Source: an uncultured Gemmatimonadaceae bacterium | GTDB lineage: Bacteria > Gemmatimonadota > Gemmatimonadetes > Longimicrobiales > Gaopeijiaceae | Direction: 5' to 3' | Assembly: GCA_964409525.1 (NCBI GenBank) | Contig: CAYPDV010000002.1 | Span: 4,047 to 64,048 of the forward strand | DNA length: 60,002 nucleotides | In this document: piece by piece, positions 1-60,002 of the stretch | Position numbering within the stretch: position 1 is the first letter of the stretch | Layout: every line of letters starts with the position of its first letter | Made by a program: the position numbers and the translations under genes | The notes under the pieces: generated by a model | The model's input: only the letters and a program-made list of their open reading frames with translations | What the model was told of the DNA's origin: nothing | Database searches by the model: none

Positions 1-85
1 TCTCTCGGGATCCGCCCGCCCGGTCGGGACCGGATGCAGACGGAAGAACGTCCGCGGCCCAGGTAGGGTTCCGGGTATCGCCGCC

Positions 86-748
86 TCAGTCCACCCTCTC
101 CCGGATCTCCTCCTGGCGCTCGACCATGGACTGGAAGTTCCCCGTCACCGATTGCCACACCAGGACTCCGCCGAGGATCACGAGCGCCGCTCCCGCCCCC
201 TGGAGCACGCGCTTCCGTCCCGTGAGGTCGAGCAGGCTCCGGCCGCGGGAGGCGGCCCACGCGATGGCGGCGGTGGTGGCGATCAGCACCGTGAAGAAGA
301 CGAGGACGAAGACCACGGCGTGGAGCGTGCCCTCCCGCCAGGCGCGCAGGAGGAGCGGCGAGGCGGCCACCAGCCAGAAGAGCCAGGGCGCCGGGGAAAG
401 GAGGCCCGCCGCGACGAGATGACCGAAGCGCGCGCTCTGCTCCGGATCGTCCCCGTCCTCCTCCAACCACCCCGCTCCGTTCCGGCGGAGGAAGCGGATC
501 CCGAGCCAGCCGAGGAGCAGCCCACCCGCGATCCCGACCCCGGTGAGAACCGCCCCGCTCACCCGGTCCAGGAGAAGAGTGGTCACCACCATGGGAGGCA
601 CGTCGGTGACGAGCGGCACGAAGGCCAGCCGCAGGGCGGGGCGGAGGCCCCGCTCGACGGCGGTTCCGGCCACGACCGTGGTGTAGGGGCCCGGCACGAC
701 GCCGGTGAGCACGGCGAGCAGCACGGCCGTCAGGAGGGTTTCGGGCAT
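86..748 (-). CDS. LysE/RhtB-family amino-acid exporter (220 aa)
   Basis: Last 220 codons of ORF 86..2338, starting at ATG 748 (MPETLLTAVLLAVLTGVVPGP...). It has about six hydrophobic segments and the size and layout typical of LysE/RhtB translocators. The upstream part of the long ORF is Arg/Pro/Gly-rich and antisense to hypF, so it is an artefact. Confidence 0.72.
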   Translation of the reverse strand: MPETLLTAVLLAVLTGVVPGPYTTVVAGTAVERGLRPALRLAFVPLVTDVPPMVVTTLLLDRVSGAVLTGVGIAGGLLLGWLGIRFLRRNGAGWLEEDGDDPEQSARFGHLVAAGLLSPAPWLFWLVAASPLLLRAWREGTLHAVVFVLVFFTVLIATTAAIAWAASRGRSLLDLTGRKRVLQGAGAALVILGGVLVWQSVTGNFQSMVERQEEIRERVD

Positions 749-937
749 CGGGGGGTGCGCACGGCAGGGACCGCGCCACGGTGCGCGTCCTCCCCGCGCC
801 GAGACGTCCGGCCGCCGGGCGGTCGTCGGCAGTCCAGCGCGGTGGATCCGGGGGCGCCCGGGGGCTTCAGATGGCGCGGATCCTGCAGCCGGAGCGAGGT
901 CTCGCGGTGAGCTTCCTCCCACCTCCCCGGCTTCCGC

Positions 938-3331
938 TTGTCGCCCCGAGCCCTCCACCTGGACCGCCGTGCCGTCCACGTCGAGGGACAGGTCCAGGGC
1001 GTGGGCTTCCGCCCCTTCGTCCACGGCCTGGCGGAACGGCTGGGGCTCAGTGGCTGGGTCCGGAACGATCCGGACGGGGTGTTCGTCGAGATCGAGGGCG
1101 AGCCCGCGCGCCTGGACGATTTTCTGAAGGCGCTCCGCGACGGCCCGCCGGCGCTGGCCGAGGTGGAGTCGATCGAGGCGCGCCCGCTCCGCCCCCGGGG
1201 CTCCCGCGGCTTCCGGATCGTCGCGAGCCGGGAGGGCCGCTCGGAGCGGACCCCGCTGCCTCCGGATGCGGCCAGTTGCCCCGAGTGCCTCCGCGAGCTG
1301 CGTGATCCGGCCGACCGCCGGCACGGCTACCCCTTCCTGAACTGCACCCGCTGCGGGCCCCGCTTCACGATCGTACGCTCGGTGCCGTACGATCGGGCGC
1401 GGACGACGATGTCGGACTTCGTCCTCTGCGACCGCTGCCGCGAGGAGTGCGAGGACCCCACCGACCGCCGCTTCCACGCCCAGCCGACCGCGTGCCCCGG
1501 GTGCGGGCCGAAACTCTCGCTGCTCGGCGCGGACGGGAGGAAGCTCGCGGACCCCGATCCGCTGGGCAGGGTGGCCTCGGCGCTCCTCCACGGCCGGGTC
1601 GTCGCCGTGAAGGGCCTGGGCGGATTCCACCTGGCGTGCGACGCGACGAGCGCGGAGGCCGTCGGCCGGCTCCGGCGGCGGAAGGCCCGCGATCGGAAGC
1701 CGTTCGCCGTCATGGTGCCGGACCTGGACGCCGCCCGCCGCCTCTGCACGACGGACCCGGAAGAGGAGGCGCTCCTCACCTCGGTCGCCGCGCCCGTCGT
1801 CCTGCTGCGGCGGCGGGAAGACCCCCCTTCCGCGGCGGGGGCCGAGCACGCGGCGGGGGCCGAGGACGCGGCAGGACGGATCGCGCCCGGGGTGGCGCCG
1901 GAAAACCGCTATCTGGGGTTGATGCTCCCCTACACGCCGCTCCACCACCTCCTGCTCGAGCGGGTGGGACGGCCGCTCGTGCTGACGAGCGGGAACCGCT
2001 CCGGCGAGCCGATCGCCTGCAGGAACGAGGACGTGGTGGAGCGCCTCGGCGGGATCGCCGATCTCTTCCTGGTCCACGATCGGCCGATCCGGACCCGGTG
2101 CGACGACAGCGTGCTCCAGGTCGCCTGCGGCGGGCCCGTGCCGATCCGGCGCTCCCGCGGCTTCGTGCCCCGACCGCTGCCCCTCCCGGTCCGGGCTTCG
2201 GAGCCCCTCCTCGCACTCGGGGGCCACCTGAAGAACACCTTCTGCGTGGCGGCGGGCGAGCACGCCCACCTCTCGCCGCACGTGGGCGACCTGGACGATC
2301 CGGAGGCGCTCGCGGGCCTCCGTGAGCAGATCGCCCACCTCTGCTCGCTATGCGACGTCGAGCCGACCCTCGTGGTGCGGGACCTCCACCCCGACTACGC
2401 CACCACCCGGCTCGCCGACGAGCTCGAGGCGGAGGGGCTCCGGAGCGTGGCGGTGCAGCACCATCACGCCCACGTCGCCTCGTGCGCCGCGGAGCACGGC
2501 CACCGGGGGCCGGTGATCGGCGTCGCCTTCGACGGGAGCGGGTACGGGCCGGACGGCACGGTGTGGGGAGGCGAGTTCCTCCTCGCCTCCCTCTCCGGCT
2601 TCCGTCGGGTCGGACACCTCGCCCCGGTCCTCCTTCCCGGCGGCGAGGCGGCCGTCCGGGAACCGTGGCGGATGGCGCTCGCCCACGTCCGACGCGCCGG
2701 AGTCGGCCGGAGGGGTACCGACGGGAGCGGAGATCTCGGCGGGTCCGGGACCGCCGAGGTCCGAGAGCTCTTCCCGGACGTGGATCCGGAGCGGATCGAG
2801 GGCGTGGAGGAGCTCCTCCGGAGCGGCGTGGCGAGTCCTCCCACATCCAGCGTAGGGCGCCTTTTCGACGCGGTCGCCGCGCTCGTCGGCATCCGGACGA
2901 CCGTCCGATTCGAGGCGGAGGCCGCCATGGCACTCGAAGCCGCCGTGGACGCCGGGGAACACGGAAGCTACCCGGTCGATCTCGTGGAAGGGGAGTCCGC
3001 CCCCTGGACGTGGGATCCCGCACGGATCGTGCATCGAGTGCTCGACGATCGTGCCGCCGGCACGGCCGAAGGCCGGATCGCCGCCCGCTTCCACAAGGCG
3101 GTAGCCGACGCCGTGGTGGCCGGCTGCCTCCGGGCCCGCGCCGAATGCGGGGTCGAGACCGTGGCGCTCACAGGAGGGGTGTTCTTGAACCGGATCCTCA
3201 CCGAACGAGCCGTCCCCGCGCTGGAGCGGAGGGGCTTCCGGGTCCTCCTCCACCGACGGACTCCCCCGGGGGACGGCGGGCTGAGCTTCGGACAGGCGGT
3301 GGTCGCGGCGGCCCGGCTGGGAGGAGACTGA
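938..3331 (+). CDS. hypF: [NiFe]-hydrogenase maturation carbamoyltransferase HypF
   Basis: 797 aa. Acylphosphatase motif VEGQVQGVGFRPFV. Paired CxxC zinc fingers (CPECLREL...CTRCGPRF; CDRCREEC...CPGCGPK). YrdC-like VAVKGLGGFHLACDA. Kae1-like C-terminal half (HHHAH..., LTGGVFLN). The start is a TTG with no obvious RBS, so the start is uncertain. Confidence 0.95.
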   Translation: MSPRALHLDRRAVHVEGQVQGVGFRPFVHGLAERLGLSGWVRNDPDGVFVEIEGEPARLDDFLKALRDGPPALAEVESIEARPLRPRGSRGFRIVASREGRSERTPLPPDAASCPECLRELRDPADRRHGYPFLNCTRCGPRFTIVRSVPYDRARTTMSDFVLCDRCREECEDPTDRRFHAQPTACPGCGPKLSLLGADGRKLADPDPLGRVASALLHGRVVAVKGLGGFHLACDATSAEAVGRLRRRKARDRKPFAVMVPDLDAARRLCTTDPEEEALLTSVAAPVVLLRRREDPPSAAGAEHAAGAEDAAGRIAPGVAPENRYLGLMLPYTPLHHLLLERVGRPLVLTSGNRSGEPIACRNEDVVERLGGIADLFLVHDRPIRTRCDDSVLQVACGGPVPIRRSRGFVPRPLPLPVRASEPLLALGGHLKNTFCVAAGEHAHLSPHVGDLDDPEALAGLREQIAHLCSLCDVEPTLVVRDLHPDYATTRLADELEAEGLRSVAVQHHHAHVASCAAEHGHRGPVIGVAFDGSGYGPDGTVWGGEFLLASLSGFRRVGHLAPVLLPGGEAAVREPWRMALAHVRRAGVGRRGTDGSGDLGGSGTAEVRELFPDVDPERIEGVEELLRSGVASPPTSSVGRLFDAVAALVGIRTTVRFEAEAAMALEAAVDAGEHGSYPVDLVEGESAPWTWDPARIVHRVLDDRAAGTAEGRIAARFHKAVADAVVAGCLRARAECGVETVALTGGVFLNRILTERAVPALERRGFRVLLHRRTPPGDGGLSFGQAVVAAARLGGD

Positions 3332-3334
3332 GCC

Positions 3335-3607
3335 GTGTGCCTGGGGATCCCCGGACGGGTCGAGGAGTTCGTCACCGACGACCGGCACATCGCCCGGGTG
3401 GACGTATCCGGCGTGCGTCGGAAGGTCAACGTCGCGCTCCTCCTGCCGGACGGGCTCGAGGTCGACGACTGGGTGCTCATCCACGTCGGCTTCGCCCTCT
3501 CGAAGATCGACGAGGAGGAAGCGGCGGAGACCTGGGCGTTTCTCGAGAGTCTCGGCGGCGAGCTCGACCAGGAGCTCGAGGACTTCACCGGGAGTGACAT
3601 CGGATGA
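3335..3607 (+). CDS. hypC: Hydrogenase assembly chaperone HypC/HupF
   Basis: 90 aa. Canonical N-terminus M-C-L-G-I-P-G-RV, then ...DDWVLIHVGFALSKIDEEEA. GTG start 3 nt after the hypF stop. Confidence 0.92.
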   Translation: MCLGIPGRVEEFVTDDRHIARVDVSGVRRKVNVALLLPDGLEVDDWVLIHVGFALSKIDEEEAAETWAFLESLGGELDQELEDFTGSDIG

Positions 3608-4149
3608 AGGGGTCGGAGCTCCAGGCGCTCGGACGCACCCGCTTCTCGGCCGTGGCCGAGGCCTCCGACGTCTTCTTCGACCGCGAGGCCGACCGCATCA
3701 GCACGGCGTGCCGCGACATGGCGCGCCGCTTCCATCGCGGCGGGCGACTCCTGGCCGTGGGTGAGGGCGCCGCGGGCCGCTCCGACGCCCGCCACGTGGC
3801 GGTGGAGTTCGTCCATCCGGTTCTCGTCGGCAAGCGCGCGCTTCCGGCGCTGGCGCTCGAGGCCCCGCAGAGCGGACCCCGGCGGCTCGCCACCCTCTCC
3901 GAGCCGGACGACATGCTGCTGGCGATGTCCGCCCGGGGCGCCGGCCGCCTGGACGCATGGACGGAGAAAGCGCGTGAGCGGGGCCTCCTCACGCTCGCGA
4001 CGCTCGGACGGGAGAGCCTCGAGGTCGACCACCTCTTCGTGGTGGCACACGACGATCCCACGGTCGTCCAGGAGGTCCACGAGACCCTCTACCACGTGCT
4101 CTGGGAGCTGGTGCACGTCTTCTTCGAGAACGAGAAGGTGCTCGCATGA
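3604..4149 (+). CDS. SIS-domain (GmhA/phosphoheptose-isomerase-like) protein, divergent copy
   Basis: 181 aa. GGRLLAVGEGAAGRSDARHVAVEFVHPVLVGKRALPALAL parallels the GmhA G-N-G-G-S-x-x-D-A-x-H...alPaiaL block but with substitutions. ATGA overlap with hypC. Confidence 0.7.
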   Translation: MKGSELQALGRTRFSAVAEASDVFFDREADRISTACRDMARRFHRGGRLLAVGEGAAGRSDARHVAVEFVHPVLVGKRALPALALEAPQSGPRRLATLSEPDDMLLAMSARGAGRLDAWTEKARERGLLTLATLGRESLEVDHLFVVAHDDPTVVQEVHETLYHVLWELVHVFFENEKVLA

Positions 4150-4451
4150 CACCGGTGGCGTCCGACGCGGGAGACGCCGGTGGCGGGAGCCCGGCATCGT
4201 GCGAGCCCACCGACCACGGTCCGGGGCACTGCGTGGTGTGCACCGACGAGGGCCGGGTGGGGCGCGTCCTCGAGATCGTCGACGCACGCTCTGCGAGGGT
4301 GCGCTTCGACGACGGCGACGAGGTGGTCGCCCTCGATCTCGTGGACGGGGCGGAGGTCGGAGTGGATCTCGTCGTCCACGGGGGGTTCGCGATCGCCTCG
4401 CTGGCGGGCGATGCAGGCGCCCTGCGCTCCCGCAGGACCCGCCGTGGCTGA
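4146..4451 (+). CDS. Second HypC/HupF-like chaperone
   Basis: The C-terminal 70 aa resemble HypC (CTDEGRVGRVLEIVD...VDLVVHGGFAIASL). The long ORF starts with an ATGA overlap at 4146. An in-frame GTG at 4236 would give the functional M-C N-terminus (MCTDEGRV...), so the true start may be 4236. Confidence 0.7.
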   Translation: MTPVASDAGDAGGGSPASCEPTDHGPGHCVVCTDEGRVGRVLEIVDARSARVRFDDGDEVVALDLVDGAEVGVDLVVHGGFAIASLAGDAGALRSRRTRRG

Positions 4452-5190
4452 CCCCACCCGCGGCCTCTACCCCTTCCTGGACGACGAGCGCACCTCCTCG
4501 GCCGCCGTGGAGGAGAGGGTCCTGGCCGAGGTCCGCGAATCCACGCTCGCCAAGGCGCGCGCCGTGACCGCCCTCAGGGACGCCCTCTGGGCACGATCCG
4601 GGGAGGCCCTCTGCCGCGCGGCCGTGATGATGGCCAGCTCGTTCCGCGACGGCGGGAAGGTCCTCTCCTTCGGCAACGGGGGAAGCGCGACGGACGCCGA
4701 GGACCTGGTCGCCGACCTGCTCCATCCCCCGGACCCGGAGGCGGATTCCCTGCCGGCGCTCGACCTCGGCGCCGACCCCGCGATCCTGACGGCGCTGGCC
4801 AACGACATCGGCCCCGACCACGTCTTCCTCCGGCAGCTCGTCGCGTACGGCCGGGCCGGGGACGTGGCGGTCGGGTTCAGCACCAGCGGCCGGAGCGGAA
4901 GCGTGGTGGAGGCGCTCCGTGAGGCGGCTCGGCGGGGTCTCGGAACCCTCGCCTTCACCGGCTACGACGGGGGCGTGCTCCGCGACGCGAGCTGGCTCGA
5001 CGTCCTGGTGGTCGCACCGTCCCAGCACATCCCCCGGATCCAGGAGGCCCACGCCACCGCCTACCACACCCTCCTCGTCCTGGTGCGCCACCTCCTCGCT
5101 TCCGAGGCGCCCCGGTCGGGTCACTCGACGTCCGCACCTTCCGCATCGTCCCGGCCCGCCGGGACCTCCGCGCACCCCGGGCTCCGATGA
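4444..5190 (+). CDS. SIS-domain phosphoheptose-isomerase-like protein (GmhA family)
   Basis: In-frame GTG at 4444 within ORF 4180..5190 (VADPTRGLYPF...), overlapping the previous stop as GTGGCTGA. GGKVLSFGNGGSATDAEDLVADL..., GDVAVGFSTSGRSGSVVEAL and LAFTGYDGG are typical GmhA/SIS blocks. Confidence 0.8.
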   Translation: MADPTRGLYPFLDDERTSSAAVEERVLAEVRESTLAKARAVTALRDALWARSGEALCRAAVMMASSFRDGGKVLSFGNGGSATDAEDLVADLLHPPDPEADSLPALDLGADPAILTALANDIGPDHVFLRQLVAYGRAGDVAVGFSTSGRSGSVVEALREAARRGLGTLAFTGYDGGVLRDASWLDVLVVAPSQHIPRIQEAHATAYHTLLVLVRHLLASEAPRSGHSTSAPSASSRPAGTSAHPGLR

Positions 5191-6386
5191 AGCACCTCGA
5201 CGAGTACCGCGACCCGGTCGTCGCCCGGCGCCTCCTGGACCGGATCGCCGACCTCGCCGACGACGACGAGTTCAACCTCATGGAGGTCTGCGGGGGTCAC
5301 ACGTACACGATCTACCACCACGGGATCGACCAGCTCCTGCCCGACGGGGTGGAGCTGGTCCACGGCCCGGGGTGCCCCGTCTGCATCATGCCGATGGGGC
5401 GCGTGGACGACGCCCTCGACATCGCCCGGCGCGAGAACGTGCTCTTCACCACCTTCGGCGACATGATGCGGGTGCCGGGGAGCGAGGAGAGCCTGCTGGA
5501 CGCGAAGGCGCAGGGGGCCGAGGTCCGCTTCGTCTACTCCCCGCTCGACGCGCTCCGGATCGCGACGGAGAACCCCGACCGCGAGGTGGTCTTCTTCGCC
5601 GTCGGCTTCGAGACGACCGCCCCCTCGACGGCCGTGACGCTGCTCCGCGCACGGGAGGCCGGCATCGGCAACTTCTCGGTCTTCTGCAACCACGTCACGA
5701 TCCTGCCGGCGATCAAGGCGATCCTCGACTCGCCGGGGATGCTCCTCGACGGTTTCCTCGGCCCGGGCCACGTGTCCACGATCATCGGCACCGAGCCGTT
5801 CCGCTGGATCCCGGAGCGCTACGAGCGCCCGGTCGTCATCTCCGGCTTCGAGCCCCTCGACATCATCCACTCCGTGCTCATGCTCCTGGAGCAGCTCCGG
5901 GGCGGGCGACGCGAGGTCGAGAACCAGTACAAGCGCGTCGTGCGCCCGGAGGGGAACCCGAAGGCGGTCGAGGCGATCCACGAGACGATGGAGATGCGGC
6001 CGCAGTACGAGTGGCGGGGCCTCGGCTTCATCAGCGAGAGCGCGCTCCGGATCCGGGACGAGTTCGCCGACTGGGACGCGGAGCGGCGGTTCCCGGTCCC
6101 GGGGATCCGCGTGGCGGACCCCAAGGCGTGCCAGTGCGGCGAGGTCCTGAAGGGAGTCCTCAAGCCGTGGGAGTGCCGCGTCTTCGGAACCGAGTGCACC
6201 CCCGACGATCCGCTCGGAAGCCCGATGGTATCTTCCGAGGGCGCCTGCGCCGCGGCGTTCAAGTACGGCCGTCTCGGGCTGAGGGAGAAGGCCCGGGCGG
6301 AGCGCGACGGCGCTGCCCTGCCGATCGTGGGATCCAGGCCCGCGCCCGAGCCGGACCGGGAGCCACGGCCGGGGGAGGCACCGTGA
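5187..6386 (+). CDS. hypD: Hydrogenase maturation Fe-S protein HypD
   Basis: 399 aa. MKHLDEYRDP..., EVCGGHT, GPGCPVC and FETTAPS motifs. ATGA overlap with the upstream gene. Confidence 0.95.
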   Translation: MKHLDEYRDPVVARRLLDRIADLADDDEFNLMEVCGGHTYTIYHHGIDQLLPDGVELVHGPGCPVCIMPMGRVDDALDIARRENVLFTTFGDMMRVPGSEESLLDAKAQGAEVRFVYSPLDALRIATENPDREVVFFAVGFETTAPSTAVTLLRAREAGIGNFSVFCNHVTILPAIKAILDSPGMLLDGFLGPGHVSTIIGTEPFRWIPERYERPVVISGFEPLDIIHSVLMLLEQLRGGRREVENQYKRVVRPEGNPKAVEAIHETMEMRPQYEWRGLGFISESALRIRDEFADWDAERRFPVPGIRVADPKACQCGEVLKGVLKPWECRVFGTECTPDDPLGSPMVSSEGACAAAFKYGRLGLREKARAERDGAALPIVGSRPAPEPDREPRPGEAP

Positions 6387-7489
6387 GCGCGGAGAACGGC
6401 CGGGGCCTCTCCGAGGTCCTCCGGGAGATCGAGGAGGCGGAGCGGACCCGGCGCGAGGGGGGAAGCGCCTCCGTCGGGCCCCGGATCACGCTCAGCCACG
6501 GCTCGGGCGGGAGGGCGACCCAGAAGCTCATCGACGGACTTTTCCGCCCCCTTCTCGACGATCCCGTCCTCGGCCGGATGGACGACGCGGCCGTCCTCGA
6601 GCTGGACGGGATGGAGGCGCGGCTCGCCTTCACCACCGACTCCTTCGTCGTGCGGCCACTCTTCTTCCCGGGAGGCGACATCGGCTCCCTCGCGGTCCAC
6701 GGGACGGTGAACGACCTCGCCGTGGTCGGCGCACGCCCCCTCTTCGTCTCCGTGGGCCTGATCCTCGAGGAGGGGCTGGACACGGAGGTCCTCGAGCGGG
6801 TCGTGCGCTCGCTCGGCGAGGCGGCGGACCGGGCCGACGTCCGGGTGGTCGCCGGCGACACCAAGGTGGTGGAGAAAGGGAAGGGCGACGGCCTCTACCT
6901 GAACACGTCCGGGATCGGCGTGGTGCGCCCCGACGTCGAGCTCTCTCCGGCCGGTGCCCGCGCGGGCGACCGGATCCTCGTCTCCGGCTCGATCGGCGAG
7001 CACGGGGTCGCCGTCCTGCTCGCCCGGGAGGATCTGGCCCTCGAGTCGGACATCGTGAGCGACACGGCCCCGCTCAACGGCCTCACGCGGGTCCTCCTCG
7101 ACGAGGCGGGCGAGGGTGTGCGCTGTCTCCGGGACGCCACCCGGGGGGGCGTGGCCGCGGTCCTCAACGAGATCGCCCGCGCTTCGGGCGTCGCGGTGGA
7201 GCTGCACGAGGAGTCGATCCCGCTGCGGAGGGACGTGCGCGGCGCCTGCGAGCTGCTCGGGATCGACCCGCTGCACATGGCGAACGAGGGGCGGATGGTC
7301 GCGATCGTCTCGCCCGACCGCGCCGACCGGGCGCTGGAGGTCCTGCGCTCCCATCCCCTGGGAGAAGGCGCGCGGGAGATCGGCGTCGTCGGAGAAGATC
7401 CGCCGGGGACGGTGTACGTGCGGACGGCGCTCGGCGGGAGCCGGGTGCTGGACACGCTGGTCGGCGACGCGCTGCCCCGGATCTGCTGA
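6383..7489 (+). CDS. hypE: Hydrogenase maturation carbamoyl dehydratase HypE
   Basis: In-frame GTG at 6383 in ORF 4919..7489 (GTGA overlap with hypD). ITLSHGSGGRATQKLI and the AIR-synthase-like fold, with the diagnostic C-terminus ...GDALPRIC. The part of the ORF upstream of 6383 overlaps hypD and is an artefact. Confidence 0.95.
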   Translation: MSAENGRGLSEVLREIEEAERTRREGGSASVGPRITLSHGSGGRATQKLIDGLFRPLLDDPVLGRMDDAAVLELDGMEARLAFTTDSFVVRPLFFPGGDIGSLAVHGTVNDLAVVGARPLFVSVGLILEEGLDTEVLERVVRSLGEAADRADVRVVAGDTKVVEKGKGDGLYLNTSGIGVVRPDVELSPAGARAGDRILVSGSIGEHGVAVLLAREDLALESDIVSDTAPLNGLTRVLLDEAGEGVRCLRDATRGGVAAVLNEIARASGVAVELHEESIPLRRDVRGACELLGIDPLHMANEGRMVAIVSPDRADRALEVLRSHPLGEGAREIGVVGEDPPGTVYVRTALGGSRVLDTLVGDALPRIC

Positions 7490-7565
7490 GGAGGCGAGAG
7501 GAGTCGGCGCCGGAGGGCGGCACGGTCCTCGCAGCCCCTGACGGCACTCACGGACGGAGGGGACG

Positions 7566-8867
7566 ATGGCCCAGACGGACACGCCGGTCCCGGTCCAGGA
7601 GCGGGGCAGCGAGATCCCCCCCTCGGGGTCGCTCCACGCCACTTCGCAGGAGCGCCTCGAGCGGGCCCGGGAGAAGCCCCGCTCCGAGCTCCTGCCGGAA
7701 GGGCCGATCGACACGATCCACGTCTTCTGGCTCGCCGGTATGAGCTGCGACGGCTGCACCATCTCCACCGCCGGAGCGACGAACCCGAGCATCGAGGACC
7801 TCCTCAACGGGACGCTTCCCGGGCTTCCGAAGGTGGAGCTACACCACCCGGTGCTCTCCGTCGAGGCGGGCGACGAGTTCGTCCGCAACTACGAGATGGC
7901 GGTGGAGGGAGAGCTCGAGGCGCCGTACGTCGTGGTCTACGAGGGCTCGATCGCGGACGAGTCGATCGCCCAGCGTACGGGCGGATACTGGTCGGCCATG
8001 GGCGTGGAGGTGATGGACGGCAGTCCGCAGCCCCGGTCCACGGCCGGCTGGCTCGAGCGGATGGCCGAGGATGCGGCGGCCGTGATCGCCATCGGAACGT
8101 GCGCCACGTGGGGGGGGATCCCGGCGGCCGTGGGAAACCCCACCGGCGCGATGAGCGTGATGGACCTCCTCGGCGAGGACTTCCGGAGCGCCTTCGGGCT
8201 CCCGGTGGTGAACGTCCCCGGGTGCGCTCCGCTGGGCGACAACTTCACGGAGACGGTAGCCGCGATCCTCCTCTACCTGCAGGGGATCGGGCCGATTCCC
8301 GAGTTCGACTCCCTCGGCCGGCCCGCCTGGCTCTTCGAGGAGACGGTCCACCACGGCTGCACCCGGGCCGGATACTACGAGGAAGGCCTCTTCGCCGAGG
8401 AGTACGGGGACAAGGAGTGCCTGGTGGAGGTCGGCTGCTGGGGGCCGGTGGTCAACTGCAACATCGTGAAGAGGGGGGCCATCAACCACCACGGCGGATG
8501 CATGGAGGCCGGAGGCGTCTGCATCGGCTGCACGATGCCGGGCTTTCCCGACAAGTTCAGCCCCTTCTACAAGACCCCTCCCGGCTCCATGCTCTCGACC
8601 ATGGGATCGCGCACCCTGGGCTCGGTGGTCCGGCGCCTCCGCTCCCTGTCCAACGAGAACCTGAACCGCGAGCCCCGCTGGGACGCTGCGGATCACGTGC
8701 CCACCGGGTGGGACCGGGTCCGCGAGCCGGGGTGGTTCCGGGACGTGCTCCACTTCTTCTACGAGGTCTGGCAGTTCTGGGGCGTGAAGAAGCCCGGCCG
8801 GAAGGGAGACGACGTGGAGTACCCCCTGTCCCGGCCGGGCCGGGACGAGGACTACCCGCTCGAATGA
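7566..8867 (+). CDS. [NiFe]-hydrogenase small subunit, no Tat signal, with C-terminal extension (HhyS/HylS-like)
   Basis: 433 aa. Cluster-ligand blocks GMSCDGCTIS, IGTCATWGGIP, VPGCAPLGD, HHGCTRAGYYE, CLVEVGCWGPVVNCN and GGCMEAGGVCIGCTMPGFPDKF. The N-terminus has no RRxFxK twin-arginine motif. RBS GGAGGGGA lies before ATG 7566. Confidence 0.93.
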   Translation: MAQTDTPVPVQERGSEIPPSGSLHATSQERLERAREKPRSELLPEGPIDTIHVFWLAGMSCDGCTISTAGATNPSIEDLLNGTLPGLPKVELHHPVLSVEAGDEFVRNYEMAVEGELEAPYVVVYEGSIADESIAQRTGGYWSAMGVEVMDGSPQPRSTAGWLERMAEDAAAVIAIGTCATWGGIPAAVGNPTGAMSVMDLLGEDFRSAFGLPVVNVPGCAPLGDNFTETVAAILLYLQGIGPIPEFDSLGRPAWLFEETVHHGCTRAGYYEEGLFAEEYGDKECLVEVGCWGPVVNCNIVKRGAINHHGGCMEAGGVCIGCTMPGFPDKFSPFYKTPPGSMLSTMGSRTLGSVVRRLRSLSNENLNREPRWDAADHVPTGWDRVREPGWFRDVLHFFYEVWQFWGVKKPGRKGDDVEYPLSRPGRDEDYPLE

Positions 8868-8883
8868 GCCCGAGGAGGATGCC

Positions 8884-9210
8884 GTGACCCCCTTCGAGGT
8901 CCCCGAGCTCTTCACCCGCTGGGAGTTCTGGTACGCGGTGGGAGGGGCGGTGGTCGTCGTCGCCGCGACCCTCCTCGTCGCGATCGTGCTCGTGGCGCGA
9001 AGCATCGACCGCGAGGCCCGACGGGCCCTGGAGGCGGTCCGGCGGATCCGCGGGAACACCGACGCGATCTGGGAGCTCGAGCCCGTCCTCCGCGACGTGG
9101 AAGCCGTCCATGGCCACGCCCGTGCGGTCGCCGAGGCGACCGACGGCCTGGCCAGGACCGTCCACGGGTCTCTCGGGGGCGCGGCGGCAGGATCGGAGGC
9201 GGAGCGATGA
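8884..9210 (+). CDS. Small single-pass membrane protein 1 of 5 between the hydrogenase subunit genes
   Basis: 108 aa. GTG start preceded by GAGGAGGA. One N-terminal hydrophobic helix (WYAVGGAVVVVAATLLVAIVLVA), then an Arg/Ala/Glu-rich helical tail. Stop overlaps the next start (ATGA). Confidence 0.7.
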   Translation: MTPFEVPELFTRWEFWYAVGGAVVVVAATLLVAIVLVARSIDREARRALEAVRRIRGNTDAIWELEPVLRDVEAVHGHARAVAEATDGLARTVHGSLGGAAAGSEAER

Positions 9211-9545
9211 CGGCCTGGATCGCGTCGATGGACGCCGAGACCCTCTGGTGGATCAGCCTCGGGGTCGGAGCGGTGGTGGCCGGTGTCGTCGCCCTCCTCC
9301 TCGCCTGGATCGTGCGCTCGGCCGACGCCATCCGTCGCACCGTGGCGGAGATATGGGTGCAGGGCCCCTACGTCGCGAACAACACCGCCCACCTGGACCT
9401 GCTCCGCCGCATCGGCGTCGCGGGAGACCGTGCCGTGCGGGAGGTGGGCCGGGCGAGCGACGCGGTGGGCCGCCTCCGGGAGCACGCGGCCGGATGCCCC
9501 GGCTGCCCCTGGTGCGTGACCGGCTGGGAGGGAGGGAGACGATGA
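9207..9545 (+). CDS. Small single-pass membrane protein 2 of 5, C-terminal CPGCPWC motif
   Basis: 112 aa. TM helix WWISLGVGAVVAGVVALLLAWIV, a helical tail, and a C-terminal GCPGCPWCVTGW. ATGA overlaps on both sides. Confidence 0.7.
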   Translation: MTAWIASMDAETLWWISLGVGAVVAGVVALLLAWIVRSADAIRRTVAEIWVQGPYVANNTAHLDLLRRIGVAGDRAVREVGRASDAVGRLREHAAGCPGCPWCVTGWEGGRR

Positions 9546-9868
9546 CGCTCCTCACGGTGCTCACCATCGTGCTCGTCCTCCTCCTGGTGGCGATCCTCGT
9601 GGTCGGCCTGCTCCGTATCATCGGCCTCCTCGAGGCGATCGGGGGCGGGCAGATCAGCTACATGGGCGAGAACATGGGCGACCGGATGAGCGGTCTCGCC
9701 AAGATCCGCTGGGGCCTCCGGGCCATCGAGCGACAGACGGGCTCCATCGGGCCCTCGACCCAGCAGGTGGACGGAGTGCTGGAGCGGATGGACGGCGGTC
9801 TGGCGGAGGTGGAGGAGGGGATGGACGCCCTCCTCTCCCACCTCGAGGCGCAGGGGGCGGGCCGATGA
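9542..9868 (+). CDS. Small single-pass membrane protein 3 of 5
   Basis: 108 aa from the in-frame ATG at 9542 of ORF 9110..9868. MTLLTVLTIVLVLLLVAILVVGLLRIIGLL TM helix, then a helical tail. ATGA overlaps on both sides. Confidence 0.7.
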   Translation: MTLLTVLTIVLVLLLVAILVVGLLRIIGLLEAIGGGQISYMGENMGDRMSGLAKIRWGLRAIERQTGSIGPSTQQVDGVLERMDGGLAEVEEGMDALLSHLEAQGAGR

Positions 9869-10230
9869 GCGTGCGCCTGACCGACTCGACGGCCGTCCTC
9901 GCCCTCTGGTGGATCGCCCTCGGACTGACGGTCCTCGTGATCGTCCCCCTCACGATCTATCTCCTGCATCGCACGCTGCGAGCGTCCCGCCAGATCCGGC
10001 GGCTCACGCACGAGGCGCTCGCGGCGGGCGGCGGGATCGCCGACCACGTGGGCTCGCTGGCCGCCCTGCGCGGCACCGTCGAGAAGGCGCGCGTGCTGCC
10101 GGACCACGGATCCCGGCTGGAGGAGCGGGCGGCTCGGCTCGAGGGGGTCCTCGCCGGGCGAAGGGGCGACGCCTCCGCCGAGGGCCCGGGGAGCCCGCCG
10201 GCCGGTCCCGCGTCAGGAGCGCTGCCATGA
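9865..10230 (+). CDS. Small single-pass membrane protein 4 of 5
   Basis: 121 aa. TM helix AVLALWWIALGLTVLVIVPLTIYLL, then a helical Arg/Ala-rich tail. ATGA overlaps on both sides. Confidence 0.7.
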   Translation: MSVRLTDSTAVLALWWIALGLTVLVIVPLTIYLLHRTLRASRQIRRLTHEALAAGGGIADHVGSLAALRGTVEKARVLPDHGSRLEERAARLEGVLAGRRGDASAEGPGSPPAGPASGALP

Positions 10231-10490
10231 TCCTCTACTGGTCGACCCTGGCGGTGATCGGGGCCGTGGTCCTGGTGCTCGCCGGCTACCTGATCGCCAT
10301 CGCGTGGACCCTCTGGATGGCGCGCGTCCACGTCCGGGACCTCGCCGACGGCCTGGAGCGGGTGGCGGAGCGCACCGACGGCGTCGACGTACCCGTGGCG
10401 GAGCTCCGGGACGTGATGTCCCGGACCGAGTCGTCCTTCGCGGCGGTCCGGAAGCACCTCGCCGCCGCCGCCACCACCTTCGAGCGCTGA
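10227..10490 (+). CDS. Small single-pass membrane protein 5 of 5
   Basis: 87 aa from the in-frame ATG at 10227 of ORF 9909..10490. MILYWSTLAVIGAVVLVLAGYLIAIAWTLW TM helix plus a helical tail. ATGA overlap with the previous ORF. Confidence 0.7.
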   Translation: MILYWSTLAVIGAVVLVLAGYLIAIAWTLWMARVHVRDLADGLERVAERTDGVDVPVAELRDVMSRTESSFAAVRKHLAAAATTFER

Positions 10491-10517
10491 GCCGACCCGC
10501 CCTCCTCCGAGCCCGCC

Positions 10518-12419
10518 ATGTGCTTCAAGAACCTTCCGATCGACTTCGACGAGAACGGCACCGCCACCCTCCGGGAGGCGATTCCGGATCCGTACACCCA
10601 GAAGGAGATCCGGCACAGCGCACCGAAGCAGCTCGACCGGGACCAGATCGAGGAGCTCCTGGCGAAGAACGGCTACATCGAAGCGAAGGACTTCGATCCG
10701 GTGACCCGCGTCGCCGGGGCCCTCGCCTTCCACACCGTCTGCGACCTCGAGAAGGGGGAGGTGCTCGAGGCCCGCTCCATGGGCACCCTCTTCCGGGGCT
10801 ACGAGATCATCGCCATGGGGCGGGACCCGCGGGACGCCATCTACATCACGAGCCGCGCATGCGGGGTCTGCGGCGGAGTGCACTCCACGTGCTCGGCGAT
10901 GGCGATCGAGATGGCCTTCGGGATCTCGCCACCCCCGCTGGGCATCGTGATCCGCAACATGGCGCTGGCCCTCGAGTTCCTCTACGACCACCCGCTCCAC
11001 CTCTTCCTGCTCGCCGGCCCCGACTACTCGGAGAAGGTCGTCCGGCAGACGAATCCGTCGTACTGGGACCGCGCGCAGGGGTGGTCGTGTCCCTCCTCGG
11101 AGCTCCACGGCTTCGACACCATGGCCGAGCTGATGACGGAGATGAATCCGCTCACCGGCAGCCTCTACCTCGAGGCGCTGCACATGACGCGGGTCACCCG
11201 GGAGGCCTACGCCCTCATCTGCGGCAAGTACCCGCACCCCCAGACCATCGTCCCCGGGGGGATGAGCACCACGGTCGACCCGACCGTGATGAACGAGGTC
11301 TACAACCGGCTCCGGAAGTTCTTCGACTACTCGCAGAAGGTGGTGGGGATCTGGGACGACCTCACCGAGTTCTTCTACGACATGGAGCCCCGGCAGCGGG
11401 AGGTCGGATCGCGGTCGAGGAACCTCGTCGACACCGGCATCTTCGACCACCACGAGGCGTACGACGCGAAGTACGAGAACGCCGGGACGTGGGGCCGGCG
11501 CCGCTGGCTCACGCCGGGCGTGATCGTCGACGGTGAGCTGGTGACCACCGACCTCCACCAGATCAACATGGGGGTCGAAGAGTTCGTGGAGCACTCCTTC
11601 TACGAGGAGTGGGGCTCGGAGCGTCATCCCACCGACTCCCTGGGCAACCCGCTGAGCCGCTACCATCCGTGGAACCAGGAGACCCGCCCGAAGCCGACCG
11701 GCCAGAACTGGCGGGAGAAGTACTCCTGGGCGAAGTCGCCCCGGTGGGACCGCCAGTCCATGGAGGCGGGCTCCTACGCCCGCCTCTGGACGACCGCGCT
11801 GGCGCAGGAGCACCCGGAGAGCCGGTACCTGGAGGCCACCGGGCACTCCCTCCGGATGCGGGTTCCCCGGGGCTCGCTTCCGGAGAGGGAGCTCGAATGG
11901 CACGTCCCCGAGAGCTGGAACGCCTTCGAGCGGAACCGGGCCCGGGCCTACTGCATCCCGGAGACCGCGCTGATCGCCCTGGCCAACTGGGAGATCGGCA
12001 TGGACCTGATGAAGCGCGGCGAGACGAAGGTGTCCACCCCCTTCGAGGTCCCGAAGAAGGGGCGGCAGGTGGGGGTCGGCTTCTGGGGGGCCGGCCGGGG
12101 CTGGCTCACGCACCACCTGGAGCTCCAGGACGGCAAGATCGCGAACTACCAGATCGTCACACCCTCCACCTGGAACGCCTCGCCGCAGGATCCGTGGGGA
12201 AACCCCGGCCCCTACGAGGAGGCCGTCCTCAACACGCCGATCCTGGAGGAGCGGGAGGAGAACGGGAGCGGGGGCGGCTCCTTCCGCGGAGTCGACATCC
12301 TGCGGACCATCCGGAGCTTCGATCCGTGCATGCCGTGCACCACGCACATGCACGTCGACGGCACGGACCGCGTGGTCACCACCGAGGTCAACACCTGTGC
12401 GTGCGGGGTGGAGGATTGA
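10518..12419 (+). CDS. [NiFe]-hydrogenase large (catalytic) subunit, group 1h/1l-like
   Basis: 633 aa. N-terminal DPVTRVAG. L1 motif TSRACGVCGGVHS (Cys codons at 10859 and 10868). C-terminal L2 motif SFDPCMPCTTH (Cys codons at 12327 and 12336), followed by a 23-aa tail (MHVDGTDRVVTTEVNTCACGVED) of the kind removed by the maturation endopeptidase. Confidence 0.95.
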   Translation: MCFKNLPIDFDENGTATLREAIPDPYTQKEIRHSAPKQLDRDQIEELLAKNGYIEAKDFDPVTRVAGALAFHTVCDLEKGEVLEARSMGTLFRGYEIIAMGRDPRDAIYITSRACGVCGGVHSTCSAMAIEMAFGISPPPLGIVIRNMALALEFLYDHPLHLFLLAGPDYSEKVVRQTNPSYWDRAQGWSCPSSELHGFDTMAELMTEMNPLTGSLYLEALHMTRVTREAYALICGKYPHPQTIVPGGMSTTVDPTVMNEVYNRLRKFFDYSQKVVGIWDDLTEFFYDMEPRQREVGSRSRNLVDTGIFDHHEAYDAKYENAGTWGRRRWLTPGVIVDGELVTTDLHQINMGVEEFVEHSFYEEWGSERHPTDSLGNPLSRYHPWNQETRPKPTGQNWREKYSWAKSPRWDRQSMEAGSYARLWTTALAQEHPESRYLEATGHSLRMRVPRGSLPERELEWHVPESWNAFERNRARAYCIPETALIALANWEIGMDLMKRGETKVSTPFEVPKKGRQVGVGFWGAGRGWLTHHLELQDGKIANYQIVTPSTWNASPQDPWGNPGPYEEAVLNTPILEEREENGSGGGSFRGVDILRTIRSFDPCMPCTTHMHVDGTDRVVTTEVNTCACGVED

Positions 12420-12444
12420 GGCCCGCTCGAAGGGGGGCCGCTCC

Positions 12445-13080
12445 GTGAGACCGCTCCGGGTGGATCCGGCGAACGCCGCCGGACCCCGCGTCCTGGTGGG
12501 CGGCGTCGGCTACTCCTTCCTCCGCGACTTCTCGGTGGGCCCGGTGCTCTCCGGTGAGCTCGTGGAGGAGTCGTGGCCCGCCGGGGTGGTGGTGGAGGAC
12601 CTCCACTACGGACCCGTGGCCGTCGCGCAGCGCCTCATGGAGGAGAGCCCCTCCTTCGATCGGGTCGTCGTGTTCGGGGCGGTCCGGCGCGGGCGTCCGG
12701 CCGGCACCGTCCACGCCTACCGGTGGAGCGGAGAGCTCCCCGACGAGGAGGAGCTCCAGGCCCGGGTGTCGGAGGCGGTGACCGGCGTGGTGGGCCTGGA
12801 CAACCTCGTCCTCGTCACGGCGGCTCTGGACACGCTTCCCGGCGAGGTGGCCGTGGTGGAGGTCGAGCCCGCGGTGGAGGAGGCGGGCGAGGAGTTCAGC
12901 CCGGCGGTCGCGGAGTCCCTCGAGCGGATCCGCGCCCGGGTGCGGGAGGCCGCCGGGACGGGGTTCCACCGGTTGCCGGTGGAGCCCCTCGCCGGGGACG
13001 CGGGGGAGACCGCGCCTCGCCGCGGCCCGGGTTCGAGCGCGGAGTCCGAGACGGAGACCGTGGGCGAGGTGGGGGCATGA
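12445..13080 (+). CDS. Degenerate hydrogenase-maturation-protease-like protein (probable pseudo-protease or chaperone)
   Basis: Layout RVLVGGVGYSFLRDFSVGPVL ... FDRVVVFGAVRRG ... parallels the HybD/HupD blocks (vLvlGiGN..DDg.G ... d.vilvDA). The acidic/His metal-ligand positions are replaced. Preferred start is GTG 12445 after GAAGGGGGG. The track ORF starts at 12397, overlapping the large subunit. Confidence 0.6.
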   Translation: MRPLRVDPANAAGPRVLVGGVGYSFLRDFSVGPVLSGELVEESWPAGVVVEDLHYGPVAVAQRLMEESPSFDRVVVFGAVRRGRPAGTVHAYRWSGELPDEEELQARVSEAVTGVVGLDNLVLVTAALDTLPGEVAVVEVEPAVEEAGEEFSPAVAESLERIRARVREAAGTGFHRLPVEPLAGDAGETAPRRGPGSSAESETETVGEVGA

Positions 13081-13805
13081 CCTCTCCCGATCTCGAGGAG
13101 GTGGTGGCCCGCCTGGACCGCATGGTGGCCGAGGCCGAGGCGCACGACGACCCCCGGATCCGGGAGTGGGCGTCGGGAATGGTCGAGTCGCTGGCCCGGC
13201 TCCACGGGGAGGGCCTCCGGCGCCTCACGGCGCTCCTTGTCGGGCATGGCGAGCTCCTCCGGCAGGCTCTGGAGGACCCGGTGGTGGCGAACCTCCTCCT
13301 GCTTCACGACGCCACGATCGGAGAGGAGGGGAGGAGCGTGGTGGAGGTGACGGAGCGGACCTCGGGGGCAGGGGAGGGTGCGGGGCCGGCCTCCTTCCGG
13401 GTCCGGATGGACGACGGGGCGGCGGCCTCCTTCGTGCCGCTCGAGAAGGTGCAGCGACTCGATCGGAAGCTGAGGAACGGGACGGCGGGGCCGGCCCCCT
13501 CCCGTAGGGTGGCGGCAGGACACGTCGCCGAGGTGGAGCCGGGCTCCCTGCGGGGGATCCTCGAGGACGGCGCCGCGATCCTTCTCGCGCGGGTGGGCGA
13601 TTCCCTACGGGCGTACCGCAACGCCTGTCCCGGCTCCATCCTCCCGCTCCACCTCGGGGCCCGGGACGGCGACGTGGTGCGCTGCCCCTGGCACGGGTGC
13701 CGCTTCCACCTGGACGACGGGTCCGCGGTCGAGGGACAGGGGCCGGGCCTGGACCCCCTTCCCGTGGAGGTGAAGGGCGACGAGGTCTGGGTGGTGGTTC
13801 GATGA
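13077..13805 (+). CDS. Hydrogenase-associated protein with C-terminal Rieske-like [2Fe-2S] domain (HhyE/HylE-like)
   Basis: 242 aa from the in-frame ATG 13077 of ORF 12573..13805 (ATGA overlap). The C-terminus has CPGSILPLH ...17 aa... CPWHGCRFHLDDG. The second Rieske box is canonical and the first lacks the usual C-x-H histidine. The N-terminal about 80 aa are a helical domain. Confidence 0.75.
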   Translation: MTSPDLEEVVARLDRMVAEAEAHDDPRIREWASGMVESLARLHGEGLRRLTALLVGHGELLRQALEDPVVANLLLLHDATIGEEGRSVVEVTERTSGAGEGAGPASFRVRMDDGAAASFVPLEKVQRLDRKLRNGTAGPAPSRRVAAGHVAEVEPGSLRGILEDGAAILLARVGDSLRAYRNACPGSILPLHLGARDGDVVRCPWHGCRFHLDDGSAVEGQGPGLDPLPVEVKGDEVWVVVR

Positions 13806-14311
13806 GCCCCCCCGCAGCGGGCCCGGTCTCCGCGACCCGCACGCTCGTCGCGGGAATGGGAAACGTCCTGGAGGAGGACGACGGCTTCGGCGTGCGAGTG
13901 CTCGAGGCTCTGGCCCACGAGGAGCTCCCGGAAGGCGTGCGGCTGACGGAGGTCGGCACCGGAGGGATCCACCTCGTCCAGGACCTGATGGACGGCTACG
14001 ACGCGCTGATCCTGGTGGACGCGGTGGACCGGGAGGGCGAGCCGGGAACCGTCTATACGCTCCGGCCGGAGGTGCCGGATCTGGACGACTTCGACGAGGA
14101 CGAGCGCGGCCGGTTCCTGGCCGACACGCACTACACCGTGCCGGCCAAGGTCCTGGTGATGGCACAGGCCTTGGGAATCCTTCCCGAACGGCTCTACATT
14201 GTGGGGTGCCAGCCGGGAAGGACGGAGCTCGGGCTCGACCTGACCGAGAGGGTCGACCGGGCGGTGGGGCGGGGGGTCGCCGAGGTCCGGCGGCTGCTGG
14301 AGTGCCATTGA
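13802..14311 (+). CDS. [NiFe]-hydrogenase maturation endopeptidase (HybD/HupD family)
   Basis: 169 aa from ATG 13802 (ATGA overlap). TLVAGMGNVLEEDDGFGVRV, ALILVDAVDREGEPGTVY and LADTHYTVPAKVL are the canonical blocks, including the Glu/Asp, Asp and His metal ligands. Confidence 0.9.
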   Translation: MSPPAAGPVSATRTLVAGMGNVLEEDDGFGVRVLEALAHEELPEGVRLTEVGTGGIHLVQDLMDGYDALILVDAVDREGEPGTVYTLRPEVPDLDDFDEDERGRFLADTHYTVPAKVLVMAQALGILPERLYIVGCQPGRTELGLDLTERVDRAVGRGVAEVRRLLECH

Positions 14312-14369
14312 AGAAGCGCGGCGGGTCGTACGCGGAGGAAACTCGCCGATTCGAGACCAGGGAGGAGCG

Positions 14370-14963
14370 ATGAACCCGACAGGCACGCCGAGCGCTCCGG
14401 AAACACCGGAGCCCGGAAGCACTCGGGGCCGATCCGGGGGAGGAAGGGGCTGGACCGCCTTCCGGGTGGCGCTGGCCCTCTCCGCCCTCTGGCTCACGGG
14501 GTACGTCGCCTTCCGGTACTCCGTCTTCAACGCGCCGGACCACGGCACGGCGTACTTCTACATCTTCCCCGCCTCCCTGGTGCTGGCGGCGGTGGCCCTG
14601 GTGCTCGCCTTCCGTCCCTTCCTCCTCTCGCGGATGCCGGGGATCGGCGGGACGGCCCTCCGGGGCACCCTCACCGCCTACGGGGCCGTCTGGATGGCGA
14701 GCGGTGTCGCCTGCACCCTCTCCCTCCTGGAGGGGATCGCGATCGCCCCCCTCGGAGGGAGCATCGACATGATCCACATGGTCAGCGATCACGTCTTCCT
14801 CCCCCTCGCGGTCGCGACGCTGGCCTGGGCGCCGGGATGGCTCGCCGCGAGGCTCGGGGCGAGCTCCGCGGTGCGCGAGGCCGCCAGAAGCGCGGGACGG
14901 CCGGGCGCCCGGATGCCCGGCTCCCCGGTCGCCGGGAAGACGGGAGGCTCGATCCGTGGCTGA
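14370..14963 (+). CDS. Hypothetical integral membrane protein (about 4 TM), hydrogenase-cluster associated
   Basis: 197 aa. RBS GGAGGAG before the ATG. Four hydrophobic segments, with His residues in APDHG and DMIHMVSDH. No recognisable family. Confidence 0.6.
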   Translation: MNPTGTPSAPETPEPGSTRGRSGGGRGWTAFRVALALSALWLTGYVAFRYSVFNAPDHGTAYFYIFPASLVLAAVALVLAFRPFLLSRMPGIGGTALRGTLTAYGAVWMASGVACTLSLLEGIAIAPLGGSIDMIHMVSDHVFLPLAVATLAWAPGWLAARLGASSAVREAARSAGRPGARMPGSPVAGKTGGSIRG

Positions 14964-15381
14964 GGGGATCGCCGGGGGGGCTCCCGACGTGCCTGACGGA
15001 ACCTCGGGCTCGGACGCCGGGCTCCGCCGCCGGGACGAGGTCCTCCAGATCCTCTTCTGGATGCGGGGGGAGGGGCTGGGTGACAGCACCACTCCGGCGG
15101 ACCTCCTGCCCCTCCTGGGCGAGGGAGCGGCCGAGCTGGAGACGACGCTCCACGCCCTGCGGGAGATGGGCCTCGTCGAGCGTACGGAGGACGAGCGGTA
15201 CCGGCTGACGGACAGGGGGGTCGCCGAGGGCGGCCGCCGGTTCGCGGACGAGTTCAGCGGCCTCACCGCCCAGGCTCACGGCGAGTGCGCCGATCCGGAC
15301 TGCGACTGTCACGACGATCCCGCCGCCGCGATCGACTGTCTGGCCCGACGCCACGGCCACGACGCCCACACCCCCGCCTGA
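14956..15381 (+). CDS. Winged-helix (MarR/DtxR-like fold) protein with Cys/His-rich C-terminal tail
   Basis: 141 aa. GTG start overlaps the previous stop by 8 nt. LQILFWMRGEGLGDS...LHALREMGLVERTEDERYRLTDRG looks like a wHTH. The tail HGECADPDCDCHDDP...RRHGHDAH is metal-ligand-rich. Confidence 0.6.
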   Translation: MAEGIAGGAPDVPDGTSGSDAGLRRRDEVLQILFWMRGEGLGDSTTPADLLPLLGEGAAELETTLHALREMGLVERTEDERYRLTDRGVAEGGRRFADEFSGLTAQAHGECADPDCDCHDDPAAAIDCLARRHGHDAHTPA

Positions 15382-15411
15382 CCCGGAATCCCCCGAAGGG
15401 AGAGTACGAGC

Positions 15412-16194
15412 ATGCACGTGGCCATCGCGGGAAAGGGAGGGACCGGAAAGACCACCCTGTCGGCCATCCTCTGCCGGACGCTGGCCCGACAGGGGCGGGG
15501 CGTCCTGGCCGTGGACGCCGACTCGAATCCGAACCTGGCGGCGGTGCTCGGCTTCGAGCGCGTCGCCGATCTGCCCGAAGGGCTCCCCCGGAGCCTCCTC
15601 GAGCGGGTCGAGGAGCCGGACGGGACCACCCGGCTGGCCCTGACCCGGCCGGTGGGCGAGGTGCTGGAGGAGTACGGCCGCACGGGCCCGGACGGGGTGC
15701 GGCTGATGGTGATGGAGGCCGTCGGCCACGGGGGCGGCGGGTGAATGTGCTCCGCCCACGCCGCGGTCCGCGGCTTCGTCGGAGAGATCGTCTCGGCGCC
15801 GGAGGCCGTCGGTGACGTCGTGCTCGACATGGAGGCCGGGCTCGAGCACCTGAGCCGGGGCACCGGGCGGCACGTGGACGCCGTCGTCGCCGTCCTCGAG
15901 CCCTACTACCGCGCCCTGGAGACGGGCCGGCGGGTCGTCGAGCTCGCGCGCGAGCTCGGGATCCGCCATACCTTCGGAGTCGCGAACAAGGTGCGGGGAG
16001 GCCCCGACCGCGAGGCGCTGGAGGAGTTCGCGGAGCGCCACGAGCTCACCCTGCTGGGCGAGGTCCCCTGGGACGAGACCCTCCTGGAGGCGGAGCGGGC
16101 CGGCAGCGCACCGGTGGACCACGCGCCGGACGCGCCGGCCGTGCGGGCGGTGCGGCAGGTGACGGAGCGCCTGCAGGAGCGGATCGAGGCGTGA
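15412..16194 (+). CDS. CooC-type (MinD/ParA-class) Ni-insertion ATPase with one in-frame TGA at the CxC metal site: candidate selenoprotein, otherwise a split gene or pseudogene
   Basis: ORFs 15412..15744 and 15745..16194 are in the same frame, separated only by TGA 15742-15744. Deviant Walker A AIAGKGGTGKTT. VLDMEAGLEHLSRGT and VANKVR blocks align with the CODH accessory protein CooC. The TGA falls where CooC has the first Cys of G-G-x-x-C-x-C; here the sequence is GGGG-[TGA]-M-C-SAH. Confidence 0.8.
15750..15784 (+). other. SECIS-like extended hairpin immediately downstream of the in-frame UGA
   Basis: Lower stem CUCCG (15750-15754) pairs with CGGAG (15780-15784). A 5x5 internal loop follows. 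Upper stem GCCGCG (15760-15765) pairs with CGCGGC (15769-15774). The apical sequence GGUC lies 24-27 nt from the U of the UGA. Confidence 0.45.
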
Positions 16195-16263
16195 GCGACC
16201 GGATCGAGGCGTGAGGTGCCGGCCCGCGCGGACCGAGACGAGACCCGAAACACGGAGCGAGGA

Positions 16264-17115
16264 ATGAGCGACGTACGCACGGCGACCGGAGCGTCCCTCG
16301 GGGGGGCGGGCATCCTGGCGGTCTGTTCCTGCGGAGCGGCCACCGGCACGGTGGGCCTCCTCGGCGTGGCGGGGATCGCCGCGACGAACCCCGTGGTCCA
16401 CCCCTTCTTCCTCGGAGTCGGGGCCGTGCTCCTCGTCTGGGGGCTCTGGCAGATCAGCCGGAAGGCCGCCGTCCTCGCCGCCGGGGGGCTCGCCCTCATC
16501 GCCGGCGGCGCGCTCCTGGCCCCCGCGTCGGTGATGACGCAGGCCGGGATCCCGCATCCACCCGGGCACATGGCCGGATTCGCGCTCTACGTCCTCGGCG
16601 CGGCGGCGATCGTGCTCGGCTTCCTCCGGGCGTACCGTCCGCCCGAAGGAAGCAGAGGCGGATACACCGCGGCCGCGGGCATGGGGCTCGCCGCCGGGTG
16701 CAGCTGTTGCCTGGTGACCGGCTCGGTGGCCGGCATCCTCGGCACCTTCGGCCTCGGGATGCCCTGGATCTACTCCGAGCCCGTCATCTTCACGACGGCG
16801 ATGGGGCTCGTGACCTATGGCCTCGTGCGTCTCGGGGGTTGGCGCGCCGCATGGCCCGTCCCGGTCGGAGCCCTCGTCCTCTGGGGTGGCCCCCGGGTGC
16901 TCCGCGCCCTCGCGGAGGAGATCCCCTTCCACGGCGTGAACCTCCGCTTCATCCCGGCCTATCTGGTGACGCTCGCCGGCATCGGGCTCGTCCTCTGGTC
17001 CTTTCCGCGGGCCTATCGTGCCGCACGGGCCGCGCGTGAAGCCGCCCCACCGGCCGAGCCACCCGCGCCGCCGGCGGCGCCCCCGGTCCTCGAGGGAGCG
17101 GGCACGGCCGTCTGA
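16264..17115 (+). CDS. Integral membrane protein with intramembrane CSC / CSCC motifs (putative thiophilic-metal permease)
   Basis: 283 aa from ATG 16264 (RBS GGAGCGAGGA); the track ORF starts at 16216. About 8 TM segments with an internal duplication. AGILAVCSCGAATGTVGLLGV and GLAAGCSCCLVTGSVAGILG recall MerT/MerC-style Cys pairs inside TM helices. The C-terminal tail is Pro/Ala-rich. Confidence 0.65.
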   Translation: MSDVRTATGASLGGAGILAVCSCGAATGTVGLLGVAGIAATNPVVHPFFLGVGAVLLVWGLWQISRKAAVLAAGGLALIAGGALLAPASVMTQAGIPHPPGHMAGFALYVLGAAAIVLGFLRAYRPPEGSRGGYTAAAGMGLAAGCSCCLVTGSVAGILGTFGLGMPWIYSEPVIFTTAMGLVTYGLVRLGGWRAAWPVPVGALVLWGGPRVLRALAEEIPFHGVNLRFIPAYLVTLAGIGLVLWSFPRAYRAARAAREAAPPAEPPAPPAAPPVLEGAGTAV

Positions 17116-17212
17116 GCGGGAGGGAGCACGGCCGCCCCCTTCTTTTGCGGCGCCCGTGCGGGGCCCGTAGCTTCGCACGCTCCGGTCCGCTCCCTCCCCT
17201 CACCCGGCTGCC

Positions 17213-18124
17213 GTGCCCCTCCTCCGCGCGGACGATCTCACCAAGCGGTACCCCGGCGGGGTCGTCGCCCTCGACCGTCTCACCCTCGAGCTCGAGCCGG
17301 GGCTGGTCGGCCTCGTCGGTGCGAACGGGGCGGGAAAGAGCACCTTCCTCAAGATCCTCCTCGGGCTCCTCGCCCCCGACGGGGGCAGCGTCGAGGTGCT
17401 CGGCCGGGACCCCACCGCCGAGCCGATCGGCGTCCGCGAGCGCACGGGCTACCTGCCCGAGCACGACTGCCTTCCCACGGATCAGAGCGCGGCGGACTTC
17501 GTGGCGCACATGGCGCGGATCTCCGGGCTGCCCCGGAGCGCCGCCCGGGAGCGCTCCGCCGAGATGCTCCGCCACGTCGGCCTGTACGAGGCGCGCTACC
17601 GGATGATGGACGGCTACTCGACCGGCATGAAGCAGCGGGTGAAGCTCGCACAGGCGCTGGTCCACGATCCGGACCTCCTCCTCCTCGACGAGCCCACCAA
17701 CGGGCTCGATCCGGCCGGGCGCGACGAGATGCTCGACCTGATCCGGAGGACGGGCGAGGAGATGGGGATCAGCGTCGTCGTCTGCTCCCACCTGCTCGGC
17801 GAGATCCAGCGCGTGTGCGACCACCTCGTGGCGATCGACGCGGGACGGATCGTGCACTCGGCCTCGATCGGCTCCTTCACCCGGGAGACGGCCGTGCTCA
17901 CGGTCGAGGTGGACGAGGGCGCCGATCGCCTGGCGCGGCGCCTCGCCGACGACGGTGTGGAGGTGGAAGGAGACGGTCCCGGTGTGCTGCGGATGGCCCT
18001 CGACGACGACGGTCTGTACGACCTCGTGCGGGACGCCGCCGCCGATCTCGGGATCCCCCTGGTCCGGCTGCAGCGGAGACGCCACCGGCTCGAAGACCTC
18101 TTCCGGTCAAGCGAAATTGCCTGA
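17213..18124 (+). CDS. ABC transporter ATP-binding protein
   Basis: 303 aa. Walker A GANGAGKST, signature YSTGMKQR and Walker B LLLLDEP. Confidence 0.9.
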   Translation: MPLLRADDLTKRYPGGVVALDRLTLELEPGLVGLVGANGAGKSTFLKILLGLLAPDGGSVEVLGRDPTAEPIGVRERTGYLPEHDCLPTDQSAADFVAHMARISGLPRSAARERSAEMLRHVGLYEARYRMMDGYSTGMKQRVKLAQALVHDPDLLLLDEPTNGLDPAGRDEMLDLIRRTGEEMGISVVVCSHLLGEIQRVCDHLVAIDAGRIVHSASIGSFTRETAVLTVEVDEGADRLARRLADDGVEVEGDGPGVLRMALDDDGLYDLVRDAAADLGIPLVRLQRRRHRLEDLFRSSEIA

Positions 18125-19019
18125 CCTGACATCTCCAGCGGAGGGCACGGCCGGCACCCTCTACGACCTCGGCTACCAGCGCTACGACGGCGAGCGGCTG
18201 GGAAGGGGCTACGCCGTCCGCTCTCTCTTCCTGCACGGCCTCGGCGTCGTGTTCGCCGTGGGCCGTGGCCTCCGCTCCCGCCTCGTCCCGCTCCTCCTGG
18301 GGGCGGTGATCGTGCTCCCGGCCGTGATCCAGTCGGCGGTCGCGGCGTACAGCGGCGGAGCGCTCGAGCTCGTCCGCTACGAGAACTACTTCCTCAGCAC
18401 GGCGGTCGTCTTCGCGCTCTTCTGCGCGGCCCAGGCCCCGGAGCTCGTGAGTGCCGACCTGCGCTCGAAGTCCCTCGTCCTCTACCTGGCCCGCGCGCTC
18501 CGGAGAGACGACTACGTCCTGGCGCGCGTCGGCTCGCTGGCGGCGGCGGTCTTCCTCCTCGCCCTCGTGCCGCAGCTCGTCCTCTTCGCGGGACGGGTCT
18601 TCGTCGCGGCCGAGCCGTGGCCGGCGCTCAGGAGCGAGCTCCACGTGCTGCCCCCGATCCTCGCCTCGTCCACGGTGGTCGCGCTCATGCTGGCGACGAT
18701 CGCGGTGGCCATCGCCTCCTTCACCGAGCGGAGGGGGATCGCGGCGGGGGCCGTCATCGGCTACTTCCTCCTGGCCGGCGCGTTCGTCGACCTCCTACAG
18801 GGAACCCCCGGCGGGGAGAGCGGGGCCTGGCTGATCCTCGCCAGCCCCCTCGTCGTCCTCGACGGCTTCATCCACTGGGCGTTCGGCGCGACGCCCGACC
18901 CCCGGGGGCTGGTGGGGAGCCTGGACCTGCCGGGAAGCGTGTACGCGGCGGCGGCCGCCGGCTACGTGGCCTTCTGGGGAGCCGTGCTCCGGATCCGGTA
19001 CCGGAGGCTCGGCGGATGA
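18117..19019 (+). CDS. ABC-2-type transporter permease
   Basis: In-frame TTG 18117 of ORF 17955..19019 (start uncertain). About 6 hydrophobic segments. The stop overlaps the next ATG (ATGA). Confidence 0.65.
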   Translation: MPDLTSPAEGTAGTLYDLGYQRYDGERLGRGYAVRSLFLHGLGVVFAVGRGLRSRLVPLLLGAVIVLPAVIQSAVAAYSGGALELVRYENYFLSTAVVFALFCAAQAPELVSADLRSKSLVLYLARALRRDDYVLARVGSLAAAVFLLALVPQLVLFAGRVFVAAEPWPALRSELHVLPPILASSTVVALMLATIAVAIASFTERRGIAAGAVIGYFLLAGAFVDLLQGTPGGESGAWLILASPLVVLDGFIHWAFGATPDPRGLVGSLDLPGSVYAAAAAGYVAFWGAVLRIRYRRLGG

Positions 19020-19933
19020 GCACCCCCGGTGTGACGCTCCGCGGCGCGTCGAAGTGGTACGGCAACGTGGTGGCCGTGAACGACGTCTCCTTCCGGGTCG
19101 GCCCCGGCGTCACCGGCCTCCTCGGTCCGAACGGGGCCGGCAAGACGACGATCCTCCACCTGGTCGCCGGCTTCCTGCGCCCCTCGTCGGGCTCGGTCGA
19201 GGTCGACGGGGCGGTCCCGTGGAGGAACCCGGAGCTCTACCGGCGGATCGGCGTCGTACCCGAGCGCGAGGACGTCTACCCCTTCCTCACCGGCCGGGAG
19301 TTCGTGCGGGCGAACGCAGATCTCCACGGGCTGGAGGACCCGGAAGACGCGACGGAGCGCGCGCTCGAGCAGGTCGAGCTGACGGCGGACGCGGATCGGC
19401 GGACCGGCACCTACTCCAAGGGGATGCGCCAGCGGATCAAGGTGGCCGCGGCGCTCGTCCACGACCCGGAGGTGCTGCTGCTCGACGAGCCCTTCAACGG
19501 CATGGACCCGCGCCAGCGGCTCCAGATGATCGACCTCCTCCGCCGGAGCGCCGAGCGGGGGCGGGTGATCCTCTTCAGCACGCACATCCTCGAGGAGCTG
19601 CACCGGCTCGCGAGCCAGGTCCTGGTGGTCGTCGCGGGCCGGTTGGCGGCCTCCGGCGATTTCCGGGAGGTCCGCCGGCTCATGACCGACCGGCCCCACA
19701 CCTTCACCCTCCGCTCCACCGACGACCGGCGCCTCGCCTCCGCCCTGGTCGCCGAGGAGTCGGTTTCGGGGGTGGAGTTCGACCGGGACCACGTGGTGGT
19801 GCGCGCCTCGGACCGGGGCGCCTTCACCCGGGCGCTCCCGCGGATCGCCCGCGAGCGGGGGGTGGGCCTGAGGGAGCTGGTGCCCGCCGACGAGTCGCTC
19901 GAGAGCGTCTTCGGCTACCTGGTGGAGCGATGA
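19016..19933 (+). CDS. ABC transporter ATP-binding protein (second copy)
   Basis: 305 aa from the in-frame ATG 19016. Walker A GPNGAGKTT, signature YSKGMRQR and Walker B LLLLDEP. Confidence 0.9.
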   Translation: MSTPGVTLRGASKWYGNVVAVNDVSFRVGPGVTGLLGPNGAGKTTILHLVAGFLRPSSGSVEVDGAVPWRNPELYRRIGVVPEREDVYPFLTGREFVRANADLHGLEDPEDATERALEQVELTADADRRTGTYSKGMRQRIKVAAALVHDPEVLLLDEPFNGMDPRQRLQMIDLLRRSAERGRVILFSTHILEELHRLASQVLVVVAGRLAASGDFREVRRLMTDRPHTFTLRSTDDRRLASALVAEESVSGVEFDRDHVVVRASDRGAFTRALPRIARERGVGLRELVPADESLESVFGYLVER

Positions 19934-20700
19934 GCGGGAAGCGGGTCGGCCCCGGGGCCGACCGGGCCGTCGCCCGGATCACCTGGCGGCTCCTCCTCTC
20001 GCGCCGGCGCTGGCTCGCGATCGTGGTCGCGAGCGGTCTGCCCCCCCTCGTCGCGTGGGTCTTCCTGTCCCAGACCGGCGAGACCGGAGCCGGCACGCTG
20101 GAGATCTTCTACGGGGGACTCTCGAACGCGATGGTGCTGACCGTGCTCCTCCCGCTGATGGGGCTGGTGCACGGGACGGCCGCCTTCGGCCTCGAGATCG
20201 ACGACGGGACCCTCCGCTACGTGCTCGCGAAGCCCCTCGGTCGGTGGCGGATCGTGCTGGTGAAGTGGGCGGTCGCCACGGCCGTCACGGTCGTCTCGGT
20301 CCTGCCGGGCGTCGTGATCGCCGGATGGATCCTCCTCGGCGATCCGACCCACGTCCTGGTGCGCGGCCTCTCGGCCGCCGTCCTGGTGGGGGGCGCCGTC
20401 TACGGCGCCCTCTTCCTCGCGTTCGGGCTGCTCACGAGGCGGGCCCTCCTCCTCGGCCTCCTCTACGTCCTGGCGTGGGAGGGCGCCCTCGCGAGCCTGT
20501 TCCTCGGCGTCCGCGCCTTCAGCGTTCGGGAGTACGCCACGGCCGCCGCCCGGGCGGTCACGGCGGACGCCGTCGCGTTCGGGCAGGCCGCCGCGGTCGA
20601 GCCCGCCCACGCGGCGTGGCTCGCGCTCGGCATGCTCGCGGCCGCCCTCGCGCTCTCGATCCACCGGCTGCGCGGGCTCGAAGTGATGGAGGAGGTGTGA
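19930..20700 (+). CDS. ABC-2-type transporter permease (second copy)
   Basis: 256 aa from the in-frame ATG 19930 (ATGA overlap). Six hydrophobic segments. Confidence 0.7.
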   Translation: MSGKRVGPGADRAVARITWRLLLSRRRWLAIVVASGLPPLVAWVFLSQTGETGAGTLEIFYGGLSNAMVLTVLLPLMGLVHGTAAFGLEIDDGTLRYVLAKPLGRWRIVLVKWAVATAVTVVSVLPGVVIAGWILLGDPTHVLVRGLSAAVLVGGAVYGALFLAFGLLTRRALLLGLLYVLAWEGALASLFLGVRAFSVREYATAAARAVTADAVAFGQAAAVEPAHAAWLALGMLAAALALSIHRLRGLEVMEEV

Positions 20701-21056
20701 GCGGCTGCTGCGGCCTCGAGGAGCAGTTCGTCGTGTCGGCGTCGGCGGAGCTCGCGGCCGACACCTGGGCCGCCGTCCACCCCCTCGACCGGTGGAGCGT
20801 CCGCACCGTGATCTCGGCGCAGAACCTCGCCCGCCGCCTCCGTGGAAGCGACTTCCGGGTGTACGTGCATCCGCCGCCCAGCATCGAGACCCTCCTCGGC
20901 GAACGCGGATTCCGCCCCGCCGCCAGCGACCGGACCTTCGTGTGGGAGGTGGCGGTATTCCGGCGGGCGGCCGCGGCGGCCGGCCCGGCCGACCGCCGAC
21001 CGGTCGATCCCCCCGCACCCGAGCCCGGCCCCTCCACCCGCCCGCCCACGCCATGA
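20697..21056 (+). CDS. Hypothetical small protein
   Basis: In-frame GTG 20697 overlaps the upstream stop, and its own stop overlaps the yhbY ATG. There is no recognisable motif. The only support is its position in the coupled gene chain. Confidence 0.35.
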   Translation: MSGCCGLEEQFVVSASAELAADTWAAVHPLDRWSVRTVISAQNLARRLRGSDFRVYVHPPPSIETLLGERGFRPAASDRTFVWEVAVFRRAAAAAGPADRRPVDPPAPEPGPSTRPPTP

Positions 21057-21355
21057 CCCGCCTCACCTCGAAGCAGCGCGCACACCTACGCTCCCTCGCC
21101 CACCACCTGAAGCCGATCGTCCAGATCGGATCGGACGGCGTGAGCGAGCCCCTCCTCGAGACCGTGGAGGAGGCGTTCCGCACCCGGGAGCTGCTCAAGG
21201 TGAAGGTCCTCGACGGTGCCCCCGAGGATACGGAGGAGGCCGCCGACGCCCTGCGGGACGGCCTGGAGGGGGTGCAGGTGGTGCAGACGATCGGACGGAC
21301 GGTCGTGCTCTACCGTCCGTTCCCGGAGGAGCCGGAGATCCGGCTACCGGGATGA
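21053..21355 (+). CDS. yhbY: YhbY/CRM-domain RNA-binding (ribosome assembly) protein
   Basis: 100 aa. LTSKQRAHLRSLAHHLKPIVQIGSDGVSEPLLETVEEAFRTRELLKVKV...IGRTVVLYR matches the CRS1/YhbY domain pattern. Confidence 0.85.
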   Translation: MTRLTSKQRAHLRSLAHHLKPIVQIGSDGVSEPLLETVEEAFRTRELLKVKVLDGAPEDTEEAADALRDGLEGVQVVQTIGRTVVLYRPFPEEPEIRLPG

Positions 21356-21555
21356 ATCCGGTTGCGGGCTCCGGGCGGATCGCCAGCGAGATGAAGGAGG
21401 ACCCGGAGCTCCGGCAGATCCCGGTCGTGGTCCTCACGACTTCCGAGGCCGAGGCCGACGTGCTCGACGCCTATCAGAAGCAGGCGAGCTCGTACATCGT
21501 GAAGCCGGTCGACTTCGACTTCCGGCTCACGTTCGTGCGGCTACCGTGCAAGTGA
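21352..21555 (+). pseudogene. Remnant of a CheY-like receiver domain (C-terminal half only)
   Basis: 67-aa ORF. EMKEDPELRQIPVVVLTTSEAEADVLDAYQKQASSYIVKPVDFD corresponds to the alpha3-beta4-alpha4-beta5 part of a REC domain. The N-terminal acidic pocket and phospho-acceptor Asp are absent. Confidence 0.6.
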
Positions 21556-23834
21556 TGGATCTCCGCGACCTCTGCATCCTGCTCGCGGAGGACGATCCAG
21601 CCGACGTCGGGCTCGTCGAGGAGCACCTGTCGGAGTCTCCCGGAACCCCGCCCGAGCTCCTCTGCGTCGGCACGCTCGACGAGGCGCGGGAGCGGGCGGT
21701 CGACCGGAAGATCGACGTCATCCTGCTCGATCTGAATCTGCCGGACTCGAGCGGACTCGAGACGCTCGATCGCATGCTCGAGGTCGCTCCGGCGATCCCC
21801 GTGATCGTTCTCACCGGGCTCCGCGACGAGGAGGTCGCGTGGGAGGCGGTGGAGCGGGGCGCCCAGGACTTCCTGCTCAAGGGCGAGCTCACGGCCCCGA
21901 TGGTCTGGCGCTCGATCCGGTACGCGGTCGAGCGGACGGGGGCGGCCGCGGAGCTCCGGCGCCGGGAGGAGCTCTACAGGGCGCTCGTGGAGGGCGTCAG
22001 CGACGTGGTGAAGATCGTCGATCCGGACGGGATCGTCGTCTACGAGAGTCCCTCCATCGAAGGGGTACTCGGATTCCGTCCCGAGGAGCGGATCGGGGAG
22101 TCGTACCTGGACCTGGTCCACCCGGATGACCTCGAGGCCGCCCGCGCGACGCTGAAGGAGGTGGTAGCCCGCCCGGGGAGCCGCTCCACTACCGAGCTCC
22201 GCATCCGCCGCAAGGACGGGGACTGGTGCACCATGGAGCTCCAGGCCCGGAACGCCCTCCGGAACCGGGCGGTCGGCGGAATCGTCCTGACCCTCCACGA
22301 CGTCACCGAGCGCAAGCGCTCGGAGATGGCGGTGCGCGCGGCGGAGGAGCGCTTCCGGGCTCTGGTCGAGCAGTCGCTCATCGGCATCTACATCGTCGAC
22401 GAGGATGGACGCCTCTCCTACGTGAACCCCCGCTGGGTCGAGATCCTGGGGTATCCGCCCGAGGAGGCGGTCGGAATGCGGGTGAGCGACCTCGTCGCTC
22501 CGGAGGACCGCGCCGCCGTGGACCGTCGCATACGCGAGCGCTTCGAGGGGGCCGCCGAGTCCGCGTACTACACGCAGGAGATGTTCACCCGGGACGGCGA
22601 CGCCATCCAGGTCGAGGTCCACGGGCGAAGAGTGGACCTCGACGGCCGACCCGCGATCCTCGGCACCCTCGAGGACGTCACGGACAAGAAGCGGCTGGAG
22701 CGGGAGTTTCTACAGGCGCAGAAGATGGAGGCCATCGGGCGGCTGGCCGGCGGGATCGCCCACGACTTCAACAACCTCCTGACGGCGATCGGCTCGAGCG
22801 CCGAGATCCTGCGCCAGGAGCTCGCCTCGGAAGGCGAGCTGAGAGAAGACGCCGACGCGATCCTCGCCGCGGTCACTCGCGCCGGCACGCTGACCCGCCA
22901 GCTCCTCGTCTTCAGCCGGAAGGACGTGTCGAGGACGCTCGTCGTGGAGGTGGACGCCATCCTCCGGGACTTCGAGAGCCTCCTCCGCCGGGTCATCGGC
23001 TCGGACATCCGCCTCGAGATCGTGGCGGGCGCGGGCGAGACGTGCGTCGAAGCCGACCCCTCGCACCTCGAGCAGGTGATGATGAACCTGGTGGTGAACG
23101 CGCGGGACGCCGTCACCGGGGGCGGGACCATCCGGATCGAGACCACCGACGATCCGGCCCGGGTCGAGCCGTGGGCACCGGACCTGGTGGACACCGGCGG
23201 CCGCTCCGTCTATCTGAGCGTCTCCGACGACGGCGAGGGGATCCCCGACGACGTGTTGCCGCGCGTCTTCGATCCGTTCTTCACCACGAAGGGGCCCGGG
23301 AAGGGAACCGGCCTCGGGCTGAGCACGGTCTACGGCATCGTCTCGCGGGCCGGTGGAGAGATCGACATCTCCTCCGAGTCCGGCGTCGGCACCCGGGTCA
23401 CGGTCCGGCTTCCCGCCACCGAGCAGGCGAAAGGCGACGATCACGACGAGGGTGCGCCGGCGCTCGGCGGGACCGAGCGGATCCTCCTGGTCGAGGACGA
23501 CCCCGCCGTGCGCAGCGTGGTGCGCCGGATCCTCGAGCGGTCGGGCTACGACGTGCTCGACGCCGGAGACGCCAGGGCGGCGGTGGCGCTGTTCGAGGAG
23601 GAAGACGGCTCCGTCGACCTCCTCCTCACCGACGTGGTGATGCCGGACGTCTACGGGCCGGAGCTCGCCGACCGGCTCCGGGAGACGAATCCGGAGCTGC
23701 GGGTCCTCTTCACCTCCGGCTACACCGAGGAGGAGGTGCTGGAGCGGGTCGGGACGATCGGCACGGAGCTGCTGGAGAAGCCCTTCCACCAGGAGACGCT
23801 CCTGAGGAAGGTGCGGAGAGCCCTGGAAGACTGA
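21555..23834 (+). CDS. Hybrid sensor histidine kinase (REC-PAS-PAS-HisKA-HATPase-REC)
   Basis: 759 aa from ATG 21555 in ORF 21216..23834. N-terminal REC ([10 protein letters not shown]...ILLDLNLPD). Two PAS modules (VVKIVDPDG..., IYIVDEDGR...). H-box [10 protein letters not shown]-boxes DDGEGI and GTGLGLS. C-terminal REC ([10 protein letters not shown]...[10 protein letters not shown]). Confidence 0.92.
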
Positions 23835-23878
23835 CGCATCGGTCGCCCGCCGGCGCCGCGGTGGCCCCCGCCCGCCCG

Positions 23879-26800
23879 CTAGTCGCCCGCGGGCGCCCGC
23901 TCCGGCGTACCGACAGGCAGTCCGTCGATCGGGGGCTCGGCGGCGGACGGGGTGGCGCCCACGAGCCACGCCGTCAGCCGCTCGGCTCCGCCGTTCAGGA
24001 CCACGTAGGCGCTCGGGACGACGAAGAGCGTCAGGAGCATCGAGACGCTCAGCCCCCCGACCACGGCGATCGCGAGGGGCTGCATGAGCTCCGAGCCCTG
24101 GCCGATGCCGAGCGCGAGTGGAAGCATCCCGCACGCGGTGCTGAGCGTCGTCATCAGGATCGGCCGGAGCCGCACGACCCCGGCCTCCACCACCGCCTCC
24201 TCCGGTGAGAGGCCGCGGCTGCGGCCGTCCTCGACGTACTCCACCAGCAGGATGGCGTTGTTCACCACGATCCCCGCGAGAAGGATGACCCCCAGCAGGA
24301 CCGGCGCGCTCATCGGGGTGCCCGTGACCCAGAGCGCCCCCCCGACCCCCACCAGCGAGAGCGGGATCGCGAAGAGGATCACGAAGGGGTTCACGAAGCT
24401 CTCGTACTGCACGGCCATCGCCACGAAGACGAGGAAGACGGCGAGCAGCACCACGATCGCGAGCTGACGGTTGTTCTCGCGGATCGCCTCCTCCTCACCA
24501 CCGTAGAGGACGGCATAGCCCTCGGGCAGCTCGAGCGAGGCGAGGCGGGCGCGGATCGAGTCGTTCACCGCTCCCACGCTCGCCACCTCGGTGATCACGT
24601 CGCCGGTGAGCTGGAAGACCCGGTTCTGGTTCTCCCGGGAGATGCTCGTCGGCCCGAGCACCGTACGCACCGTCGCGACGTCGCGCAGATGGATCGGCCC
24701 TCCGCCGGCGCCACCGGGGAAGAGCGCCACCGAGCCGATGTCCTCGGGGCTGGTGAAGCGCTCCCGGGGCAGCATGACCCGGAGGTCGTACTCCTGGTTG
24801 CCCGAGGTGTAGCGGGTGGCGACGGTGCCGTCGAGCGCGGTGCGGAGCGTCTGTCCGACCTGCGCTACGTCGAGGCCGAGGTGGGAGGCCCGCTCCCGGT
24901 CGAGCTGGATCGAGAGCTGCGGGGTCGCCTCCTCGGCGGAGGGCTCGAGGTTCTCGAGGCCCGGCACGCCCTGTACCTGAAAGGCGATCTCCTCGGCGAT
25001 CCGGCGGAGCTCGTCCAGGTCGTCGCCCTGGATCTTCAGAGCGATCGCCGAACCCGACGACGAGGTCCGGAGCCCGCGGATCCTCGGTGGGCGCACGAAG
25101 ACGCGCGCGCCGGGGAAGCCCCGCTCGTCGATGCGCTCCTGGAGGGTCTGGACCCACCCCTCCGCGCTGATCCCCCGCTCCGAGGGGGGCTCGAGCACGA
25201 CGTCGAGCGATCCGCGGCCGGCTCGCTCGCTGGTCGAGCCGCCCCAGAGAAAGCCTCCGGCGGTCGCGAAGACGCTCCGGACGCCGGGCATCTCCCGCAC
25301 CATCTCCTCGATCTCGAGCGTGATGCGGTTCGTCTCCTCGGCGGACGCCCCCGGCGGGAGCCCGACGAAGGCGCCGACGTTCCCGTCGTCGACCTGTGGA
25401 AGGAACTCGTTGCCGAGATCCTTGACCAGGAAGAGGGAGAGCCCGAGCGCGCCCGCGCCGGCTCCCAGCACCGCCCACCTCCACCGGACGGTGACCGGTG
25501 CGACGTTCCGGTAGAGGCCGCGGAGCCGCGCGATGAAGGCGTCGAAGGCGCGGAGCGGACCCCGGGCGCCGATCCCGCTCCGGAAGCGCACCTTCGCGAG
25601 CTGTGCCGAGAGCATGGGAACGACCGTCAGCGCCACGAGGAGCGACGCGAGGATCGCGAAGGAGATCGTGAGGATCAGCTCGCGGAAGATGAGCGCCGCG
25701 AGGCCGCTGATCAGGAGGAACGGGAGCACGGCCGCCAGGTTCGTGACCGTGGCGGCCACGACGGCGCTCTGCACCTCCGACGCTCCCTCGTGCGCGGCCT
25801 CCTCCGGGTCCTCCGTCCCCAGCTCGTCCCGGTGCCGGAAGATGTTCTCCAGCATCACGATCGAGTTGTCGATCAGGAGCCCGATCCCGAGGGCGAGCCC
25901 GCCCAGGCTCATGATGTTCAGGGTCAGGTTCCCGAGCGACATCCCCATGAAGGTCGCGAGGAGGGCGATCGGGATGGCGAGCCCGATCACGAACGTCTTG
26001 CGGAGCGAGCCGAGGAAGAAGAGGACGACGAACATCGCGAGGACTCCGCCCGCGATGGCAGCATTGCGGACCGAGCTCACGGAGCTCCGGATGAAGCCCG
26101 CCTGGTTCTGGAGCGTCTGGTGCTGGATGTCGTCCGGGATGAAGCCTGAGGTCGAGAGCGCCTCGAGCCGCTCATGCAGCTCGTCGCCGACCTCGACGGT
26201 GTTCGCGTTCGGCTGCTTCCGGACGGAGAGCTTGACCGCCGGCACGCCGTCCAGCCGCGCCCACAGACGCTGCTCGCGGCTCCCGTCGTGGATCTCGGCG
26301 ACCTCGGTGAGGGGCACGCGTCCACCCGCCACCGGAAGGAGCACGGCGCGCACGTCGTCGACGTCGCGGAACCGACCCGCCGTCACGCCCACGATCTCAC
26401 GGGTGGGCGAGGACACCCGCCCCGCGGCCACGTCCTGGTTCTCCGCGCGGAGCTGGGCGATGACCTGCGAAACGGTGAGGCCGTACGAGCGGAGCCGCTC
26501 CTGATCGAGCTCGACCTGGATCTCGCGCACGAGCCCGCCCGCGATGTCGACCGACGCGACCCCCTCGACGGTCAGGAGCTGCGGCCGCAGCCGGTTCTCC
26601 ACCCAGTCGCGGAGTGAGACGAGGTCCCGGGCCTCCGAGGAGAAGGCGACCTCGTAGACCGGGATCTGCTGTGGATCGAACTTGAAGATCGTGGGCGGAG
26701 CCGCCTCCTCTGGAAGGGCGCCCCGGGCGCGCTCCAGGTTCTTGGCGGCGTCCTGGAGGGCGAAGTCGATGTCCGTCCCGTACGAGAAGTGGAGGTTCAC

Positions 26801-27100
26801 CCCCACCCGCCCCTCCTCGATCTCCGTCTCCATGCGCACGAGGTTCTCGGTGGTGGAGAGCGCCGCCTCCAGCGGCTTCGCCACCGTTTCCTCGAGCACC
26901 TCCGGCTCGACTCCGGGGTTGCTGACCCCCGCCCGGATCTGCGGATAGACGATGCTCGGGAGCAGGTCGAGCGGGAGGCCCGAGGCGAAGAAGAGCCCCA
27001 GCACGATCACGACGGAGGTGAGCGTGAGGGTGCCGACCGGTCGTCGGATCGCGAGGCTCGGAAGTCCGCGGCGCTCGCCGTCCCGCGGGCCGTCGCTCAC
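23879..27100 (-). CDS. RND efflux transporter, inner-membrane pump (AcrB/HAE1-like)
   Basis: 1073 aa. N-terminal AIRRPVGTLTLTSVVIVLG, 12-TM layout with two large periplasmic loops, typical of the AcrB family. Confidence 0.93.
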   Translation of the reverse strand: MSDGPRDGERRGLPSLAIRRPVGTLTLTSVVIVLGLFFASGLPLDLLPSIVYPQIRAGVSNPGVEPEVLEETVAKPLEAALSTTENLVRMETEIEEGRVGVNLHFSYGTDIDFALQDAAKNLERARGALPEEAAPPTIFKFDPQQIPVYEVAFSSEARDLVSLRDWVENRLRPQLLTVEGVASVDIAGGLVREIQVELDQERLRSYGLTVSQVIAQLRAENQDVAAGRVSSPTREIVGVTAGRFRDVDDVRAVLLPVAGGRVPLTEVAEIHDGSREQRLWARLDGVPAVKLSVRKQPNANTVEVGDELHERLEALSTSGFIPDDIQHQTLQNQAGFIRSSVSSVRNAAIAGGVLAMFVVLFFLGSLRKTFVIGLAIPIALLATFMGMSLGNLTLNIMSLGGLALGIGLLIDNSIVMLENIFRHRDELGTEDPEEAAHEGASEVQSAVVAATVTNLAAVLPFLLISGLAALIFRELILTISFAILASLLVALTVVPMLSAQLAKVRFRSGIGARGPLRAFDAFIARLRGLYRNVAPVTVRWRWAVLGAGAGALGLSLFLVKDLGNEFLPQVDDGNVGAFVGLPPGASAEETNRITLEIEEMVREMPGVRSVFATAGGFLWGGSTSERAGRGSLDVVLEPPSERGISAEGWVQTLQERIDERGFPGARVFVRPPRIRGLRTSSSGSAIALKIQGDDLDELRRIAEEIAFQVQGVPGLENLEPSAEEATPQLSIQLDRERASHLGLDVAQVGQTLRTALDGTVATRYTSGNQEYDLRVMLPRERFTSPEDIGSVALFPGGAGGGPIHLRDVATVRTVLGPTSISRENQNRVFQLTGDVITEVASVGAVNDSIRARLASLELPEGYAVLYGGEEEAIRENNRQLAIVVLLAVFLVFVAMAVQYESFVNPFVILFAIPLSLVGVGGALWVTGTPMSAPVLLGVILLAGIVVNNAILLVEYVEDGRSRGLSPEEAVVEAGVVRLRPILMTTLSTACGMLPLALGIGQGSELMQPLAIAVVGGLSVSMLLTLFVVPSAYVVLNGGAERLTAWLVGATPSAAEPPIDGLPVGTPERAPAGD

Positions 27101-28227
27101 GGCCCCTCCACGTCGTCCGGGGCGCTGATGCGGACCGGTGCGCCCTCCCGGAGCGAGTGGTTCCCGGCCACCACGACCCGTTCCCCCGCCTCGAGACCCT
27201 GGACGACCTCCACCCGGCCGCGGCTCGTGAGCCCCGTCGAGACCGTGCGCCGGACGGCGCGGCCGTCCTCGACCACGAAGACGACCTGGGAGCCCGAGCC
27301 GCCCACGATCGCCGATGCCGGCACGAGGAGCACCCCGTCGCGGGCGTCGAGCGAGAAGGTCACCCGGGCCAGGAATCCGGGTCGCGCTCCGACGGCCTGG
27401 TCGGGGCGGAGCGCGACCTCGACCGGAACGAGGCGGGTGGAGGGGTCGGCGGAGGGGAGGACCCGGCGGATCCGGCCCGGCACGCTCGCACCCGGAAAGG
27501 CGTCCAGCGACACCGTGGCGGGATCGCCCACCGTGAGCTCCACCACGTCCATCTCGGAGACACCGACCCGGACGACCAGAGTCGAGACGTCGGCCACGCT
27601 GAAGAGCCGGGTCTGGACGCCGACGGCGTCACCGGCTTCGACGAGCTTCTCCGTCACGACCCCGTCGATGGGTGCGGTCACGTTCGTGTAGCCGATGCGC
27701 GCCCGGAGCTGATCGCGCTGCGCGCGCGCCGCCGTGTAGGCGGTGCGGTCGCGCTCGTACTCCGGCAGCGTGATCACCTGCCGCTCGTGGAGCTGCTCCG
27801 CTCGCTGGAACGCCGCTTCGCTGACGTCGTACGCCGCTTCGGCGGCCTCGAGCTGGGCACGGAGCTCCCGGTCGTCGAATGTCGCGAGCGTCCGGCCCCG
27901 GCGGACGGCGGTACCCTCTTCGACGGTGACCGAGCGGAGCTGACCCGAGACCTGGCTGTTCACCGCGACGGTGCGGATCGGCTCGACCACTCCCGTGACG
28001 GCCACGGAGCGGGCGATCGACCCGATCTCCGCCGACTCGACCGCCACCGGCACTGCCCGCCGCTGGGGTCCGGCTTCGGAGCCGCCCTCGGCATCGGCGC
28101 CGTCGGAGCCGATCTCGCTCCCGTCGGCGCCTCCACACCCGGCGAGGAGGGTCCCGGCGAACACCAGGACGAGGGCAGCCGCAGAGGCCGCGCCCACCCT
28201 CTCGGGGAATCGTCTCCGGACGCTCAC
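27097..28227 (-). CDS. RND efflux periplasmic adaptor (membrane fusion protein)
   Basis: 376 aa from GTG 28227 (GTGA overlap with tolC). Lipobox-like LLAGCGG, a coiled-coil hairpin and the TAPIDGVV lipoyl motif. The upstream part of ORF 27097..29832 is an artefact. Confidence 0.88.
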   Translation of the reverse strand: MSVRRRFPERVGAASAAALVLVFAGTLLAGCGGADGSEIGSDGADAEGGSEAGPQRRAVPVAVESAEIGSIARSVAVTGVVEPIRTVAVNSQVSGQLRSVTVEEGTAVRRGRTLATFDDRELRAQLEAAEAAYDVSEAAFQRAEQLHERQVITLPEYERDRTAYTAARAQRDQLRARIGYTNVTAPIDGVVTEKLVEAGDAVGVQTRLFSVADVSTLVVRVGVSEMDVVELTVGDPATVSLDAFPGASVPGRIRRVLPSADPSTRLVPVEVALRPDQAVGARPGFLARVTFSLDARDGVLLVPASAIVGGSGSQVVFVVEDGRAVRRTVSTGLTSRGRVEVVQGLEAGERVVVAGNHSLREGAPVRISAPDDVEGP

Positions 28228-29636
28228 CGCTCCTCCCTCGCCACGAGCCCTTCTCCCAGGATCGACTCGAGCCTCGCCACCTCCGTGCCGAGCGCCTGCC
28301 GCGCCCGGATCGCCGCCGCCTCCGCGTCGGCCAGACCGACCTGGGAGGTCTGCAGGTCGACGATGGTCGCCGTGCCGAACTGATACCGCTCCTCCAGGAC
28401 CCGGAGGTCCTCGCGTGCGAGCTCTACGGCGCGGTCCGAGATCGCTACCCTCCGCTCGGCGAGCTCCACGTCGCCGGCCGCCGTCTCCACCTCGGCGCGC
28501 GCCCGGAGGCGCACGTCCCGCGCGGTCGCCTCGGCCGTCCGCTCCGCCGCCGAGGCCCGCTGCAGCCCCGCCTCCCGCTGCATCCCGTCGAAGAGCGGGA
28601 GCGAGGCGATCAGGCGCAGGCTCCAGCTCTGCTGGTCGGGCGGGAACTCGAAGGAGAACCAGTCGTAGCCGCCGGAGAGTCGCACGGACGGAAGATACGG
28701 CGTGTACGCCGCCAGACGCGCCGCACGCCGGCTGCTCCGGACCGCCTCCGCCGCCGTGACCGACGGCGACGCCGCCTCGGCCCTGCGGACCAGCTCCTCG
28801 AGCGGCGGCAGGGAGGGCGCGGTCTCGGACAGGGCGGCCGGAGCCGGATGGACCTCGCCCTCCTCTCCGATGCGTCGCCCCAGCTCGAGCGTCGCCCGGC
28901 GGAGGCTCGCCTCCCCTTCCAGCACCGCCAGCTCGGCGTCGCCCACCTCCATCTCCGCCCGGAGCACGTCCGATCGGGTGGCAGTTCCCAGCTCCAGGCG
29001 GCTCTCCGCGAAGTCGAGCTGCTGGCGGGCCCGCTCCAGCCGCTGCGCCGCCGCGCCGAGCAGGTCGGTCGCCGCGGCGGCCTCGTAGAAGGTGCGGGTC
29101 GTCTCGAGGGCCGTGTTGAACCGCTGCGCCCGGTGATCCGCCTCCGCCGCGTCCATCTCGGCACCGACGATCCGGTTGCGGGCGAGCCGCCGGCCACCCG
29201 AGAAGATCTCGTAGCTCGCCTGGAGCTGCGCCGTATAGTTCTCGGAGACGAGCTGACCGGTCGTCTGGTCGAGTCGCTCGTTGCTCGAGTTGCCGTAGAT
29301 CCCATTCGCGGTGAAGGAGGGGAGCCACGCTCCACGCGCCTCGAGCCGGTCGGCGCGCGCCGAGGAGACCGCCGAGCGCGAGCCGACCATCTCCGGGCTC
29401 CGCTCCTCCGCCAGCCGGATCGCCTCCGCGAGCGTGACCACCCGGCGCGCCGCGTCCTGCGGATCCTCGACGGTCGACCGCTCCGTGCCCGCCGTCGGCT
29501 CCTGCGCCGCGACCGCCGCGGCGGCGGCGGAAACGAGCGGGAGGAGCACGGCGAGCAGGAGGGGCGCGACGAGGGGGAGGAGCGCGGCGAGGGAAACGGC
29601 ATCGAGCCGGGGTGCCGCGTCGCGGGGATGATCCAT
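28224..29636 (-). CDS. TolC-family outer-membrane efflux protein
   Basis: 470 aa. Signal peptide, then a repeated alpha-helical/beta-barrel pattern (LTLAEAIRLAEERSPE..., ...NYTAQLQASYEIFSGG...). Confidence 0.88.
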   Translation of the reverse strand: MDHPRDAAPRLDAVSLAALLPLVAPLLLAVLLPLVSAAAAAVAAQEPTAGTERSTVEDPQDAARRVVTLAEAIRLAEERSPEMVGSRSAVSSARADRLEARGAWLPSFTANGIYGNSSNERLDQTTGQLVSENYTAQLQASYEIFSGGRRLARNRIVGAEMDAAEADHRAQRFNTALETTRTFYEAAAATDLLGAAAQRLERARQQLDFAESRLELGTATRSDVLRAEMEVGDAELAVLEGEASLRRATLELGRRIGEEGEVHPAPAALSETAPSLPPLEELVRRAEAASPSVTAAEAVRSSRRAARLAAYTPYLPSVRLSGGYDWFSFEFPPDQQSWSLRLIASLPLFDGMQREAGLQRASAAERTAEATARDVRLRARAEVETAAGDVELAERRVAISDRAVELAREDLRVLEERYQFGTATIVDLQTSQVGLADAEAAAIRARQALGTEVARLESILGEGLVAREER

Positions 29637-29819
29637 CGGGCGGGTCGGGTGGTTGCGCCTCCCCCGCTCGCGCGGGGGGGACCGGTGAAGCGATTCCGGG
29701 GCTACCCGCTAGAGACTCCGGGCGGAACCGAAACGTTGAGGTGGGAACCCCCCACGGGCCCGATCCTTGCGCCGCCTCCCCGACGATCGGAGGCGACCCG
29801 GGCGGAGCGAAGACGGCGG

Positions 29820-30335
29820 ATGCGAGCGGCACCCAAGCGGACCTGGACGGCGATCGTGGCTCTCTCGGCCGCCGTGGCGTGCGTCGACACGGGAGCCCCG
29901 GACCGGGCGGAGGTCACCGGCGACGCCGCCGCCGCCCACGTCCCGATCGAGCTCGCCGGGCCGGGCGGCGCGGCGCTCCTCGTGCCCGTCCACCTGAACG
30001 GCGAGGGTCCGCACGACTTCATCCTCGACACGGGGGCCACGATGACGTGCGTCGACGCGGAGCTGGCCGAGAGTCTCGAGCTCGAGGAGGAGGGGGGGCG
30101 GCTGGGAATGGGGGTCGGAGTGGGACAGGAGCTCGGCTCGGTCCGCGTGGTGCGGATCGACTCGCTCCGCGTCGGGGAATCGGTCGCGGAGGGGATCTCC
30201 GCCTGCGCGCTCGATCTGGAGCAGTTCCGGAGCGCGGGGTTGGACGTGCGGGGTCTGCTCGGCCTCAACTTCCTGAAGTCCTTCCGGATGACCCTCGACT
30301 TCGAGGAGGGGCGGCTCGAGCTGGAAGAGCGCTGA
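29820..30335 (+). CDS. Retropepsin-like (clan AA) aspartyl protease lipoprotein
   Basis: 171 aa from ATG 29820. Lipobox LSAAVAC. Catalytic FILDTGAT motif. C-terminal GLLGLNFL flap/dimer motif. Confidence 0.75.
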   Translation: MRAAPKRTWTAIVALSAAVACVDTGAPDRAEVTGDAAAAHVPIELAGPGGAALLVPVHLNGEGPHDFILDTGATMTCVDAELAESLELEEEGGRLGMGVGVGQELGSVRVVRIDSLRVGESVAEGISACALDLEQFRSAGLDVRGLLGLNFLKSFRMTLDFEEGRLELEER

Positions 30336-30336
30336 G

Positions 30337-31299
30337 GTGATGGCCTCTGCCTGGACGGTGGCCGGGTTCCTCGTGCTCGCGCTCCTCGTGGTGGACGTCT
30401 TCACGACGGCCTTCGACGCCCGGGGCACCGGCGGGCCGGTGGTCCGGCGTCTGAACCGGACGGTCTGGAGCTGCCTTCGACCGCTCCACCACCGCGTGCC
30501 CCGCCTCGGCTCGCGGATCCTCGAGAGCGGAGGCCCGCTGATGGCGATCGGCACGATCGTCACCTGGGCCGCGCTCCTCGTCCTCGGCTTCACCCTCGTC
30601 TACCTGCCCCACGTGCTCGACTTCCACTTCGAGGCCGGCGCTCCGGGAGGCCGGCTCCTCGAGGCGTTCTACTACAGCGGCATCCTGGCTTCCACGGTCG
30701 GGCTCGGAGACGTGGTGCCCCTGGAAGGCTGGACGCGCGTGCTCACGGTGGTGGAGGGGCTCGGCGGCTTCGCGCTGCTCACCGTGTCGACCAGCTACAT
30801 CCTGGCGGTGTACCGCGAGCAGTTGAGGACGCAGACGGTGGCCGCCCTGATCGACGTCCACCTCCGGGATCCCTCGAAGGTGCCGGATGAGGCAGGGAGC
30901 GGTGGTCCGGAGGCGGTGGCGGCGTGGGAGCGCGACGTGACCCCCGGACTCCTCCGGGTGATGGAGGCCCATTTCCACTACCCGGTGCTGCACTACTTCC
31001 GGCCGGGCGACCCCCGCCACGCGCTGCCGATCCAGGTGGCGCGGCTACACCGGTTCCACGAGGCCGTCCGCCGGGAAGCGGCGAACGGGTCGGAGTTCGC
31101 CCGGACGCTGACCGCCCATCCCGCCCACGTCGGCCTCCGGTCCGCCCTCGAGAAGTACCTCGAGGAGATCCACCGGCACTTCGTGCGGACCGACGGGGAC
31201 GAGGAGACGCCCGGAGACGAGGACGACGACCCCACGTCGAGGCGTCTGCACGAGCTCCTCCGGAACCTGGAGTGGGAGGAGCGGCACCTGGACGGGTGA
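30337..31299 (+). CDS. Potassium-channel-like ion transport protein (2-TM pore domain)
   Basis: 320 aa. The pore helix plus filter FYYSGILASTVGLGDVVP resembles T-V-G-Y-G-D, flanked by TM helices. The start is GTG 30337 or ATG 30340. Confidence 0.7.
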   Translation: MMASAWTVAGFLVLALLVVDVFTTAFDARGTGGPVVRRLNRTVWSCLRPLHHRVPRLGSRILESGGPLMAIGTIVTWAALLVLGFTLVYLPHVLDFHFEAGAPGGRLLEAFYYSGILASTVGLGDVVPLEGWTRVLTVVEGLGGFALLTVSTSYILAVYREQLRTQTVAALIDVHLRDPSKVPDEAGSGGPEAVAAWERDVTPGLLRVMEAHFHYPVLHYFRPGDPRHALPIQVARLHRFHEAVRREAANGSEFARTLTAHPAHVGLRSALEKYLEEIHRHFVRTDGDEETPGDEDDDPTSRRLHELLRNLEWEERHLDG

Positions 31300-31306
31300 G
31301 CGCGGC

Positions 31307-34147
31307 TCACCCGGTGCTCTGCATCGCCGCGGCCACCCCGTTCACGCTGAGGAACAGAGCCTCGCGGAGCCGGTCGGACGAGGAGTCCGCCCGCGCCCGC
31401 TCGAGGAGCTCGACCTGGAGGAGGTTCAGCACGTCGGTGTACGGATTGCGGAGGCGGATCGACTTCCGGATCACGGGATCTCCCTCCAGCAGGTCGTCCC
31501 GTCCGGTGATGTCGAGCAGGGCCTCCCGCGCACTGACGAAGTCGGCCCGGACGCGCTCCGCCACCTCCCCGCTCCCCTCCGGCGCGAGTCTCTGCACGTA
31601 CGCCTCGGCGATCGGCAGCCGCGCACGGGCCATCTCGCGCTCGGCGCTGTCGACGACGGTGCGCAGGAACTCCCACTCCTCGTAGAGCGACCGCAGGCGC
31701 TCCCGCTCGCTCCCGTCCAGTCCGCCGAGCGCCGCACCCGTCCCGTACCATCCCGGGGCGGTGAGGCGCACCTGCGTCCACGCGAAGACCCAGGGAATCG
31801 CCCGCAGGTCGTCGAACGAGACCTCGCCGCCGCCCCGGGAGACGGGCCGCGACGCGATCGGGAGCCGGCTGATCTGCTCGATGGGGGTGATGGCCGTGTA
31901 CCACGACCAGAAGGAGGGGTCGTCGATCAGCTCCCGGTACGCCTCCATCGACCGCCGGGCGAGCGGGTCGAGGATCTCCGCCGCGTCCTCCGGCATCGCG
32001 CGGGTCCGACCTCCTTCCCCCTCCGGCTCCGACGAGACCGTCCGCACGACCGCGTTCACCACCTGCTCGAGGTGCCGGCGCGCCAGATCGGCGATTCCGT
32101 ACCGGAACGAGATCACCTCGCCCTGCTCGGTGAAGCGGATCCGGCCGTTGTGCACCGAGGGGGGGGTGGCGAGGATCGCCCGGTTCGCCCGTCCGCCGCC
32201 GCGCCCGACGGTGCCGCCGCGGCCGTGGAAGAGCCGGAGGTCCACGTCGTGCTCCTTCGCCACCCGCCCGAGCTCGTCCTGGGCCCGGTGGAGCGCCCAG
32301 TTCGCCATCCAGTAGCCCCCGTCCTTGTTGCTGTCCGAGTAGCCGAGCATGATCTCCTGGAGCCCGCCTCGTGCCTCGAGCTGCTCGCGGTAGAGGGGGT
32401 GGCGGTAGAGGCGCCGGGTACGCTCTCCCGCCGCCCCGAGATCCTCCACGGTCTCGAAGAGCGGGACGAAGTCCACCGGACAGTCGACCGTGCCGTCACG
32501 GAGCCGCCAGAGGCCCGCCTCCTTCGCCAGGAGCATCGCCTCGAGCACGTCGCTCACCGAGTGCGTCATGCTCACGATGTACCCCCCCACCGAGCCGGGC
32601 TCCCGCTCGGCCGCCTCGCGCACCGCGCGGAAGGAGTCGAGAGTCCGCCCGACCTCGCTCGACGCTCGATCCGCTCCCAGGAGGGGGCGGGGGTTCCGGA
32701 GCTCCCGCTCGAGGAGGTCCAGTCGGGACTTCTCGTCGAGGGAGAAGTAGTCCTCCTCCACCCCGCCCCGCCGGAGCAGCTCGGCCAGCGCCTCCTCGTG
32801 CACCCTGCTGTGCTGCCGGACGTCGAGCGCCGCGAGGTGGAAGCCGAAGGCCCGGACCCGGTCCAGAGCGCGGGGCAGGCGACCGCGGCGGGCCACGGTC
32901 TCCAGGCCCACCTCCTCGAGGGCGTCCCGGAGGATCAGGAGGTCCGCCTCGAACGTCCGCGCATCGTAGGAAGACGCAGGCCCGTCCGGACCCTCGTCCG
33001 GCCCCGCGGCATCCGGGCGCTCGTCCGCCTCTCCGAGCAGCCGCCGCAGACGGATCATCATGTGGCTCACCTTCCGGCGGAACGGCTCGTGCCGATACGC
33101 CGTCTCCTCGGACTCCGGCAGCGGGACGCTCGCCTCGTCCCGCTCCAGCGATTCGCGGAGTGCCGCGGGTACGGGAAGCTGCCTTCCGGAGGCGCTCAGC
33201 TCGCCTCGCAGCTCCTCGAGGCCACGAAGGTGACCCCGGATCGCGGTCTCCCGCTGGAGGCGGAAGGTCCACCGCGTGACCTCCGGCGTGACGTTGGGAT
33301 TTCCGTCCCGGTCGCTCCCGATCCACGAACGGTAGCGGAGGAACGCGGGCACGTCCGGCCGCACGCCGTAGCACCTCTCCACGGCGCGACGCACGTCCTC
33401 CATGACGCGGGGGACGGCGTCCCAGATCACCCCACCGAGGAAGTGGAGGCCCTGCTCGACCTCGTCCCGGACGCCGGGCCGCTCCGCGCGGATCTCGTCG
33501 GTGGCCAGGAGCAGCGTGATCTCGCCGTAGATCGTGTCGAGGGCCTCCTCCTCCTCTTCCGGCGTGGCGTCGGCGCGGCGCAGGCGCGACAGGAGCTCGC
33601 CGATCCGCCGCTGCTTCTCGAGCACCGTCCCGCGGCGGGCCTCCGTCGGATGGGCGGTGAGCGTCGGCTGCACGTCGAGCCGGCGGAGGACGTCGAGGGC
33701 GCCTTCGAGCGGCACGCCCGCGTCCCGGAGCCCGGCGATCGACTCGCCGATCGACTCCGGCCGACCCGCCTCCGCGCCCCGCTCCCGGGCCCGGTCGCGG
33801 TTGATCCGGACGATCTCCTGCTTCTCTGCCTGGTTCACCAGGTGGAAGAAGGAGGCGAAGGCCCGCAGGAGCGCGACGAGCCCGTCCAGCTCGAGCGATC
33901 CGATCCTCTCCGCCGCCCGCGCCCGGAGCCGGGGGTCGCCCTCCGCCTCCGCCCGCTTGCAGAGACCCCGGAGCTCCTCCACCAGGTCGAGCATCTCCGG
34001 GCCGTGACGCTCCCGGACGGCCTGACCGAGCATCGCGCCGAGCATGTTCACGTGCCGGCTGAGGGGCCGGGAGATCCCCGTGCCCTCGGCCTCCACCTCC
34101 AGGCCCCGCCACGATCTCACCCCGTTCCCACGCTCTCCGCCCTCCAC
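31307..34147 (-). CDS. ppc: Phosphoenolpyruvate carboxylase
   Basis: 946 aa. TAHPTE motif, GYSDSNKDGG, FHGRGGTVGRGG and the C-terminal ...NGVAAAMQSTG are hallmark PEPC blocks. Confidence 0.95.
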   Translation of the reverse strand: MEGGERGNGVRSWRGLEVEAEGTGISRPLSRHVNMLGAMLGQAVRERHGPEMLDLVEELRGLCKRAEAEGDPRLRARAAERIGSLELDGLVALLRAFASFFHLVNQAEKQEIVRINRDRARERGAEAGRPESIGESIAGLRDAGVPLEGALDVLRRLDVQPTLTAHPTEARRGTVLEKQRRIGELLSRLRRADATPEEEEEALDTIYGEITLLLATDEIRAERPGVRDEVEQGLHFLGGVIWDAVPRVMEDVRRAVERCYGVRPDVPAFLRYRSWIGSDRDGNPNVTPEVTRWTFRLQRETAIRGHLRGLEELRGELSASGRQLPVPAALRESLERDEASVPLPESEETAYRHEPFRRKVSHMMIRLRRLLGEADERPDAAGPDEGPDGPASSYDARTFEADLLILRDALEEVGLETVARRGRLPRALDRVRAFGFHLAALDVRQHSRVHEEALAELLRRGGVEEDYFSLDEKSRLDLLERELRNPRPLLGADRASSEVGRTLDSFRAVREAAEREPGSVGGYIVSMTHSVSDVLEAMLLAKEAGLWRLRDGTVDCPVDFVPLFETVEDLGAAGERTRRLYRHPLYREQLEARGGLQEIMLGYSDSNKDGGYWMANWALHRAQDELGRVAKEHDVDLRLFHGRGGTVGRGGGRANRAILATPPSVHNGRIRFTEQGEVISFRYGIADLARRHLEQVVNAVVRTVSSEPEGEGGRTRAMPEDAAEILDPLARRSMEAYRELIDDPSFWSWYTAITPIEQISRLPIASRPVSRGGGEVSFDDLRAIPWVFAWTQVRLTAPGWYGTGAALGGLDGSERERLRSLYEEWEFLRTVVDSAEREMARARLPIAEAYVQRLAPEGSGEVAERVRADFVSAREALLDITGRDDLLEGDPVIRKSIRLRNPYTDVLNLLQVELLERARADSSSDRLREALFLSVNGVAAAMQSTG

Positions 34148-34148
34148 C

Positions 34149-34871
34149 TCACACCCTCCCCGCCGCCACCACCCGCTCCGCCTCTTCGAGCCGCTCGTGG
34201 GTGCCGATGTCGATCCAGAGCGCGTCGCCCACGTGGTGCGGCATCACCCGCTCGCCCTCCCGGACCAGCCGGAGGTAGGTGGAGATGATCGAGAAGCGCT
34301 CCTCCTCGACTTCGAGGTGACGGAAGATCCCGGGAGAGATGCACTGGACGCCGCAGAAGTCGAGCGGACGCTCCTCGCCCCGGGGCTCCCGCACGCGGGT
34401 CTCGCGGCCGCCGTACGCGTATCCGAGAAGCCCCTCCTCGTCGAAGAGGAGGTAGCGCTCCGTCTCGGGTGGGCGGACCGCGAGCGTCGCCAGCCGCTCC
34501 GGGGCGTGCGCGTCGAAGAGGGCCCGGAGATCGATGTCGGTGAGCAGGTCCACGTTGTGCATGAGGAAGGGGGCGGCCGCTTCGAAGAGCGGAGCGGCCC
34601 TCCGCAGGCCGCCTCCGGTCTCGAGCGGTCCGTCCGGCTCCTCGGAGACGACGATCTCCGCCTCGAGATCCGCTTCACGGAGGAAGGCACGGATGCGGTC
34701 CGCATGCGGAGAGACGTTCACGACGAGGCGGCGAGCACCGGCTTCCACGAGTCGCCGGGCGACCCGCTCGAGCATCGGCACGCCCCCGACCACCACCAGC
34801 GCCTTCGGCATCCGGTTGGTGAGGGGGCGGAGCCGGGTGCCCAGACCCGCCGCGAGGATCATGGCTTCCAC
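34149..34871 (-). CDS. Sugar-phosphate nucleotidyltransferase (MurU/GlmU-N-like)
   Basis: 240 aa. N-terminal ILAAGLGTRLRPLTNRMPKALV signature. Sits 1 nt upstream of ppc. Confidence 0.85.
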   Translation of the reverse strand: MEAMILAAGLGTRLRPLTNRMPKALVVVGGVPMLERVARRLVEAGARRLVVNVSPHADRIRAFLREADLEAEIVVSEEPDGPLETGGGLRRAAPLFEAAAPFLMHNVDLLTDIDLRALFDAHAPERLATLAVRPPETERYLLFDEEGLLGYAYGGRETRVREPRGEERPLDFCGVQCISPGIFRHLEVEEERFSIISTYLRLVREGERVMPHHVGDALWIDIGTHERLEEAERVVAAGRV

Positions 34872-34889
34872 TTCGGATCACTTCCCGGT

Positions 34890-36590
34890 ATGACGGATCG
34901 TTCGATCGGAATGGCGCACGGGTACGGCCTCTCGGGGTCCGGGAGCAACGTGTGGGCCGGATCCGTGGCGGGCGCGCTGTGCGGGAGCGGGGTGGACGTG
35001 CACCTGCTGTGCCAGGAGAGTCGGCCGGAGGAGTACGATTTCGTGGCCGAGGCGTGGAGCTACGGGGCGGAGGGTGAGCCGACGCGGCTCTTCCGCCGCG
35101 CGACGGCGTACCCCGGCCGCTGCATCGTGCACCGGCCGGAGCTGGAGGTGCTCCCGACGTACGTCCGCCCGGGAAAGCGCTCCGACTACGTGGTGTGGAT
35201 CGGCGACCTCGACTCCGAGCGGATCGAGCGCTACCTGGATCTGAACGGCGCGGTCCTGCGACGACTCGTCCACGAGCACGGGGTCCGGCGCGTGCACGTG
35301 AACCACGTCCTGCTCCTGTCCGAGGCGGTGCGTCGACTCAAGGCGGAGACGGGGGTCCCGTACGCGATCATGCCTCACGGGAGCGCGATCGAATACGTGG
35401 TCCGGAGGGTGCCGGGGATGCGCGAGGTGGCGGAGCGGGCGCTCCGGGAATCGGACCTCGTCCTCCTCCTGAACGAGGACATCGCCCGCCGGCTCGGCGA
35501 GATCTTCCCGGACCTCCCCCGGCTCGCGGAGCGGTCGCGCACCGTCCGCGCGGGCGTGGACACCGATCTCTTCGGGGTGGTCGCCCCGGCCGACCGACGG
35601 GCGGCGTTCGGCCGGGTGGAAGAGGCGCTGGCGGGAGCCGGGCGGGGGCGGAGCCCGGAGCAGACCCGGGCCTTCCTGGACCGCCTGGACGGAGTCCGGG
35701 ACATCGAGACGTTCCGCGAGGTGGCCGCGGAGGCGTCCGACCACGCCTCCATGGCGCCCGACGAGGACGTGGAGGAGCGGCTCGGCGAGGTCCGGTGGGG
35801 CGTGGAGCCGGTGGTCCTCTTCGTCGGCCGGCTCATTCCCGAGAAGGGGGTCCCCTCCCTGGTCACCGCCTTCCCCCGGATCCTCGAAGCCCATCCGGAC
35901 GCACGGCTCCTGCTCGTCGGGAGCGGCGCGCTGCGCGAGCCACTCGAGGCGTTCGTCCACGCCCTCGGATCGGGTCGAGCCGAGCTCGCCCTGAAGATCC
36001 TGGAGTGGGGCGACGCGCTCGGCGCGGGCTCCGTCTCCGGGTTCGAGCCCTCCCGCCGGTACGTGGAGCGACTGGAGGAAGCCGGGGGAGGCCTCGATTC
36101 CTGGCTCGATCGTGCGCGACGCCTGGACCTCGACCGCGTCGTCTTCACCGGATTCATGCGCCACGACGTGCTCCGGCACCTCTTCCCGCTGGCCGACGTC
36201 GCCGTATTTCCGTCCGCGGTGACCGAGGGCTCGCCCCTCGTCGTGGCCGAGGCGGCGGCGTCCGGATGCTTTCCGATGGGCACCGACTTCGCGGGGATGG
36301 GGCACACGCTCCGGGCCGTGGAGAGGGGCGTGCCCCCCGACCTCCGCGAGCGCATGCGGATCCGGCCAGAGGCGGAGCACACCGTCCGCGACATCGCCGG
36401 GAACGTGAGCGCGGTGCTGGACAGCAGGGATCTGGACAGCAGGGATCCCGGAATGGGTGAATCCCTCCACCGCGTGGCGGTCGAGGAGTTCGACTGGGGC
36501 ACGATCGCCCGCACGCTGCGGGAGGCGCTGGACGAGCTGGACGCGCCCGACGAGCCGGACGCTCATCCCCCGACGCGAGCCGGAGGCTGA
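34890..36590 (+). CDS. Glycosyltransferase family 4 (GT-B fold)
   Basis: From the in-frame ATG 34890 of ORF 34044..36590. GSGSNVWAG..., VLFVGRLIPEKG, and the E-x7-E region PSAVTEGSPLVVAEAAASG. Only 18 nt separate it from the divergent upstream gene, so the start is uncertain (alternative ATG at 34911). Confidence 0.82.
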   Translation: MTDRSIGMAHGYGLSGSGSNVWAGSVAGALCGSGVDVHLLCQESRPEEYDFVAEAWSYGAEGEPTRLFRRATAYPGRCIVHRPELEVLPTYVRPGKRSDYVVWIGDLDSERIERYLDLNGAVLRRLVHEHGVRRVHVNHVLLLSEAVRRLKAETGVPYAIMPHGSAIEYVVRRVPGMREVAERALRESDLVLLLNEDIARRLGEIFPDLPRLAERSRTVRAGVDTDLFGVVAPADRRAAFGRVEEALAGAGRGRSPEQTRAFLDRLDGVRDIETFREVAAEASDHASMAPDEDVEERLGEVRWGVEPVVLFVGRLIPEKGVPSLVTAFPRILEAHPDARLLLVGSGALREPLEAFVHALGSGRAELALKILEWGDALGAGSVSGFEPSRRYVERLEEAGGGLDSWLDRARRLDLDRVVFTGFMRHDVLRHLFPLADVAVFPSAVTEGSPLVVAEAAASGCFPMGTDFAGMGHTLRAVERGVPPDLRERMRIRPEAEHTVRDIAGNVSAVLDSRDLDSRDPGMGESLHRVAVEEFDWGTIARTLREALDELDAPDEPDAHPPTRAGG

Positions 36591-37855
36591 TCCCCCGACT
36601 CGCGACCGGGGGTCGTCTCCGTGAAGGTGACGGGCGTGTCCTCGTCGATGCGCCGCGCCAGGAAGAGCGCGTCCCAGTTGGTGAGGCGCACGCAGCCGGC
36701 CGAGGTGACGTAGCCGATCGTCTCGGGCGCCCGCGTGCCGTGGATTCCGTAGTGCGGCTTCGAGAGCGCCATCCACACCACCCCGACCGCGCTGTTCGGC
36801 CCCGGGGGGATCCGAGCCTCCTCCCGATCGTCGGGGACGTCCTCCAGGATCTCCGGCTGGTAGTGCCACCACGGATCCTCCGTGATGGAGACCACCCGGA
36901 AGTCGCCCGTCGGCGAGGGGTCGTACCCGGAGCCGAGGGTGGACGGAAAGTGGAAGAGGATGCGGTCGTCGGCGTCGAGGGCATGGACGAAGTGACCCCC
37001 GTCCGAGATCCGGAGCCGGGCCACCTCGGCCGGCCGGCCGGCGTCCTCGTCGCGGACGTTCGGCACCTGCAGCCCGTCGCCCGCGTCGAGCGCTCCGAGC
37101 TCCACGTCCGGATTGAGCTGCCGGAGCACCTCTTCGGAGGTGTGGAAGCGCTCCGCCAGCTTCTCCCCCTTCGACTCGTAGCACGAGCAGTCGAGCTCGG
37201 CGTGCTCGTAGATGTCCGAGGGGATCCGCACGAAGGGCCCGCTCACGTCCTCTTCCGTCAGCGTATGCCCGCGGACGATCTGGCGGGGGTTGCCGGCGAG
37301 CTCCGCCAGCCGCTCGAACGTGGGCTCGTCGACGGTGCCCGTGGGCTCCAGCCCCTCCCGGGTCTGCAGCCAGTAGACGGCCTTCTCGCTGTTCTTTCCC
37401 CACCGGCCGTCGAGGATCCCCGGCGAGAAGAGGGCGCGGTTCAGGAGCACCTGGATGCGGAGCACCGAGGGGCCGGACGCCTCCACCGGAGGCGTGAGGG
37501 TGGGGGCCTCGTTCACCCGCTCCGGGGAGATCTCGTCCCAACGCTCCACCGCCCCTGCGGTGTCGTGCGCGCGGGGCGTGTCGATCGCGAACACCGTGCG
37601 CCACGCCGGATCCCGCCGGCCCCGCTCGATGTCGTCCGGGTCGAGGGTGTCGGACGAGGCGCCCACCGTCGCGACCCCGTCTCGGGCGGCCGTGGCCGCA
37701 GACGCCCCACCCTCCCGCTCCGCCTCGGCGGCCGAATCCGTGTGCTCCGCTTCCTCGTCGGAGGAGCCCGGGTCGCACCCCCCGAGCGCCGCGAGCAGGA
37801 CGATCACCGGGACGGCCCCGCCCGCCGTGCCGCGGATCTTAGACAACAAGATCAT
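36563..37855 (-). CDS. L,D-transpeptidase (YkuD) lipoprotein with peptidoglycan-binding domain
   Basis: 430 aa from ATG 37855. Lipobox LAALGGC. PG-binding repeat VLRIQVLLNRALFSPGILDGRWGKNSEKAVYWLQ. Catalytic HGT...TSAGCVRLTN. Confidence 0.88.
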   Translation of the reverse strand: MILLSKIRGTAGGAVPVIVLLAALGGCDPGSSDEEAEHTDSAAEAEREGGASAATAARDGVATVGASSDTLDPDDIERGRRDPAWRTVFAIDTPRAHDTAGAVERWDEISPERVNEAPTLTPPVEASGPSVLRIQVLLNRALFSPGILDGRWGKNSEKAVYWLQTREGLEPTGTVDEPTFERLAELAGNPRQIVRGHTLTEEDVSGPFVRIPSDIYEHAELDCSCYESKGEKLAERFHTSEEVLRQLNPDVELGALDAGDGLQVPNVRDEDAGRPAEVARLRISDGGHFVHALDADDRILFHFPSTLGSGYDPSPTGDFRVVSITEDPWWHYQPEILEDVPDDREEARIPPGPNSAVGVVWMALSKPHYGIHGTRAPETIGYVTSAGCVRLTNWDALFLARRIDEDTPVTFTETTPGRESGDQPPARVGG

Positions 37856-37932
37856 TGACTTTCTCGCTCCCGCCCCGAAGGATTGTCCGCGTAGGAGTCC
37901 AGCGGATCCATTCCCGACCGACGGAGAATCCG

Positions 37933-38352
37933 ATGAGCACCGTGCCCGAATCCAGCGAGACCACCCCCCGACACGCCACCGCCGAGCCGGGCCGCGAGGC
38001 CTTCCGGATCCTCCAGATCGGCTTCGTGGTGGCACCCGTCGTCGCCGGCCTCGACAAGTTCTTCGACCTCCTCACCGAATGGAGCCAGTACCTCTGGCCG
38101 ACCGTCACCGACGTGCTCGGGGTTGCGCCCGAGACGTTCATGATGGGGGTGGGGGTCGTGGAGATCGCGGCCGGGATCCTCGTCGCGGTCCGGCCCAGGC
38201 TCGGGGGCTACGTCGTGTCCGCCTGGCTCACGGCGATCGTGGTGAACCTCCTCCTCCTCGGCGACTACTTCGACATCGCGCTGCGGGACGTGGGCCTCGC
38301 CCTGGGCGCGCTGGCGCTGGCCCGGCTCGCCGTCCGCTTCTCGAAGGAGTAG
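37933..38352 (+). CDS. Small DoxX-like integral membrane protein
   Basis: 139 aa from ATG 37933 in ORF 37855..38352. Four hydrophobic segments (FRILQIGFVVAPVVAGLDKF...). Confidence 0.5.
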   Translation: MSTVPESSETTPRHATAEPGREAFRILQIGFVVAPVVAGLDKFFDLLTEWSQYLWPTVTDVLGVAPETFMMGVGVVEIAAGILVAVRPRLGGYVVSAWLTAIVVNLLLLGDYFDIALRDVGLALGALALARLAVRFSKE

Positions 38353-38451
38353 CGGCGGCCGGTCGCGCGCGCGGCGGGACCGCTCGACGTTCGACGTGAG
38401 CGGCCCGCCCGCGCTCCAGCCCACCGCCGCGGCCGGCTTCGCGGCCCGATC

Positions 38452-38892
38452 CTACCGCTTCGGCTCGGCGGGCTCGGAGATCTTCTCCACCGTCTCCTCG
38501 ACCTCGTCCTCGGCCTCGGGGCCGACCTCGACGGCGAGGTCCGCCTGCGCCACGATCCCTACCAGGCGCTCGTCGTCGCCCACGACGGGGATCCGACGGA
38601 CCTGCTCGTCCTGCATGCGGGCCATCACGTCCCGCACGTCGTCGTCCGGGCTCGCCGTGGTGACGCCTTCGGACATGTGGTTGGAGACCGTACAGTCGTT
38701 TCCGTGCCCCTCCGCCACGTGCCGGACCGCGATGTCGCGGTCGGTGATGACTCCGCGCAGGCGCCCGCCGTTGCCGTCGACCACCGGCACGATCCCGATG
38801 TCGAAATCGCGCATGAGCTGGGCGGCGTGGCTGACGGTGTCGTTCGCGTCGACCACCTCGGGATCCGGGGTCATGATCTCGCTGACTCGCAT
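38452..38892 (-). CDS. CBS-pair domain protein
   Basis: 146 aa from ATG 38892. Two CBS repeats (VSEIMTPDPEVV...VPVVDGNGGRLRGVITDRDI; VSNHMSEGVTT...IPVVGDDERLVGIVAQADL). Confidence 0.85.
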   Translation of the reverse strand: MRVSEIMTPDPEVVDANDTVSHAAQLMRDFDIGIVPVVDGNGGRLRGVITDRDIAVRHVAEGHGNDCTVSNHMSEGVTTASPDDDVRDVMARMQDEQVRRIPVVGDDERLVGIVAQADLAVEVGPEAEDEVEETVEKISEPAEPKR

Positions 38893-38978
38893 GGCTGTCT
38901 CCTGCTCGGGTGACGATCGCTCTTCCGCCCCCTGAAGGGGCAAGCATCGTTCCCGGAGGATGGAGACCGGATCCTCCG

Positions 38979-40130
38979 TCAGCGCCCCTCGGCGAGCTCG
39001 CCCAGCTCCTGGGCGCGGCGGATCCAACCCGCCACGTCGCTCCCGGAGATGATCCCTTGGAGCTCGCCGTCCGCGACGACCAGCACCCGCCGGGTTCCCG
39101 AGCCCTGCATCTTCTCGAGCACCTCGGTCATCGGCTCCTCCGCGCGCACCGTCAGCTCGTCGCGCCGTGACTCCATCACGTCCCGGACGGGCGTCCGGTC
39201 CCACTCCCCTCGTGGAGCCTCCTTCACGTGATCGAGCGTGACCAGGCCCACCAGCCGTTCGCCCTCGACCACCGGGAAGGACTGGTATCGGCTCCGGAGG
39301 AAGTGCTCGTCCACGAGCTTCCGTAGCGGGAGGTCGGGGGCGACCGTCTCCGGGTGCGCCGACATCACGTCCCGAGCGCGCACCCCGTCGAGGACGTGGC
39401 GGAGGAGGTGTTGGCGTAGCGACATCTCCGCCGCGCTCCTCAGGAACCAGCCGATGAAGACCAGCCAGAGCCCCCCGATCACGGCCCCTCCGAACATCTG
39501 GAGGATGCCGAGCCCCATGAGCCCGTAGCCGAACCACTTCCCGCCGCTCGAGGCCCAGCGGGTGGCCTTCGTCAGGTCGCCGGTGCGCTTCCAGACGAGC
39601 GCCCGGAAGAGCCGCCCCCCGTCGAGAGGGAATCCCGGGAGCAGGTTGAAGACCGCGAGCACGATGTTGATGACGCCCAGGTACCAGGCGATCCGCACCA
39701 CCCCTTCTCCCGCTCCGATCTGGCCGGCCAGCCACGCGAGACCGAGGAAGGCGCCGCCCAGCACCACGCTCGTGAGCGGTCCGATGCCGGCGATCTGGAG
39801 CTCGTCGTCCGGGGTTTCCGACTCGAGGCGGGTCCGGGCGATGCCCCCGAAGATGAACAGCGTGATCCCCTCCACGGGGATCCCCTTGGAGCGGGCCACC
39901 ACGGAGTGGGAGAGCTCGTGCGCGAGGAGCGAGGCGAAGAAGAGCACCGTCCCGACGCCCCCCATTACGAGGTAGGCGCCCGTGGAGCGCTCCGGAAGCT
40001 CCGCCGGGAAGACCCCGAAGGCGAGCGACCAGAAGATCAGGAAGAAGATCACGAACCACGAATAGTCGATCCGGATCTCGAACCCGAGGACGGATCCCAG
40101 CGGGAAGCTGCTCCCGGCGCTTCCGATCAA
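38979..40130 (-). CDS. Site-2 (M50) metalloprotease with C-terminal CBS pair
   Basis: HELSH zinc motif, NLLPGFPLDGG, multiple TM helices and two CBS repeats. TTG 40130 is the proposed start (uncertain), overlapping the mltA stop. Confidence 0.82.
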   Translation of the reverse strand: MIGSAGSSFPLGSVLGFEIRIDYSWFVIFFLIFWSLAFGVFPAELPERSTGAYLVMGGVGTVLFFASLLAHELSHSVVARSKGIPVEGITLFIFGGIARTRLESETPDDELQIAGIGPLTSVVLGGAFLGLAWLAGQIGAGEGVVRIAWYLGVINIVLAVFNLLPGFPLDGGRLFRALVWKRTGDLTKATRWASSGGKWFGYGLMGLGILQMFGGAVIGGLWLVFIGWFLRSAAEMSLRQHLLRHVLDGVRARDVMSAHPETVAPDLPLRKLVDEHFLRSRYQSFPVVEGERLVGLVTLDHVKEAPRGEWDRTPVRDVMESRRDELTVRAEEPMTEVLEKMQGSGTRRVLVVADGELQGIISGSDVAGWIRRAQELGELAEGR

Positions 40131-41422
40131 TCCATCTGCCTCGGCACGAGGAAGAAGAGCCGCCCCGGCTGCTGCATCCGGCCCGCGATCTCCGCCGCGT
40201 CCTCGCCGCGGCCCCAGTAGACGTCCACGCGCCCGGGGCCGCGGATGGCCCCTCCGGTGTCCTGGTTCAGCACGAAGCGCCGGATCGGCTCGCCCTCGCC
40301 GATCCGCCCCTCGTCGTCGACGGCCGGTCGGCTCGTCGAGATGAACGCGAGCGCCGCCGGCGGGAAGAGCCGGTGGTCGGTGGCGATGCTCCGCCGGCCG
40401 GTCACCGGCACCCCCAGGAAGCCGAGCGGCGGCGTGTCCAGGACGCGGAAGAAGACGTAGGAGGGATTGTGGTTCAGGATCCTCGACACCTCGTCGGGAT
40501 TGCGATCGAGATAGTCCCGGATCGCCTGCATGGACATCTCCTCCGCGGGCACCCGCCCCTCGTCGATCAGGAGTCGGCCGATGCTGCGGTACGGCCGCCC
40601 GTTGCTGGCCGCGTACCCGATCCTCACCTCGCTCCCGTCCGGAAAGCGGACCGCTCCGCTGCCCTGGACCTCCACGAAGAAGAGGTCCGTGCGGTCCTCG
40701 GCCCACGCGATCTCCAGGCCGCGCCCGTCCAGGGCGCCCTCCTCCTGGATCTCGCGGCGGGTGAAGTAGGGCACGAGCCGTCCGTCCTCCGTGACCCTGC
40801 CGGCGATCCGCTCGTCGGGAAGATCGGCTCCGAAATCCCCCAGGCGTACGGTGACGAGGTCGTCGGGCCGCCGATGGACCGGCGTGCGGGCGTCGTCCGT
40901 CGGCTCCCTGGCGCCCGGGATGACGGGCTCGAAGTAGCCGGTGAAGAGCACGTCGCCCTCCTCGTCGCCCATCGACTCGACCACCTCGAACCGCTCGTCC
41001 ACCCACCGGGCGAGCTCGGCGGGGCCGGGGCCGGTGGCCAGGAACGCCTCGAGCTCCTCGAGGGCGGACCGGAGATCGCCGGCCGGCACGTCCCGCACCC
41101 CGAAGTCGAGCAGGGAGTCCGGGTCCACGCCCCGCAGCCACTCGAGACTCCGTCCGACCGCGATCCGGAGGGAAGCGGGATCGCCCTCGTCCAGGAGCTC
41201 CGGCGCCGGGTCCGCTGGGCGGAAGACGGGAGCCCCGGCGTCACCCGGCCCGTCGCCCTCCTCGTCGGCGCCGTCGGCCTCGACCGTCTCCTCGTCCGCT
41301 TCCGGGACCGGCGGGGGGGGCTCGGCGGGTCCCGTCGGGCGGCCGCAGCCGACCGCGAGCAGCAGCAGCGCGAGGGTCGCGGCGGCTCGGGCCCCGACCG
41401 ACGCGACCGGAGGAGGGATCAT
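40127..41422 (-). CDS. mltA: Membrane-bound lytic murein transglycosylase A (MltA) lipoprotein
   Basis: 431 aa. Lipobox LLAVGCG. MltA domain (FTGYFEP..., FFVEVQGSGAVRFPDGS...) and a 3D domain (DTGGAIRGPGRVDVYWG). Confidence 0.88.
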   Translation of the reverse strand: MIPPPVASVGARAAATLALLLLAVGCGRPTGPAEPPPPVPEADEETVEADGADEEGDGPGDAGAPVFRPADPAPELLDEGDPASLRIAVGRSLEWLRGVDPDSLLDFGVRDVPAGDLRSALEELEAFLATGPGPAELARWVDERFEVVESMGDEEGDVLFTGYFEPVIPGAREPTDDARTPVHRRPDDLVTVRLGDFGADLPDERIAGRVTEDGRLVPYFTRREIQEEGALDGRGLEIAWAEDRTDLFFVEVQGSGAVRFPDGSEVRIGYAASNGRPYRSIGRLLIDEGRVPAEEMSMQAIRDYLDRNPDEVSRILNHNPSYVFFRVLDTPPLGFLGVPVTGRRSIATDHRLFPPAALAFISTSRPAVDDEGRIGEGEPIRRFVLNQDTGGAIRGPGRVDVYWGRGEDAAEIAGRMQQPGRLFFLVPRQMD

Positions 41423-41428
41423 GTCCCG

Positions 41429-42340
41429 TCAGTCCTCCTCCACCATGTCTTCCCGGAGATCGGCGTAGCGGAGCACGGAGATGATGTCCCGCCCCAGGCC
41501 GCACGCCTCCGCCGCGTCCACGACGTCGTCGTCGCCCGAGACCACGGTGGCGGGATTCCCGTCGAGCTTGTGCGTCTCGCCCACCAGGAAGGCGATCTGG
41601 AGGTTCCAGAGCAGCTCGGCGGAGCGATCGGAGGTGAGGCTCCCCCCGTTCTCCCGGCTCTCGTCGACGATCTGCCAGTACATCGACACCGCCGCCGAGA
41701 ACTTCCGCCCGAGCCACTTGGCCATGCGGGCGACCTCCTCGTCCGGCACGTCGTCGGGCACGTGCGACGCCGCGCGGCGGACGTGCGCCCGCGCCACCAT
41801 CTGCTCGGAGTCGGAGTCGGACTTCTCGATGTGCTCCTTCAGCGACGCCGCGAAGGACTCGCGCCACGCCCGCAGGCGCTTCGCGAGGATGCGCAGCTCA
41901 CCCCGCACCTCCTCCACCGTCTCCTCGGTCGGCTCGTCGGCGAGTCGCTCCGCGACGGTGCGAACCCGGTCGTCCGTCTCCAGCAGCTCGTCCGGCCAGC
42001 GGTCGAAGAGGGACAGGCAGAGCTGGAGTCCCGAGCTGGCCCAGACGGCCAGGTCCTCGCCGCCCGCCTTCGTCGGGATCCGGCAGTGCCGGACGGCCGC
42101 CAGCGCCGCGGCCTTCCGGTTCTCGTAGTCGTCGACCTCCGGATCCGCGATGTCCGCCAGGAGCTCCATGAGCACGGTGGAGTAGCCGATGGCCTGGAGG
42201 CCGACCTCGCGCTCGGCGTCCACGAGCGAATCGAACTGCTCCAACGCCTTCTCCGAGTGGCGTCGACCGACGAGCCGGCGGTACGCCGGGGCGTCGAAGA
42301 CGACGAGTCGATCGACGTCTCGGGTGATCTGGATGACCAT
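41429..42340 (-). CDS. Hypothetical acidic cytoplasmic protein, no recognised family
   Basis: 303-aa clean ORF with normal amino-acid composition and no TM segments. N-terminal LVVFDAPAY and C-terminal VVSGDDDVVDAAEACG acidic strands are loosely PIN-like. Confidence 0.6.
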   Translation of the reverse strand: MVIQITRDVDRLVVFDAPAYRRLVGRRHSEKALEQFDSLVDAEREVGLQAIGYSTVLMELLADIADPEVDDYENRKAAALAAVRHCRIPTKAGGEDLAVWASSGLQLCLSLFDRWPDELLETDDRVRTVAERLADEPTEETVEEVRGELRILAKRLRAWRESFAASLKEHIEKSDSDSEQMVARAHVRRAASHVPDDVPDEEVARMAKWLGRKFSAAVSMYWQIVDESRENGGSLTSDRSAELLWNLQIAFLVGETHKLDGNPATVVSGDDDVVDAAEACGLGRDIISVLRYADLREDMVEED

Positions 42341-42492
42341 GTCTGGGGCGGCTCTCCCCTGAGAGTATCTGGAAGTCGCTCCGGACGAGCGAGTCCGGGC
42401 CTCCTAGCGTACCGTCGAGACGGGGCATAGATCCGGCGGCCCCGCTCTTGCGCGTTCTCGTGGGGAATCCGGATACACCGCGAGGAGGCACG

Positions 42493-43374
42493 ATGGAGGC
42501 AGGCCCGGGAAGCGGGCGCCCCGCCGCCGCGGCGGGCACGGTGACGATCGGCGACCTGGGGGTGAGCCGCATGGGATTCGGCGCCATGCGCCTGACCGGG
42601 GACGGCGTGTGGGGGCCGCCGCCGGACCGGGACGCCGCCCTCCGGGTGCTCCGCACGGCGGTGCACCGGCTCGGGGTGGAGCTGATCGACACGGCCGACT
42701 CCTACGGGCCGCGGGTCAGCGAGGAGCTCATCGCCGAGGCGCTGCACCCGTACCCGGACCGGCTCCTGATCGCCACCAAGGGGGGGCTGGAGCGCCCGGG
42801 TCCGGGCGAGTGGCCCCGGAACGGACGCCCGGAGCACCTCCGCGAGGCCCTCGAGGGGAGCCTCCGCCGGCTCCGGCTCGAGCGAATCGATCTCTACCAG
42901 CTCCACGCGGTCGACCCGGATGTCCCCCTGGAGGATTCCCTGGGTGCCCTGGTCGACGCCCGCGACGAAGGCAAGATCCGCCACATCGGCGTCTCCAACT
43001 TCGACGTCGAGGAGCTCGAGCGGGCGCGACGGACGACCGAGGTGGCCTCGGTGCAGAACCGCTACAACCTTCTGGACCGGGAGTCCGACCCCGTGGTCGA
43101 CTGGTGCGAGGAGAACGGCGTCGCCTTCCTTCCGTGGGCGCCGCTGACCCAGGGCGTGCCGGACGAGGACGCGGTCGAGGAGGTGGCCCGCCGGCGCGGG
43201 ATCACGACGGCTCAGGTGGCCCTCGCGTGGCTCCTGCGGCGCTCTCCGGTCGTGGCCCCGATCCCCGGCACCTCGGACGAGGAGCACCTCCGGGAGAACG
43301 TGGAGGCGGCGCGGGCGGAGCTCACCGACGAGGACGTGGACGCGCTCGACATCGGACGAGGGAAGGAAGCGTGA
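42493..43374 (+). CDS. Aldo/keto reductase
   Basis: ATG 42493 after GAGGAGG. GFGAMRL..., IDTADSYG, LYQLHAVD, IGVSNF. Confidence 0.9.
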   Translation: MEAGPGSGRPAAAAGTVTIGDLGVSRMGFGAMRLTGDGVWGPPPDRDAALRVLRTAVHRLGVELIDTADSYGPRVSEELIAEALHPYPDRLLIATKGGLERPGPGEWPRNGRPEHLREALEGSLRRLRLERIDLYQLHAVDPDVPLEDSLGALVDARDEGKIRHIGVSNFDVEELERARRTTEVASVQNRYNLLDRESDPVVDWCEENGVAFLPWAPLTQGVPDEDAVEEVARRRGITTAQVALAWLLRRSPVVAPIPGTSDEEHLRENVEAARAELTDEDVDALDIGRGKEA

Positions 43375-44552
43375 GCGGGGACGGGAGCGGATTCATCCGA
43401 CGGGCCGGCCGCCTCGCGCTGATCGTCGGAGCGGCGGTCGTGATCGGCCTCGGCCTCCAGCAGGTGCTCCGGGCCACCCTCTGGGCGCCGGGCGAGCCGG
43501 CGAACCTGGATCGGGGCCGCACGTCGCGCTCGCTCGAGGGGGCGGATCGGCCGCAGGTCGTGGCCACCGGCCTCGAGGTGCCCTGGGAGATCCGCTTCCT
43601 GCCCGGAGGCGACCTTCTGGTCACGGAACGAGCCGGACGGCTGATCCGGCTCGCGCCGGACGGCACCGAGAGGGGCAGCCACACTCTCCCGGACGTGCGC
43701 GCGACCGGTGAGGGCGGGCTCATGGGCCTGGCGCTCCACCCCGACTTCGCCGAGAACCGCTGGATCTACGTCTGCTTCACCACGGATCTGGAAGGCGGTC
43801 TCACCAACCGGGTGGAGCGCTACCGGCTGGACGAGGGGCTCTCCGACCGCACGCCCGTCGTGGCCGGGATGCCCGGAGCCCGCTTCCACAACGGGTGTCG
43901 GCTCGAGTTCGGTCCCGACGGGCACCTGTGGGTCACCATGGGCGACGCGACGGACGCGGGCCTCGGGCAGGACCCCTCCTCGCTCGCCGGCTCCATCCTG
44001 CGGGTCACCGACGCCGGCGAGCCCGCGCCCGGCAACCCGTTCGGCCACGAGGTCTTCAGCTACGGACACCGGAACCCCCAGGGGCTCGCCTTCGACGAGC
44101 GGGGCCGGCTCTGGTCCACCGAGCACGGGCGATCCGGCACCCGGAGCGGGATGGACGAAGTGAACCTCGTCGAGTCCGGCCGGAACTACGGCTGGCCCAC
44201 GATCGAGGGCGGCGAGACCGCGCCCGACATGGTGGCCCCGGTGGTCCACTCCGGCCCGGACGTCACGTGGGCCCCGGCCGGAGCCGCGTGGGCGGAGGGG
44301 AGCGTCTTCTTCGCCGGGCTCCGTGGAGCCGCGCTCTACGAGCTCCCGGTCGGGTCGGAGGAGGTGGAGCTCGACAGGCTCCCGTCGAGCCTGGACGTCA
44401 TCCCCCACTTCCACCGCGAGTACGGTCGGCTCCGCGCCGTACGGATCGGGCCGGACGGCCTCCTCTACTTCGCAACGAGCAACCGGGACGGGAGGGGGAA
44501 TCCGAGCAGGGAGGACGATCGGATCCTGCGGGTGGACCCGGGAGCGCTCTGA
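43371..44552 (+). CDS. PQQ-dependent sugar (glucose/sorbosone) dehydrogenase, beta-propeller
   Basis: GTG 43371 (GTGA overlap). N-terminal TM/signal anchor. EGGLMGLALHPDF, HNGCRLEFGPDG, YGHRNPQGLAFD and GWP motifs. Confidence 0.85.
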   Translation: MSGDGSGFIRRAGRLALIVGAAVVIGLGLQQVLRATLWAPGEPANLDRGRTSRSLEGADRPQVVATGLEVPWEIRFLPGGDLLVTERAGRLIRLAPDGTERGSHTLPDVRATGEGGLMGLALHPDFAENRWIYVCFTTDLEGGLTNRVERYRLDEGLSDRTPVVAGMPGARFHNGCRLEFGPDGHLWVTMGDATDAGLGQDPSSLAGSILRVTDAGEPAPGNPFGHEVFSYGHRNPQGLAFDERGRLWSTEHGRSGTRSGMDEVNLVESGRNYGWPTIEGGETAPDMVAPVVHSGPDVTWAPAGAAWAEGSVFFAGLRGAALYELPVGSEEVELDRLPSSLDVIPHFHREYGRLRAVRIGPDGLLYFATSNRDGRGNPSREDDRILRVDPGAL

Positions 44553-44665
44553 CGCCCCGCACCCGCCGCGGACGACGTCCGGCATCCCTCCTGCACTGCT
44601 TGAGCGCCGCGCGCGGCGGAGATATCCTCGGGACTCTCCAGCCCATTCCCCGGTCCCACGCCCCC

Positions 44666-45832
44666 ATGCCTCCGAACACGACTTCCCTCCAGCCACTCGT
44701 CGAGAGGGCGGAGACGATCGCCCGCGAGGTGCTGAGACCCACGGCGGAGCGCGAGGACCGTGAAGCCCTCTGGCCGGAGGCCGGGATGGAGGCGCTGGCC
44801 GAGGCCGGCCTCATGGGGCTGAATGCGCCGACGCGGGCGGGAGGGCACGGGCTCGGGCTGGAGGGCCTGGTGAGCGTTTCCCGCGTCCTGGCCCGCGAGA
44901 ACCCCTCGGCCGCGCTCTGCTTCGCGATGCACTGCGTCGGCACGGCCGTCCTCTCCGCGAAGGCCACCCCGGACCAGGAGGAGCGATTCCTGAGGCCGAT
45001 CGCCGAGGGGCGTCACATCACCACGCTCGCCCTCAGCGAGCCCGGGACCGGATCCCACTTCTACATCCCGGAGACCACGCTCGAGGAGGACGGCGACGAC
45101 TACGTCGTATCGGGCGTGAAGAGCTTCGTGACCAACGGCGGGCGCGCCGACTCGTACGTGCTCTCGACCGTCGGGACCGGACCGGGCGAGGTCGCGGAGG
45201 GCGAGTTCAGCACGGTCATCGTCGAGGCGGGCGCCGACGGGATGTGCTGGCAGGACGAGTGGCGCGGCTTCGGGATGCGCGGGAACAGCTCGCGAACGGT
45301 CGAGCTCGACGGCGTCCGGGTCCCCCGCGCGAACCTCCTGGGGGCGGAGGGCGACCAGATCTGGTACGTCTTCGAGGTCGTCACCCCCTACTTCCTCGCC
45401 GCCATGGCGGGAACGTACCTCGGGATCGCCGAGGCCGCCGTGGATCAGGTGATCGACCACCTCGGGTCCCGACGGCTCAGCCACACGGGGGAGCTGCTCG
45501 GTAGCCATCCGACGCTCGCGGGCGAGCTCGGAGGCCTCTGGGTCGACCTGGAATCGACGCGCCAGCTCGTGTTCTCGGCCGCGCGCAGGGCGGATTCCGG
45601 GGCCCCCGAGTCCCTTCGCGGAGTCCTCGCCTGCAAGGTGGCGGCCTCCGACTCGGCCGTGGAGATGACGAAGGAGGCTATGAAGCTGGTGGGTGGCATC
45701 GGCTACCGCGAGAACAGCCATCTCGGACGGCTTCTCCGCGACGCGCAGGCGAGCCATCTGATGGCCCCCACCACCCACGTGCTCCGCACCTGGCTCGGAC
45801 GCGCTCTCCTCGACCTTCCCCTCCTCAGGTGA
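44666..45832 (+). CDS. Acyl-CoA dehydrogenase family protein
   Basis: 388 aa from ATG 44666. TTLALSEPGTGSHF, KSFVTNGG, and a C-terminal helical domain GGIGYRENSHLGRLLRDA. Confidence 0.88.
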   Translation: MPPNTTSLQPLVERAETIAREVLRPTAEREDREALWPEAGMEALAEAGLMGLNAPTRAGGHGLGLEGLVSVSRVLARENPSAALCFAMHCVGTAVLSAKATPDQEERFLRPIAEGRHITTLALSEPGTGSHFYIPETTLEEDGDDYVVSGVKSFVTNGGRADSYVLSTVGTGPGEVAEGEFSTVIVEAGADGMCWQDEWRGFGMRGNSSRTVELDGVRVPRANLLGAEGDQIWYVFEVVTPYFLAAMAGTYLGIAEAAVDQVIDHLGSRRLSHTGELLGSHPTLAGELGGLWVDLESTRQLVFSAARRADSGAPESLRGVLACKVAASDSAVEMTKEAMKLVGGIGYRENSHLGRLLRDAQASHLMAPTTHVLRTWLGRALLDLPLLR

Positions 45833-45839
45833 CCAGGCC

Positions 45840-47462
45840 ATGACCGCCGGAAGCGCGACGAAGCGAGGTCAGGTCGTCCTCGTCGTGACGCGTGACGGCA
45901 CCATGCCGGGGTGGGCGCCCGAGATGGAGGGCCTCGTCGTGGTGGACGAGGGCAGGGACGACCGCGCCCTCGCATCGCTCGTGGAGTCGGTGGGCGCGGC
46001 GGCGATCGACGCCCGAGTGAGAGCGCCGTTCGACCTCGCACGCCGGATCCGTCGCCTCGCACCCGGCATCCAGCTCGTGTTCGTCGCACCGGCGGATCGG
46101 TCGGCCGAGCTGCGGCGCGAGATGAGGTTCAGCCGCGGCCTCGGCGAGCCGTGGATCGTCGATCCGGGCGGGGCGACCCGGGACCTCCTCGAGCGGGCCT
46201 CCCGGATCGCCAGACAGCGGGAGTCGCACGTCCGGCGCCTCGAGTGGCTCTCGGAGCGGGTCGCCTCGATCAAGGCCGACGCCGGGCGGCCGCTGATGTC
46301 CGATCAGTACCTGGCGACACTGCTCGAGCTGCTCCCGGATCCGGTGTTCGCCCTGGACGAGGAGCGTCGGGTGCTCTTCGCGAACTCGGCTGCCGAGACG
46401 CTGGGGGTCGGGCGAGCCGGCGAGTCCCGGCACCCGTTCCGGCTCCCGGGTGCGATCCCGCTCGGCGACGACGAAGATCTGGATGCCCTCCTCTCCCGCG
46501 GCGCCGAGGAACCGGCCACCGGCCAGATCGCGGTGCGCGGAGCGAGCGGTGAGCGCGTCTACGACGTGTCCGTCGCGCCCGTGGCCGGCGAGCGTCCCGT
46601 GCGGCTCCTTCTCCTGCACGACGTCACGGAGCGTGCGCACCTGCTCGAGGAGCGGGACCGGGCCGTCGCCGACCTCGAGGAGGCGATGCGACACCGGAGC
46701 CGGTTCTACACGAGCATGAGCCACGAGCTGCGCACGCCGATCAACGCGCTGATCGGGTACAACAACCTCCTGCTCGAGGGGATCTACGGAGATCTTCCCT
46801 CCGATCAGCGGGAGGCGCTGGAGCGTCTCGGCCGCTCGGCCCGTCACCTCATGGACCTGGTGGACGACGTGCTCGACCTGTCCAAGGTCGAGGCCGGCAA
46901 GCTGGAGATGGAGCGGGCGGAGGTGAGCGTCCCCGCTCTGCTCGACGATCTCGAGGCCACCACCGAGCACCTTTCCCGGTCGAGCGGCAGTGGCGTCCGC
47001 TTCCGCCTCGATCCGTCGTGCGGCACCGTGCGGAGCGATCCGAAGCGGCTCCGCCAGATCCTGATGAATCTGCTTTCGAACGCCATCCGCTACGGAGGCG
47101 GCGCGCCGGTCGAGGTGCGTTGTCGCTCGGGCGGGGATGACCTCGTCGTGGAGGTGGAGGACCACGGCCCGGGGATCCCCGCCGACGACCTGGAGCGGAT
47201 CTTCGACGAGTTCGTGCAGCTCGGCGACGAGGAGGACGGGGGGACCGGGCTGGGCCTGCCGATCTCGCGCACGCTGGCCCGCCTCCTCGGGGGCGACGTC
47301 ACCGTCGAATCGGAGATCGGACGTGGAAGCACCTTCACCCTCACCGTACCGCGGGACGGCGGCGAAGGGCCGCGGGACGGGGGCGAAGGGCCGCGGGACG
47401 GGGGCGAAGGGCCGCGGGACGGGGGCGACGCTCCGGCAACGGACGTTCAGCCTCCCGGGTAG
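45840..47462 (+). CDS. Sensor histidine kinase (pseudo-receiver/PAS - HisKA - HATPase) with repetitive C-terminal tail
   Basis: 540 aa. H-box SHELRTPINAL, N-box LMNLLSNAIRYG, and G-boxes DHGPGIP and GTGLGLPIS. The tail is PRDGGEG repeated. Confidence 0.9.
   Translation: MTAGSATKRGQVVLVVTRDGTMPGWAPEMEGLVVVDEGRDDRALASLVESVGAAAIDARVRAPFDLARRIRRLAPGIQLVFVAPADRSAELRREMRFSRGLGEPWIVDPGGATRDLLERASRIARQRESHVRRLEWLSERVASIKADAGRPLMSDQYLATLLELLPDPVFALDEERRVLFANSAAETLGVGRAGESRHPFRLPGAIPLGDDEDLDALLSRGAEEPATGQIAVRGASGERVYDVSVAPVAGERPVRLLLLHDVTERAHLLEERDRAVADLEEAMRHRSRFYTSMSHELRTPINALIGYNNLLLEGIYGDLPSDQREALERLGRSARHLMDLVDDVLDLSKVEAGKLEMERAEVSVPALLDDLEATTEHLSRSSGSGVRFRLDPSCGTVRSDPKRLRQILMNLLSNAIRYGGGAPVEVRCRSGGDDLVVEVEDHGPGIPADDLERIFDEFVQLGDEEDGGTGLGLPISRTLARLLGGDVTVESEIGRGSTFTLTVPRDGGEGPRDGGEGPRDGGEGPRDGGDAPATDVQPPG
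47349..47430 (+). repeat. 21-nt tandem repeat, about 3.9 copies (CCGCGGGACGGGGGCGAAGGG), coding (PRDGGEG)n
   Basis: Copies at 47349-47369, 47370-47390, 47391-47411 and a partial copy at 47412-47430. Copy 1 differs by one base. All are in frame in the kinase C-terminus. Confidence 0.9.
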
Positions 47463-48976
47463 CGCTCCACCAGCTCCCGGTCGCGCGGCGCCGGGCCCGT
47501 CCACGGCTCGGCCATGGCCCGCTCGATCTCGTCGATCTCACGGGGGGCGGAGCTCACCCACTCCACCCCGTCCTCCGTCACGAGGTAGTCGTCCTCGATC
47601 CGCACGCCGATGTTCGCGTAGCGGCGCACGGCGGGCGCGATCCGCTCCTTCATCTCGCGGTTGGCCGGTGTGTCGGGAATGATGTCCAAGAGATTCTCCC
47701 GCACGTAGATGCCCGGCTCGATGGAGAAGGCGCTGCCCGGCCCGATCGTGTTCGGCGGGAAGTAGTAGCGGTCGGGGTCGTGGACCTCGAGGCCGATCCC
47801 GTGCCCGAGGCCGTGCATGTAGTAGAGCCGGTACTGGGGGCAGCGGCGATCTTCACCGCAGTCGTAGTCGTCGCCCGGTCCGGTGATCAGCCCCAGCCGT
47901 GCGAGCCCCTCCGCGACGACCGTCGCGGCCTCGCGGGACATGTTCCCGGCCGGGGCTCCGAGGACCGCCTCCCGCTCCGCGGCTTCCTGGGCCGCCCGCA
48001 CGACGCGGTAGACCGCGGCCTGGTCCTCGGTGAACGTGCCGCTCACGGGAACGGTGCGGGTCACGTCGGCCGTGTAGCCGCCCCACAGGGCGCCGATGTC
48101 CATGACCACCAGGTCACCCTCCCGCATGACGCGGTCGTTGGCGTTGTAGTGCAGGGTGGTCGAGTTGGGCCCGGAGCCCACGATGCTCGCGAAGCCCGGG
48201 CGCTCGGCCCCCGAGCGACGGAAGGTGTACTCGATCAGCGCCTGGACCTCGAACTCGTTCATCCCCGGCTCGATGAGGCGCAGCACCTCCTCGTGCGCCC
48301 GCACCGTGATCTGGACGGCGGTCCGGAGCGCCTCCAGCTCGGCGGGGCTCTTCGTGCCCCTGAGGCGGGCGAGCGTCTCCTCGGCGCTCGCCACCTCCAC
48401 CTCGGGGTTCCGGGACCGGAGCTCGTCGACGAAGAGCTGGTGCTCGGTCCCGAGCGCCCGACCCGGCCGGAGGTCGACCTCGGCGCTCACGCGGAGCGGG
48501 AGCCCCCTGGCCAGAAGCGAGTCGAGCACGGCGTCGAGCTCGCCCCGCTCGCGCGCCGGCAGCCCGGTGAGCGACTCGGCCCCCCGGGTGCCGAGTCGGA
48601 TTCCCTCCCACGTCTCCCGCGCCGGATCCCGGGGCAGGACGAAGACCGTTCCGGACCGACGTCCGTCCTCCCGGACGAGGAGGAGCGCCGCGCCGGGCTC
48701 GAGAATGCCCGTCAGATAGCGGAAGTCCGGCCGCTGCGAGAAGGGCAGGTAGTCGGCCGCGGGCTCCGGAGAGCCGAGCACCAGGACGACGCCCTCGTCG
48801 ACGTTCTCGAGAAGCGCGGAGCGGCGGTCCGCGTACTCCTCCGGGGAGATCTGCGCGGCGGCGGGAAGCGCCGTCGTCGCCGCCAGCGCGGCGAGCACGA
48901 GAATCAGGTGCCGGAGCGCGCGGGCCCGCCGCGCCACGAGGGAGGGGACCGCGCGGATACCGAGAGGTTGCGCCAT
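47447..48976 (-). CDS. Xaa-Pro aminopeptidase (M24B), secreted
   Basis: 509 aa. Signal peptide, N-terminal creatinase-like domain, and pita-bread motifs DIGALWGGYTADVTRT, HGLGHGIGLEVHD and IEPG. Confidence 0.9.
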   Translation of the reverse strand: MAQPLGIRAVPSLVARRARALRHLILVLAALAATTALPAAAQISPEEYADRRSALLENVDEGVVLVLGSPEPAADYLPFSQRPDFRYLTGILEPGAALLLVREDGRRSGTVFVLPRDPARETWEGIRLGTRGAESLTGLPARERGELDAVLDSLLARGLPLRVSAEVDLRPGRALGTEHQLFVDELRSRNPEVEVASAEETLARLRGTKSPAELEALRTAVQITVRAHEEVLRLIEPGMNEFEVQALIEYTFRRSGAERPGFASIVGSGPNSTTLHYNANDRVMREGDLVVMDIGALWGGYTADVTRTVPVSGTFTEDQAAVYRVVRAAQEAAEREAVLGAPAGNMSREAATVVAEGLARLGLITGPGDDYDCGEDRRCPQYRLYYMHGLGHGIGLEVHDPDRYYFPPNTIGPGSAFSIEPGIYVRENLLDIIPDTPANREMKERIAPAVRRYANIGVRIEDDYLVTEDGVEWVSSAPREIDEIERAMAEPWTGPAPRDRELVERYPGG

Positions 48977-49061
48977 GGTCGCTCGTGCAGGGGTTCGGGT
49001 CGGTCGGGACGGGGGTCCTACCCGGAAAGGATCGCGGAGAGCCGCGCCCGGGCGGCCCCGC

Positions 49062-50693
49062 TCACCCTCCGGACCGACGGAGGTGCTCCGGAGGGTCGAA
49101 GGGGGTGTGCGGCACCGGGTCCCGCTCGGGAACCCGGTACTCCCTCCGGAGCTCGGCGATCCGCTCCCTGAGCTCGACCTCCACCTCCCGGTACTCGGGG
49201 TGGCCGTACACGCTCCGGAGCTCCTCCGGATCGCGGTCGAGATCGTAGAGCTCCCACTCGCCGGTCTCGTAGAAGTGGATCAGCTTGTACCGATGGGTGC
49301 GGACGCCGTACTGCCGGTGCACCATGTGCCAGTCGGGATGGGCGAAGTACTGGTAGTAAATCGCGTCTCGCCAGTCGTCCGGCGTCCCTCCGTGGAGCAG
49401 AGGCACGAGACTCCGGCCCTGCATCGACGAGGAGGCCGGTGCGCCCCCGAGCTCGAGGAAGGTGGGGGCCAGGTCGATGTTCATGACCAGCTCCGGGCTC
49501 ACCGTGCCCGGCTCGACCACGCCCGGCCAGCGGACCAGGAGCGGCGTGCGGAGCGATTCCTCGTACATCCACCGCTTGTCGAACCACCCGTGGTCGCCCA
49601 GGAAGAAGCCCTGGTCGGAGGTGTAGACCACCACGGTCTCGTCGTCCAGACCGGCTTCCTCCAGAACGTCCAGGATCCGGCCGGTGTTCCGGTCGAGCGA
49701 CGCGACCGTCCGCATGTAGTCGGAGATGTAGCGCTGGTAGCGCCACCGGAGCAGCGCGTCGCCCTCCGGAGACGCTTCGCGAAAGGCCCGGTTCTCGGGG
49801 CCGTAGGCGGCGTCCCAGGCCCCACGCTGCTCGGCGTCCAGGATATCGGGGGTGTCCAGCTTCAGGTCGCGAGTGAAGAGGTCTCGCCCGATCTCCATCT
49901 CCTGCTCGCCGGCCGGAGAGGCCCGGCCCCGCCCATCGTCGAAGAGCGTGGACGGCTCCGCGATCACCGTGTCCCGGTAGAGCCCGAGCTCCTCCGGACC
50001 GGGGTCCCACCACCGGTGCGCCGCATTGTGGTGGACGAGGAGCAGGAAAGGCCGCTCCGTATCGGTCCGCTCCTCCAGCCAGCCGAGCGCACGCTCGGTG
50101 ACGATGTCGGGGGTGTAGCCGCGGTAGTCACGCTCGCCGTCGGGGCTCCGGAGCACCGGGTTGTAGTACGGGCCCTGCCCCTGGAGGACCTCGAAGTGGT
50201 CGAACCCCTGCGGATCGGCCTCGAGATGCCACTTGCCGAAGAGCGCCGTCTCGTATCCGGCCGCGCCGAGGAGCTCCGGGAAGGCGTTCTCCAGGGGATG
50301 CCGGGGCGGCTCGTTCGTCATGACCCCGTTCAGGTGGCCGTACTGGCCGGTCAGGATCGCGGCCCGGCTGGGGGCGCAGATCGAGTTCGTGACGAAGGCG
50401 TCGGTGAAGAGCATCCCCTCACGGGCGAGGGCGTCGAGGCGCGGCGTCGCGGGAAGCCGGGCGCCGTAGTCGAGATGGGGCCGGTACGCCGAGAGCGCGT
50501 GCGCCGCGTGGTCGTCGGCGAGAATGACCACGATGTTCGGGCGCTCCCGGAGGGCGGGGCGCTCCTGCCCGGCTCCCGCTCCCGTCGGGACGAGCCCTGC
50601 GAGGAGAACGAGGAGGAAGGAGCGAGCGGGTACACGCCGGATCCGGTCGGCGGAAGCGGCGGCTGGGGCGGCGGCAGGAGCGGGCACGGGCAT
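49062..50693 (-). CDS. Sulfatase (formylglycine-dependent, type I)
   Basis: Start chosen at ATG 50693 (MPVPAPAAA..., signal-like). NIVVILADDH and the FGly motif SICAPSRAAILTG. Confidence 0.88.
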   Translation of the reverse strand: MPVPAPAAAPAAASADRIRRVPARSFLLVLLAGLVPTGAGAGQERPALRERPNIVVILADDHAAHALSAYRPHLDYGARLPATPRLDALAREGMLFTDAFVTNSICAPSRAAILTGQYGHLNGVMTNEPPRHPLENAFPELLGAAGYETALFGKWHLEADPQGFDHFEVLQGQGPYYNPVLRSPDGERDYRGYTPDIVTERALGWLEERTDTERPFLLLVHHNAAHRWWDPGPEELGLYRDTVIAEPSTLFDDGRGRASPAGEQEMEIGRDLFTRDLKLDTPDILDAEQRGAWDAAYGPENRAFREASPEGDALLRWRYQRYISDYMRTVASLDRNTGRILDVLEEAGLDDETVVVYTSDQGFFLGDHGWFDKRWMYEESLRTPLLVRWPGVVEPGTVSPELVMNIDLAPTFLELGGAPASSSMQGRSLVPLLHGGTPDDWRDAIYYQYFAHPDWHMVHRQYGVRTHRYKLIHFYETGEWELYDLDRDPEELRSVYGHPEYREVEVELRERIAELRREYRVPERDPVPHTPFDPPEHLRRSGG

Positions 50694-50803
50694 CCGGGAG
50701 GCGGAGGGATCGGGGCTGGAAAGATGCGACCGTCCGGCCCCCGAAGCGCAAGGGCCGGCCACCCACCGGATCACCCGAGCGATGTCGCCGGAATGATTCG
50801 CTC

Positions 50804-50833
50804 TTGTCCGGAGCGGCACTCCATCCCTAAATT
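50804..50833 (+). promoter_or_regulatory. Candidate sigma70-type promoter (TTGTCC - 18 nt - TAAATT)
   Basis: This is the only AT-rich patch in the 400-nt divergent intergenic region. TTGTCC lies at 50804-50809 and TAAATT at 50828-50833, upstream of the 51101 gene. Confidence 0.25.
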
Positions 50834-51100
50834 TGAAGTTGCGGAACCACCCGTAGGGTCCTCCCGGCAGATCGGGCGGGACCCCGCCGGCTCGCCCGGT
50901 ACCGTGCCGAGCTCGACCCCGAGCTCCCGGTCCGGCGGCTGCGTAGGGAAGACCATCTTCCTAGCCGGCTTCCACCTGTTCTCCTTCTCCACGGCGCTCG
51001 TCTCCAGCAGACGTCCTCCCGCCGGCCGACTTCCTCCGGGAAGGCCGTGCCGATCGCGGCGGGACGCACGCGGATCGAACGGAGAGGAGGGAGGGATTGC

Positions 51101-53020
51101 GTGCGTTTCCGTTACGAGGACGCGGAAGGAAACGAGATCCGCCTGTCGGCGACGGCGGAGCTGGTCGAGAAGGTCGGACTGGGCGAGGTGACGGCGACCA
51201 CCCGCCTCTATGACGCCGCCCGGGACGCGTGGGCTCCCGCCGGCGAGCACGCCATCTACCGGCACATCGTCGAGAACGAGGTGCCCGAAGGGCCGGCGTC
51301 CTCCTCCCGGCCCACGAGCCCGCCGCTCGAGGACTTCTGGGGCCCGGCCATGTCGGTCAGCGGCCCGGACGAGCCGCTGCAGGGCTCGGATCTCCCCCCT
51401 CCGGTGGTCCCGGAGCTGGAGGCTCCCGAGGAGCCGAGCGCTCCGCCGCCCCATCCGGAGGCCGGCGCTCCCGCGGAGCCCAGCGTTCCCGCGGAGCGGA
51501 GCTCACCGGATCTCGTGCCGGAGGCCGGACATCCCGAGGAACCGGAGCCGACGCCGCCGGTGGCCGCGAGCGATCAGCCCGATCCGCCGCCGCGTGCTCC
51601 GGTCGAGCGGGAGGCCTCGAGGAGCCCGAGACGGCAGCGGAGCCGGGACGCCGCGGTCACCCGCCTGGAGGCGATCGCCCGGGAGGCGGTCGAGGGGATG
51701 GACTCTCCCGCACGCGGGAGCGGCGCACGTTCCACCGCGCCCCGTCGGGTACGACCGGCCGCCCGGGCCGGGCGTCGGCGGATCGGAGCGGCGATCGTGG
51801 CGGTCTGGCGGTGGGCGGCGAGGATGGCCGTCGCCGGGTCGGCGGGAGCCCGCGGTGCAGCCGCCGCGGCCGCGGGTGCTGCGCGGGCTTCGTGGGCGGC
51901 TGTCGGCGCCACGGCGACGAAGGTCCGGGGTGCAGCCGGTAGGGCGGTCGCCTCGGCAGGTGGCGGAGTAGCCGCCGCCGCGGTCCGCATCGCGGTGAAG
52001 GGGGCCGGCGGGGCCCGCGCCGCGCTCCGCGGCCTCCGCCCGGTCCTGTCCTCGCGCGCGGTTCTCTGGACCGGTGCCGTCGCGGGCGCGCTGCTCCTGC
52101 TCACCGTCGACGGGAGTCGCGACGTGGGCGAGGAGGTGTGGGGGGGCATGATGGGGATCGCCGGGGCCATCGGCAGCGAGTCGGGTCGCGCGGGAAAGGT
52201 TCTCGGAGAGCGGATGAAGGGGGCGCCGGCCGAGGATGCGGATCCCGCGACCCCCGAGGCGGCCGGCCCATCCGAAGGCGGTCCGCCCGACGCGGCTCCG
52301 CCGACAGGCGGCGACCCCGCTCCCTTCGCCGCGGGCCACCCGGCGGCGGCCGAGGAGACGGATCCCGGCGATTTCGAGAAGGAGCTCTCCCTCGCGTCGG
52401 CGACCGGGCTCGGGCACATGCTCGCCGCCGTGGACAGCATGGCGGTCGCGCTCGAGCTCCCGGACGCGCCCCCGGAGGACTGGCTCGGGGGGTACTATCT
52501 GTCGCATGCCGGTGAATTCGACTCGGTCCGCCGGTACTGGTCCGCCTACCGGTCGTACCTCCGGGGGGTGAAGGCGCAGGACGCCGTGCTCTTCCGCCGC
52601 GGGCTGGCGAGCGCGCTGCAGGATCTGGAGGTGCAGCCGCACCGCCGCCCCGATCTCATCGAGGCGGCCGCGGCCCGCTTCCGGGCAGGCAGGGCCGGCC
52701 GCGACTCGCTCTACGACGCCATGTCCGCCGTCGCGGAGGCCGCCGTCGATCTCCACGATTTCCTTGTCGAGCGGGAAGCGGAGATCGAATACGACCCGGT
52801 GCGCACGGGGCGTATCTCGCGGGACCCGGTCCTCGAGGCGTACGCCTCCGGGGAGGACGCCCGTGCAGCTCTGGAGGAGCATCTCGACCGGCTCCTCGAC
52901 CGGATGGAGCGTGTGAACGGACTGAAGCCCGTGCACACCGACGAGCTCCAGGCGGTGCTCTTCGACAACCTCCGGGCCGCGGACGCGCTCCACACCTTCG
53001 TGCCGGACGGCCCCGAGTAG
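51101..53020 (+). CDS. Hypothetical membrane-anchored protein with N-terminal GYF_2-like domain and Pro/Ala-rich linker
   Basis: GTG 51101 preceded by GGAGAGGAGGGAGGG. The N-terminus VRFRYEDAEGNE...LYDAARDAWAPAGEHAIY is GYF_2/DUF4339-like. It continues with a long low-complexity P/A/R region, one TM helix (VLWTGAVAGALLLLTV) and a C-terminal domain of about 250 aa and unknown function. Confidence 0.65.
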   Translation: MRFRYEDAEGNEIRLSATAELVEKVGLGEVTATTRLYDAARDAWAPAGEHAIYRHIVENEVPEGPASSSRPTSPPLEDFWGPAMSVSGPDEPLQGSDLPPPVVPELEAPEEPSAPPPHPEAGAPAEPSVPAERSSPDLVPEAGHPEEPEPTPPVAASDQPDPPPRAPVEREASRSPRRQRSRDAAVTRLEAIAREAVEGMDSPARGSGARSTAPRRVRPAARAGRRRIGAAIVAVWRWAARMAVAGSAGARGAAAAAAGAARASWAAVGATATKVRGAAGRAVASAGGGVAAAAVRIAVKGAGGARAALRGLRPVLSSRAVLWTGAVAGALLLLTVDGSRDVGEEVWGGMMGIAGAIGSESGRAGKVLGERMKGAPAEDADPATPEAAGPSEGGPPDAAPPTGGDPAPFAAGHPAAAEETDPGDFEKELSLASATGLGHMLAAVDSMAVALELPDAPPEDWLGGYYLSHAGEFDSVRRYWSAYRSYLRGVKAQDAVLFRRGLASALQDLEVQPHRRPDLIEAAAARFRAGRAGRDSLYDAMSAVAEAAVDLHDFLVEREAEIEYDPVRTGRISRDPVLEAYASGEDARAALEEHLDRLLDRMERVNGLKPVHTDELQAVLFDNLRAADALHTFVPDGPE

Positions 53021-53069
53021 GGAAGGCCGTCAGGCCGCACGGCGGCTCGATCTGCCGGCCGTCCCGTCC

Positions 53070-54041
53070 TTACGAGCCGTCCTGCTCCGCCAGCGAGGCG
53101 TCGACCGCCTCCTGGAAGGCATCCTCCAGCGCCCTGGCCATCGCCCGCTCCTCCTCGAGGATCCGCTCGGCGGCGCGGACCGTCTCCGGATCGTCCGCGC
53201 GCTCGGCCACCCGGCGGAGCTGCTCGTATCCGCCGATCTCCAGGTGCTCGAAGGCGTAGGCGAAGGCGGCGAGCTTGCCGGGCGTGTCCGGGTGGCCGAG
53301 GAAGAACGTTCCCCACTCGAAGCCGCCGATCCGCATCGCGGCGTCCTTGAACAGCGACCGTTCGCCGCCGAGCGCGTCGAGGCGCTCCTCGACGAGCTCC
53401 TGCTGCGCGCGGGTCTCGGCGAGGTGGTCCTCGAACAGGCGCGCGAGCCGGGGGTGCTCGACCATGTCCGGCGCGGACTCGAGGAGCTGGATCGCCTGGG
53501 CCTCGATGGCGTGCGCGTCGGCGAGGTACTTCCGGAGCTGCTCCGTCAGGTCGTCGCGGGGCACGTCCCGGAGCGACGCCTCCACCGTCCCGTCGAAGAC
53601 CCCCTCGATCCGCTCCATCATGGTCCGCTCCTCGGAGCGGATCGAGCGCGCGGTCTCGGCCACGTCGGGCTCGCCGGCCCGCTCCGCCGTCCTGGCGAGC
53701 AGGTCGTAGGAGGCCCACTCGAGAGCCTCGTAGGAGTAGGCGTGCGAGGCCAGCTTGCCCGGCGTGTCCACCTGGGAGCGGGCGAAGAGGATGAACCCCT
53801 TTCCGCCGGCCGCCATCACGGCGTCCTTCATCCGCGAGGGCGAGGCGCCCCGCTCCTCCAGCAACGCCCGCACACGGCTCTCCTGCCGCTCGGTCTCCGC
53901 GAGGTGCCTCCGCAGCGCGTCGGCGAACGCCCCGTCGCCCGCGATCTCCGGCGCGGTCCTCAGCTGACTGAGCGCCTGCTCCTCGATGGAATGTGCGTCG
54001 GTGAGGTACTTCGTGAGCTGCTCTCTCATCTCGTTCGCCAC
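53070..54041 (-). CDS. Tandem-duplicated DUF892 (YciE/YciF ferritin-like) protein
   Basis: 323 aa. Two homologous halves, each beginning (L)TKYLTDAHSIEEQALSQL / LRKYLADAHAIEAQAIQLL and containing HLAET..Q and E..E.ASY / E..EIGGY di-iron-like motifs. Confidence 0.85.
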   Translation of the reverse strand: MANEMREQLTKYLTDAHSIEEQALSQLRTAPEIAGDGAFADALRRHLAETERQESRVRALLEERGASPSRMKDAVMAAGGKGFILFARSQVDTPGKLASHAYSYEALEWASYDLLARTAERAGEPDVAETARSIRSEERTMMERIEGVFDGTVEASLRDVPRDDLTEQLRKYLADAHAIEAQAIQLLESAPDMVEHPRLARLFEDHLAETRAQQELVEERLDALGGERSLFKDAAMRIGGFEWGTFFLGHPDTPGKLAAFAYAFEHLEIGGYEQLRRVAERADDPETVRAAERILEEERAMARALEDAFQEAVDASLAEQDGS

Positions 54042-54054
54042 GTCCGCTCTCCCG

Positions 54055-54561
54055 TCAGTCGGCGGCCGGCACGGACGCCGCCTGCCAGTCCACGTGATCC
54101 TTCGCGATCTCCTTGAGCCGCTCGTCGGCCCCTTTCGCCTCCGCGATGCATTCCTTCAGGAGCGAGGCGACCTCGTCCAGCCCGAGCATCTCGGACCAGG
54201 TGGCGGCCCCGCCGTAGGAGGCGATCTCGTAGTGCTCGATCTTCTGCACGGCGAGCAGGATCGCGGCGTCGCGGGCCTCCTCGGTCGTCGCCTCCTCCTC
54301 CATCTCGCGGGCCTCACGCAGGAGGCCGTCCATCCCGTGGCACTTCACGCCCCCCGGATCGATGTCGAGGATCTCCGCGCAGCGGCCGAGCCGCTCCACC
54401 TGCGCCCCCGTCTCCTCGACGTGCTTCTCGAGGGCCTCCCTCAGCGGATCGTCGGTGACCCGCTCGACGAGCCCGGGGCGGACGTTCCGGAGGTGGTTCT
54501 GGGCATCGTGGAGGTCGCGGATCTCGTGCTCGAGGAGGTCCCGGAGCGTGTTGATGGCCAT
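54055..54561 (-). CDS. DUF892 (YciF-like ferritin-like) protein
   Basis: 168 aa from ATG 54561. LRDLLEHEIRDLHDAQNH..., HVEETGAQVERL, QKIEHYEIASYG. Confidence 0.85.
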   Translation of the reverse strand: MAINTLRDLLEHEIRDLHDAQNHLRNVRPGLVERVTDDPLREALEKHVEETGAQVERLGRCAEILDIDPGGVKCHGMDGLLREAREMEEEATTEEARDAAILLAVQKIEHYEIASYGGAATWSEMLGLDEVASLLKECIAEAKGADERLKEIAKDHVDWQAASVPAAD

Positions 54562-54760
54562 CTCGTCTCCCGTCGTCGAATTCGGATCGTCGTCTCGGTC
54601 GCCCCGGCGCGTCGATGCGTCGACGCGGCCGGTGGATGGAGAGTGACGTTGCAGAATCCGCACCGCGGCCGGCGCTCGGGGACCATTGCGGCACGAGTCC
54701 GACCGGGGAATGTTGCGGCAGCGTAGCGGTGCCCCGTTTCTCCTTCCCGATCGCGCCCCG

Positions 54761-56026
54761 ATGCCGAAGCCGATGACCGTGGGTCTGGCCGCCATACCCG
54801 TCCTCGCGGTGGGGGCCGTCCTCCTCCGCCCCTCTCCCGAGGCCGTCACCTACCACCGGGACGTGAGCGGGATCGTGCAGGAGAACTGCGTCTCCTGTCA
54901 CCGGGACGGCGGCATCGCCCCCTTCTCGCTGGAGACGTTCGAAGCCGTGCGCGAGAAGGCCCCCCTCATCGAGATGGTCGTGACGGAGGGGCGCATGCCT
55001 CCCTGGTTCGCGAGCCCGGAGTACGGCGAGTGGGTGAACGACCGGAGCCTGGGCGAGCGGGAGCGCGAGGATCTCCTGGCGTGGATCGCCGCCGGGACAC
55101 CGGAGGGACGGGCCTCGCACGCGCCCCCGCCGCGGGAGTTCGTGGAAGGGTGGCAGCTCGGTGAGCCGCCCGACGTCGTCATCCCGATCCCGGAGGCGCA
55201 GGAGATCCCCGCCGAAGGCGTCGTGGCGTACCGCTACGTCTACGTGCGGACGGACTTCCCGGAGGACCGCTGGATCGCGAAGGCCGAGCTGCGCCCGACC
55301 GCGTCCGACGTGGCGCACCACTCGATCGTGTTCCAGGAGGGCCCCGACCAGGAGCACCGGGGCTCGGGCCCCTGGCTCGCCGGCTGGGCGCCGGGCGTGC
55401 CGCCGGCGATCTTCCCGGAGGGCACCGGGAAGCTGCTTCCCGCCGGCGGCTGGCTCATGTTCCAGCTCCACTACACGACCTCGGGAACGCCCGCCACCGA
55501 TCGCACGGAGCTCGCGCTCGTCTTCGCCGACGAGCCTCCGGAGCGCGAGGTGCGGACCCGGGCCGTCGGCACGACGGAGTTCGAGATCCCGCCGCACGCT
55601 TCGAACCACGAGGTGATCGCAGAGCTCGAATTCGAGGAGGAGGGCGAGATCCTCTCCCTCCTTCCCCACATGCACTTCCGGGGCAAGGCCTTCCGATACG
55701 AGCTCGTCCACGCCGACGGGAGCGAGGAGACGCTCCTGGAGGTGCCGGCGTACGACTTCAACTGGCAACTCTCCTACGAGGCCGCCGAGCCGATCCGCGT
55801 CGGACCGGGCACGACGCTCCGGGGACGGGCATGGTACGACAACAGCGCGGCGAATCCGGCGAACCCGGATCCCACCATCACCGTGACCTACGGAGAGCAG
55901 AGCTTCGAGGAGATGATGTTCGGGTTCTTCGAGTGGGTGCCGGCGCCGGCGTCCGACCCTGCGGCGGACGCGGCATCGGACCCCGCCCGGGGTCCCACGC
56001 GGGACGCGGCCCCGGCCGGAGACTGA
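54761..56026 (+). CDS. Heme-c-motif protein fused to a PHM/DBH-like copper monooxygenase fold
   Basis: 421 aa from ATG 54761 with a signal anchor. CVSCH heme-c motif. His patterns AHHSIVF ... LHYT (CuH-like) and PHMHFRG ... EEMMFGF (CuM-like). Confidence 0.75.
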   Translation: MPKPMTVGLAAIPVLAVGAVLLRPSPEAVTYHRDVSGIVQENCVSCHRDGGIAPFSLETFEAVREKAPLIEMVVTEGRMPPWFASPEYGEWVNDRSLGEREREDLLAWIAAGTPEGRASHAPPPREFVEGWQLGEPPDVVIPIPEAQEIPAEGVVAYRYVYVRTDFPEDRWIAKAELRPTASDVAHHSIVFQEGPDQEHRGSGPWLAGWAPGVPPAIFPEGTGKLLPAGGWLMFQLHYTTSGTPATDRTELALVFADEPPEREVRTRAVGTTEFEIPPHASNHEVIAELEFEEEGEILSLLPHMHFRGKAFRYELVHADGSEETLLEVPAYDFNWQLSYEAAEPIRVGPGTTLRGRAWYDNSAANPANPDPTITVTYGEQSFEEMMFGFFEWVPAPASDPAADAASDPARGPTRDAAPAGD

Positions 56027-56043
56027 GCCGCCCCGCAGAATGC

Positions 56044-56060
56044 TTGCACGGTCCGTGCAA
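56044..56060. promoter_or_regulatory. Perfect 7-3-7 palindrome TTGCACG-GTC-CGTGCAA upstream of the HPF-CSD gene
   Basis: Read directly from the sequence, 55 nt upstream of ATG 56116. Candidate operator site. Confidence 0.4.
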
Positions 56061-56115
56061 CCTTCTCCTCCCGGATGCGGGAACGTGAATCCCCCGAGAC
56101 GAGGAGTCGTGTGCC

Positions 56116-56727
56116 ATGGATGTGCCCCCGGAGATCGCGTTCAGGAACGTGGAGCCGACCGACGAACTGAAGCAGAAGGTGCTCGACGGGATCGAGAAGC
56201 TCGAGAAGGTCTACCCGAACCTCGCGAGCTGTCGCGTGATGATCGAGAAGACCGACCCCGCCGCGGCCGGGCGGCCGGGCACCGGAAAGCCGCACGTCCG
56301 GATCGATCTCAGAGTTCCGAACAAGGAGCTCGTGGTGAAGCACGACGCCCCCGCCCGCTCGAGCGGCCACGACCTGTCCCAGTGGATCGAGGGGGCGTTC
56401 GACGTGGCGCGCCGGCGGCTGCGTGACCTGAAGGGGCGGCAGAGCGATCGGCTCGATCATCAGGAGCTTCCGCCGCACGGCCGGGTGGTGCGGCTGCTCA
56501 CCGACGCGAACGGCGTCAACTACGGGTTCCTGCACTCCCGGGACGGCCGTGAGATCTACTTCCACGAGAACGCGCTCGTGGACCTCGACTACGACGACCT
56601 CGAGGTGGGCACCGAGGTGCGCTTCGCCGAGAGCCGGGGCGACGAGGGCCCGCAGGCCAGCACCGTGGCGCCGCTCGATCGGGACAAGATCGGGCCGCGC
56701 CAGGAGGAGGACGTGCCGCTCCAGTGA
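56116..56727 (+). CDS. Ribosome hibernation factor (HPF/RaiA, S30AE) N-domain fused to a cold-shock-like domain
   Basis: 203 aa. The N-terminus IAFRNVEPTDELKQKVLDGIEKLEKVY... is S30AE-like. The C-terminus GRVVRLLTDANGVNYGFLHSRDGREIYFHENAL...LEVGTEVRF is an OB-fold, CSD-like pattern. Confidence 0.75.
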   Translation: MDVPPEIAFRNVEPTDELKQKVLDGIEKLEKVYPNLASCRVMIEKTDPAAAGRPGTGKPHVRIDLRVPNKELVVKHDAPARSSGHDLSQWIEGAFDVARRRLRDLKGRQSDRLDHQELPPHGRVVRLLTDANGVNYGFLHSRDGREIYFHENALVDLDYDDLEVGTEVRFAESRGDEGPQASTVAPLDRDKIGPRQEEDVPLQ

Positions 56728-56737
56728 CCGCCCCTCC

Positions 56738-57511
56738 TCACTCCCTTTCGCGGTAGTAGCGTGCGAGCCAGTCGCTCAGCCCGTCCAGCCCGGGGAAGAG
56801 CACGCGCTCGGTGAGGTTGATCTGGTCGAGACGGTCGCGGATCTCCCACTTGAGGTCCGCCGGCACGACGATCCGGCGCCACCCGGTCCCGAGGTCGGAG
56901 AGCCACTCGTCCAGGCGGGCGCGCGGCGTCGACATCAGCGAGAAGAGCGACGCCTGGTTCACGATCCGGTCGTCGAGCGCCGGCGGCTCGAGGAAGAGGG
57001 GGAAGGGCGCCTCGGCGTGCCCCTCGAGCTCACCGAGCGACCCCGCGGCGGCCGTGAGCATCTCGCCGGTGAAGACGTCGGAGCCCTCCCGGTCCAGGAG
57101 GGTCCGGAGCGAAGCGGGCAGCTCGCCGTTCACCGCTCTGAAGCGGACCATCCAGACCTCGCCGTCCTCGTCCATCGCGTCGGGGTTCGCCGTCACGAAG
57201 TGGAGGGCCACGTAGGGCGAGTAGCTCCAGTCCGTCAGCCGCGTGGGGAGTCCGTGGTGCTGCGCCAGCGCCAGCCAGTTCCAGATGGAGTCGTCACCCA
57301 CGAAGCTGCGCCGGGCGTACTTGCGGAAGTTGCGCAGGAGGTGGCGCTCCTTGCCCGCGAGGTCTCCGCCGAGGCGCATGAGCCCGGTCTCGAGATTCCG
57401 CCCGCCCCGGGCTACGCCGCGAAAGGCGTGCTCCGAGCGGAACCTCTGCAGCTCCTCGTTCCACGATCCTTCGAAGAGGAGGGCGTCGAGCTCCCGCCAC
57501 CCGCGCGCCAC
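56738..57511 (-). CDS. FRG-domain protein
   Basis: 257 aa. HAFRGVA, LALAQHHGLPTRLTDWSYSPYVALHF and DDRIVNQASLF match the FRG domain pattern. Confidence 0.75.
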   Translation of the reverse strand: MARGWRELDALLFEGSWNEELQRFRSEHAFRGVARGGRNLETGLMRLGGDLAGKERHLLRNFRKYARRSFVGDDSIWNWLALAQHHGLPTRLTDWSYSPYVALHFVTANPDAMDEDGEVWMVRFRAVNGELPASLRTLLDREGSDVFTGEMLTAAAGSLGELEGHAEAPFPLFLEPPALDDRIVNQASLFSLMSTPRARLDEWLSDLGTGWRRIVVPADLKWEIRDRLDQINLTERVLFPGLDGLSDWLARYYRERE

Positions 57512-57534
57512 ACGAGCCGGCTCCTGCTCCCGGA

Positions 57535-58137
57535 TCAGGAGTGCTCCCGGACGTCGAGGACCTCACCGCTCGCCCAACCCTCCACGGCTCGTCGGTAGCT
57601 CCCGGCTACGGTGGCGGCGGGAAGGCCCTCCGACGGGTCCCGCCCCATCGACTCGAGGGTCTCGGACACCCAGGGCGGGCTCACCGCGTTGACGCGGATG
57701 CCACGGGGCACCTCGAGCGCAGCGGCCCGCACGAACGCCTCGACACCGGCGTTCACCACGCTGATGGCCGCGCTCCCCCGGATCGGCTCGGAGGCGAGCA
57801 CTCCGCTGGTCAGCGTGAAGCATCCGTCGTCCTCCACGTGCTCCAACCCCATGCGGACCAGGTTCACCTGCCCCATGAGCTTGTTGTCGAGGCTCGTCCG
57901 GAAGTCGTCGTCGCAGAGCTCGTCCAGCTCACCGAAGCGGGCCACGCCGGCGGTCGAGACGAGGGCACCGAAGCGGCCCACCTCCCGGTATAGATCCCGG
58001 ATGGAGGCGGCCGACGCCAGGTCCACCCGGTAATCGCCGCTCGTGTGGCCCACGACGACCACGTCGTGGCTCCGCCCGAGGTCGGCCACCACCGCGCTGC
58101 CGATCGTCCCGGTCCCGCCGATCACCACTACACGCAT
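57535..58137 (-). CDS. Short-chain dehydrogenase/reductase (atypical, 200 aa)
   Basis: ATG 58137. Rossmann motif VIGGTGTIGSAV. RVNAVSPPWV near the C-terminus. Confidence 0.8.
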   Translation of the reverse strand: MRVVVIGGTGTIGSAVVADLGRSHDVVVVGHTSGDYRVDLASAASIRDLYREVGRFGALVSTAGVARFGELDELCDDDFRTSLDNKLMGQVNLVRMGLEHVEDDGCFTLTSGVLASEPIRGSAAISVVNAGVEAFVRAAALEVPRGIRVNAVSPPWVSETLESMGRDPSEGLPAATVAGSYRRAVEGWASGEVLDVREHS

Positions 58138-58223
58138 CGTCGTCCCCCCGCTTGTCTCGTCCACCGGACTCCTCGCCCGCACTATGGATTCCGAGCCCGC
58201 ACGGGACGTGCCTCGCCGCCCCG

Positions 58224-59576
58224 TCACCCGCCCTCGCTGCTCGCCTCCCCGCCCTCCACCCCCGCCTGTGCGAGCAGGATCAGCAGGGCGCGCTGGATGC
58301 CGAGCGGGCCATCCTCGTTCCGGAACCACTCGTCCAGCGAGTGGGCGCCCCGACTCTCTCCGCCCCCGCCGATGGTCATGGCGGGGATGCCGAGGCTGAT
58401 GGGGATGTTCGCGTCCGTCGACGAGCGGCCGAGCTCCGGCTCGAGGCCGAGGTGGCGCGTCACGGCCGTCGCGCGCGCGACGAACGGGTGTTCCTCGGGG
58501 ATCTCCCCGGACGGCCGGAGACCGATCATGTCGAGCTCGACCGTGAGGGAGTCCCCCTCCCGCCGGAGCGCGTTCGCCTCCGTGAGCCCGCGGCGCATCG
58601 CGCTCCGGAAGACGGCGTCCAGCCGCTCCAGCCGCTCCGGGCTCTCCGAGCGCATATCCACCTCCGCCCACGCCTCGAAGGGAATGGAGTTGACCGAGGT
58701 ACCGCCCCCGATCCGCCCGACGTTGTAGGTCGTCTTGGGGCCCCCCGTGCGGGTGAGCACGTCCGCGAGGCCCACGAAGCCGTCGATCGCGTGCCCGAGG
58801 GCGTGCGCCGGATTGCCGAGTCCGAAGGCACCCCAGGAGTGGCCTCCCGGGCCCCGGAAGGTGGCGCGGTAGCGGTGCGAGCCCAGCGCCTGGTGCACGA
58901 TGCGGGCGGGGTCGGTCCCGTCGATCGAGATGAAGGCGTCGATCGGGGGGCCGTCATCCCGGAAGAGGTGCTTCACACCGCGGAGGTCACCGAGTCCCTC
59001 CTCGCCGACCGTGCCCACGAAGAGGATGTCGGCACGCGTCCGGACGCCCGCCTCGTTCATCGCCCGCAGCACTGCCAGCGTGGCGGCGAGCCCCCTCGCG
59101 TCGTCCGCGATGCCGGGGGCGAACAGCGTGTCGCCCGCCTCGCGGACGGTCACGTCCGTCCCTTCCGGGAAGACGGTGTCGAGGTGCCCGCTGATCGCCA
59201 CCACCTCGTCCGAGCCCGCGCCCCGTCGAAGACCCAGCACGTTGCCCTCGGCGTCGATCCAGACGGAGTCGACCCCCGCCTCCTCGAGCATCTGGCGGAA
59301 ACGCCCGGCCCGGGCGTCCTCCATGAAGGGGGGCGCGGGGATCTCGGTGAGCTCCCGGAGGTCGGCCATCGTGCGTGCGTCGTGCTCCTCGATCCATTCC
59401 ATCGCCCGCTGCACCTCGGATCGGGCCAGGAGCTCCTCGATCTCGGTGCCGGGATCGGGAGCCTGCGCGGCGGCGCCCGGCGGAGCCGCGGCCAGGATCG
59501 AGGCGGGTCCCAGGACGGCGAGCGCGAGGCCGAGCGCGTGGACGAGAGGGAGGGTGTGGCGGGGACTGCGATTCAT
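58224..59576 (-). CDS. M20-family metallopeptidase (tripeptidase/deacylase-like), secreted
   Basis: 450 aa from ATG 59576. Signal peptide. ISGHLDTV, GIADDARG, GEEGLGDL and GPGGHSWG motifs. Confidence 0.85.
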   Translation of the reverse strand: MNRSPRHTLPLVHALGLALAVLGPASILAAAPPGAAAQAPDPGTEIEELLARSEVQRAMEWIEEHDARTMADLRELTEIPAPPFMEDARAGRFRQMLEEAGVDSVWIDAEGNVLGLRRGAGSDEVVAISGHLDTVFPEGTDVTVREAGDTLFAPGIADDARGLAATLAVLRAMNEAGVRTRADILFVGTVGEEGLGDLRGVKHLFRDDGPPIDAFISIDGTDPARIVHQALGSHRYRATFRGPGGHSWGAFGLGNPAHALGHAIDGFVGLADVLTRTGGPKTTYNVGRIGGGTSVNSIPFEAWAEVDMRSESPERLERLDAVFRSAMRRGLTEANALRREGDSLTVELDMIGLRPSGEIPEEHPFVARATAVTRHLGLEPELGRSSTDANIPISLGIPAMTIGGGGESRGAHSLDEWFRNEDGPLGIQRALLILLAQAGVEGGEASSEGG

Positions 59577-59855
59577 GTCGGACGGGGGGCCGGAGAGGAG
59601 TGCCGTTCCGGTCTCCGGGGGGGGTTCGGGAACCGCGCCGGAGTCCGGTCTCGATGGACCCTCCATCCGCGGAAATGTGCCCGCCGGCGCCGCGGTCGAG
59701 GCGCGTTCGAGCCGCACGAGCCGACCTCGGAGTAGCCGGGGGTGAACCCGTCGCACGAGACAGGGCGGGGCACTCGCAAGGGAATGAAATCGCCGTGGAG
59801 AGTCCAGGCCGCGGGAAGGGCGTCGCCCGCAGAGGCGACCTCGACCGGATCCGAG

Positions 59856-59913
59856 ATCATCCCATCCGGATAGGCGATCATCCCATCCGGATACGCCATC
59901 ATCCCATCCGGAC
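59856..59913. repeat. Three tandem 21-nt direct repeats (ATCATCCCATCCGGATAxGCx) upstream of the M20 peptidase gene
   Basis: Copies start at 59856, 59877 and 59898, with the core ATCATCCCATCCGGA identical in all three. They lie about 280 nt upstream of the peptidase ATG (59576). Confidence 0.85.
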
Positions 59914-60002
59914 ATGGACAGGTTTCCGGAGCGCGCCGACGGAAGGATCCGGGATGCCGCCGGAATCGCTCCGACGGATGGGCTCCGGGGCCCGTGGAGT
60001 AG

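Follow-up and report, generated by a model that had tools for sequence, protein, structure and literature searches.

What do five small genes do between the two structural genes of a [NiFe]-hydrogenase, and to which kind of enzyme do they belong? The question is raised by a stretch of 60,002 nucleotides, here called the window, all genes described below lying on its forward strand. The small subunit is encoded by hylS (7566-8867, ATG start, 433 aa; Pfam Oxidored_q6 and NiFe_hyd_SSU_C) and the large one by hylL (10518-12419, 633 aa; Pfam NiFeSe_Hases, E=1.4e-82), with 1,650 nt separating the stop of the former from the start of the latter. This space is occupied by T1 (8884-9210, 108 aa), T2 (9207-9545, 112 aa), T3 (9542-9868, 108 aa), T4 (9865-10230, 121 aa) and T5 (10227-10490, 87 aa). 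T1 starts with GTG, with GAGGAGGA 6 nt 5' of the gene, and four ATGA stop/start overlaps (at 9207, 9542, 9865 and 10227) chain the five ORFs together. A preliminary description of this DNA had reported a 1.65 kb separation, five co-directional ORFs of these lengths and four consecutive ATGA overlaps, and was accurate in each respect.

Upstream of hylS, Pfam and ORF analysis places hypF (938-3331), hypC (3335-3607), two SIS-domain genes (3604-4149 and ~4180-5190), hypD (5187-6386) and hypE (6383-7489). On the other side of hylL follows a divergent paralogue of the HupD/HybD maturation protease family (12397-13080; TIGR00072, E=4.5e-13), whose start overlaps the 3' end of hylL by 23 nt. Two more genes are each joined to the preceding one by an ATGA overlap: a hylE-like gene (13077-13805), coding for an N-terminal helical region and a C-terminal Rieske [2Fe-2S] domain (Pfam Rieske, E=1.3e-9), and hupD (13802-14311), the canonical hydrogenase maturation endopeptidase (Pfam HycI, E=2.5e-16; TIGR00072, E=6e-34). 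The operon order is hypFC-SIS-hypDE, hylS, the five membrane-protein genes, hylL, the hupD paralogue, hylE and hupD. For comparison we used the best 80 related genome loci, six of which come from the Mackay Glacier (MGR) MAGs of the study discussed next, and three group 1h reference loci as controls (3 x 25 kb). By tblastn, the hupD paralogue lies directly 3' of hylL in 76 of the best 80 loci; HylE and HupD show conservation among related loci as well.

The same layout characterizes group 1l (Hyl) [NiFe]-hydrogenases as defined by Ortiz et al. (10.1101/2020.08.06.239558; bioRxiv 2020 / PNAS 2021): in Hymenobacter roseosalivarius and numerous MAGs, HylS and HylL are separated by the five single-pass genes HylTM1-5 and accompanied by HupD and by HylE, described as electron-relaying. 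The preliminary description had named this group, its five-gene insertion and H. roseosalivarius, and correctly so. The published group 1l features that were examined are all found in the window: the CDGC motif, the HylS extension, five interposed transmembrane (TM) ORFs, a tri-Cys motif, a Rieske-type HylE and HupD. As in the published system (Ortiz et al.; PMC13554262), identity among the five TM proteins is low and one of them has the tri-Cys motif; the neighbourhood with hyp, SIS, CbiA and a winged-helix regulator gene is shared too (Ortiz et al. list PadR). The interposed layout was already described in 2020, and the window is therefore another example of a known system. What we add are two paralogue clades among the TM proteins, their predicted N-out/C-in topology, the distribution of a His-Cys3 motif and the positions of the cassette across subclades.

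The large subunit leads to the same assignment. HylL carries the Ni-Fe ligand motifs RACGVCGGVH and DPCMPCTTH; among the best 120 protein matches the closest is 83% identical, and the closest loci, at 73-79% identity, belong to Gemmatimonadota. A neighbour-joining tree sets the three 1h references apart, by a long branch, from the window and the best 80 loci. The six MGR loci fall on the window's side, and every hydrogenase in the MAGs of the defining study is either 1h or 1l (Ortiz et al.), which gives the 1l assignment indirect support. HylL is 43.2-44.2% identical to the 1h references (42.9-43.4% by tblastn) and 55.1-79.7% identical to the best 80 loci, and no locus of the 80 exceeds 46.1% identity to 1h. 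These values are slightly above the published one (less than 40% between 1l and 1h large subunits; Ortiz et al.), yet the gap between the two ranges is clear. The H. roseosalivarius HylL (SMB94678) itself is absent from the best 80 loci and the best 120 proteins. Published features and tree together support reading the window as a group 1l operon; of the high-affinity, O2-tolerant H2 oxidation that this group would imply, only the Ni-Fe and Fe-S ligand motifs can be read here.

In HylS, the proximal-cluster motif GMSC61DGC64 (codons 7746-7757) agrees with the four-Cys ligation published for Hyl, where group 1h has Asp at one position, CDGC being aligned to CDGD of the best PDB match (GMSC-D-G-C to GLGC-D-G-D; 5AA5_A, E=3.9e-109). 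Wherever a locus includes the N-terminal part of its cognate small subunit, the motif reads G[MA]SCDGC; in the three 1h controls it is CDGD. One apparent exception, GLSCDGD in locus L014, belongs to a separate 1h-type small subunit ~3 kb downstream, the hylS of that locus being lost at the contig end. Past the 1h end, HylS continues for ~57 aa (residues ~377-433, ~8694-8864) with the motif PTGW...FFYEVWQ, whereas 1h small subunits stop ~12 residues after xEPxW (REPRW in the window, DEPKW in 5AA5). This C-terminal module, PSGW...FFYxKxQ in general form, is found in all related loci and is absent from 1h. The length of the HylS extension covaries with the cassette, at ~25-30 aa in three-TM subclades and ~55-70 aa in five-TM subclades. 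The window differs here from H. roseosalivarius, where Ortiz et al. report ~100 aa, and in its host, which is Gemmatimonadota-like and not Bacteroidota. No twin-arginine motif or hydrophobic N-terminal region is present in HylS, in line with the earlier statement that the small subunit has no Tat signal.

Two other accounts of the locus can be set against this assignment. High-GC DNA yields many long spurious ORFs, and in DNA of 72% GC the gap might be non-coding, with T1-T5 as chance open frames. Their composition contradicts this: GC3 is 0.91-0.99 and GC2 0.41-0.58 in frame, the same as in hylS and hylL. In 14 other loci, from Gemmatimonadota and Burkholderiales, all five have orthologues at the matching position, with 31-54% identity and in unchanged order across the two phyla. 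Family HMMs run against all six-frame ORFs of the window match these five only, motifs are invariant, and for T2 alone the protein collection contains at least 2,746 relatives without annotation. T1-T5 are real protein-coding genes, and chance frames have practically no probability left. The other account is a group 1h (Hhy) enzyme that acquired an unrelated membrane-gene insertion. The two groups do resemble each other: the closest solved structure for both subunits is the 1h enzyme of Cupriavidus necator (Hhy/Hof; HofKG, 5AA5; 5AA5_C for HylL, E=3e-154), both enzymes are cytoplasmic without a Tat signal and have a similar hyp/SIS maturation set, and 1h is linked in the literature to atmospheric H2 oxidation, as is the window's enzyme type. 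However, identity of only 43-44%, the long branch between 1h and the window clade, and a proximal cluster lacking the Asp ligand all speak against 1h. So does gene order: 1h small- and large-subunit genes are adjacent, the NifU, DUF5947 and DUF6084 genes typical downstream of 1h are not seen in the window, and the 1h control loci have no TM-family gene within 12 kb on either side. HMM searches of the 3 x 25 kb of 1h loci gave a single match (T3 model, E=0.0085) and nothing else, whereas the cassette is conserved with the window clade. A 1h enzyme with an insertion is accordingly very improbable.

The five interposed proteins share one architecture. In each, a single Kyte-Doolittle 19-mer exceeds 2.5, close to the N-terminus (residues ~19-37 in T1, ~18-36 in T2, ~6-24 in T3, ~11-29 in T4 and ~8-26 in T5), as the preliminary description had it for all five; HylS and HylL have none. 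By the positive-inside count, 2.27 K+R follow the TM segment and 0.72 precede it, which gives a predicted N-out/C-in topology; the helical tails, 60-90 aa long, thus lie in the cytoplasm. The tails, described earlier as Arg/Ala/Glu-rich throughout, are Arg/Ala-rich in T1, T2, T4 and T5; that of T3 is instead Gly/Leu-rich, with a conserved LAK.R.G.RAIE..T..L.PQV. The idea of a paralogous family holds and can be refined to two clades, A (T1, T2 and T4) and B (T3 and T5). Aligned by their tails only, members score 92-97% hhalign probability within clades and weakly between them (reversed controls at most 1.1%), and iterative HMMs merge all five into one family; its 241 members, of which 240 have a TM segment, come from 81 sequences.

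Wherever it is placed among the best 80 loci, the cassette keeps its linkage to the window hydrogenase clade. In other 1l subclades, three to five genes lie upstream, divergently, or ~6 kb downstream. Six loci (L016, L019, L056, L060, L075 and L079) have no cassette within 7 kb, so there it is either farther off or dispensable.

Position goes together with a motif at the C-terminus of T2, H93-A-x-G-C97-P-G-C100-P-x-C103 (HAAGCPGCPWC in the window, codons 9483-9515). H-A-x-x-C-x-x-C-P-x-C is invariant in all 15 complete loci of the interposed type, in L009, which is truncated, and in 48 homologues from the database. Among the best 80 loci, H-x3-C-x2-C-P-x-C is confined to cassettes placed between hylS and hylL; it is missing in the cassettes of most other 1l subclades, including those placed elsewhere in Acidimicrobiales, Solirubrobacterales and most Chloroflexota. 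The published tri-Cys protein is HylTM4, and in the window it is the second gene after hylS. T2 is probably HylTM4 and the mismatch probably one of numbering: the published count may begin at the hylL end, given that the HylL accession SMB94678 precedes that of HylS, SMB94698.

We now propose a role for the cassette, most likely that of stoichiometric membrane-anchor or stalk subunits. The ATGA overlaps would couple translation of T1-T5, so that the five proteins would be made in roughly equimolar amounts with the enzyme. They may assemble into a heteromeric, membrane-anchored helical stalk, their cytoplasmic tails docking on the 1l-specific PSGW...FFYxKxQ module of HylS near the distal Fe-S cluster. 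The stalk would keep the enzyme, a cytoplasm-facing (HylSL)2 without a Tat signal, at the membrane, allowing H2 electrons to reach the quinone pool. For the last step, quinone might be delivered to HylS, the way HucM serves Huc, or a cluster held in the His-Cys3 motif of T2 might relay the electrons. In the 2026 AlphaFold3 model (PMC13554262), TM1-5 form tube-like scaffolds under (HylLS)2 and the distal clusters adjoin the TM domains; this model and genomic linkage are the basis of the proposal. A tether or wire was put forward by the group 1l authors as well, from sequence in 2020 and from the AlphaFold3 model in 2026, and the preliminary description had suggested one for a cytoplasm-facing enzyme, in agreement with the deduced topology. 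No HylTM biochemistry was found in the literature searched. As a whole, a group 1l operon whose TM cassette forms a heteromeric anchored stalk passing H2 electrons to quinone is the best explanation, at a probability of roughly 0.7.

The TM proteins could also do less, as mere tethers or as assembly or targeting factors, with soluble Rieske HylE as the acceptor (as proposed for HhyE in 1h) and neither quinone conduit nor Fe-S relay in the stalk. The ATGA-coupled, reportedly electron-relaying HylE (Ortiz et al.) fits such a scheme, and so does the lack of the Cys motif in most cassettes outside the interposed type. Against it, five different paralogues are kept across phyla and the HylS extension covaries in length with cassette size, an elaboration that a simple tether would not call for; the AlphaFold3 model sets distal clusters next to TM domains; and window HylE is matched by tblastn in 24 of the best 80 loci, a low count that divergence may explain. 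We judge this simpler role unlikely, and retain the electron-passing stalk.

A further reading concerns T2. Its AF2 model (mean pLDDT 81) has helices at 10-56 and 60-96 with a break at A57-N-N-T60, and one His and three Cys are the ligand set of the distal cluster in standard [NiFe]-hydrogenases. The motif might bind a fourth Fe-S cluster at the cytoplasmic hairpin tip, lengthening the HylS wire towards the membrane and making the cassette more than an anchor; we hold this only tentatively and find it rather doubtful. As the function of the cassette in general an Fe-S relay is excluded, since the motif is missing in most other 1l subclades. If the reading were true, group 1l would hold two kinds of coupling module that differ in mechanism, with the cassette as a mobile, modular 'membrane adaptor' serving cytoplasmic hydrogenases.

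Two other systems invite comparison. The cytochrome b anchors of group 1 membrane-bound hydrogenases, such as HoxZ/HyaC, connect the [NiFe]-hydrogenase small subunit with the quinone pool; they are multi-pass dihaem proteins serving periplasm-facing, Tat-exported enzymes whose small subunit has a C-terminal TM helix. The window enzyme, unlike these, faces the cytoplasm and its anchors are single-pass; Pfam and TIGR searches detected no haem-protein domain here. In the group 2a Huc of Mycobacterium smegmatis, the helical tube of HucM joins a Tat-less, cytoplasm-facing, O2-tolerant uptake hydrogenase to the membrane and quinone pool (Grinter et al. 2023, PMC10017518). The likeness is one of function only, a small helical accessory scaffold recalling the 'tube-like' HylTM bundles of the 2026 model (PMC13554262). 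HucM is a single peripheral protein, a homotetramer with no TM helix, whereas the window has five TM-anchored paralogues. A T2 profile found neither HucM nor another natural protein below E=0.2 among PDB chains, Huc complex entries included, and Foldseek of T2 against the PDB returned 0 fold matches; we therefore claim no HucM membership.

Two conserved accessory genes follow the operon, coding for a winged-helix regulator (14956-15381) and a CooC-like P-loop ATPase (15412-16194). The latter has an in-frame TGA (15742-15744), probably specifying selenocysteine in a metal-binding C-x-C motif.

Seven plus-strand genes lie within 7566-12419 of the window: hylS, encoding the small [NiFe]-hydrogenase subunit (7566-8867, 433 aa), five small genes named here T1 to T5, and hylL, encoding the large subunit (10518-12419, 633 aa). 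T1 (8884-9210, 108 aa) has a GTG start with GAGGAGGA just ahead of it; it is followed by T2 (9207-9545, 112 aa), T3 (9542-9868, 108 aa), T4 (9865-10230, 121 aa) and T5 (10227-10490, 87 aa), each joined to its predecessor by an ATGA stop/start overlap (9207, 9542, 9865 and 10227). The preliminary description is borne out on all these points: subunit genes about 1.65 kb apart (1,650 nt between the hylS stop and the hylL start), five co-directional frames of these lengths, four consecutive overlaps and a single N-terminal hydrophobic helix per product. Each T protein contains one strongly hydrophobic 19-mer near its N-terminus (Kyte-Doolittle 2.5-3.4), and none is present in HylS or HylL.

As the window has a GC content of 70-75%, open frames by themselves are little evidence of genes. 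However, T1-T5 show GC3 values of 0.91-0.99 and GC2 values of 0.41-0.58, comparable to hylS (0.94) and hylL (0.96), their orthologues occupy matching positions in other genomes, and the family HMMs match them alone among all six-frame ORFs of the 60-kb window. For these reasons we consider them genuine genes, which disposes of the earlier concern that the gap could be non-coding. Scanned against Pfam, NCBIfam and PADLOC, T1-T5 returned sub-threshold noise only (DUF4381, GspM, PspB, HemY_N); a relationship to GspM, with just two weak matches, was given no weight.

Group 1l (Hyl) [NiFe]-hydrogenases were defined by Ortiz et al. (bioRxiv 10.1101/2020.08.06.239558; PNAS 2021), and the preliminary description was right about this literature and its HylTM1-5 proteins. 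According to Supplementary Note 1 of that study (10.1101/2020.08.06.239558), HylS carries a C-terminal extension of ~100 aa, the proximal cluster has four Cys where group 1h (Hhy) has an Asp, and the HylTM proteins are mutually 12-30% identical. In the window, HylS matches Pfam Oxidored_q6 and NiFe_hyd_SSU_C, and HylL matches NiFeSe_Hases. For both subunits the best solved structure is a chain of 5AA5, the group 1h enzyme from Cupriavidus necator (E=3e-154 for HylL, E=4e-109 for HylS); the PDB set searched contains no group 1l structure. The proximal cluster of the window HylS reads C61-D-G-C64, versus C-D-G-D in 5AA5. G[MA]SCDGC is found in all cognate small subunits that have their N-terminal part inside the locus, and CDGD in three plasmid-borne 1h control loci (C. 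necator pHG1, Kitasatospora, Mycobacterium). The sole exception, GLSCDGD, occurs at L014 (a Chloroflexi MAG contig, MGR_bin446), in a separate 1h-type gene downstream of hylL. There, the 1l-type large subunit occupies 1-1722 and the 1h-type small subunit 4887-5894, ~3 kb downstream, so the two hydrogenase types can adjoin.

The window HylS also carries ~57 residues past the C-terminal end of 1h small subunits. The core of this extension, PSGW then FFYxKxQ, is kept in every related locus and is absent in 1h. HylL shares 43-44% identity with 1h large subunits, against 55-80% with those of 80 related genome loci, its best matches. The large-subunit phylogeny proposed earlier, run by neighbour-joining on the window, these 80 loci and 1h references, sets the window HylL apart from the 1h sequences, which form a long separate branch. 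The closest of the best 80 loci are Gemmatimonadota MAGs (73-79% identity), and the closest protein among the matches listed from a large collection is 83% identical; six clustering loci belong to Mackay Glacier (MGR) MAGs of the defining study. Judged by sequence, the window holds a further group 1l member, from a Gemmatimonadota-like genome, and its comparative details are incremental: the finding is genuine and was read correctly, yet it has been in print since 2020/2021 and was revisited in 2026 (PMC13554262).

The cassette of T genes is conserved in related genomes, as a synteny comparison suggested at the outset reveals, and its layouts track HylL subclades. Gemmatimonadota and Burkholderiales have the order S-T1..T5-L, and several Chloroflexota place four T genes between S and L. 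In Bryobacteraceae and Entotheonella, four T genes lie upstream of an adjacent S-L pair; in Acidimicrobiales, three or four stand upstream of such a pair on the opposite strand; in Solirubrobacterales, five are found ~6 kb downstream of it; a few loci have none within 7 kb. Cassettes placed elsewhere than between hylS and hylL (related loci L008, L010, L012, L015, L022, L028, L053 and others) comprise 3, 4 or 5 genes, some split 3+2. The HylS extension measures ~25-30 aa in three-T subclades versus ~55-70 aa in five-T subclades. Three 1h loci of 25 kb each contained no member of the T family, save one E=0.0085 match with the T3 model. Together, these layouts and the 1h loci indicate that the separation of hylS and hylL is one layout of several, and that the cassette is faithfully linked to this hydrogenase clade.

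Run on all six-frame ORFs of the 80 loci plus the window, iterative HMM searches seeded with each of T1-T5 converge on one set of 241 ORFs; a TM segment is present in 240 of them. The proposal of a paralogous family thus stands as to a single family, with the refinement that it divides into two clades, T1/T2/T4 (clade A) and T3/T5 (clade B). The all-against-all tail comparison foreseen earlier was made by profile-profile hhalign on positional orthologues from 15 loci, the N-terminus and TM segment having been removed to rule out similarity driven by the TM helix. Within clades, probabilities reach 92% (T1-T2), 97% (T1-T4 and T2-T4) and 95% (T3-T5), versus at most 1.1% for reversed-column controls; between clades, T1-T3 gives 42% and the remaining pairs at most 9%. 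T1-T5 therefore derive from at least two ancestral genes, themselves distantly related. A conserved polar turn motif marks the middle of the tail, in clade A as I..NT (T1), ANNT.H (T2) and G.A.NT (T4), and in clade B as E..T..L.PQV (T3) and HT.PL (T5). In an AlphaFold2 model of T2 (48 sequences, mean pLDDT 81), a helix spanning 10-56 and including the TM segment is followed by a second one at 60-96, the break falling exactly at A57-N-N-T60.

The T proteins carry 2.27 K+R per 15 residues after the TM segment versus 0.72 before it (75 proteins), which by the positive-inside rule predicts an N-out/C-in topology. This orientation places the tails in the cytoplasm, the required location of an enzyme devoid of a Tat signal.

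T2 ends in H93-A-A-G-C97-P-G-C100-P-W-C103, where His93, Ala94, Cys97, Cys100, Pro101 and Cys103 are invariant across 15 loci and 48 database homologues. The tri-Cys motif is confined to the second TM gene of loci whose cassette is interposed between the subunit genes (Gemmatimonadota, Burkholderiales and one Chloroflexia MAG); every other cassette among the related loci lacks it. It probably corresponds to the motif published for 'HylTM4' of Hymenobacter roseosalivarius (Ortiz et al., 10.1101/2020.08.06.239558). In the interposed layout, and there only, T2 might serve as an Fe-S relay. As to the differing number, the order of accessions suggests that the authors presumably counted from the hylL side.

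Maturation genes precede hylS: hypF, hypC, two SIS-domain genes, hypD and hypE. The SIS genes stand in a row at 3604-5190 (+), where the C. necator 1h cluster has a single one; the long GTG-started SIS ORF (4180-5190) probably has its true start farther downstream. Following hylL are a divergent paralogue of the maturation endopeptidase HupD (12397-13080, +; Pfam HycI E=0.04, TIGR00072 E=4.5e-13), the Rieske-protein gene hylE (13077-13805, +), canonical hupD (13802-14311, +), a winged-helix regulator and a CooC-like ATPase; hylE and hupD both start in ATGA overlaps. Two HupD/HybD-family protease paralogues thus flank hylE. The divergent one shares 23 nt with the end of hylL, is found directly 3' of it in 76 of the 80 loci, and might be a non-catalytic, chaperone-like copy. 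Scanning 500-17500, which spans the operon, gave no promoter-like site inside it, no terminator-like site on the plus strand and one on the minus strand, below chance expectation; Rfam has no family in the window.

In sum of their features, T1-T5 are conserved paralogous single-pass proteins with helical cytoplasmic tails, N-out/C-in, and their cassette is strictly linked to a cytoplasmic hydrogenase with a clade-specific C-terminal module on its small subunit. We propose that the ATGA overlaps would couple translation of the T genes, so that T proteins and enzyme would be made in near-equal amounts. As stoichiometric subunits, the T proteins would assemble into a heteromeric membrane stalk; bound to the C-terminal module of HylS close to the distal cluster, this stalk would link the hydrogenase with the quinone pool. 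In working terms, its nearest analogue is HucM from the group 2a hydrogenase Huc, a homotetrameric hydrophobic tube through which menaquinone is carried 94 Angstrom to the small subunit (PMC10017518). No relationship of sequence or fold between HucM and T2 is detectable, however: the T2 profile matched just designed helical bundles among PDB sequences (E of 0.008 or weaker), and Foldseek of its model against the PDB gave no match. A reasonable rival reading is that T1-T5 would only tether the enzyme, with HylE accepting the electrons. A predicted 4-TM protein without Pfam family, encoded between hupD and the regulator (14370-14963, +), was considered as a quinone-reducing partner and rejected; conserved in just 3 of 80 loci (tblastn), it probably lies outside the conserved system.

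Group 1l enzymes are reported to be the most abundant hydrogenases of Antarctic desert soils and are proposed to sustain life on atmospheric H2 (Ortiz et al., 10.1101/2020.08.06.239558; PMC13554262). HylTM1-5 are candidates for electron delivery from this Tat-less cytoplasmic enzyme to the respiratory chain. The window raises no new question; the comparative results can steer experiments. The two clades, the putative HylS docking module, the His-Cys3 motif of interposed cassettes and the relation of cassette size to the HylS tail point to a subunit worth mutating, and to natural three-gene cassettes as minimal systems.

The putative selenocysteine CooC-like ATPase beside the operon is perhaps a more original lead. 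This P-loop ATPase gene (15412-16194, +) is a single frame with one in-frame TGA (15742-15744). In an alignment with CooC1 (PDB 3KJE, E=1.7e-30) this TGA falls on the first Cys of the metal-binding C-x-C motif: GGGG-TGA-M-C-SAH in the window versus GGSQ-C-Y-C in CooC1. In the related loci, 39 genes have TGC or TGT at the same column and 10, besides the window, have TGA; TAA and TAG never occur there. A hairpin follows (15760-15774 in the window); in TGA genes it has a 6-bp stem and a GTC or GTG loop, 19-33 nt past the TGA. In these genes the stem is preserved, compensatory changes included (mean 5.7 of 6 pairs); Cys-type genes coding for the same HA(A/T)VR peptide do not preserve it (mean 2.9 of 6). 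This is the pattern by which a selenocysteine/cysteine pair with a SECIS hairpin is classically recognised, and the product is likely a nickel/maturation ATPase that contains selenocysteine (U-x-C) and is linked to group 1l hydrogenases. The TGA could instead mark a split gene, a reading we rejected: in six of the ten other TGA loci the stop is followed by CTG, which is no usual start codon. The window contains no tRNA-Sec or sel genes, and the literature searched yielded no report of such an ATPase.

Elsewhere in the window, one ORF (56116-56727, +) unites Ribosomal_S30AE, a ribosome hibernation factor, with a C-terminal cold-shock domain, an unusual fusion; the genome is apparently adapted to dormancy or cold. 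At 53070-54849 (-), two genes for DUF892, a ferritin-like stress protein, adjoin each other, the first with two DUF892 stretches.

Follow-up and report, generated by a model that had tools for sequence, protein, structure and literature searches.

A winged-helix protein and a CooC-type ATPase as a proposed substitute for HypA and HypB in group 1l [NiFe]-hydrogenase maturation

HypA and HypB are regarded as standard parts of the [NiFe]-hydrogenase maturation machinery, and we know of no CooC protein that serves any hydrogenase. Among the [NiFe]-hydrogenases, the group 1l and 1m enzymes are believed to account for most of the H2 taken up from the air by desert and polar soils. The CooC-1 ATPase of Carboxydothermus hydrogenoformans binds one Ni per dimer via Cys112 and Cys114 (PMC6006190), and in Thermococcus kodakarensis a MinD/Mrp-type ATPase stands in for the GTPase HypB (PMC7055735; PMC12134894). 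Published group 1l clusters carry a five-gene insert between the genes for the two hydrogenase subunits (bioRxiv 10.1101/2020.08.06.239558). CbiA and PadR genes are named in the legend to the cluster diagrams in the supplement of Ortiz et al. 2020; the available portions of the Ortiz et al. 2020 preprint and of Ray et al. 2022, which give group 1l/1m gene lists, make no mention of an absence of HypA/HypB, a pairing with the Cys/His protein, its endopeptidase fusion or a selenocysteine codon.

The window, the whole 60,002-nucleotide stretch of DNA analysed here, belongs to a 2.70 Mb assembly (G000; 83.6 % complete, 6 % contamination) and carries five small membrane-protein genes between its hydrogenase small- and large-subunit genes, which identifies the cluster as group 1l (Table 1). 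This layout is repeated at other loci (L016-L018, L139, L220-L222, L225, L226). Pfam agrees with the original prediction that the cluster holds hypF, two copies of hypC, hypD, hypE and an endopeptidase gene, the second hypC being a weak match. The 3' end of the cluster is formed, as had been proposed, by a three-gene module (14956-17115) encoding a winged-helix protein, an ATPase and a membrane protein; all three genes are real, with open reading frames confirmed on the plus strand.

Table 1. Features of the 3' module and of the hydrogenase cluster, in window coordinates
Feature	Position	Strand	Basis or remark
Winged-helix protein, 141 aa, ends HGECADPDCDCH...HGHDAH	14956..15381	+	ORF and sequence
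CooC-type (MinD/SIMIBI) P-loop ATPase, 260 residues if TGA = selenocysteine	15412..16194	+	Pfam CbiA/ParA
In-frame TGA, probable selenocysteine codon, first Cys of putative CxC nickel site	15742..15744	+	
SECIS-like hairpin	15750..15784	+	Fold; upper stem 15760-15765/15769-15774, loop GUC; lower stem 15750-15754/15780-15784
Polytopic membrane protein, 283 aa from ATG 16264, CSC and CSCC motifs	16264..17115	+	Alternative GTG start 16216
Group 1l [NiFe]-hydrogenase cluster (context)	938..14311	+	Pfam
hypF	938-3331	+	Pfam
hypC	3335-3607	+	Pfam
SIS	3604-4149	+	
hypC-like (weak second hypC)	4146-4451	+	Pfam
SIS	about 4510-5190	+	
hypD	5187-6386	+	Pfam
hypE	6383-7489	+	Pfam
[NiFe] hydrogenase small subunit	7566-8867	+	Pfam
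Five small membrane ORFs	8884-10490	+	
[NiFe] hydrogenase large subunit	10518-12419	+	Pfam
Unknown gene	about 12445-13080	+	
Rieske gene	ends at 13805	+	Pfam
HycI-type endopeptidase	about 13802-14311	+	Pfam

The starting point of the original prediction, that neither hypA nor hypB lies in the 60 kb, held up and could be extended: profile searches for HypA (PF01155) and HypB (TIGR00073) returned zero matches at E <= 0.001 in the window and in the rest of its assembly. The comparison sample comprised 401 genomes of the window's phylum, with hydrogenase-bearing high-quality genomes compared within one class. Six genomes of 95-98 % completeness (G316, G373, G405, G426, G485, G560) carry a large subunit of the window's type (65-67 % identity); the same two profiles found HypA in 0/6 and HypB in 0/6 of these, whereas the CooC-like ATPase and the winged-helix protein are each encoded in 6/6. 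The winged-helix gene lies directly upstream of the ATPase gene every time, and the ATPase gene is on the large subunit's contig, 2-3 kb off, in five of the six. The pattern is reversed in eleven genomes with a 1h-like large subunit (42-46 % identity), all of which encode HypA and HypB, in most cases on the large subunit's contig, while a CooC-like gene is present in one and a winged-helix gene in none. Among the remaining 394 of the 401 genomes, a close CooC-like gene was found in two, both times at the contig start of a fragmented assembly. This complementary distribution is the main evidence for the module. The compared genomes are relatives of one another, the six with group 1l falling into five genera and the eleven others into six, so that the clean split rests on few independent events; G373 is unpublished, and without it the counts become 5/5.

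The association reaches beyond one phylum. Synteny of the module with the hydrogenase was observed in at least five phyla (Gemmatimonadota, Acidobacteriota, Chloroflexota, Pseudomonadota and Actinomycetota), and hydrogenase-cluster genes are present in 57 of 69 metagenome loci of at least 4 kb in which the ATPase gene bears the in-frame TGA described below. Three genomes of other phyla hold both systems; their hypA genes lie 1-8 kb from large-subunit loci that differ from those beside the CooC-like gene, with hypB next to hypA in the two genomes in which hypB passes the cut-off. Neither Ni-CODH (TIGR01702) nor UreG (TIGR00101) was found in the five genomes tested (G000, G316, G405, G485, G560). 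The link to Ni,Fe-CO dehydrogenase expected of the CooC class is thus not met, and in these five genomes the ATPase does not serve another nickel enzyme.

The ATPase possesses a Walker A motif, GKGGTGKT (residues 7-14), that fits the deviant GKGGxGK[ST] pattern and is invariant across 29 aligned homologues, and it matches Pfam CbiA with an E value of 1e-18. Its top solved relative is CooC1 of C. hydrogenoformans (3kje, E 1.7e-30), with all others at 1e-9 or worse; the ATPase-type HypB of T. kodakarensis is not among the solved relatives at E <= 0.001. The earlier CooC-type assignment is borne out by this match and by the metal site: U111-M-C113 aligns with C112-Y-C114 of 3kje, placing the TGA-encoded residue 111 in the Cys112 column, and the full motif reads G-U-M-C-S-A-H. 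Cys occupies both C-x-C columns in 120/120 of the closest full-length homologues, in which G-C-x-C-x-x-H is invariant. Weak NifH and Mrp matches in Pfam and NCBIfam were also recorded for the ATPase.

The in-frame TGA that interrupts the ATPase frame was absent from the original prediction. Gene callers cut the gene at this point, giving fragments of 110 and 149 aa. The TGA bases are identical in contigs of the probable source run and of a second run from an independent study, with no read-level difference, and a TGA recurs in the same column in other genomes as well as in no fewer than 120 metagenome contigs. All 80 TGA contigs listed have an open frame over the next 140 codons, and 79 of the 80 also over the 100 codons upstream; the UGA thus lines up with a Cys that is functional in homologues, and the frame is kept on both sides, as is required of a selenoprotein gene. 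A hairpin begins 15-17 nt after the UGA and presents a G-U-N loop, in keeping with the G/U in the apical loop of SECIS elements. Across all TGA-form loci, which supply 113 distinct 60-nt segments, the hairpin keeps its register, with compensatory changes, at a mean of 6.0 bp, where synonymous resampling leaves 2.7 bp, and 104 of the 113 forms retain at least 5 bp in register. At the same position the Cys forms (n=14) have a median of 2.5 bp, the hairpin being much weaker in most of them. The window's genome encodes selA, selB, selD and tRNA-Sec; selA is also present in four of five other TGA-form genomes tested, the fifth giving only a weak 41-residue fragment match. Judged from these sequence signals, the TGA almost certainly encodes selenocysteine, the presence of selenium in the protein being inferred.

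An AlphaFold2 model of the winged-helix protein (pLDDT 82.7 overall, 94-98 in the core) upholds the predicted fold, the best Foldseek matches among solved structures being MarR, the Zn-dependent MarR protein ZitR, and IdeR/DtxR (E 1.6e-3 to 1e-2, TM 0.40-0.48). Its only Pfam match is a weak one to HTH_27 (E 5.6e-4, under the curated cut-off), and it does not match the HypA profile PF01155. The GTG start codon at 14956 overlaps the stop of the preceding gene, and the true start is uncertain. In an alignment of 34 homologues, H108, C111, C116 and C118 never vary and C128 hardly does; the tail motif H-x2-C-x4-C-x-C...C with its His-rich end is kept in the family, each member having four tail Cys and 2-7 tail His. 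These 34 homologues are acidic (mean pI 4.85), with mean net charges of -6.4 for the domain, -1.15 for the 'recognition helix' and -1.1 for the wing, and they lack the basic DNA-reading helix and wing of MarR/DtxR regulators. Of the residues conserved across the family (D27, E28, W35, G38, E39, F96 and F100), not one is basic or lies in the predicted recognition helix. Fusions of the winged-helix domain to the C-terminus of the HycI endopeptidase, inside group 1l clusters, make up at least 74 protein clusters. DNA binding is therefore unlikely. Of the two roles originally offered, sensor or metallochaperone, the sensor is the weaker: because the family is acidic and often fused to the endopeptidase, a maturation factor is the better reading. 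In one homologue an HTH and a C-x-C-x2-C-x-C-H motif are joined to the ATPase in a single protein.

The membrane protein stands apart from this pair. It has no Pfam or NCBIfam match and only 12 homologues in 5.8 billion proteins, and its model (pLDDT 81.9) finds no fold match in pdb or atlas. The Cys pairs foreseen inside its transmembrane helices are real features of the family: in the alignment C22-x-C24 is nearly invariant and C147-x-C149-C150 invariant, all in predicted helices, together with an invariant H-P. Paired Cys within transmembrane helices are a trait of MerC/MerT/MerF; an assignment to this type of uptake protein was rejected for want of a profile or fold match, an atlas feature score of only 0.83 being no more than a lead. 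The gene follows the ATPase gene in only six other loci; among them, it is the immediate downstream neighbour of the CooC-like gene in L139, L150, L171 and L223, and in L224 it comes two genes further on. It was beside the cluster in none of four high-quality group 1l genomes tested, being absent from three and represented in one by a weak match on another contig. The expectation that all three genes would be conserved beside related hydrogenases was consequently met for the winged-helix and CooC-like pair, in every genome of that type tested, and failed for the membrane protein, which is an optional accessory and not part of the core of the module. A permease role is a guess.

A complex between the two core proteins was modelled for a natural pair, the dimer of a Cys-form ATPase together with the winged-helix protein encoded next to it, and scored 0.54 against 0.01 for the best of three controls. 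Of 80 solved complexes, 58 reach the mark applied to these scores, as do 2 of 110 mismatched pairs; passing scores at 0.60 or under were obtained for just 7 of the 80 solved complexes and for both passing mismatches. At least 54 % of contacts are shared between the runs, with a partner pLDDT of at least 67. The prediction lends only weak support to the complex.

Taken together, a maturation model for group 1l hydrogenases emerges from the observed gene content, synteny, complementary distribution, fusions, motif conservation and recoding signals. We think it likely, with real room for doubt, that the winged-helix protein and the CooC-type ATPase form a dedicated maturation module that takes over nickel insertion from HypA/HypB; nickel binding, nickel transfer and partner contacts are inferred. 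The original prediction of a non-canonical Ni supply in place of HypA/HypB is to this extent supported, neither of its two refuting outcomes having been observed, by the absence of hypA/hypB and the conservation of the pair, with the handling of nickel itself remaining an inference. The ATPase dimer would hold Ni(II) at its interface via U/C-x-C-x-x-H, as CooC1 does with Cys112 and Cys114, and a nucleotide-driven conformational change would release the metal. The winged-helix protein may bind metal via its invariant His-Cys4 motif and His-rich end and, in the manner of HypA (or of CooJ/CooT), serve as the adaptor through which nickel reaches the precursor of the large subunit. It would work beside the endopeptidase, which processes this precursor after nickel has been inserted and to which it is covalently fused in many organisms. 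The first metal ligand of the ATPase in the window's genome would be a selenocysteine, specified by the UGA and its downstream hairpin, and the Cys-lined membrane protein may be a lineage-specific add-on, possibly a thiophilic-metal permease, transport being likewise inferred. On a fuller reading, for and against which we are evenly divided, group 1l and probably 1m enzymes would possess a complete and unrecognised nickel route, in which the ATPase, often with a selenolate ligand, replaces HypB, the winged-helix His-Cys4 protein, docked on or fused to the endopeptidase, replaces HypA, and a Cys-lined membrane protein acts as feeder in some lineages; nickel insertion and proteolytic proofreading would then be physically coupled through this docking or fusion.

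Some background counts against the module. In model organisms the defect of hypA/hypB mutants is overcome when nickel is high; a hydrogenase could therefore in principle mature chaperone-free, and the module could do something else. Fe-S clusters are also possible on MinD-type ATPases with interface cysteines. The CooC, CooT and CooJ proteins of R. rubrum do not mature its CO-induced hydrogenase (PMC6006190). It is conceivable, if doubtful, that both genes encode maturation or assembly factors that have nothing to do with nickel, delivering or bridging Fe-S clusters for the small subunit or a Rieske/NifU-like partner, or serving protection or assembly in air, while nickel enters unassisted or via an unknown factor. 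A NifU/Rieske protein is indeed encoded just upstream in the cluster, NifH and Mrp/ApbC/NBP35 of the same ATPase class carry Fe-S clusters at the dimer interface, NifH and Mrp being the weak matches mentioned above, and some CooC proteins may be folding chaperones instead of nickel donors (PMC6006190). Nevertheless, nickel-binding CooC1 is far closer than any other solved relative, and the site matches its C-x-C exactly and is not a CxxC Fe-S motif; with hypCDEF retained, the missing step is exactly the nickel step of HypA/HypB, and the His-rich end of the partner is typical of nickel chaperones.

The fold matches to MarR, ZitR and IdeR/DtxR, the weak HTH_27 match and the PadR-family regulator label in the published cluster diagrams, as given in the supplement legend, could be taken to mean that the winged-helix protein is a MarR/DtxR-type metal-sensing regulator of the hydrogenase operon and that only the ATPase is a chaperone. 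We consider this improbable in view of the acidic domain, helix and wing, the conserved residues without a basic one, the endopeptidase fusions, and the occurrence of the protein only where HypA is missing. An account in which nothing is special, hypA/hypB having gone unassembled in an incomplete bin and the TGA marking a broken CooC pseudogene, can appeal to the completeness and contamination of the assembly and to the ATPase being called in two pieces; it is already contradicted and has next to no standing. The six 95-98 % complete genomes also lack HypA/HypB where the same search finds both in their eleven neighbours, and the TGA recurs at one column of the metagenome contigs with open frames and a hairpin downstream, selA being present in the window's genome and in most of the others tested.

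If the nickel-insertion module is real, the way in which hydrogenase gene sets are recognised in genomes would be revised, the 'missing' hypAB of soil genome bins explained, and the habit of wrongly annotating the ATPase as a pair of 'CO dehydrogenase maturation factor' fragments brought to an end. It would also indicate which accessory genes to include when oxygen-tolerant, high-affinity hydrogenases are expressed in a foreign host. A metal-trafficking protein that uses selenocysteine as a ligand, and not in a redox active site, would be a rare case. The proposal is directly testable by knock-outs and nickel-binding assays.

Set against CooC1/CooC/AcsF (PDB 3kje-3kji), the module's ATPase shares the MinD-type deviant Walker A and the C-x-C at the Cys112/Cys114 columns; it differs in that the first Cys is often selenocysteine, and in two further invariant residues, a His at +5 and an Arg at +9, both absent from CODH-type CooC sequences. 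Unlike the CooC of CODH, it is encoded in a [NiFe]-hydrogenase cluster in genomes that, where tested, have no Ni-CODH. Both ATPases lie beside small helper proteins; the known helpers CooJ and CooT bind nickel and CooJ has a His-rich tail (PMC6006190), whereas the module's helper is a winged-helix protein unrelated to either. The ATPase-type HypB of T. kodakarensis still acts together with a canonical HypA, and a nickel site has not been found in it, in contrast to the module, in which HypA is absent and a CooC-type metal motif is present. With HypA/HypB the module shares the same proposed step, NTP-driven nickel insertion before endopeptidase cleavage, and the same logic, a SIMIBI-class NTPase paired with a small Cys/His metal-binding adaptor. 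The two systems are mutually exclusive in distribution and have no sequence relationship, the module's NTPase being of the MinD type and not the G3E type and its adaptor a winged-helix protein.

The window, contig 2 of a soil metagenome bin of 2.70 Mb (completeness 83.6%, contamination 6%), has a G+C content of 72%, and every gene from 938 to 17115 lies on the + strand. The bin belongs to the same phylum as a Gemmatimonadales bin, since samples drawn around the two bins contain one genome in common (G169 in one, G316 in the other). Pfam searches recovered hypF, hypC, two SIS-domain genes, a weak second hypC, hypD and hypE upstream of the three-gene module, together with a [NiFe] small subunit followed by five small ORFs, the large subunit, a Rieske protein and a HycI-type endopeptidase, matching the maturation genes that had been read from the sequence alone. 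Published group 1l hydrogenases are recognised by five membrane ORFs that separate the small-subunit gene from the large-subunit gene (bioRxiv 10.1101/2020.08.06.239558), an arrangement that places the window's enzyme in this group. The three products expected at the 3′ end of the cluster, a winged-helix protein, a CooC-type ATPase and a Cys-rich membrane protein, were all found as ORFs. Preceding them is a predicted membrane protein whose sole homologue among the fetched loci is in a genome of the same family (G001, locus L014), where the gene order is endopeptidase, winged-helix gene, homologue, ATPase. Two generic ABC-2 transporter pairs (ATPase plus permease; 17213-20700, + strand) were left out of the module; they and a PAS-rich hybrid histidine kinase occupy 17213-23834 (+), with no hydrogenase link seen.

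Features of the module and its immediate surroundings (window positions)
Feature	Position	Strand	Basis or remark
Predicted membrane protein, 197 aa, without family match	14370-14963	+	between endopeptidase and winged-helix gene
Winged-helix protein, 141 aa, Cys/His tail	14956-15381	+	ORF
CooC-type ATPase	15412-16194	+	ORF, in-frame TGA read through
In-frame TGA in ATPase gene	15742-15744	+	frame reading, alignment to CooC1 Cys112
Membrane protein with CSC and CSCC motifs	16264-17115	+	ORF

The original prediction rested on the lack of hypA and hypB within the window. Neither HypA nor HypB was found in the window's genome, and because that bin is incomplete, the search was widened to 401 genomes of the phylum, which were queried with the window's hydrogenase large subunit. 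Six genomes, 95–98% complete, possess an orthologue (65–67% identity), and eleven others, 91–100% complete, possess a different large subunit (42–46% identity) that we term 1h-like. HypA and HypB are each absent from all six group 1l genomes and present in all eleven 1h-like genomes, in most of which hypA and hypB lie on the contig of the large subunit. The CooC-like ATPase is distributed the other way (6/6 group 1l, 1/11 1h-like), as is the winged-helix protein (6/6 and 0/11), its gene lying directly 5′ of the ATPase gene in each of the six. G373, among the six, is an unpublished genome, and its exclusion leaves counts of 5/5. Elsewhere in the sample (394 genomes), just two genomes have a close ATPase homologue, each located at the start of a contig. 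Among twelve further ATPase-bearing genomes from several phyla, nine are without HypA and ten are without HypB above the family cut-off. The three with HypA all have additional large-subunit genes, and their hypA lies 1–8 kb from such a gene, not beside the CooC-linked locus; hypB adjoins hypA in two of them. Neither Ni-CO dehydrogenase nor UreG was found in the window's genome or in four high-quality group 1l genomes, which leaves the ATPase without another obvious nickel client and provides no urease GTPase to replace HypB.

The ATPase is situated in a group 1l-type cluster at every locus with readable context, drawn from Gemmatimonadota, Acidobacteriota, Chloroflexota, a Burkholderiaceae bin and Acidimicrobiales, and likewise in 57 of the 69 metagenome loci of at least 4 kb that carry an ATPase gene with an in-frame TGA. 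The common order is endopeptidase, winged-helix gene, ATPase; searches recovered the winged-helix gene from 43 loci. The proposed conservation of all three genes beside related hydrogenases thus held for the winged-helix protein and the ATPase and not for the membrane protein, which is restricted to few loci. Several loci carry further genes. Just 3′ of the CooC-like gene, an Anaerolineae genome encodes an Opp/Nik-type ABC importer (L221:11409-16962) that consists of two permeases, a double ATPase carrying an oligo_HPY domain and an SBP_bac_5 binding protein, and a similar transporter ATPase adjoins the CooC-like gene at L222:10790-12436; such an importer may serve nickel uptake where the Cys-rich membrane protein is absent. 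At L224, whose module is closely related to that of the window, the endopeptidase is separated from the winged-helix and ATPase genes by three genes (2608-7710) that encode a short small-subunit-like protein, a second NiFe large subunit and a PAS/GAF histidine kinase; these may constitute an H2-sensing hydrogenase. RuBisCO large and small subunits and Calvin-cycle genes directly adjoin the group 1l cluster at L226:10013-14698, with further CbiA-type ATPase genes downstream.

The assignment of the ATPase to the CooC type was upheld: its best solved relative, after read-through of the TGA, is CooC1 of Carboxydothermus hydrogenoformans (E 1.7e-30), and the TGA aligns with CooC1 Cys112, one of two dimer-interface cysteines that hold the metal (PMC6006190). 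All 120 of the closest full-length homologues have Cys in this column, as part of an invariant G-C-x-C-x-x-H motif. Since the invariant His and Arg that follow C-x-C in this family are absent from CODH-type CooC, we place it, on sequence grounds, in a distinct subfamily. Among the genome contig matches listed for the ATPase alignment, CODH-type CooC of anaerobes predominates, and no more than about ten loci are hydrogenase-linked; a 151-genome phylum sample centred on genome G061 furnished only two matches. Two homologues, P0121 (384 aa) and P0086 (357 aa), have an XRE-type HTH domain fused N-terminal to the CooC-like ATPase, with a C-A-C-E-G-C-R-C-H linker motif (C-x-C-x2-C-x-C-H) in P0121. 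This HTH was rejected as a member of the winged-helix family; it belongs to another HTH class, and hhalign detected no homology between the domains, the sole match being short, of low probability and located at the Cys motif.

The TGA almost certainly encodes selenocysteine. The window's genome possesses selA, selB, selD and tRNA-Sec, and the same TGA recurs in genomes of Acidobacteriota, Chloroflexota (G064, unpublished) and Acidimicrobiales, in four of the six ATPase genes of the high-quality group 1l genomes, and in at least 120 metagenome contigs, where the reading frame is open and conserved before and after it. The TGA bases did not differ in contigs of the probable source run or of a run from an independent study. 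The public runs listed for this sequence include no RNA data set. Whole-segment folding z-scores 3′ of the TGA fell short of significance at this G+C content (72%); the stem was instead evaluated in register, against synonymous resampling and against genes with an ordinary Cys codon (Cys forms). A hairpin with G-U in its loop starts 15–17 nt past the UGA; of 113 distinct TGA forms, 104 have it in register, and compensatory changes of its base pairs are numerous. The in-register stem averages 6.0 bp, compared with 2.7 bp after synonymous codon resampling, and 14 Cys forms have a median stem of 2.5 bp at this position. selA was detected in four of five other TGA-form genomes tested (the fifth has a weak fragment match only), as against two of six Cys-form genomes. 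A reasonable guess is that selenocysteine at a solvent-exposed metal site protects against irreversible oxidation in aerobes.

Unusual arrangements of the CooC-like gene were also observed. Two metagenome contigs carry tandem paralogues, one Cys form (L111:6352, L149:7338) and one TGA form (L111:7732, L149:8887) each, and these Cys copies, unlike other Cys forms, retain a perfect 8–11 bp hairpin at the SECIS position. In an Acidimicrobiales bin (G071) in which selA was not found, the metal motif reads G-TGA-L-TGA-C, with TGAs two codons apart (L064:10310 and L064:10316); this gene could be degenerate, or something odder. The Chloroflexota bin G064 has four paralogues upstream of the hydrogenase small subunit (L021:2428-10236), with TGA only in the one closest to the hydrogenase, and a match in one group 1l genome contains one TGA and one TAG (G426:C39:17988-18758).

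The structural model of the winged-helix protein has a core pLDDT of 94–98 and resembles MarR, ZitR and IdeR/DtxR winged helices. Across 34 homologues, acidic or aromatic residues of the first helix, H108, C111, C116 and C118 are invariant and C128 is nearly so; all tails possess four Cys and 2–7 His, frequently ending in HKH, HSHS or HHHHHS, so that the Cys/His-rich tail first noticed in the window is a family trait. The family is acidic (mean pI 4.85), and the putative DNA-reading helix is net negative. A search for longer proteins revealed at least 74 clusters in which the winged-helix domain is fused to the C-terminus of a HycI-type endopeptidase. Two fusions checked on their contigs are in group 1l clusters, where they replace the two separate genes; the split, Sec-form ATPase gene directly follows the fusion in L225, and in L226 it lies upstream of the cluster on the other strand. 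As the endopeptidase acts on the large subunit directly after nickel insertion (reviewed in PMC12134894), the fusion places the Cys/His domain at the nickel-insertion/cleavage step and speaks against its being a transcription factor.

Complex prediction for the dimer of a natural Cys-form ATPase and the winged-helix protein encoded beside it scored 0.54 (best of three controls, 0.01), with at least 54% of contacts shared between runs and a partner pLDDT of at least 67. Of 80 solved complexes, 58 passed the mark, as did 2 of 110 mismatched pairs; passes at 0.60 or under comprise only seven of these 80 and both passing mismatches. Modeling support for the contact is weak.

The membrane protein has only 12 homologues among 5.8 billion proteins. 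Its gene is directly 3′ of the ATPase gene in L139, L150, L171 and L223 and two genes 3′ in L224, where two tandem copies appear to follow the ATPase gene; these loci include both Sec- and Cys-form ATPases. It is absent from three of four high-quality group 1l genomes tested, the fourth having a weak match on a different contig, and is an optional accessory. No Pfam or NCBIfam family was found, nor a fold match in pdb or atlas; atlas features gave only a weak pointer to MerC/MerF (0.83), and an internal repeat is marginal (E 0.016). The Cys pairs predicted inside its transmembrane helices are real features of the family, as conserved intramembrane C-x-C and C-x-C-C motifs alongside an invariant H-P. 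It could feed thiophilic metal to the module, a suggestion supported by motifs and adjacency only.

Taken together, the module most likely performs the HypA/HypB step for group 1l hydrogenases, the functional steps being inferred from sequence, distribution and fusion. Nickel would be held by the ATPase at the U/C-x-C-x-x-H interface site and freed upon nucleotide turnover; the winged-helix protein, via its His-Cys4 site and His-rich end, would hand it to the large-subunit precursor beside the endopeptidase, with precursor cleavage to follow. The non-canonical nickel route first proposed is thereby supported for two genes, with the part of the membrane gene left open.

To our knowledge, the only known role of CooC-type ATPases is in CODH/ACS maturation. 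We found no paper connecting CooC with selenocysteine, and no published statement that group 1l/1m hydrogenases lack HypA/HypB, that the ATPase is paired with a Cys/His winged-helix protein, or that the latter is fused to the endopeptidase. The genes of the group 1m cluster include a CooC-type nickel-insertion ATPase (Ray et al. 2022, PMC9561532), and CbiA and PadR genes are labelled in the cluster diagrams of the Ortiz et al. supplement. Rhodospirillum rubrum CooC, CooT and CooJ do not mature the hydrogenase of that organism (PMC6006190). In Thermococcus kodakarensis, the GTPase HypB is replaced by a MinD/Mrp-type ATPase, but the canonical HypA partner is kept (PMC7055735); the system described here is inferred to be an NTPase-plus-metallochaperone nickel insertion module from different protein families.

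Follow-up and report, generated by a model that had tools for sequence, protein, structure and literature searches.

Among solved structures, the best match to the protein studied here is CooC1 of Carboxydothermus hydrogenoformans (PDB 3KJE/3KJG/3KJH/3KJI). CooC1 inserts nickel into the Ni,Fe-CO dehydrogenase in an ATP-dependent manner, and its Cys-x-Cys motif chelates metal at the dimer interface (PMC3792862). The signal relevant to its recoding is the bacterial selenocysteine (Sec) insertion element, or bSECIS, for which the published limits are an apical loop of 3-9 nt, an upper stem of 4-16 bp (PMC13188914, Fig. 2A), a G at loop position 1 or 2 with G or U as the next base, a spacing of 16-37 nt from the UGA and a minimum free energy of -7.5 kcal/mol or lower (PMC13188914). 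We analyzed a window of 60,002 nt (contig CAYPDV010000002.1 of GCA_964409525.1, positions 4,047-64,048 of the forward strand) containing a CooC-like gene with an in-frame TGA. The gene and its main elements are the following.

15412..16194, + strand: CooC-type (MinD/ParA-class, PF01656) P-loop ATPase of 260 aa with one in-frame UGA (translation, Pfam, alignment to CooC1)
15430..15453, + strand: deviant Walker A/P-loop GKGGTGKT, residues 7-14 (translation; aligned to GKGGVGKT of CooC1)
15742..15744, + strand: UGA predicted to be read as selenocysteine (U111), first position of the U-M-C metal site at 15742-15750 (aligned to Cys112 of CooC1)

We consider it most likely, with a probability of roughly 85%, that 15412-16194 is one intact gene whose UGA is recoded to Sec via a stem-loop and whose product is the CooC-type ATPase of a hydrogenase cluster. 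The UGA at 15742-15744 would be decoded as Sec by the bacterial SelB/tRNA-Sec pathway, under the direction of a stem-loop at 15760-15774, and the dimer-interface metal site would be Sec-x-Cys in place of Cys-x-Cys. The ATPase and an adjoining Cys/His-rich small protein would then form an ATP-driven nickel-insertion module, most likely replacing HypB/HypA.

The first-pass annotation had joined the ORFs 15412..15744 and 15745..16194, and they do form a single frame that is broken by the TGA alone. A GGGAG Shine-Dalgarno-like motif lies ~8 nt 5' of the ATG at 15412, and GC3 reaches 0.91 and 0.95 in the halves before and after the TGA. As had also been stated, TGA is the usual stop in this window (29 of 34 GC3-supported ORFs). 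Two other ORF pairs were considered as in-frame-TGA genes and rejected: 911-3331/3332-3607 are the ordinary neighbors hypF and hypC, and 41429-42403/40127-41428 are unrelated neighbors, the second ORF of which opens with a lipoprotein signal.

The top match of the joined product among solved structures was CooC1 (3kje; E = 1.7e-30; residues 1-231), and the match to MinD was far weaker (about 1e-9). The protein matched PF01656 (CbiA/MinD class), with ParA and MinD as the other matches, and it matched neither PF02492 (CobW) nor a HypB model, the matches that a HypB-type G3E GTPase would give. The proposal that the TGA replaces the first Cys of the CooC Cys-x-Cys motif is borne out by the HMMER alignment, which places the TGA on Cys112 of CooC1 and Cys113 on Cys114; the CooC1 motif GGSQ-C-Y-C, as originally quoted, agrees with this alignment against GGGG-U-M-C of the window. 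In the predicted protein, the putative dimer-interface metal site is therefore present as U111-M-C113, matching C112-Y-C114. The full-length homologues carry C-x-C-x-x-H at this site, with Cys at the UGA position in 119/119 cases; JGI labels homologues as "CO dehydrogenase maturation factor". CooC1 and the window ATPase have in common the GKGGxGKT Walker A, the DxD switch and the DM(E/G)AGxEH motif. They differ in that the first Cys is UGA-encoded in the window gene, that their identity is only ~30%, and that the window family has an additional invariant His (C-x-C-x-x-H).

We searched for the same feature in other genomes. A degenerate-pattern scan of genome contigs yielded at least 119 loci and identified the in-frame TGA at the same codon in at least about 90 true family members, each from a separate species-representative MAG and together covering at least 10 phyla. 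Among the matches listed, the TGA carriers belong to Gemmatimonadota (~31), Acidobacteriota (~28), Chloroflexota (~9), Rubrobacterales and other Actinomycetota (~8), Methylomirabilota (5) and others. When TGA, TGC and TGT were all permitted in a scan of metagenome contigs, a pattern without bias against Cys forms, the 88 family members sampled comprised 84 TGA, 3 TGC and 1 TGT. In 181 loci, tblastn aligned a TGA with Cys113 of a Cys-form protein. Those refutation tests of the first-pass annotation that we ran all favored a selenoprotein. In the comparison of orthologues that it called for, about 174 independent assemblies, spread over at least 10 phyla, had TGA as precisely this codon and no further stop inside the gene. 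Judging from these genomes, the feature extends to well over a hundred species of uncultured soil bacteria. Every TGA carrier that we found is a MAG, and there is therefore no experimental handle on the family.

This recurrence bears on a first alternative, namely that the TGA arose through faulty sequencing or assembly, or that a TGC recently mutated to TGA and left a pseudogene in this single genome. A single base change separates TGC from TGA, and the source is probably a metagenome-assembled contig. However, the orthologues with TGA at the same codon are diverged and come from independent assemblies, and neither error nor nonsense mutation can account for a TGA found in more than 170 diverged genes. 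In addition, the closest relatives (72-73% amino acid identity) present exactly one internal stop, at the same codon, and no frameshifts; GC3 stays high on both sides of the TGA, and the downstream hairpin covaries. A single contaminating sequence behind all the loci is excluded by identities of 40-73%. We regard error or gene decay as extremely improbable.

A second alternative is that the gene is genuinely split: the UGA would terminate translation, two polypeptides (a P-loop half of 110 aa and a second half of 149 aa) would be produced and assemble, and the hairpin would couple termination to reinitiation. The window gene has an ATG immediately after the TGA, and all public records annotate two ORFs. 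However, the codon following the TGA is ATG, GTG or TTG in only 61/174 orthologues, the other 113 presenting CTN, GCG, AAC or AAG; reinitiation at an ATG is therefore not general. The residues after the TGA are conserved even where our search pattern imposed nothing (the GU of the Val codon is invariant), splitting would destroy a metal site that is invariant in the Cys forms, and the hairpin has the geometry of a SECIS. These observations make a split gene very unlikely. In 82/161 of the orthologue genes, TGA doubles as the true stop.

Among the 113 nearest matches to the C-terminal half in public predictions, 110 are ORFs that begin immediately 3' of the TGA and open with MC.AH. The gene is split into two ORFs in at least 110 public gene calls, which bear the labels "hypothetical protein" or "CO dehydrogenase maturation factor", and many of the 1479 public matches to the C-terminal half are probably split likewise. 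Since the gene is split in public calls, annotation, completeness estimates and metabolic inference are distorted.

We then analyzed the region downstream of the TGA, which can form the following structures.

15760..15774, + strand: bSECIS-type upper stem-loop, 6-bp stem GCCGCG/CGCGGC, apical loop GUC (a Val codon), dG -9.5 kcal/mol (folding, covariation)
15749..15785, + strand: extended hairpin with lower stem 15750-15754/15780-15784, dG -18.5 (folding; lower stem unsupported as a family feature)

The halves of the upper stem lie at 15760-15765 and 15769-15774, and the loop GUC occupies 15766-15768, 21 nt after the UGA. With its 3-nt loop, 6-bp stem, 21-nt spacing and -9.5 kcal/mol, the hairpin satisfies all published bSECIS constraints. 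The expected GGUC was found at 15765-15768, i.e., +24 to +27 from the U of the UGA. Like the bSECIS consensus (E. coli fdhF type; Zhang and Gladyshev model per PMC13188914), the element lies inside the coding region directly 3' of the UGA and presents a small apical loop starting with G then U on a GC-rich 6-bp upper stem. Unlike the fdhF SECIS, with which it shares no sequence similarity, its loop G-U doubles as positions 1 and 2 of a conserved Val codon.

Considered on its own, the window sequence does not make the hairpin stand out. In this 72% GC context, single-sequence folding indicated that the hairpin is not unusually stable (z = +0.91; 165/200 shuffles fold equally well), and a Cys-form homologue folds even better across the same stretch; the single-sequence hairpin alone is therefore no evidence. 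The overall regional dG does not separate Sec from Cys forms, and only the specific stem does. In a search of Rfam at gathering and permissive thresholds, neither a SECIS nor any other family matched; the miRNA and IRES hits obtained were insignificant.

The significance of the hairpin comes only from comparative data. Across 120 distinct sequences, the stem is paired at 73.6%, as compared with 25-45% when it is slid, and we counted 72 double-change cells versus 24.9 +/- 4.2 in shuffles (0/500 shuffles as high). The split is A-U 68 / G-C 28 at pair 22-30 and C-G 81 / U-A 19 at pair 21-31. An uninterrupted stem of 5 bp or more enclosing the Val-GU loop is present in 147/160 TGA forms versus 2/11 Cys forms (P = 5.6e-7). 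Where a Thr codon stands at +7, it is accompanied by the rare Arg codon CGT in every case among TGA forms (87/87) and in none among Cys forms (0/4). The stem register and the loop size vary by clade (GUC, CGUGC, GGU). The TGA and the hairpin are thus conserved over many phyla, the hairpin being kept through compensatory changes in TGA-carrying orthologues and largely missing from Cys forms. The original description of a SECIS-like hairpin at 15750-15784 needs to be narrowed in one respect: its upper stem-loop is conserved but its lower stem is not supported. When tried as a conserved element, the lower stem was 59.8% paired versus 60.3% in the slid control, and its double changes fell within the shuffle range.

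The tree of the family shows Sec and Cys forms interleaved, with at least 23 switches, and such Sec/Cys switching is typical of selenoprotein families. These data also bear on a third alternative, in which the UGA is recoded via the same hairpin and SelB but Cys is inserted by a tRNA-Sec-like tRNA (selC*/tRNA-ReC) in at least some lineages, giving an ordinary Cys-x-Cys CooC-like ATPase. Such tRNA-ReC systems are reported from uncultured bacteria, and a screen of overlapping phyla covered both them and Sec-type hydrogenases (PMC13582414); DNA cannot distinguish Sec from Cys at a UGA. Against this, the tRNA-ReC route is rare relative to canonical Sec decoding, a selective advantage of Sec would account more readily for the recurrent TGA/TGC exchange and the strong dominance of TGA, and Sec use is documented in several of the host phyla. 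Cys insertion therefore appears unlikely, if somewhat less so than a split gene, and we infer that the inserted residue is Sec.

We looked for the decoding machinery close to the family members. We detected no selA, selB, selD or tRNA-Sec in the window, nor in the ~1.3 Mb covered by about 250 related loci, and ARAGORN found no tRNA-Sec in the window and 60 loci. Two GTPases matched in the tblastn search for SelA/SelB/SelD (approximate E. coli queries; window and all loci) and were rejected as EF-G-like proteins of ~750 aa. For Gemmatimonadota, the phylum of the window, our literature search turned up no publication recording the Sec trait; the trait is documented, at the lineage level only, in Rubrobacter, Chloroflexi, Acidobacteria and Methylomirabilota.

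The genomic neighborhood points to the function of the ATPase. The genes found upstream of it in the window are the following.

911-3331, + strand: hypF
3338-3607, + strand: hypC
3604-4149 and about 4500-5190, + strand: two SIS-domain genes
5187-6386, + strand: hypD
6482-7489, + strand: hypE
7566-8867, + strand: [NiFe]-hydrogenase small subunit (homology, layout)
8884-10490, + strand: five short ORFs between the hydrogenase subunits (layout)
10518-12419, + strand: [NiFe]-hydrogenase large subunit, ending with DPCMPCTTH plus an extension (homology, layout)
about 13053-13805, + strand: Rieske/NifU-like protein (homology)
13697-14311, + strand: HycI/HupD-type maturation endopeptidase (homology)
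15070..15381, + strand: conserved Cys/His-rich partner gene directly upstream of the ATPase (ORF 14956-15381, start uncertain)

In the described layout of group 1l (Hyl), five short ORFs set the subunit genes apart, and genes for a Rieske-type protein and a HupD endopeptidase come next (bioRxiv 10.1101/2020.08.06.239558). By synteny, the window cluster is assigned to a group-1l-type [NiFe]-hydrogenase, and the loci L245 and L247 present the same hydrogenase layout. Across the loci of the ATPase family, the partner ORF adjoins the ATPase gene in 70; genes lying nearby include those for HycI (67 loci), the small subunit (53) and the large subunit (49). The partner protein combines a winged-helix-like domain with an invariant C-terminal Cys/His motif (GHGEC.DP.CDCH...C), and these features make it a likely metal-binding partner.

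The first-pass annotation had called the protein a CooC-type ATPase; the fold stands, and the genomic setting is that of [NiFe]-hydrogenase clusters, not of CO dehydrogenase clusters as for CooC1. No association with CO dehydrogenase (cooS/acsA) was observed in the window and 50-70 loci, where the neighbors are [NiFe]-hydrogenase and hyp genes, and no CO dehydrogenase occurs in the Pfam-annotated neighborhoods of the Cys forms. Moreover, the window lacks hypA and hypB, as do the related loci with 1 exception in about 250. Given hypCDEF without hypA/hypB and the adjoining Cys/His-rich partner, the ATPase is probably the nickel-insertion ATPase of the hydrogenase cluster, as judged from homology and synteny, with hypA/hypB possibly lying elsewhere in the genome. 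The metal handled would then be nickel, and the ATPase would mature the neighboring hydrogenase. These results suggest that such clusters use a CooC-type ATPase and a Cys/His-rich partner instead of HypB/HypA. More tentatively, and with odds that we consider to be against it, maturation of the high-affinity group 1l hydrogenases, with which dominant soil phyla oxidize atmospheric H2, may be selenium-dependent: the nickel-insertion ATPase would be a selenoprotein in most carriers, such that selenium supply, acting on the balance of UGA read-through and termination, would gate the amount of active enzyme, and Sec-x-Cys would give aerobes the oxygen-robust and kinetically faster nickel hand-off that they need. 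On this reading, a second paralogue with a predicted Sec at a different position suggests that the chaperone system recruited Sec more than once.

The expectation that CooC lies outside the described selenoprotein families agrees with an inventory from May 2026 that lists 119 families of prokaryotic selenoproteins, this family not among them. The family has no NCBIfam model, and our literature search returned nothing relevant on CooC as a selenoprotein, on selenocysteine in Gemmatimonadota or on CooC in papers about atmospheric-H2 hydrogenases. We conclude that this is almost certainly a widespread selenoprotein family that is absent from the selenoprotein catalogues checked. If confirmed, it would be a new family abundant in Gemmatimonadota, Acidobacteriota, Chloroflexota, Rubrobacterales and Methylomirabilota, major soil phyla in which selenium use is little explored. 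To judge from the sources checked, no selenoprotein of the MinD/CooC ATPase class and no hydrogenase-maturation factor with Sec would precede it. It would also tie selenium to the machinery of atmospheric H2 oxidation, a globally important trace-gas sink.

Several known systems offer points of comparison. HypB (a G3E GTPase) and HypA form the canonical nickel-insertion pair of [NiFe]-hydrogenases, and the window ATPase is proposed for the same role. Thermococcus has an Mrp/MinD-type "ATPase-type HypB". The HypB-type role is that of an NTP-driven nickel metallochaperone with a Cys metal site at the dimer interface, serving the hydrogenase large subunit (PMC3792862). Like HypB, the window ATPase is encoded alongside hypCDEF; unlike HypB, it belongs to the MinD class rather than the G3E GTPases and contains a predicted Sec. 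A predicted Sec-containing G3E GTPase metallochaperone constitutes a precedent for Sec in the metal-handling motif of a chaperone, but the window protein differs from it by its MinD/CooC ATPase fold, by UxC instead of UxxC and by its pathway. Sec-type hydrogenase variants are known from MAGs of Acidobacteriota, Chloroflexota and Methylomirabilota (PMC13582414). In [NiFeSe] hydrogenases, Sec is a nickel ligand in the large subunit, and the window gene would likewise place Sec at a nickel-binding Cys of a hydrogenase system. In contrast to these enzymes, the large subunit of the window retains Cys (DPCMPC), and the predicted Sec is found in the maturation ATPase instead.

The frame at 15412-16194 (+) is interrupted solely by the TGA at 15742-15744, as the first-pass annotation had read it. 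Translation agrees with that reading, and so does the GC3 of the halves before and after the TGA (0.91 and 0.95), since this strong third-position bias is typical of real genes in the window (70–75% GC throughout). For profile and structure searches, the 260-aa product was translated with a Cys at the stop codon. It matched PF01656 (CbiA/MinD class) and no NCBIfam model (release 20) above cut-off, and its top solved structure was CooC1 of Carboxydothermus hydrogenoformans (3kje; E=1.7e-30; residues 1-231), far ahead of MinD structures (~1e-9). The alignment places the TGA opposite Cys112 and the next-but-one Cys opposite Cys114, which confirms the proposed CooC-like P-loop ATPase with TGA at the first Cys of its CxC motif. 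In CooC1 this Cys-x-Cys chelates metal at the dimer interface (PMC3792862); the window gene has the same two positions, the first being TGA. Full-length homologues (~260 aa), none above 64% identity, turned up when 5.8 billion predicted proteins were searched. Many come from Gemmatimonadota, JGI labels them 'CO dehydrogenase maturation factor', and C-x-C-x-x-H was invariant at the aligned position in all 119.

The hairpin expected after the UGA was present on folding, but its stability was within the shuffle range: the 60 nt 3' of the UGA gave -20.5 kcal/mol against a dinucleotide-shuffle mean of -22.8 (z=+0.91). The same stretch of a Cys-form homologue gave -30.9 kcal/mol, and Rfam had no match in the window. 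From the window sequence alone, a selenoprotein and a nonsense mutation are indistinguishable.

We ran the degenerate pattern H-x-G-x-G-TGA-x-C-x-A-H-x-x-x-R on a species-representative genome collection, where at least 119 loci matched. Among the matches listed, ~90 were true family members (in-frame upstream P-loop and downstream D..AG.EH motif) with TGA at exactly the same codon, all of them in MAGs. By record title, these carriers were Gemmatimonadota (~31), Acidobacteriota (~28), Chloroflexota (~9), Actinomycetota (~8, mainly Rubrobacterales), Methylomirabilota/Rokubacteria (5), Myxococcota/'Deltaproteobacteria' (3), Planctomycetota (2), unclassified (3), and Verrucomicrobia, Fervidibacter and Entotheonella (1 each). 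Another 29 listed matches were chance hits in unrelated sequence; matches in cultured isolates (Variovorax, Streptomyces, Sphingomonas, Saccharomonospora, Cupriavidus, Alcanivorax, Lachnoclostridium) were chance and outside the family. When TGA, TGC and TGT were all permitted in metagenome contigs, the 88 family members comprised 84 TGA, 3 TGC and 1 TGT. The pattern is unbiased against Cys forms; it fits 86 of 119 Cys-form proteins and 7/7 independently fetched Cys-form genes. A pattern-free check took the C-terminal half of the window's ATPase as query: of the best 113 protein matches, 110 were 143-162-aa ORFs starting MC.AH, and hence called from an ATG directly after the TGA. Public annotations break the TGA-form gene into two ORFs, the C-terminal one being labelled 'hypothetical protein' (NCBI) or 'CO dehydrogenase maturation factor' (JGI). 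Three of the closest relatives (72-73% amino-acid identity over the full length) have a single internal stop, the same TGA, which speaks against gene decay. With the codon recurring in orthologues and closest relatives alike, a sequencing error, nonsense mutation or pseudogene can practically be dismissed.

A genuinely split gene, reinitiating at an ATG after the TGA, would suit the 61 of 174 orthologues in which ATG follows, but 108 have a Leu codon (CTN) there and 5 another codon. Residues past the TGA are also kept, including positions outside the search pattern (a Val with invariant G25/T26). With a start codon in only a minority and conserved following residues, translation must cross the UGA, and we consider a split gene very unlikely. 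The true stops of these orthologues are TGA (82), TAG (50) and TAA (29), and TGA is, as previously described, the main stop in the window, which argues against general UGA reassignment. In a rough NJ tree (264 sequences), Sec and Cys forms were intermixed, with at least 23 switches; such interleaving is usual in selenoprotein families. At the gene's 3' end, a 16-nt direct repeat (cggatcgaggcgtgag; 16180-16195 and 16200-16215; 20 nt apart) overlaps the true stop TGA at 16192-16194 and suggests that a short piece of that end was duplicated in tandem.

We further analyzed the hairpin with 120 distinct 48-nt segments, aligned without gaps from the UGA onward. Stem columns 16-24/28-36 were paired in 73.6% of cases, against 25-45% with the 3' arm slid, and cells changed on both sides numbered 72 versus 24.9 +/- 4.2 after shuffling (0/500 shuffles reached 72). 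Pair 22-30 varied as A-U (68), G-C (28), C-G (3) and U-A (2), and pair 21-31 as C-G (81) and U-A (19). Clade stem-loops include GCCACG-GUC-CGUGGC, CACGCCAC-CGUGC-GUGGCGUG, AUGCUGC-CGUGC-GCAGCAU and AUGCCGC-GGU-GCGGCAU, beside the window's own GCCGCG-GUC-CGCGGC:

15760-15774, +: upper stem-loop, 6 bp, loop GUC, 21-nt spacing, -9.5 kcal/mol

The G-U of the conserved Val codon always lies inside the loop, ~25 nt from the U of the UGA, and the GGUC reported at +24 to +27 is there. An uninterrupted stem of 5 bp or more enclosing this loop occurred in 147/160 TGA forms versus 2/11 Cys forms (P = 5.6e-7; Mann-Whitney test); overall folding energy did not differ between the two forms. Where codon +7 is Thr (ACN), Arg +9 is the rare CGT in 87/87 TGA forms and 0/4 Cys forms. 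This coupling, with a stem largely confined to TGA forms, shows selection acting on the RNA through codon choice. The window stem-loop passes all four constraints of the bSECIS model (PMC13188914, Fig. 2A). Thus the upper part of the hairpin proposed at 15750-15784 is supported by covariation, TGA specificity and bSECIS criteria, while its lower stem lacks family support.

The conserved TGA, the covarying TGA-specific hairpin and the Cys of homologues support a real candidate selenoprotein, and we give SelB-dependent UGA recoding with Sec insertion a probability of roughly 85%. Neither the window nor any fetched locus contained selA, selB, selD or tRNA-Sec (two SelB-probe matches were EF-G), and the window has no tRNA genes. 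This would also be compatible with a tRNA-ReC-type system that uses the same element to insert Cys, which we regard as improbable. Selenoproteins or selABCD are documented in Rubrobacter, Chloroflexi and Acidobacteria (PMC1794560) and in Acidobacteriota, Chloroflexota and Methylomirabilota MAGs (PMC13582414; PMC13188914); our literature search returned no such report for Gemmatimonadota. The window's PEP carboxylase is nearest (62-67%) to Gemmatimonadota/Longimicrobiales proteins.

The gene lies in a hydrogenase locus ordered hypF, hypC, two SIS-domain genes, hypD, hypE; [NiFe]-hydrogenase small subunit, five short ORFs, large subunit (DPCMPCTTH); Rieske/NifU-like, HycI/HupD protease, membrane protein, a 126-141-aa ORF and the ATPase gene:

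911-7489: hyp set
3604-4149 and ~4500-5190: SIS-domain (GmhA-like) genes inserted in it
15070-15381 (ORF 14956-15381): Cys/His-rich partner gene, directly upstream of the ATPase gene
16216-17115: polytopic membrane protein, downstream

The order agrees with the one described for group 1l [NiFe]-hydrogenase clusters (bioRxiv 10.1101/2020.08.06.239558), in which HylS is followed by five TM ORFs, HylL, the Rieske protein HylE, HupD and 'conserved ORFs with no predicted function'. Cys-form loci share it, and TGA-form loci have the small upstream ORF adjacent in 70, HycI nearby in 67, and the hydrogenase small and large subunits nearby in 53 and 49. This small upstream ORF is the Cys/His-rich partner gene. 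Its product combines a winged-helix-like N-domain (weak PF13463 match) with an invariant C-terminal motif (GHGEC.DP.CDCH......C), belongs to no assigned family and probably binds metal in partnership with the ATPase. Canonical hypA/hypB were absent from the 60-kb window and found in one of ~250 related loci (L100), against 15 with hypE. Because of the CooC homology and hydrogenase synteny, we infer that ATPase and partner would form the nickel-insertion module of these hydrogenases.

Several Cys pairs (CSCG, GCSCC) occur in the 16216-17115 product, for which Pfam gave no match; its homologues follow the ATPase gene in ~10 loci, and it may transport or handle metal as part of this module. The closest named relative of the ATPase gene (L249; Gemmatimonadetes MAG GCA_019347995.1, 188-7158; 73% identity; TGA form) is arranged differently: directly upstream of it are a short small-subunit-like ORF (163 aa), a large subunit of 615 aa, an ORF of 158 aa and a histidine kinase with PAS/GAF domains. 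This locus may belong to a sensor-type hydrogenase or may have been rearranged. A second CooC-like paralogue, encoded in the same hydrogenase loci as the ATPase, has its in-frame TGA elsewhere (G-C-[PG]-U-C-G-[LIV]-S-P-[EG]-Q-L-L-G), at these positions of fetched loci:

L074:5954, +
L120:5549, +
L189:3888, +
L234:2359, -

It was also flagged by tblastn in L129, L002 and L081. Downstream of its TGA is a conserved hairpin of its own (CCGAGC-AGUU-GCUCGG; G.U and compensatory variants occur), and the paralogue may represent a second Sec-containing subfamily.

Bacterial selenoproteins with in-ORF SECIS are a well-known kind. A May 2026 review lists 119 prokaryotic selenoprotein families/subfamilies with domain IDs and Sec motifs; none of them is an ATPase of the CooC, MinD, ParA or CbiA type or a factor for hydrogenase maturation, and a CobW-related GTPase (UxxC) comes closest. 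The deep-Sep paper with its supplementary family list and the main text of BSepDB do not mention a CooC-type family either, in line with the earlier remark that CooC is not known among described selenoprotein families. The CooC-type selenoprotein family is thus undescribed within the literature searched: a new family among bacterial selenoproteins with in-ORF SECIS, by a mechanism that is not new.
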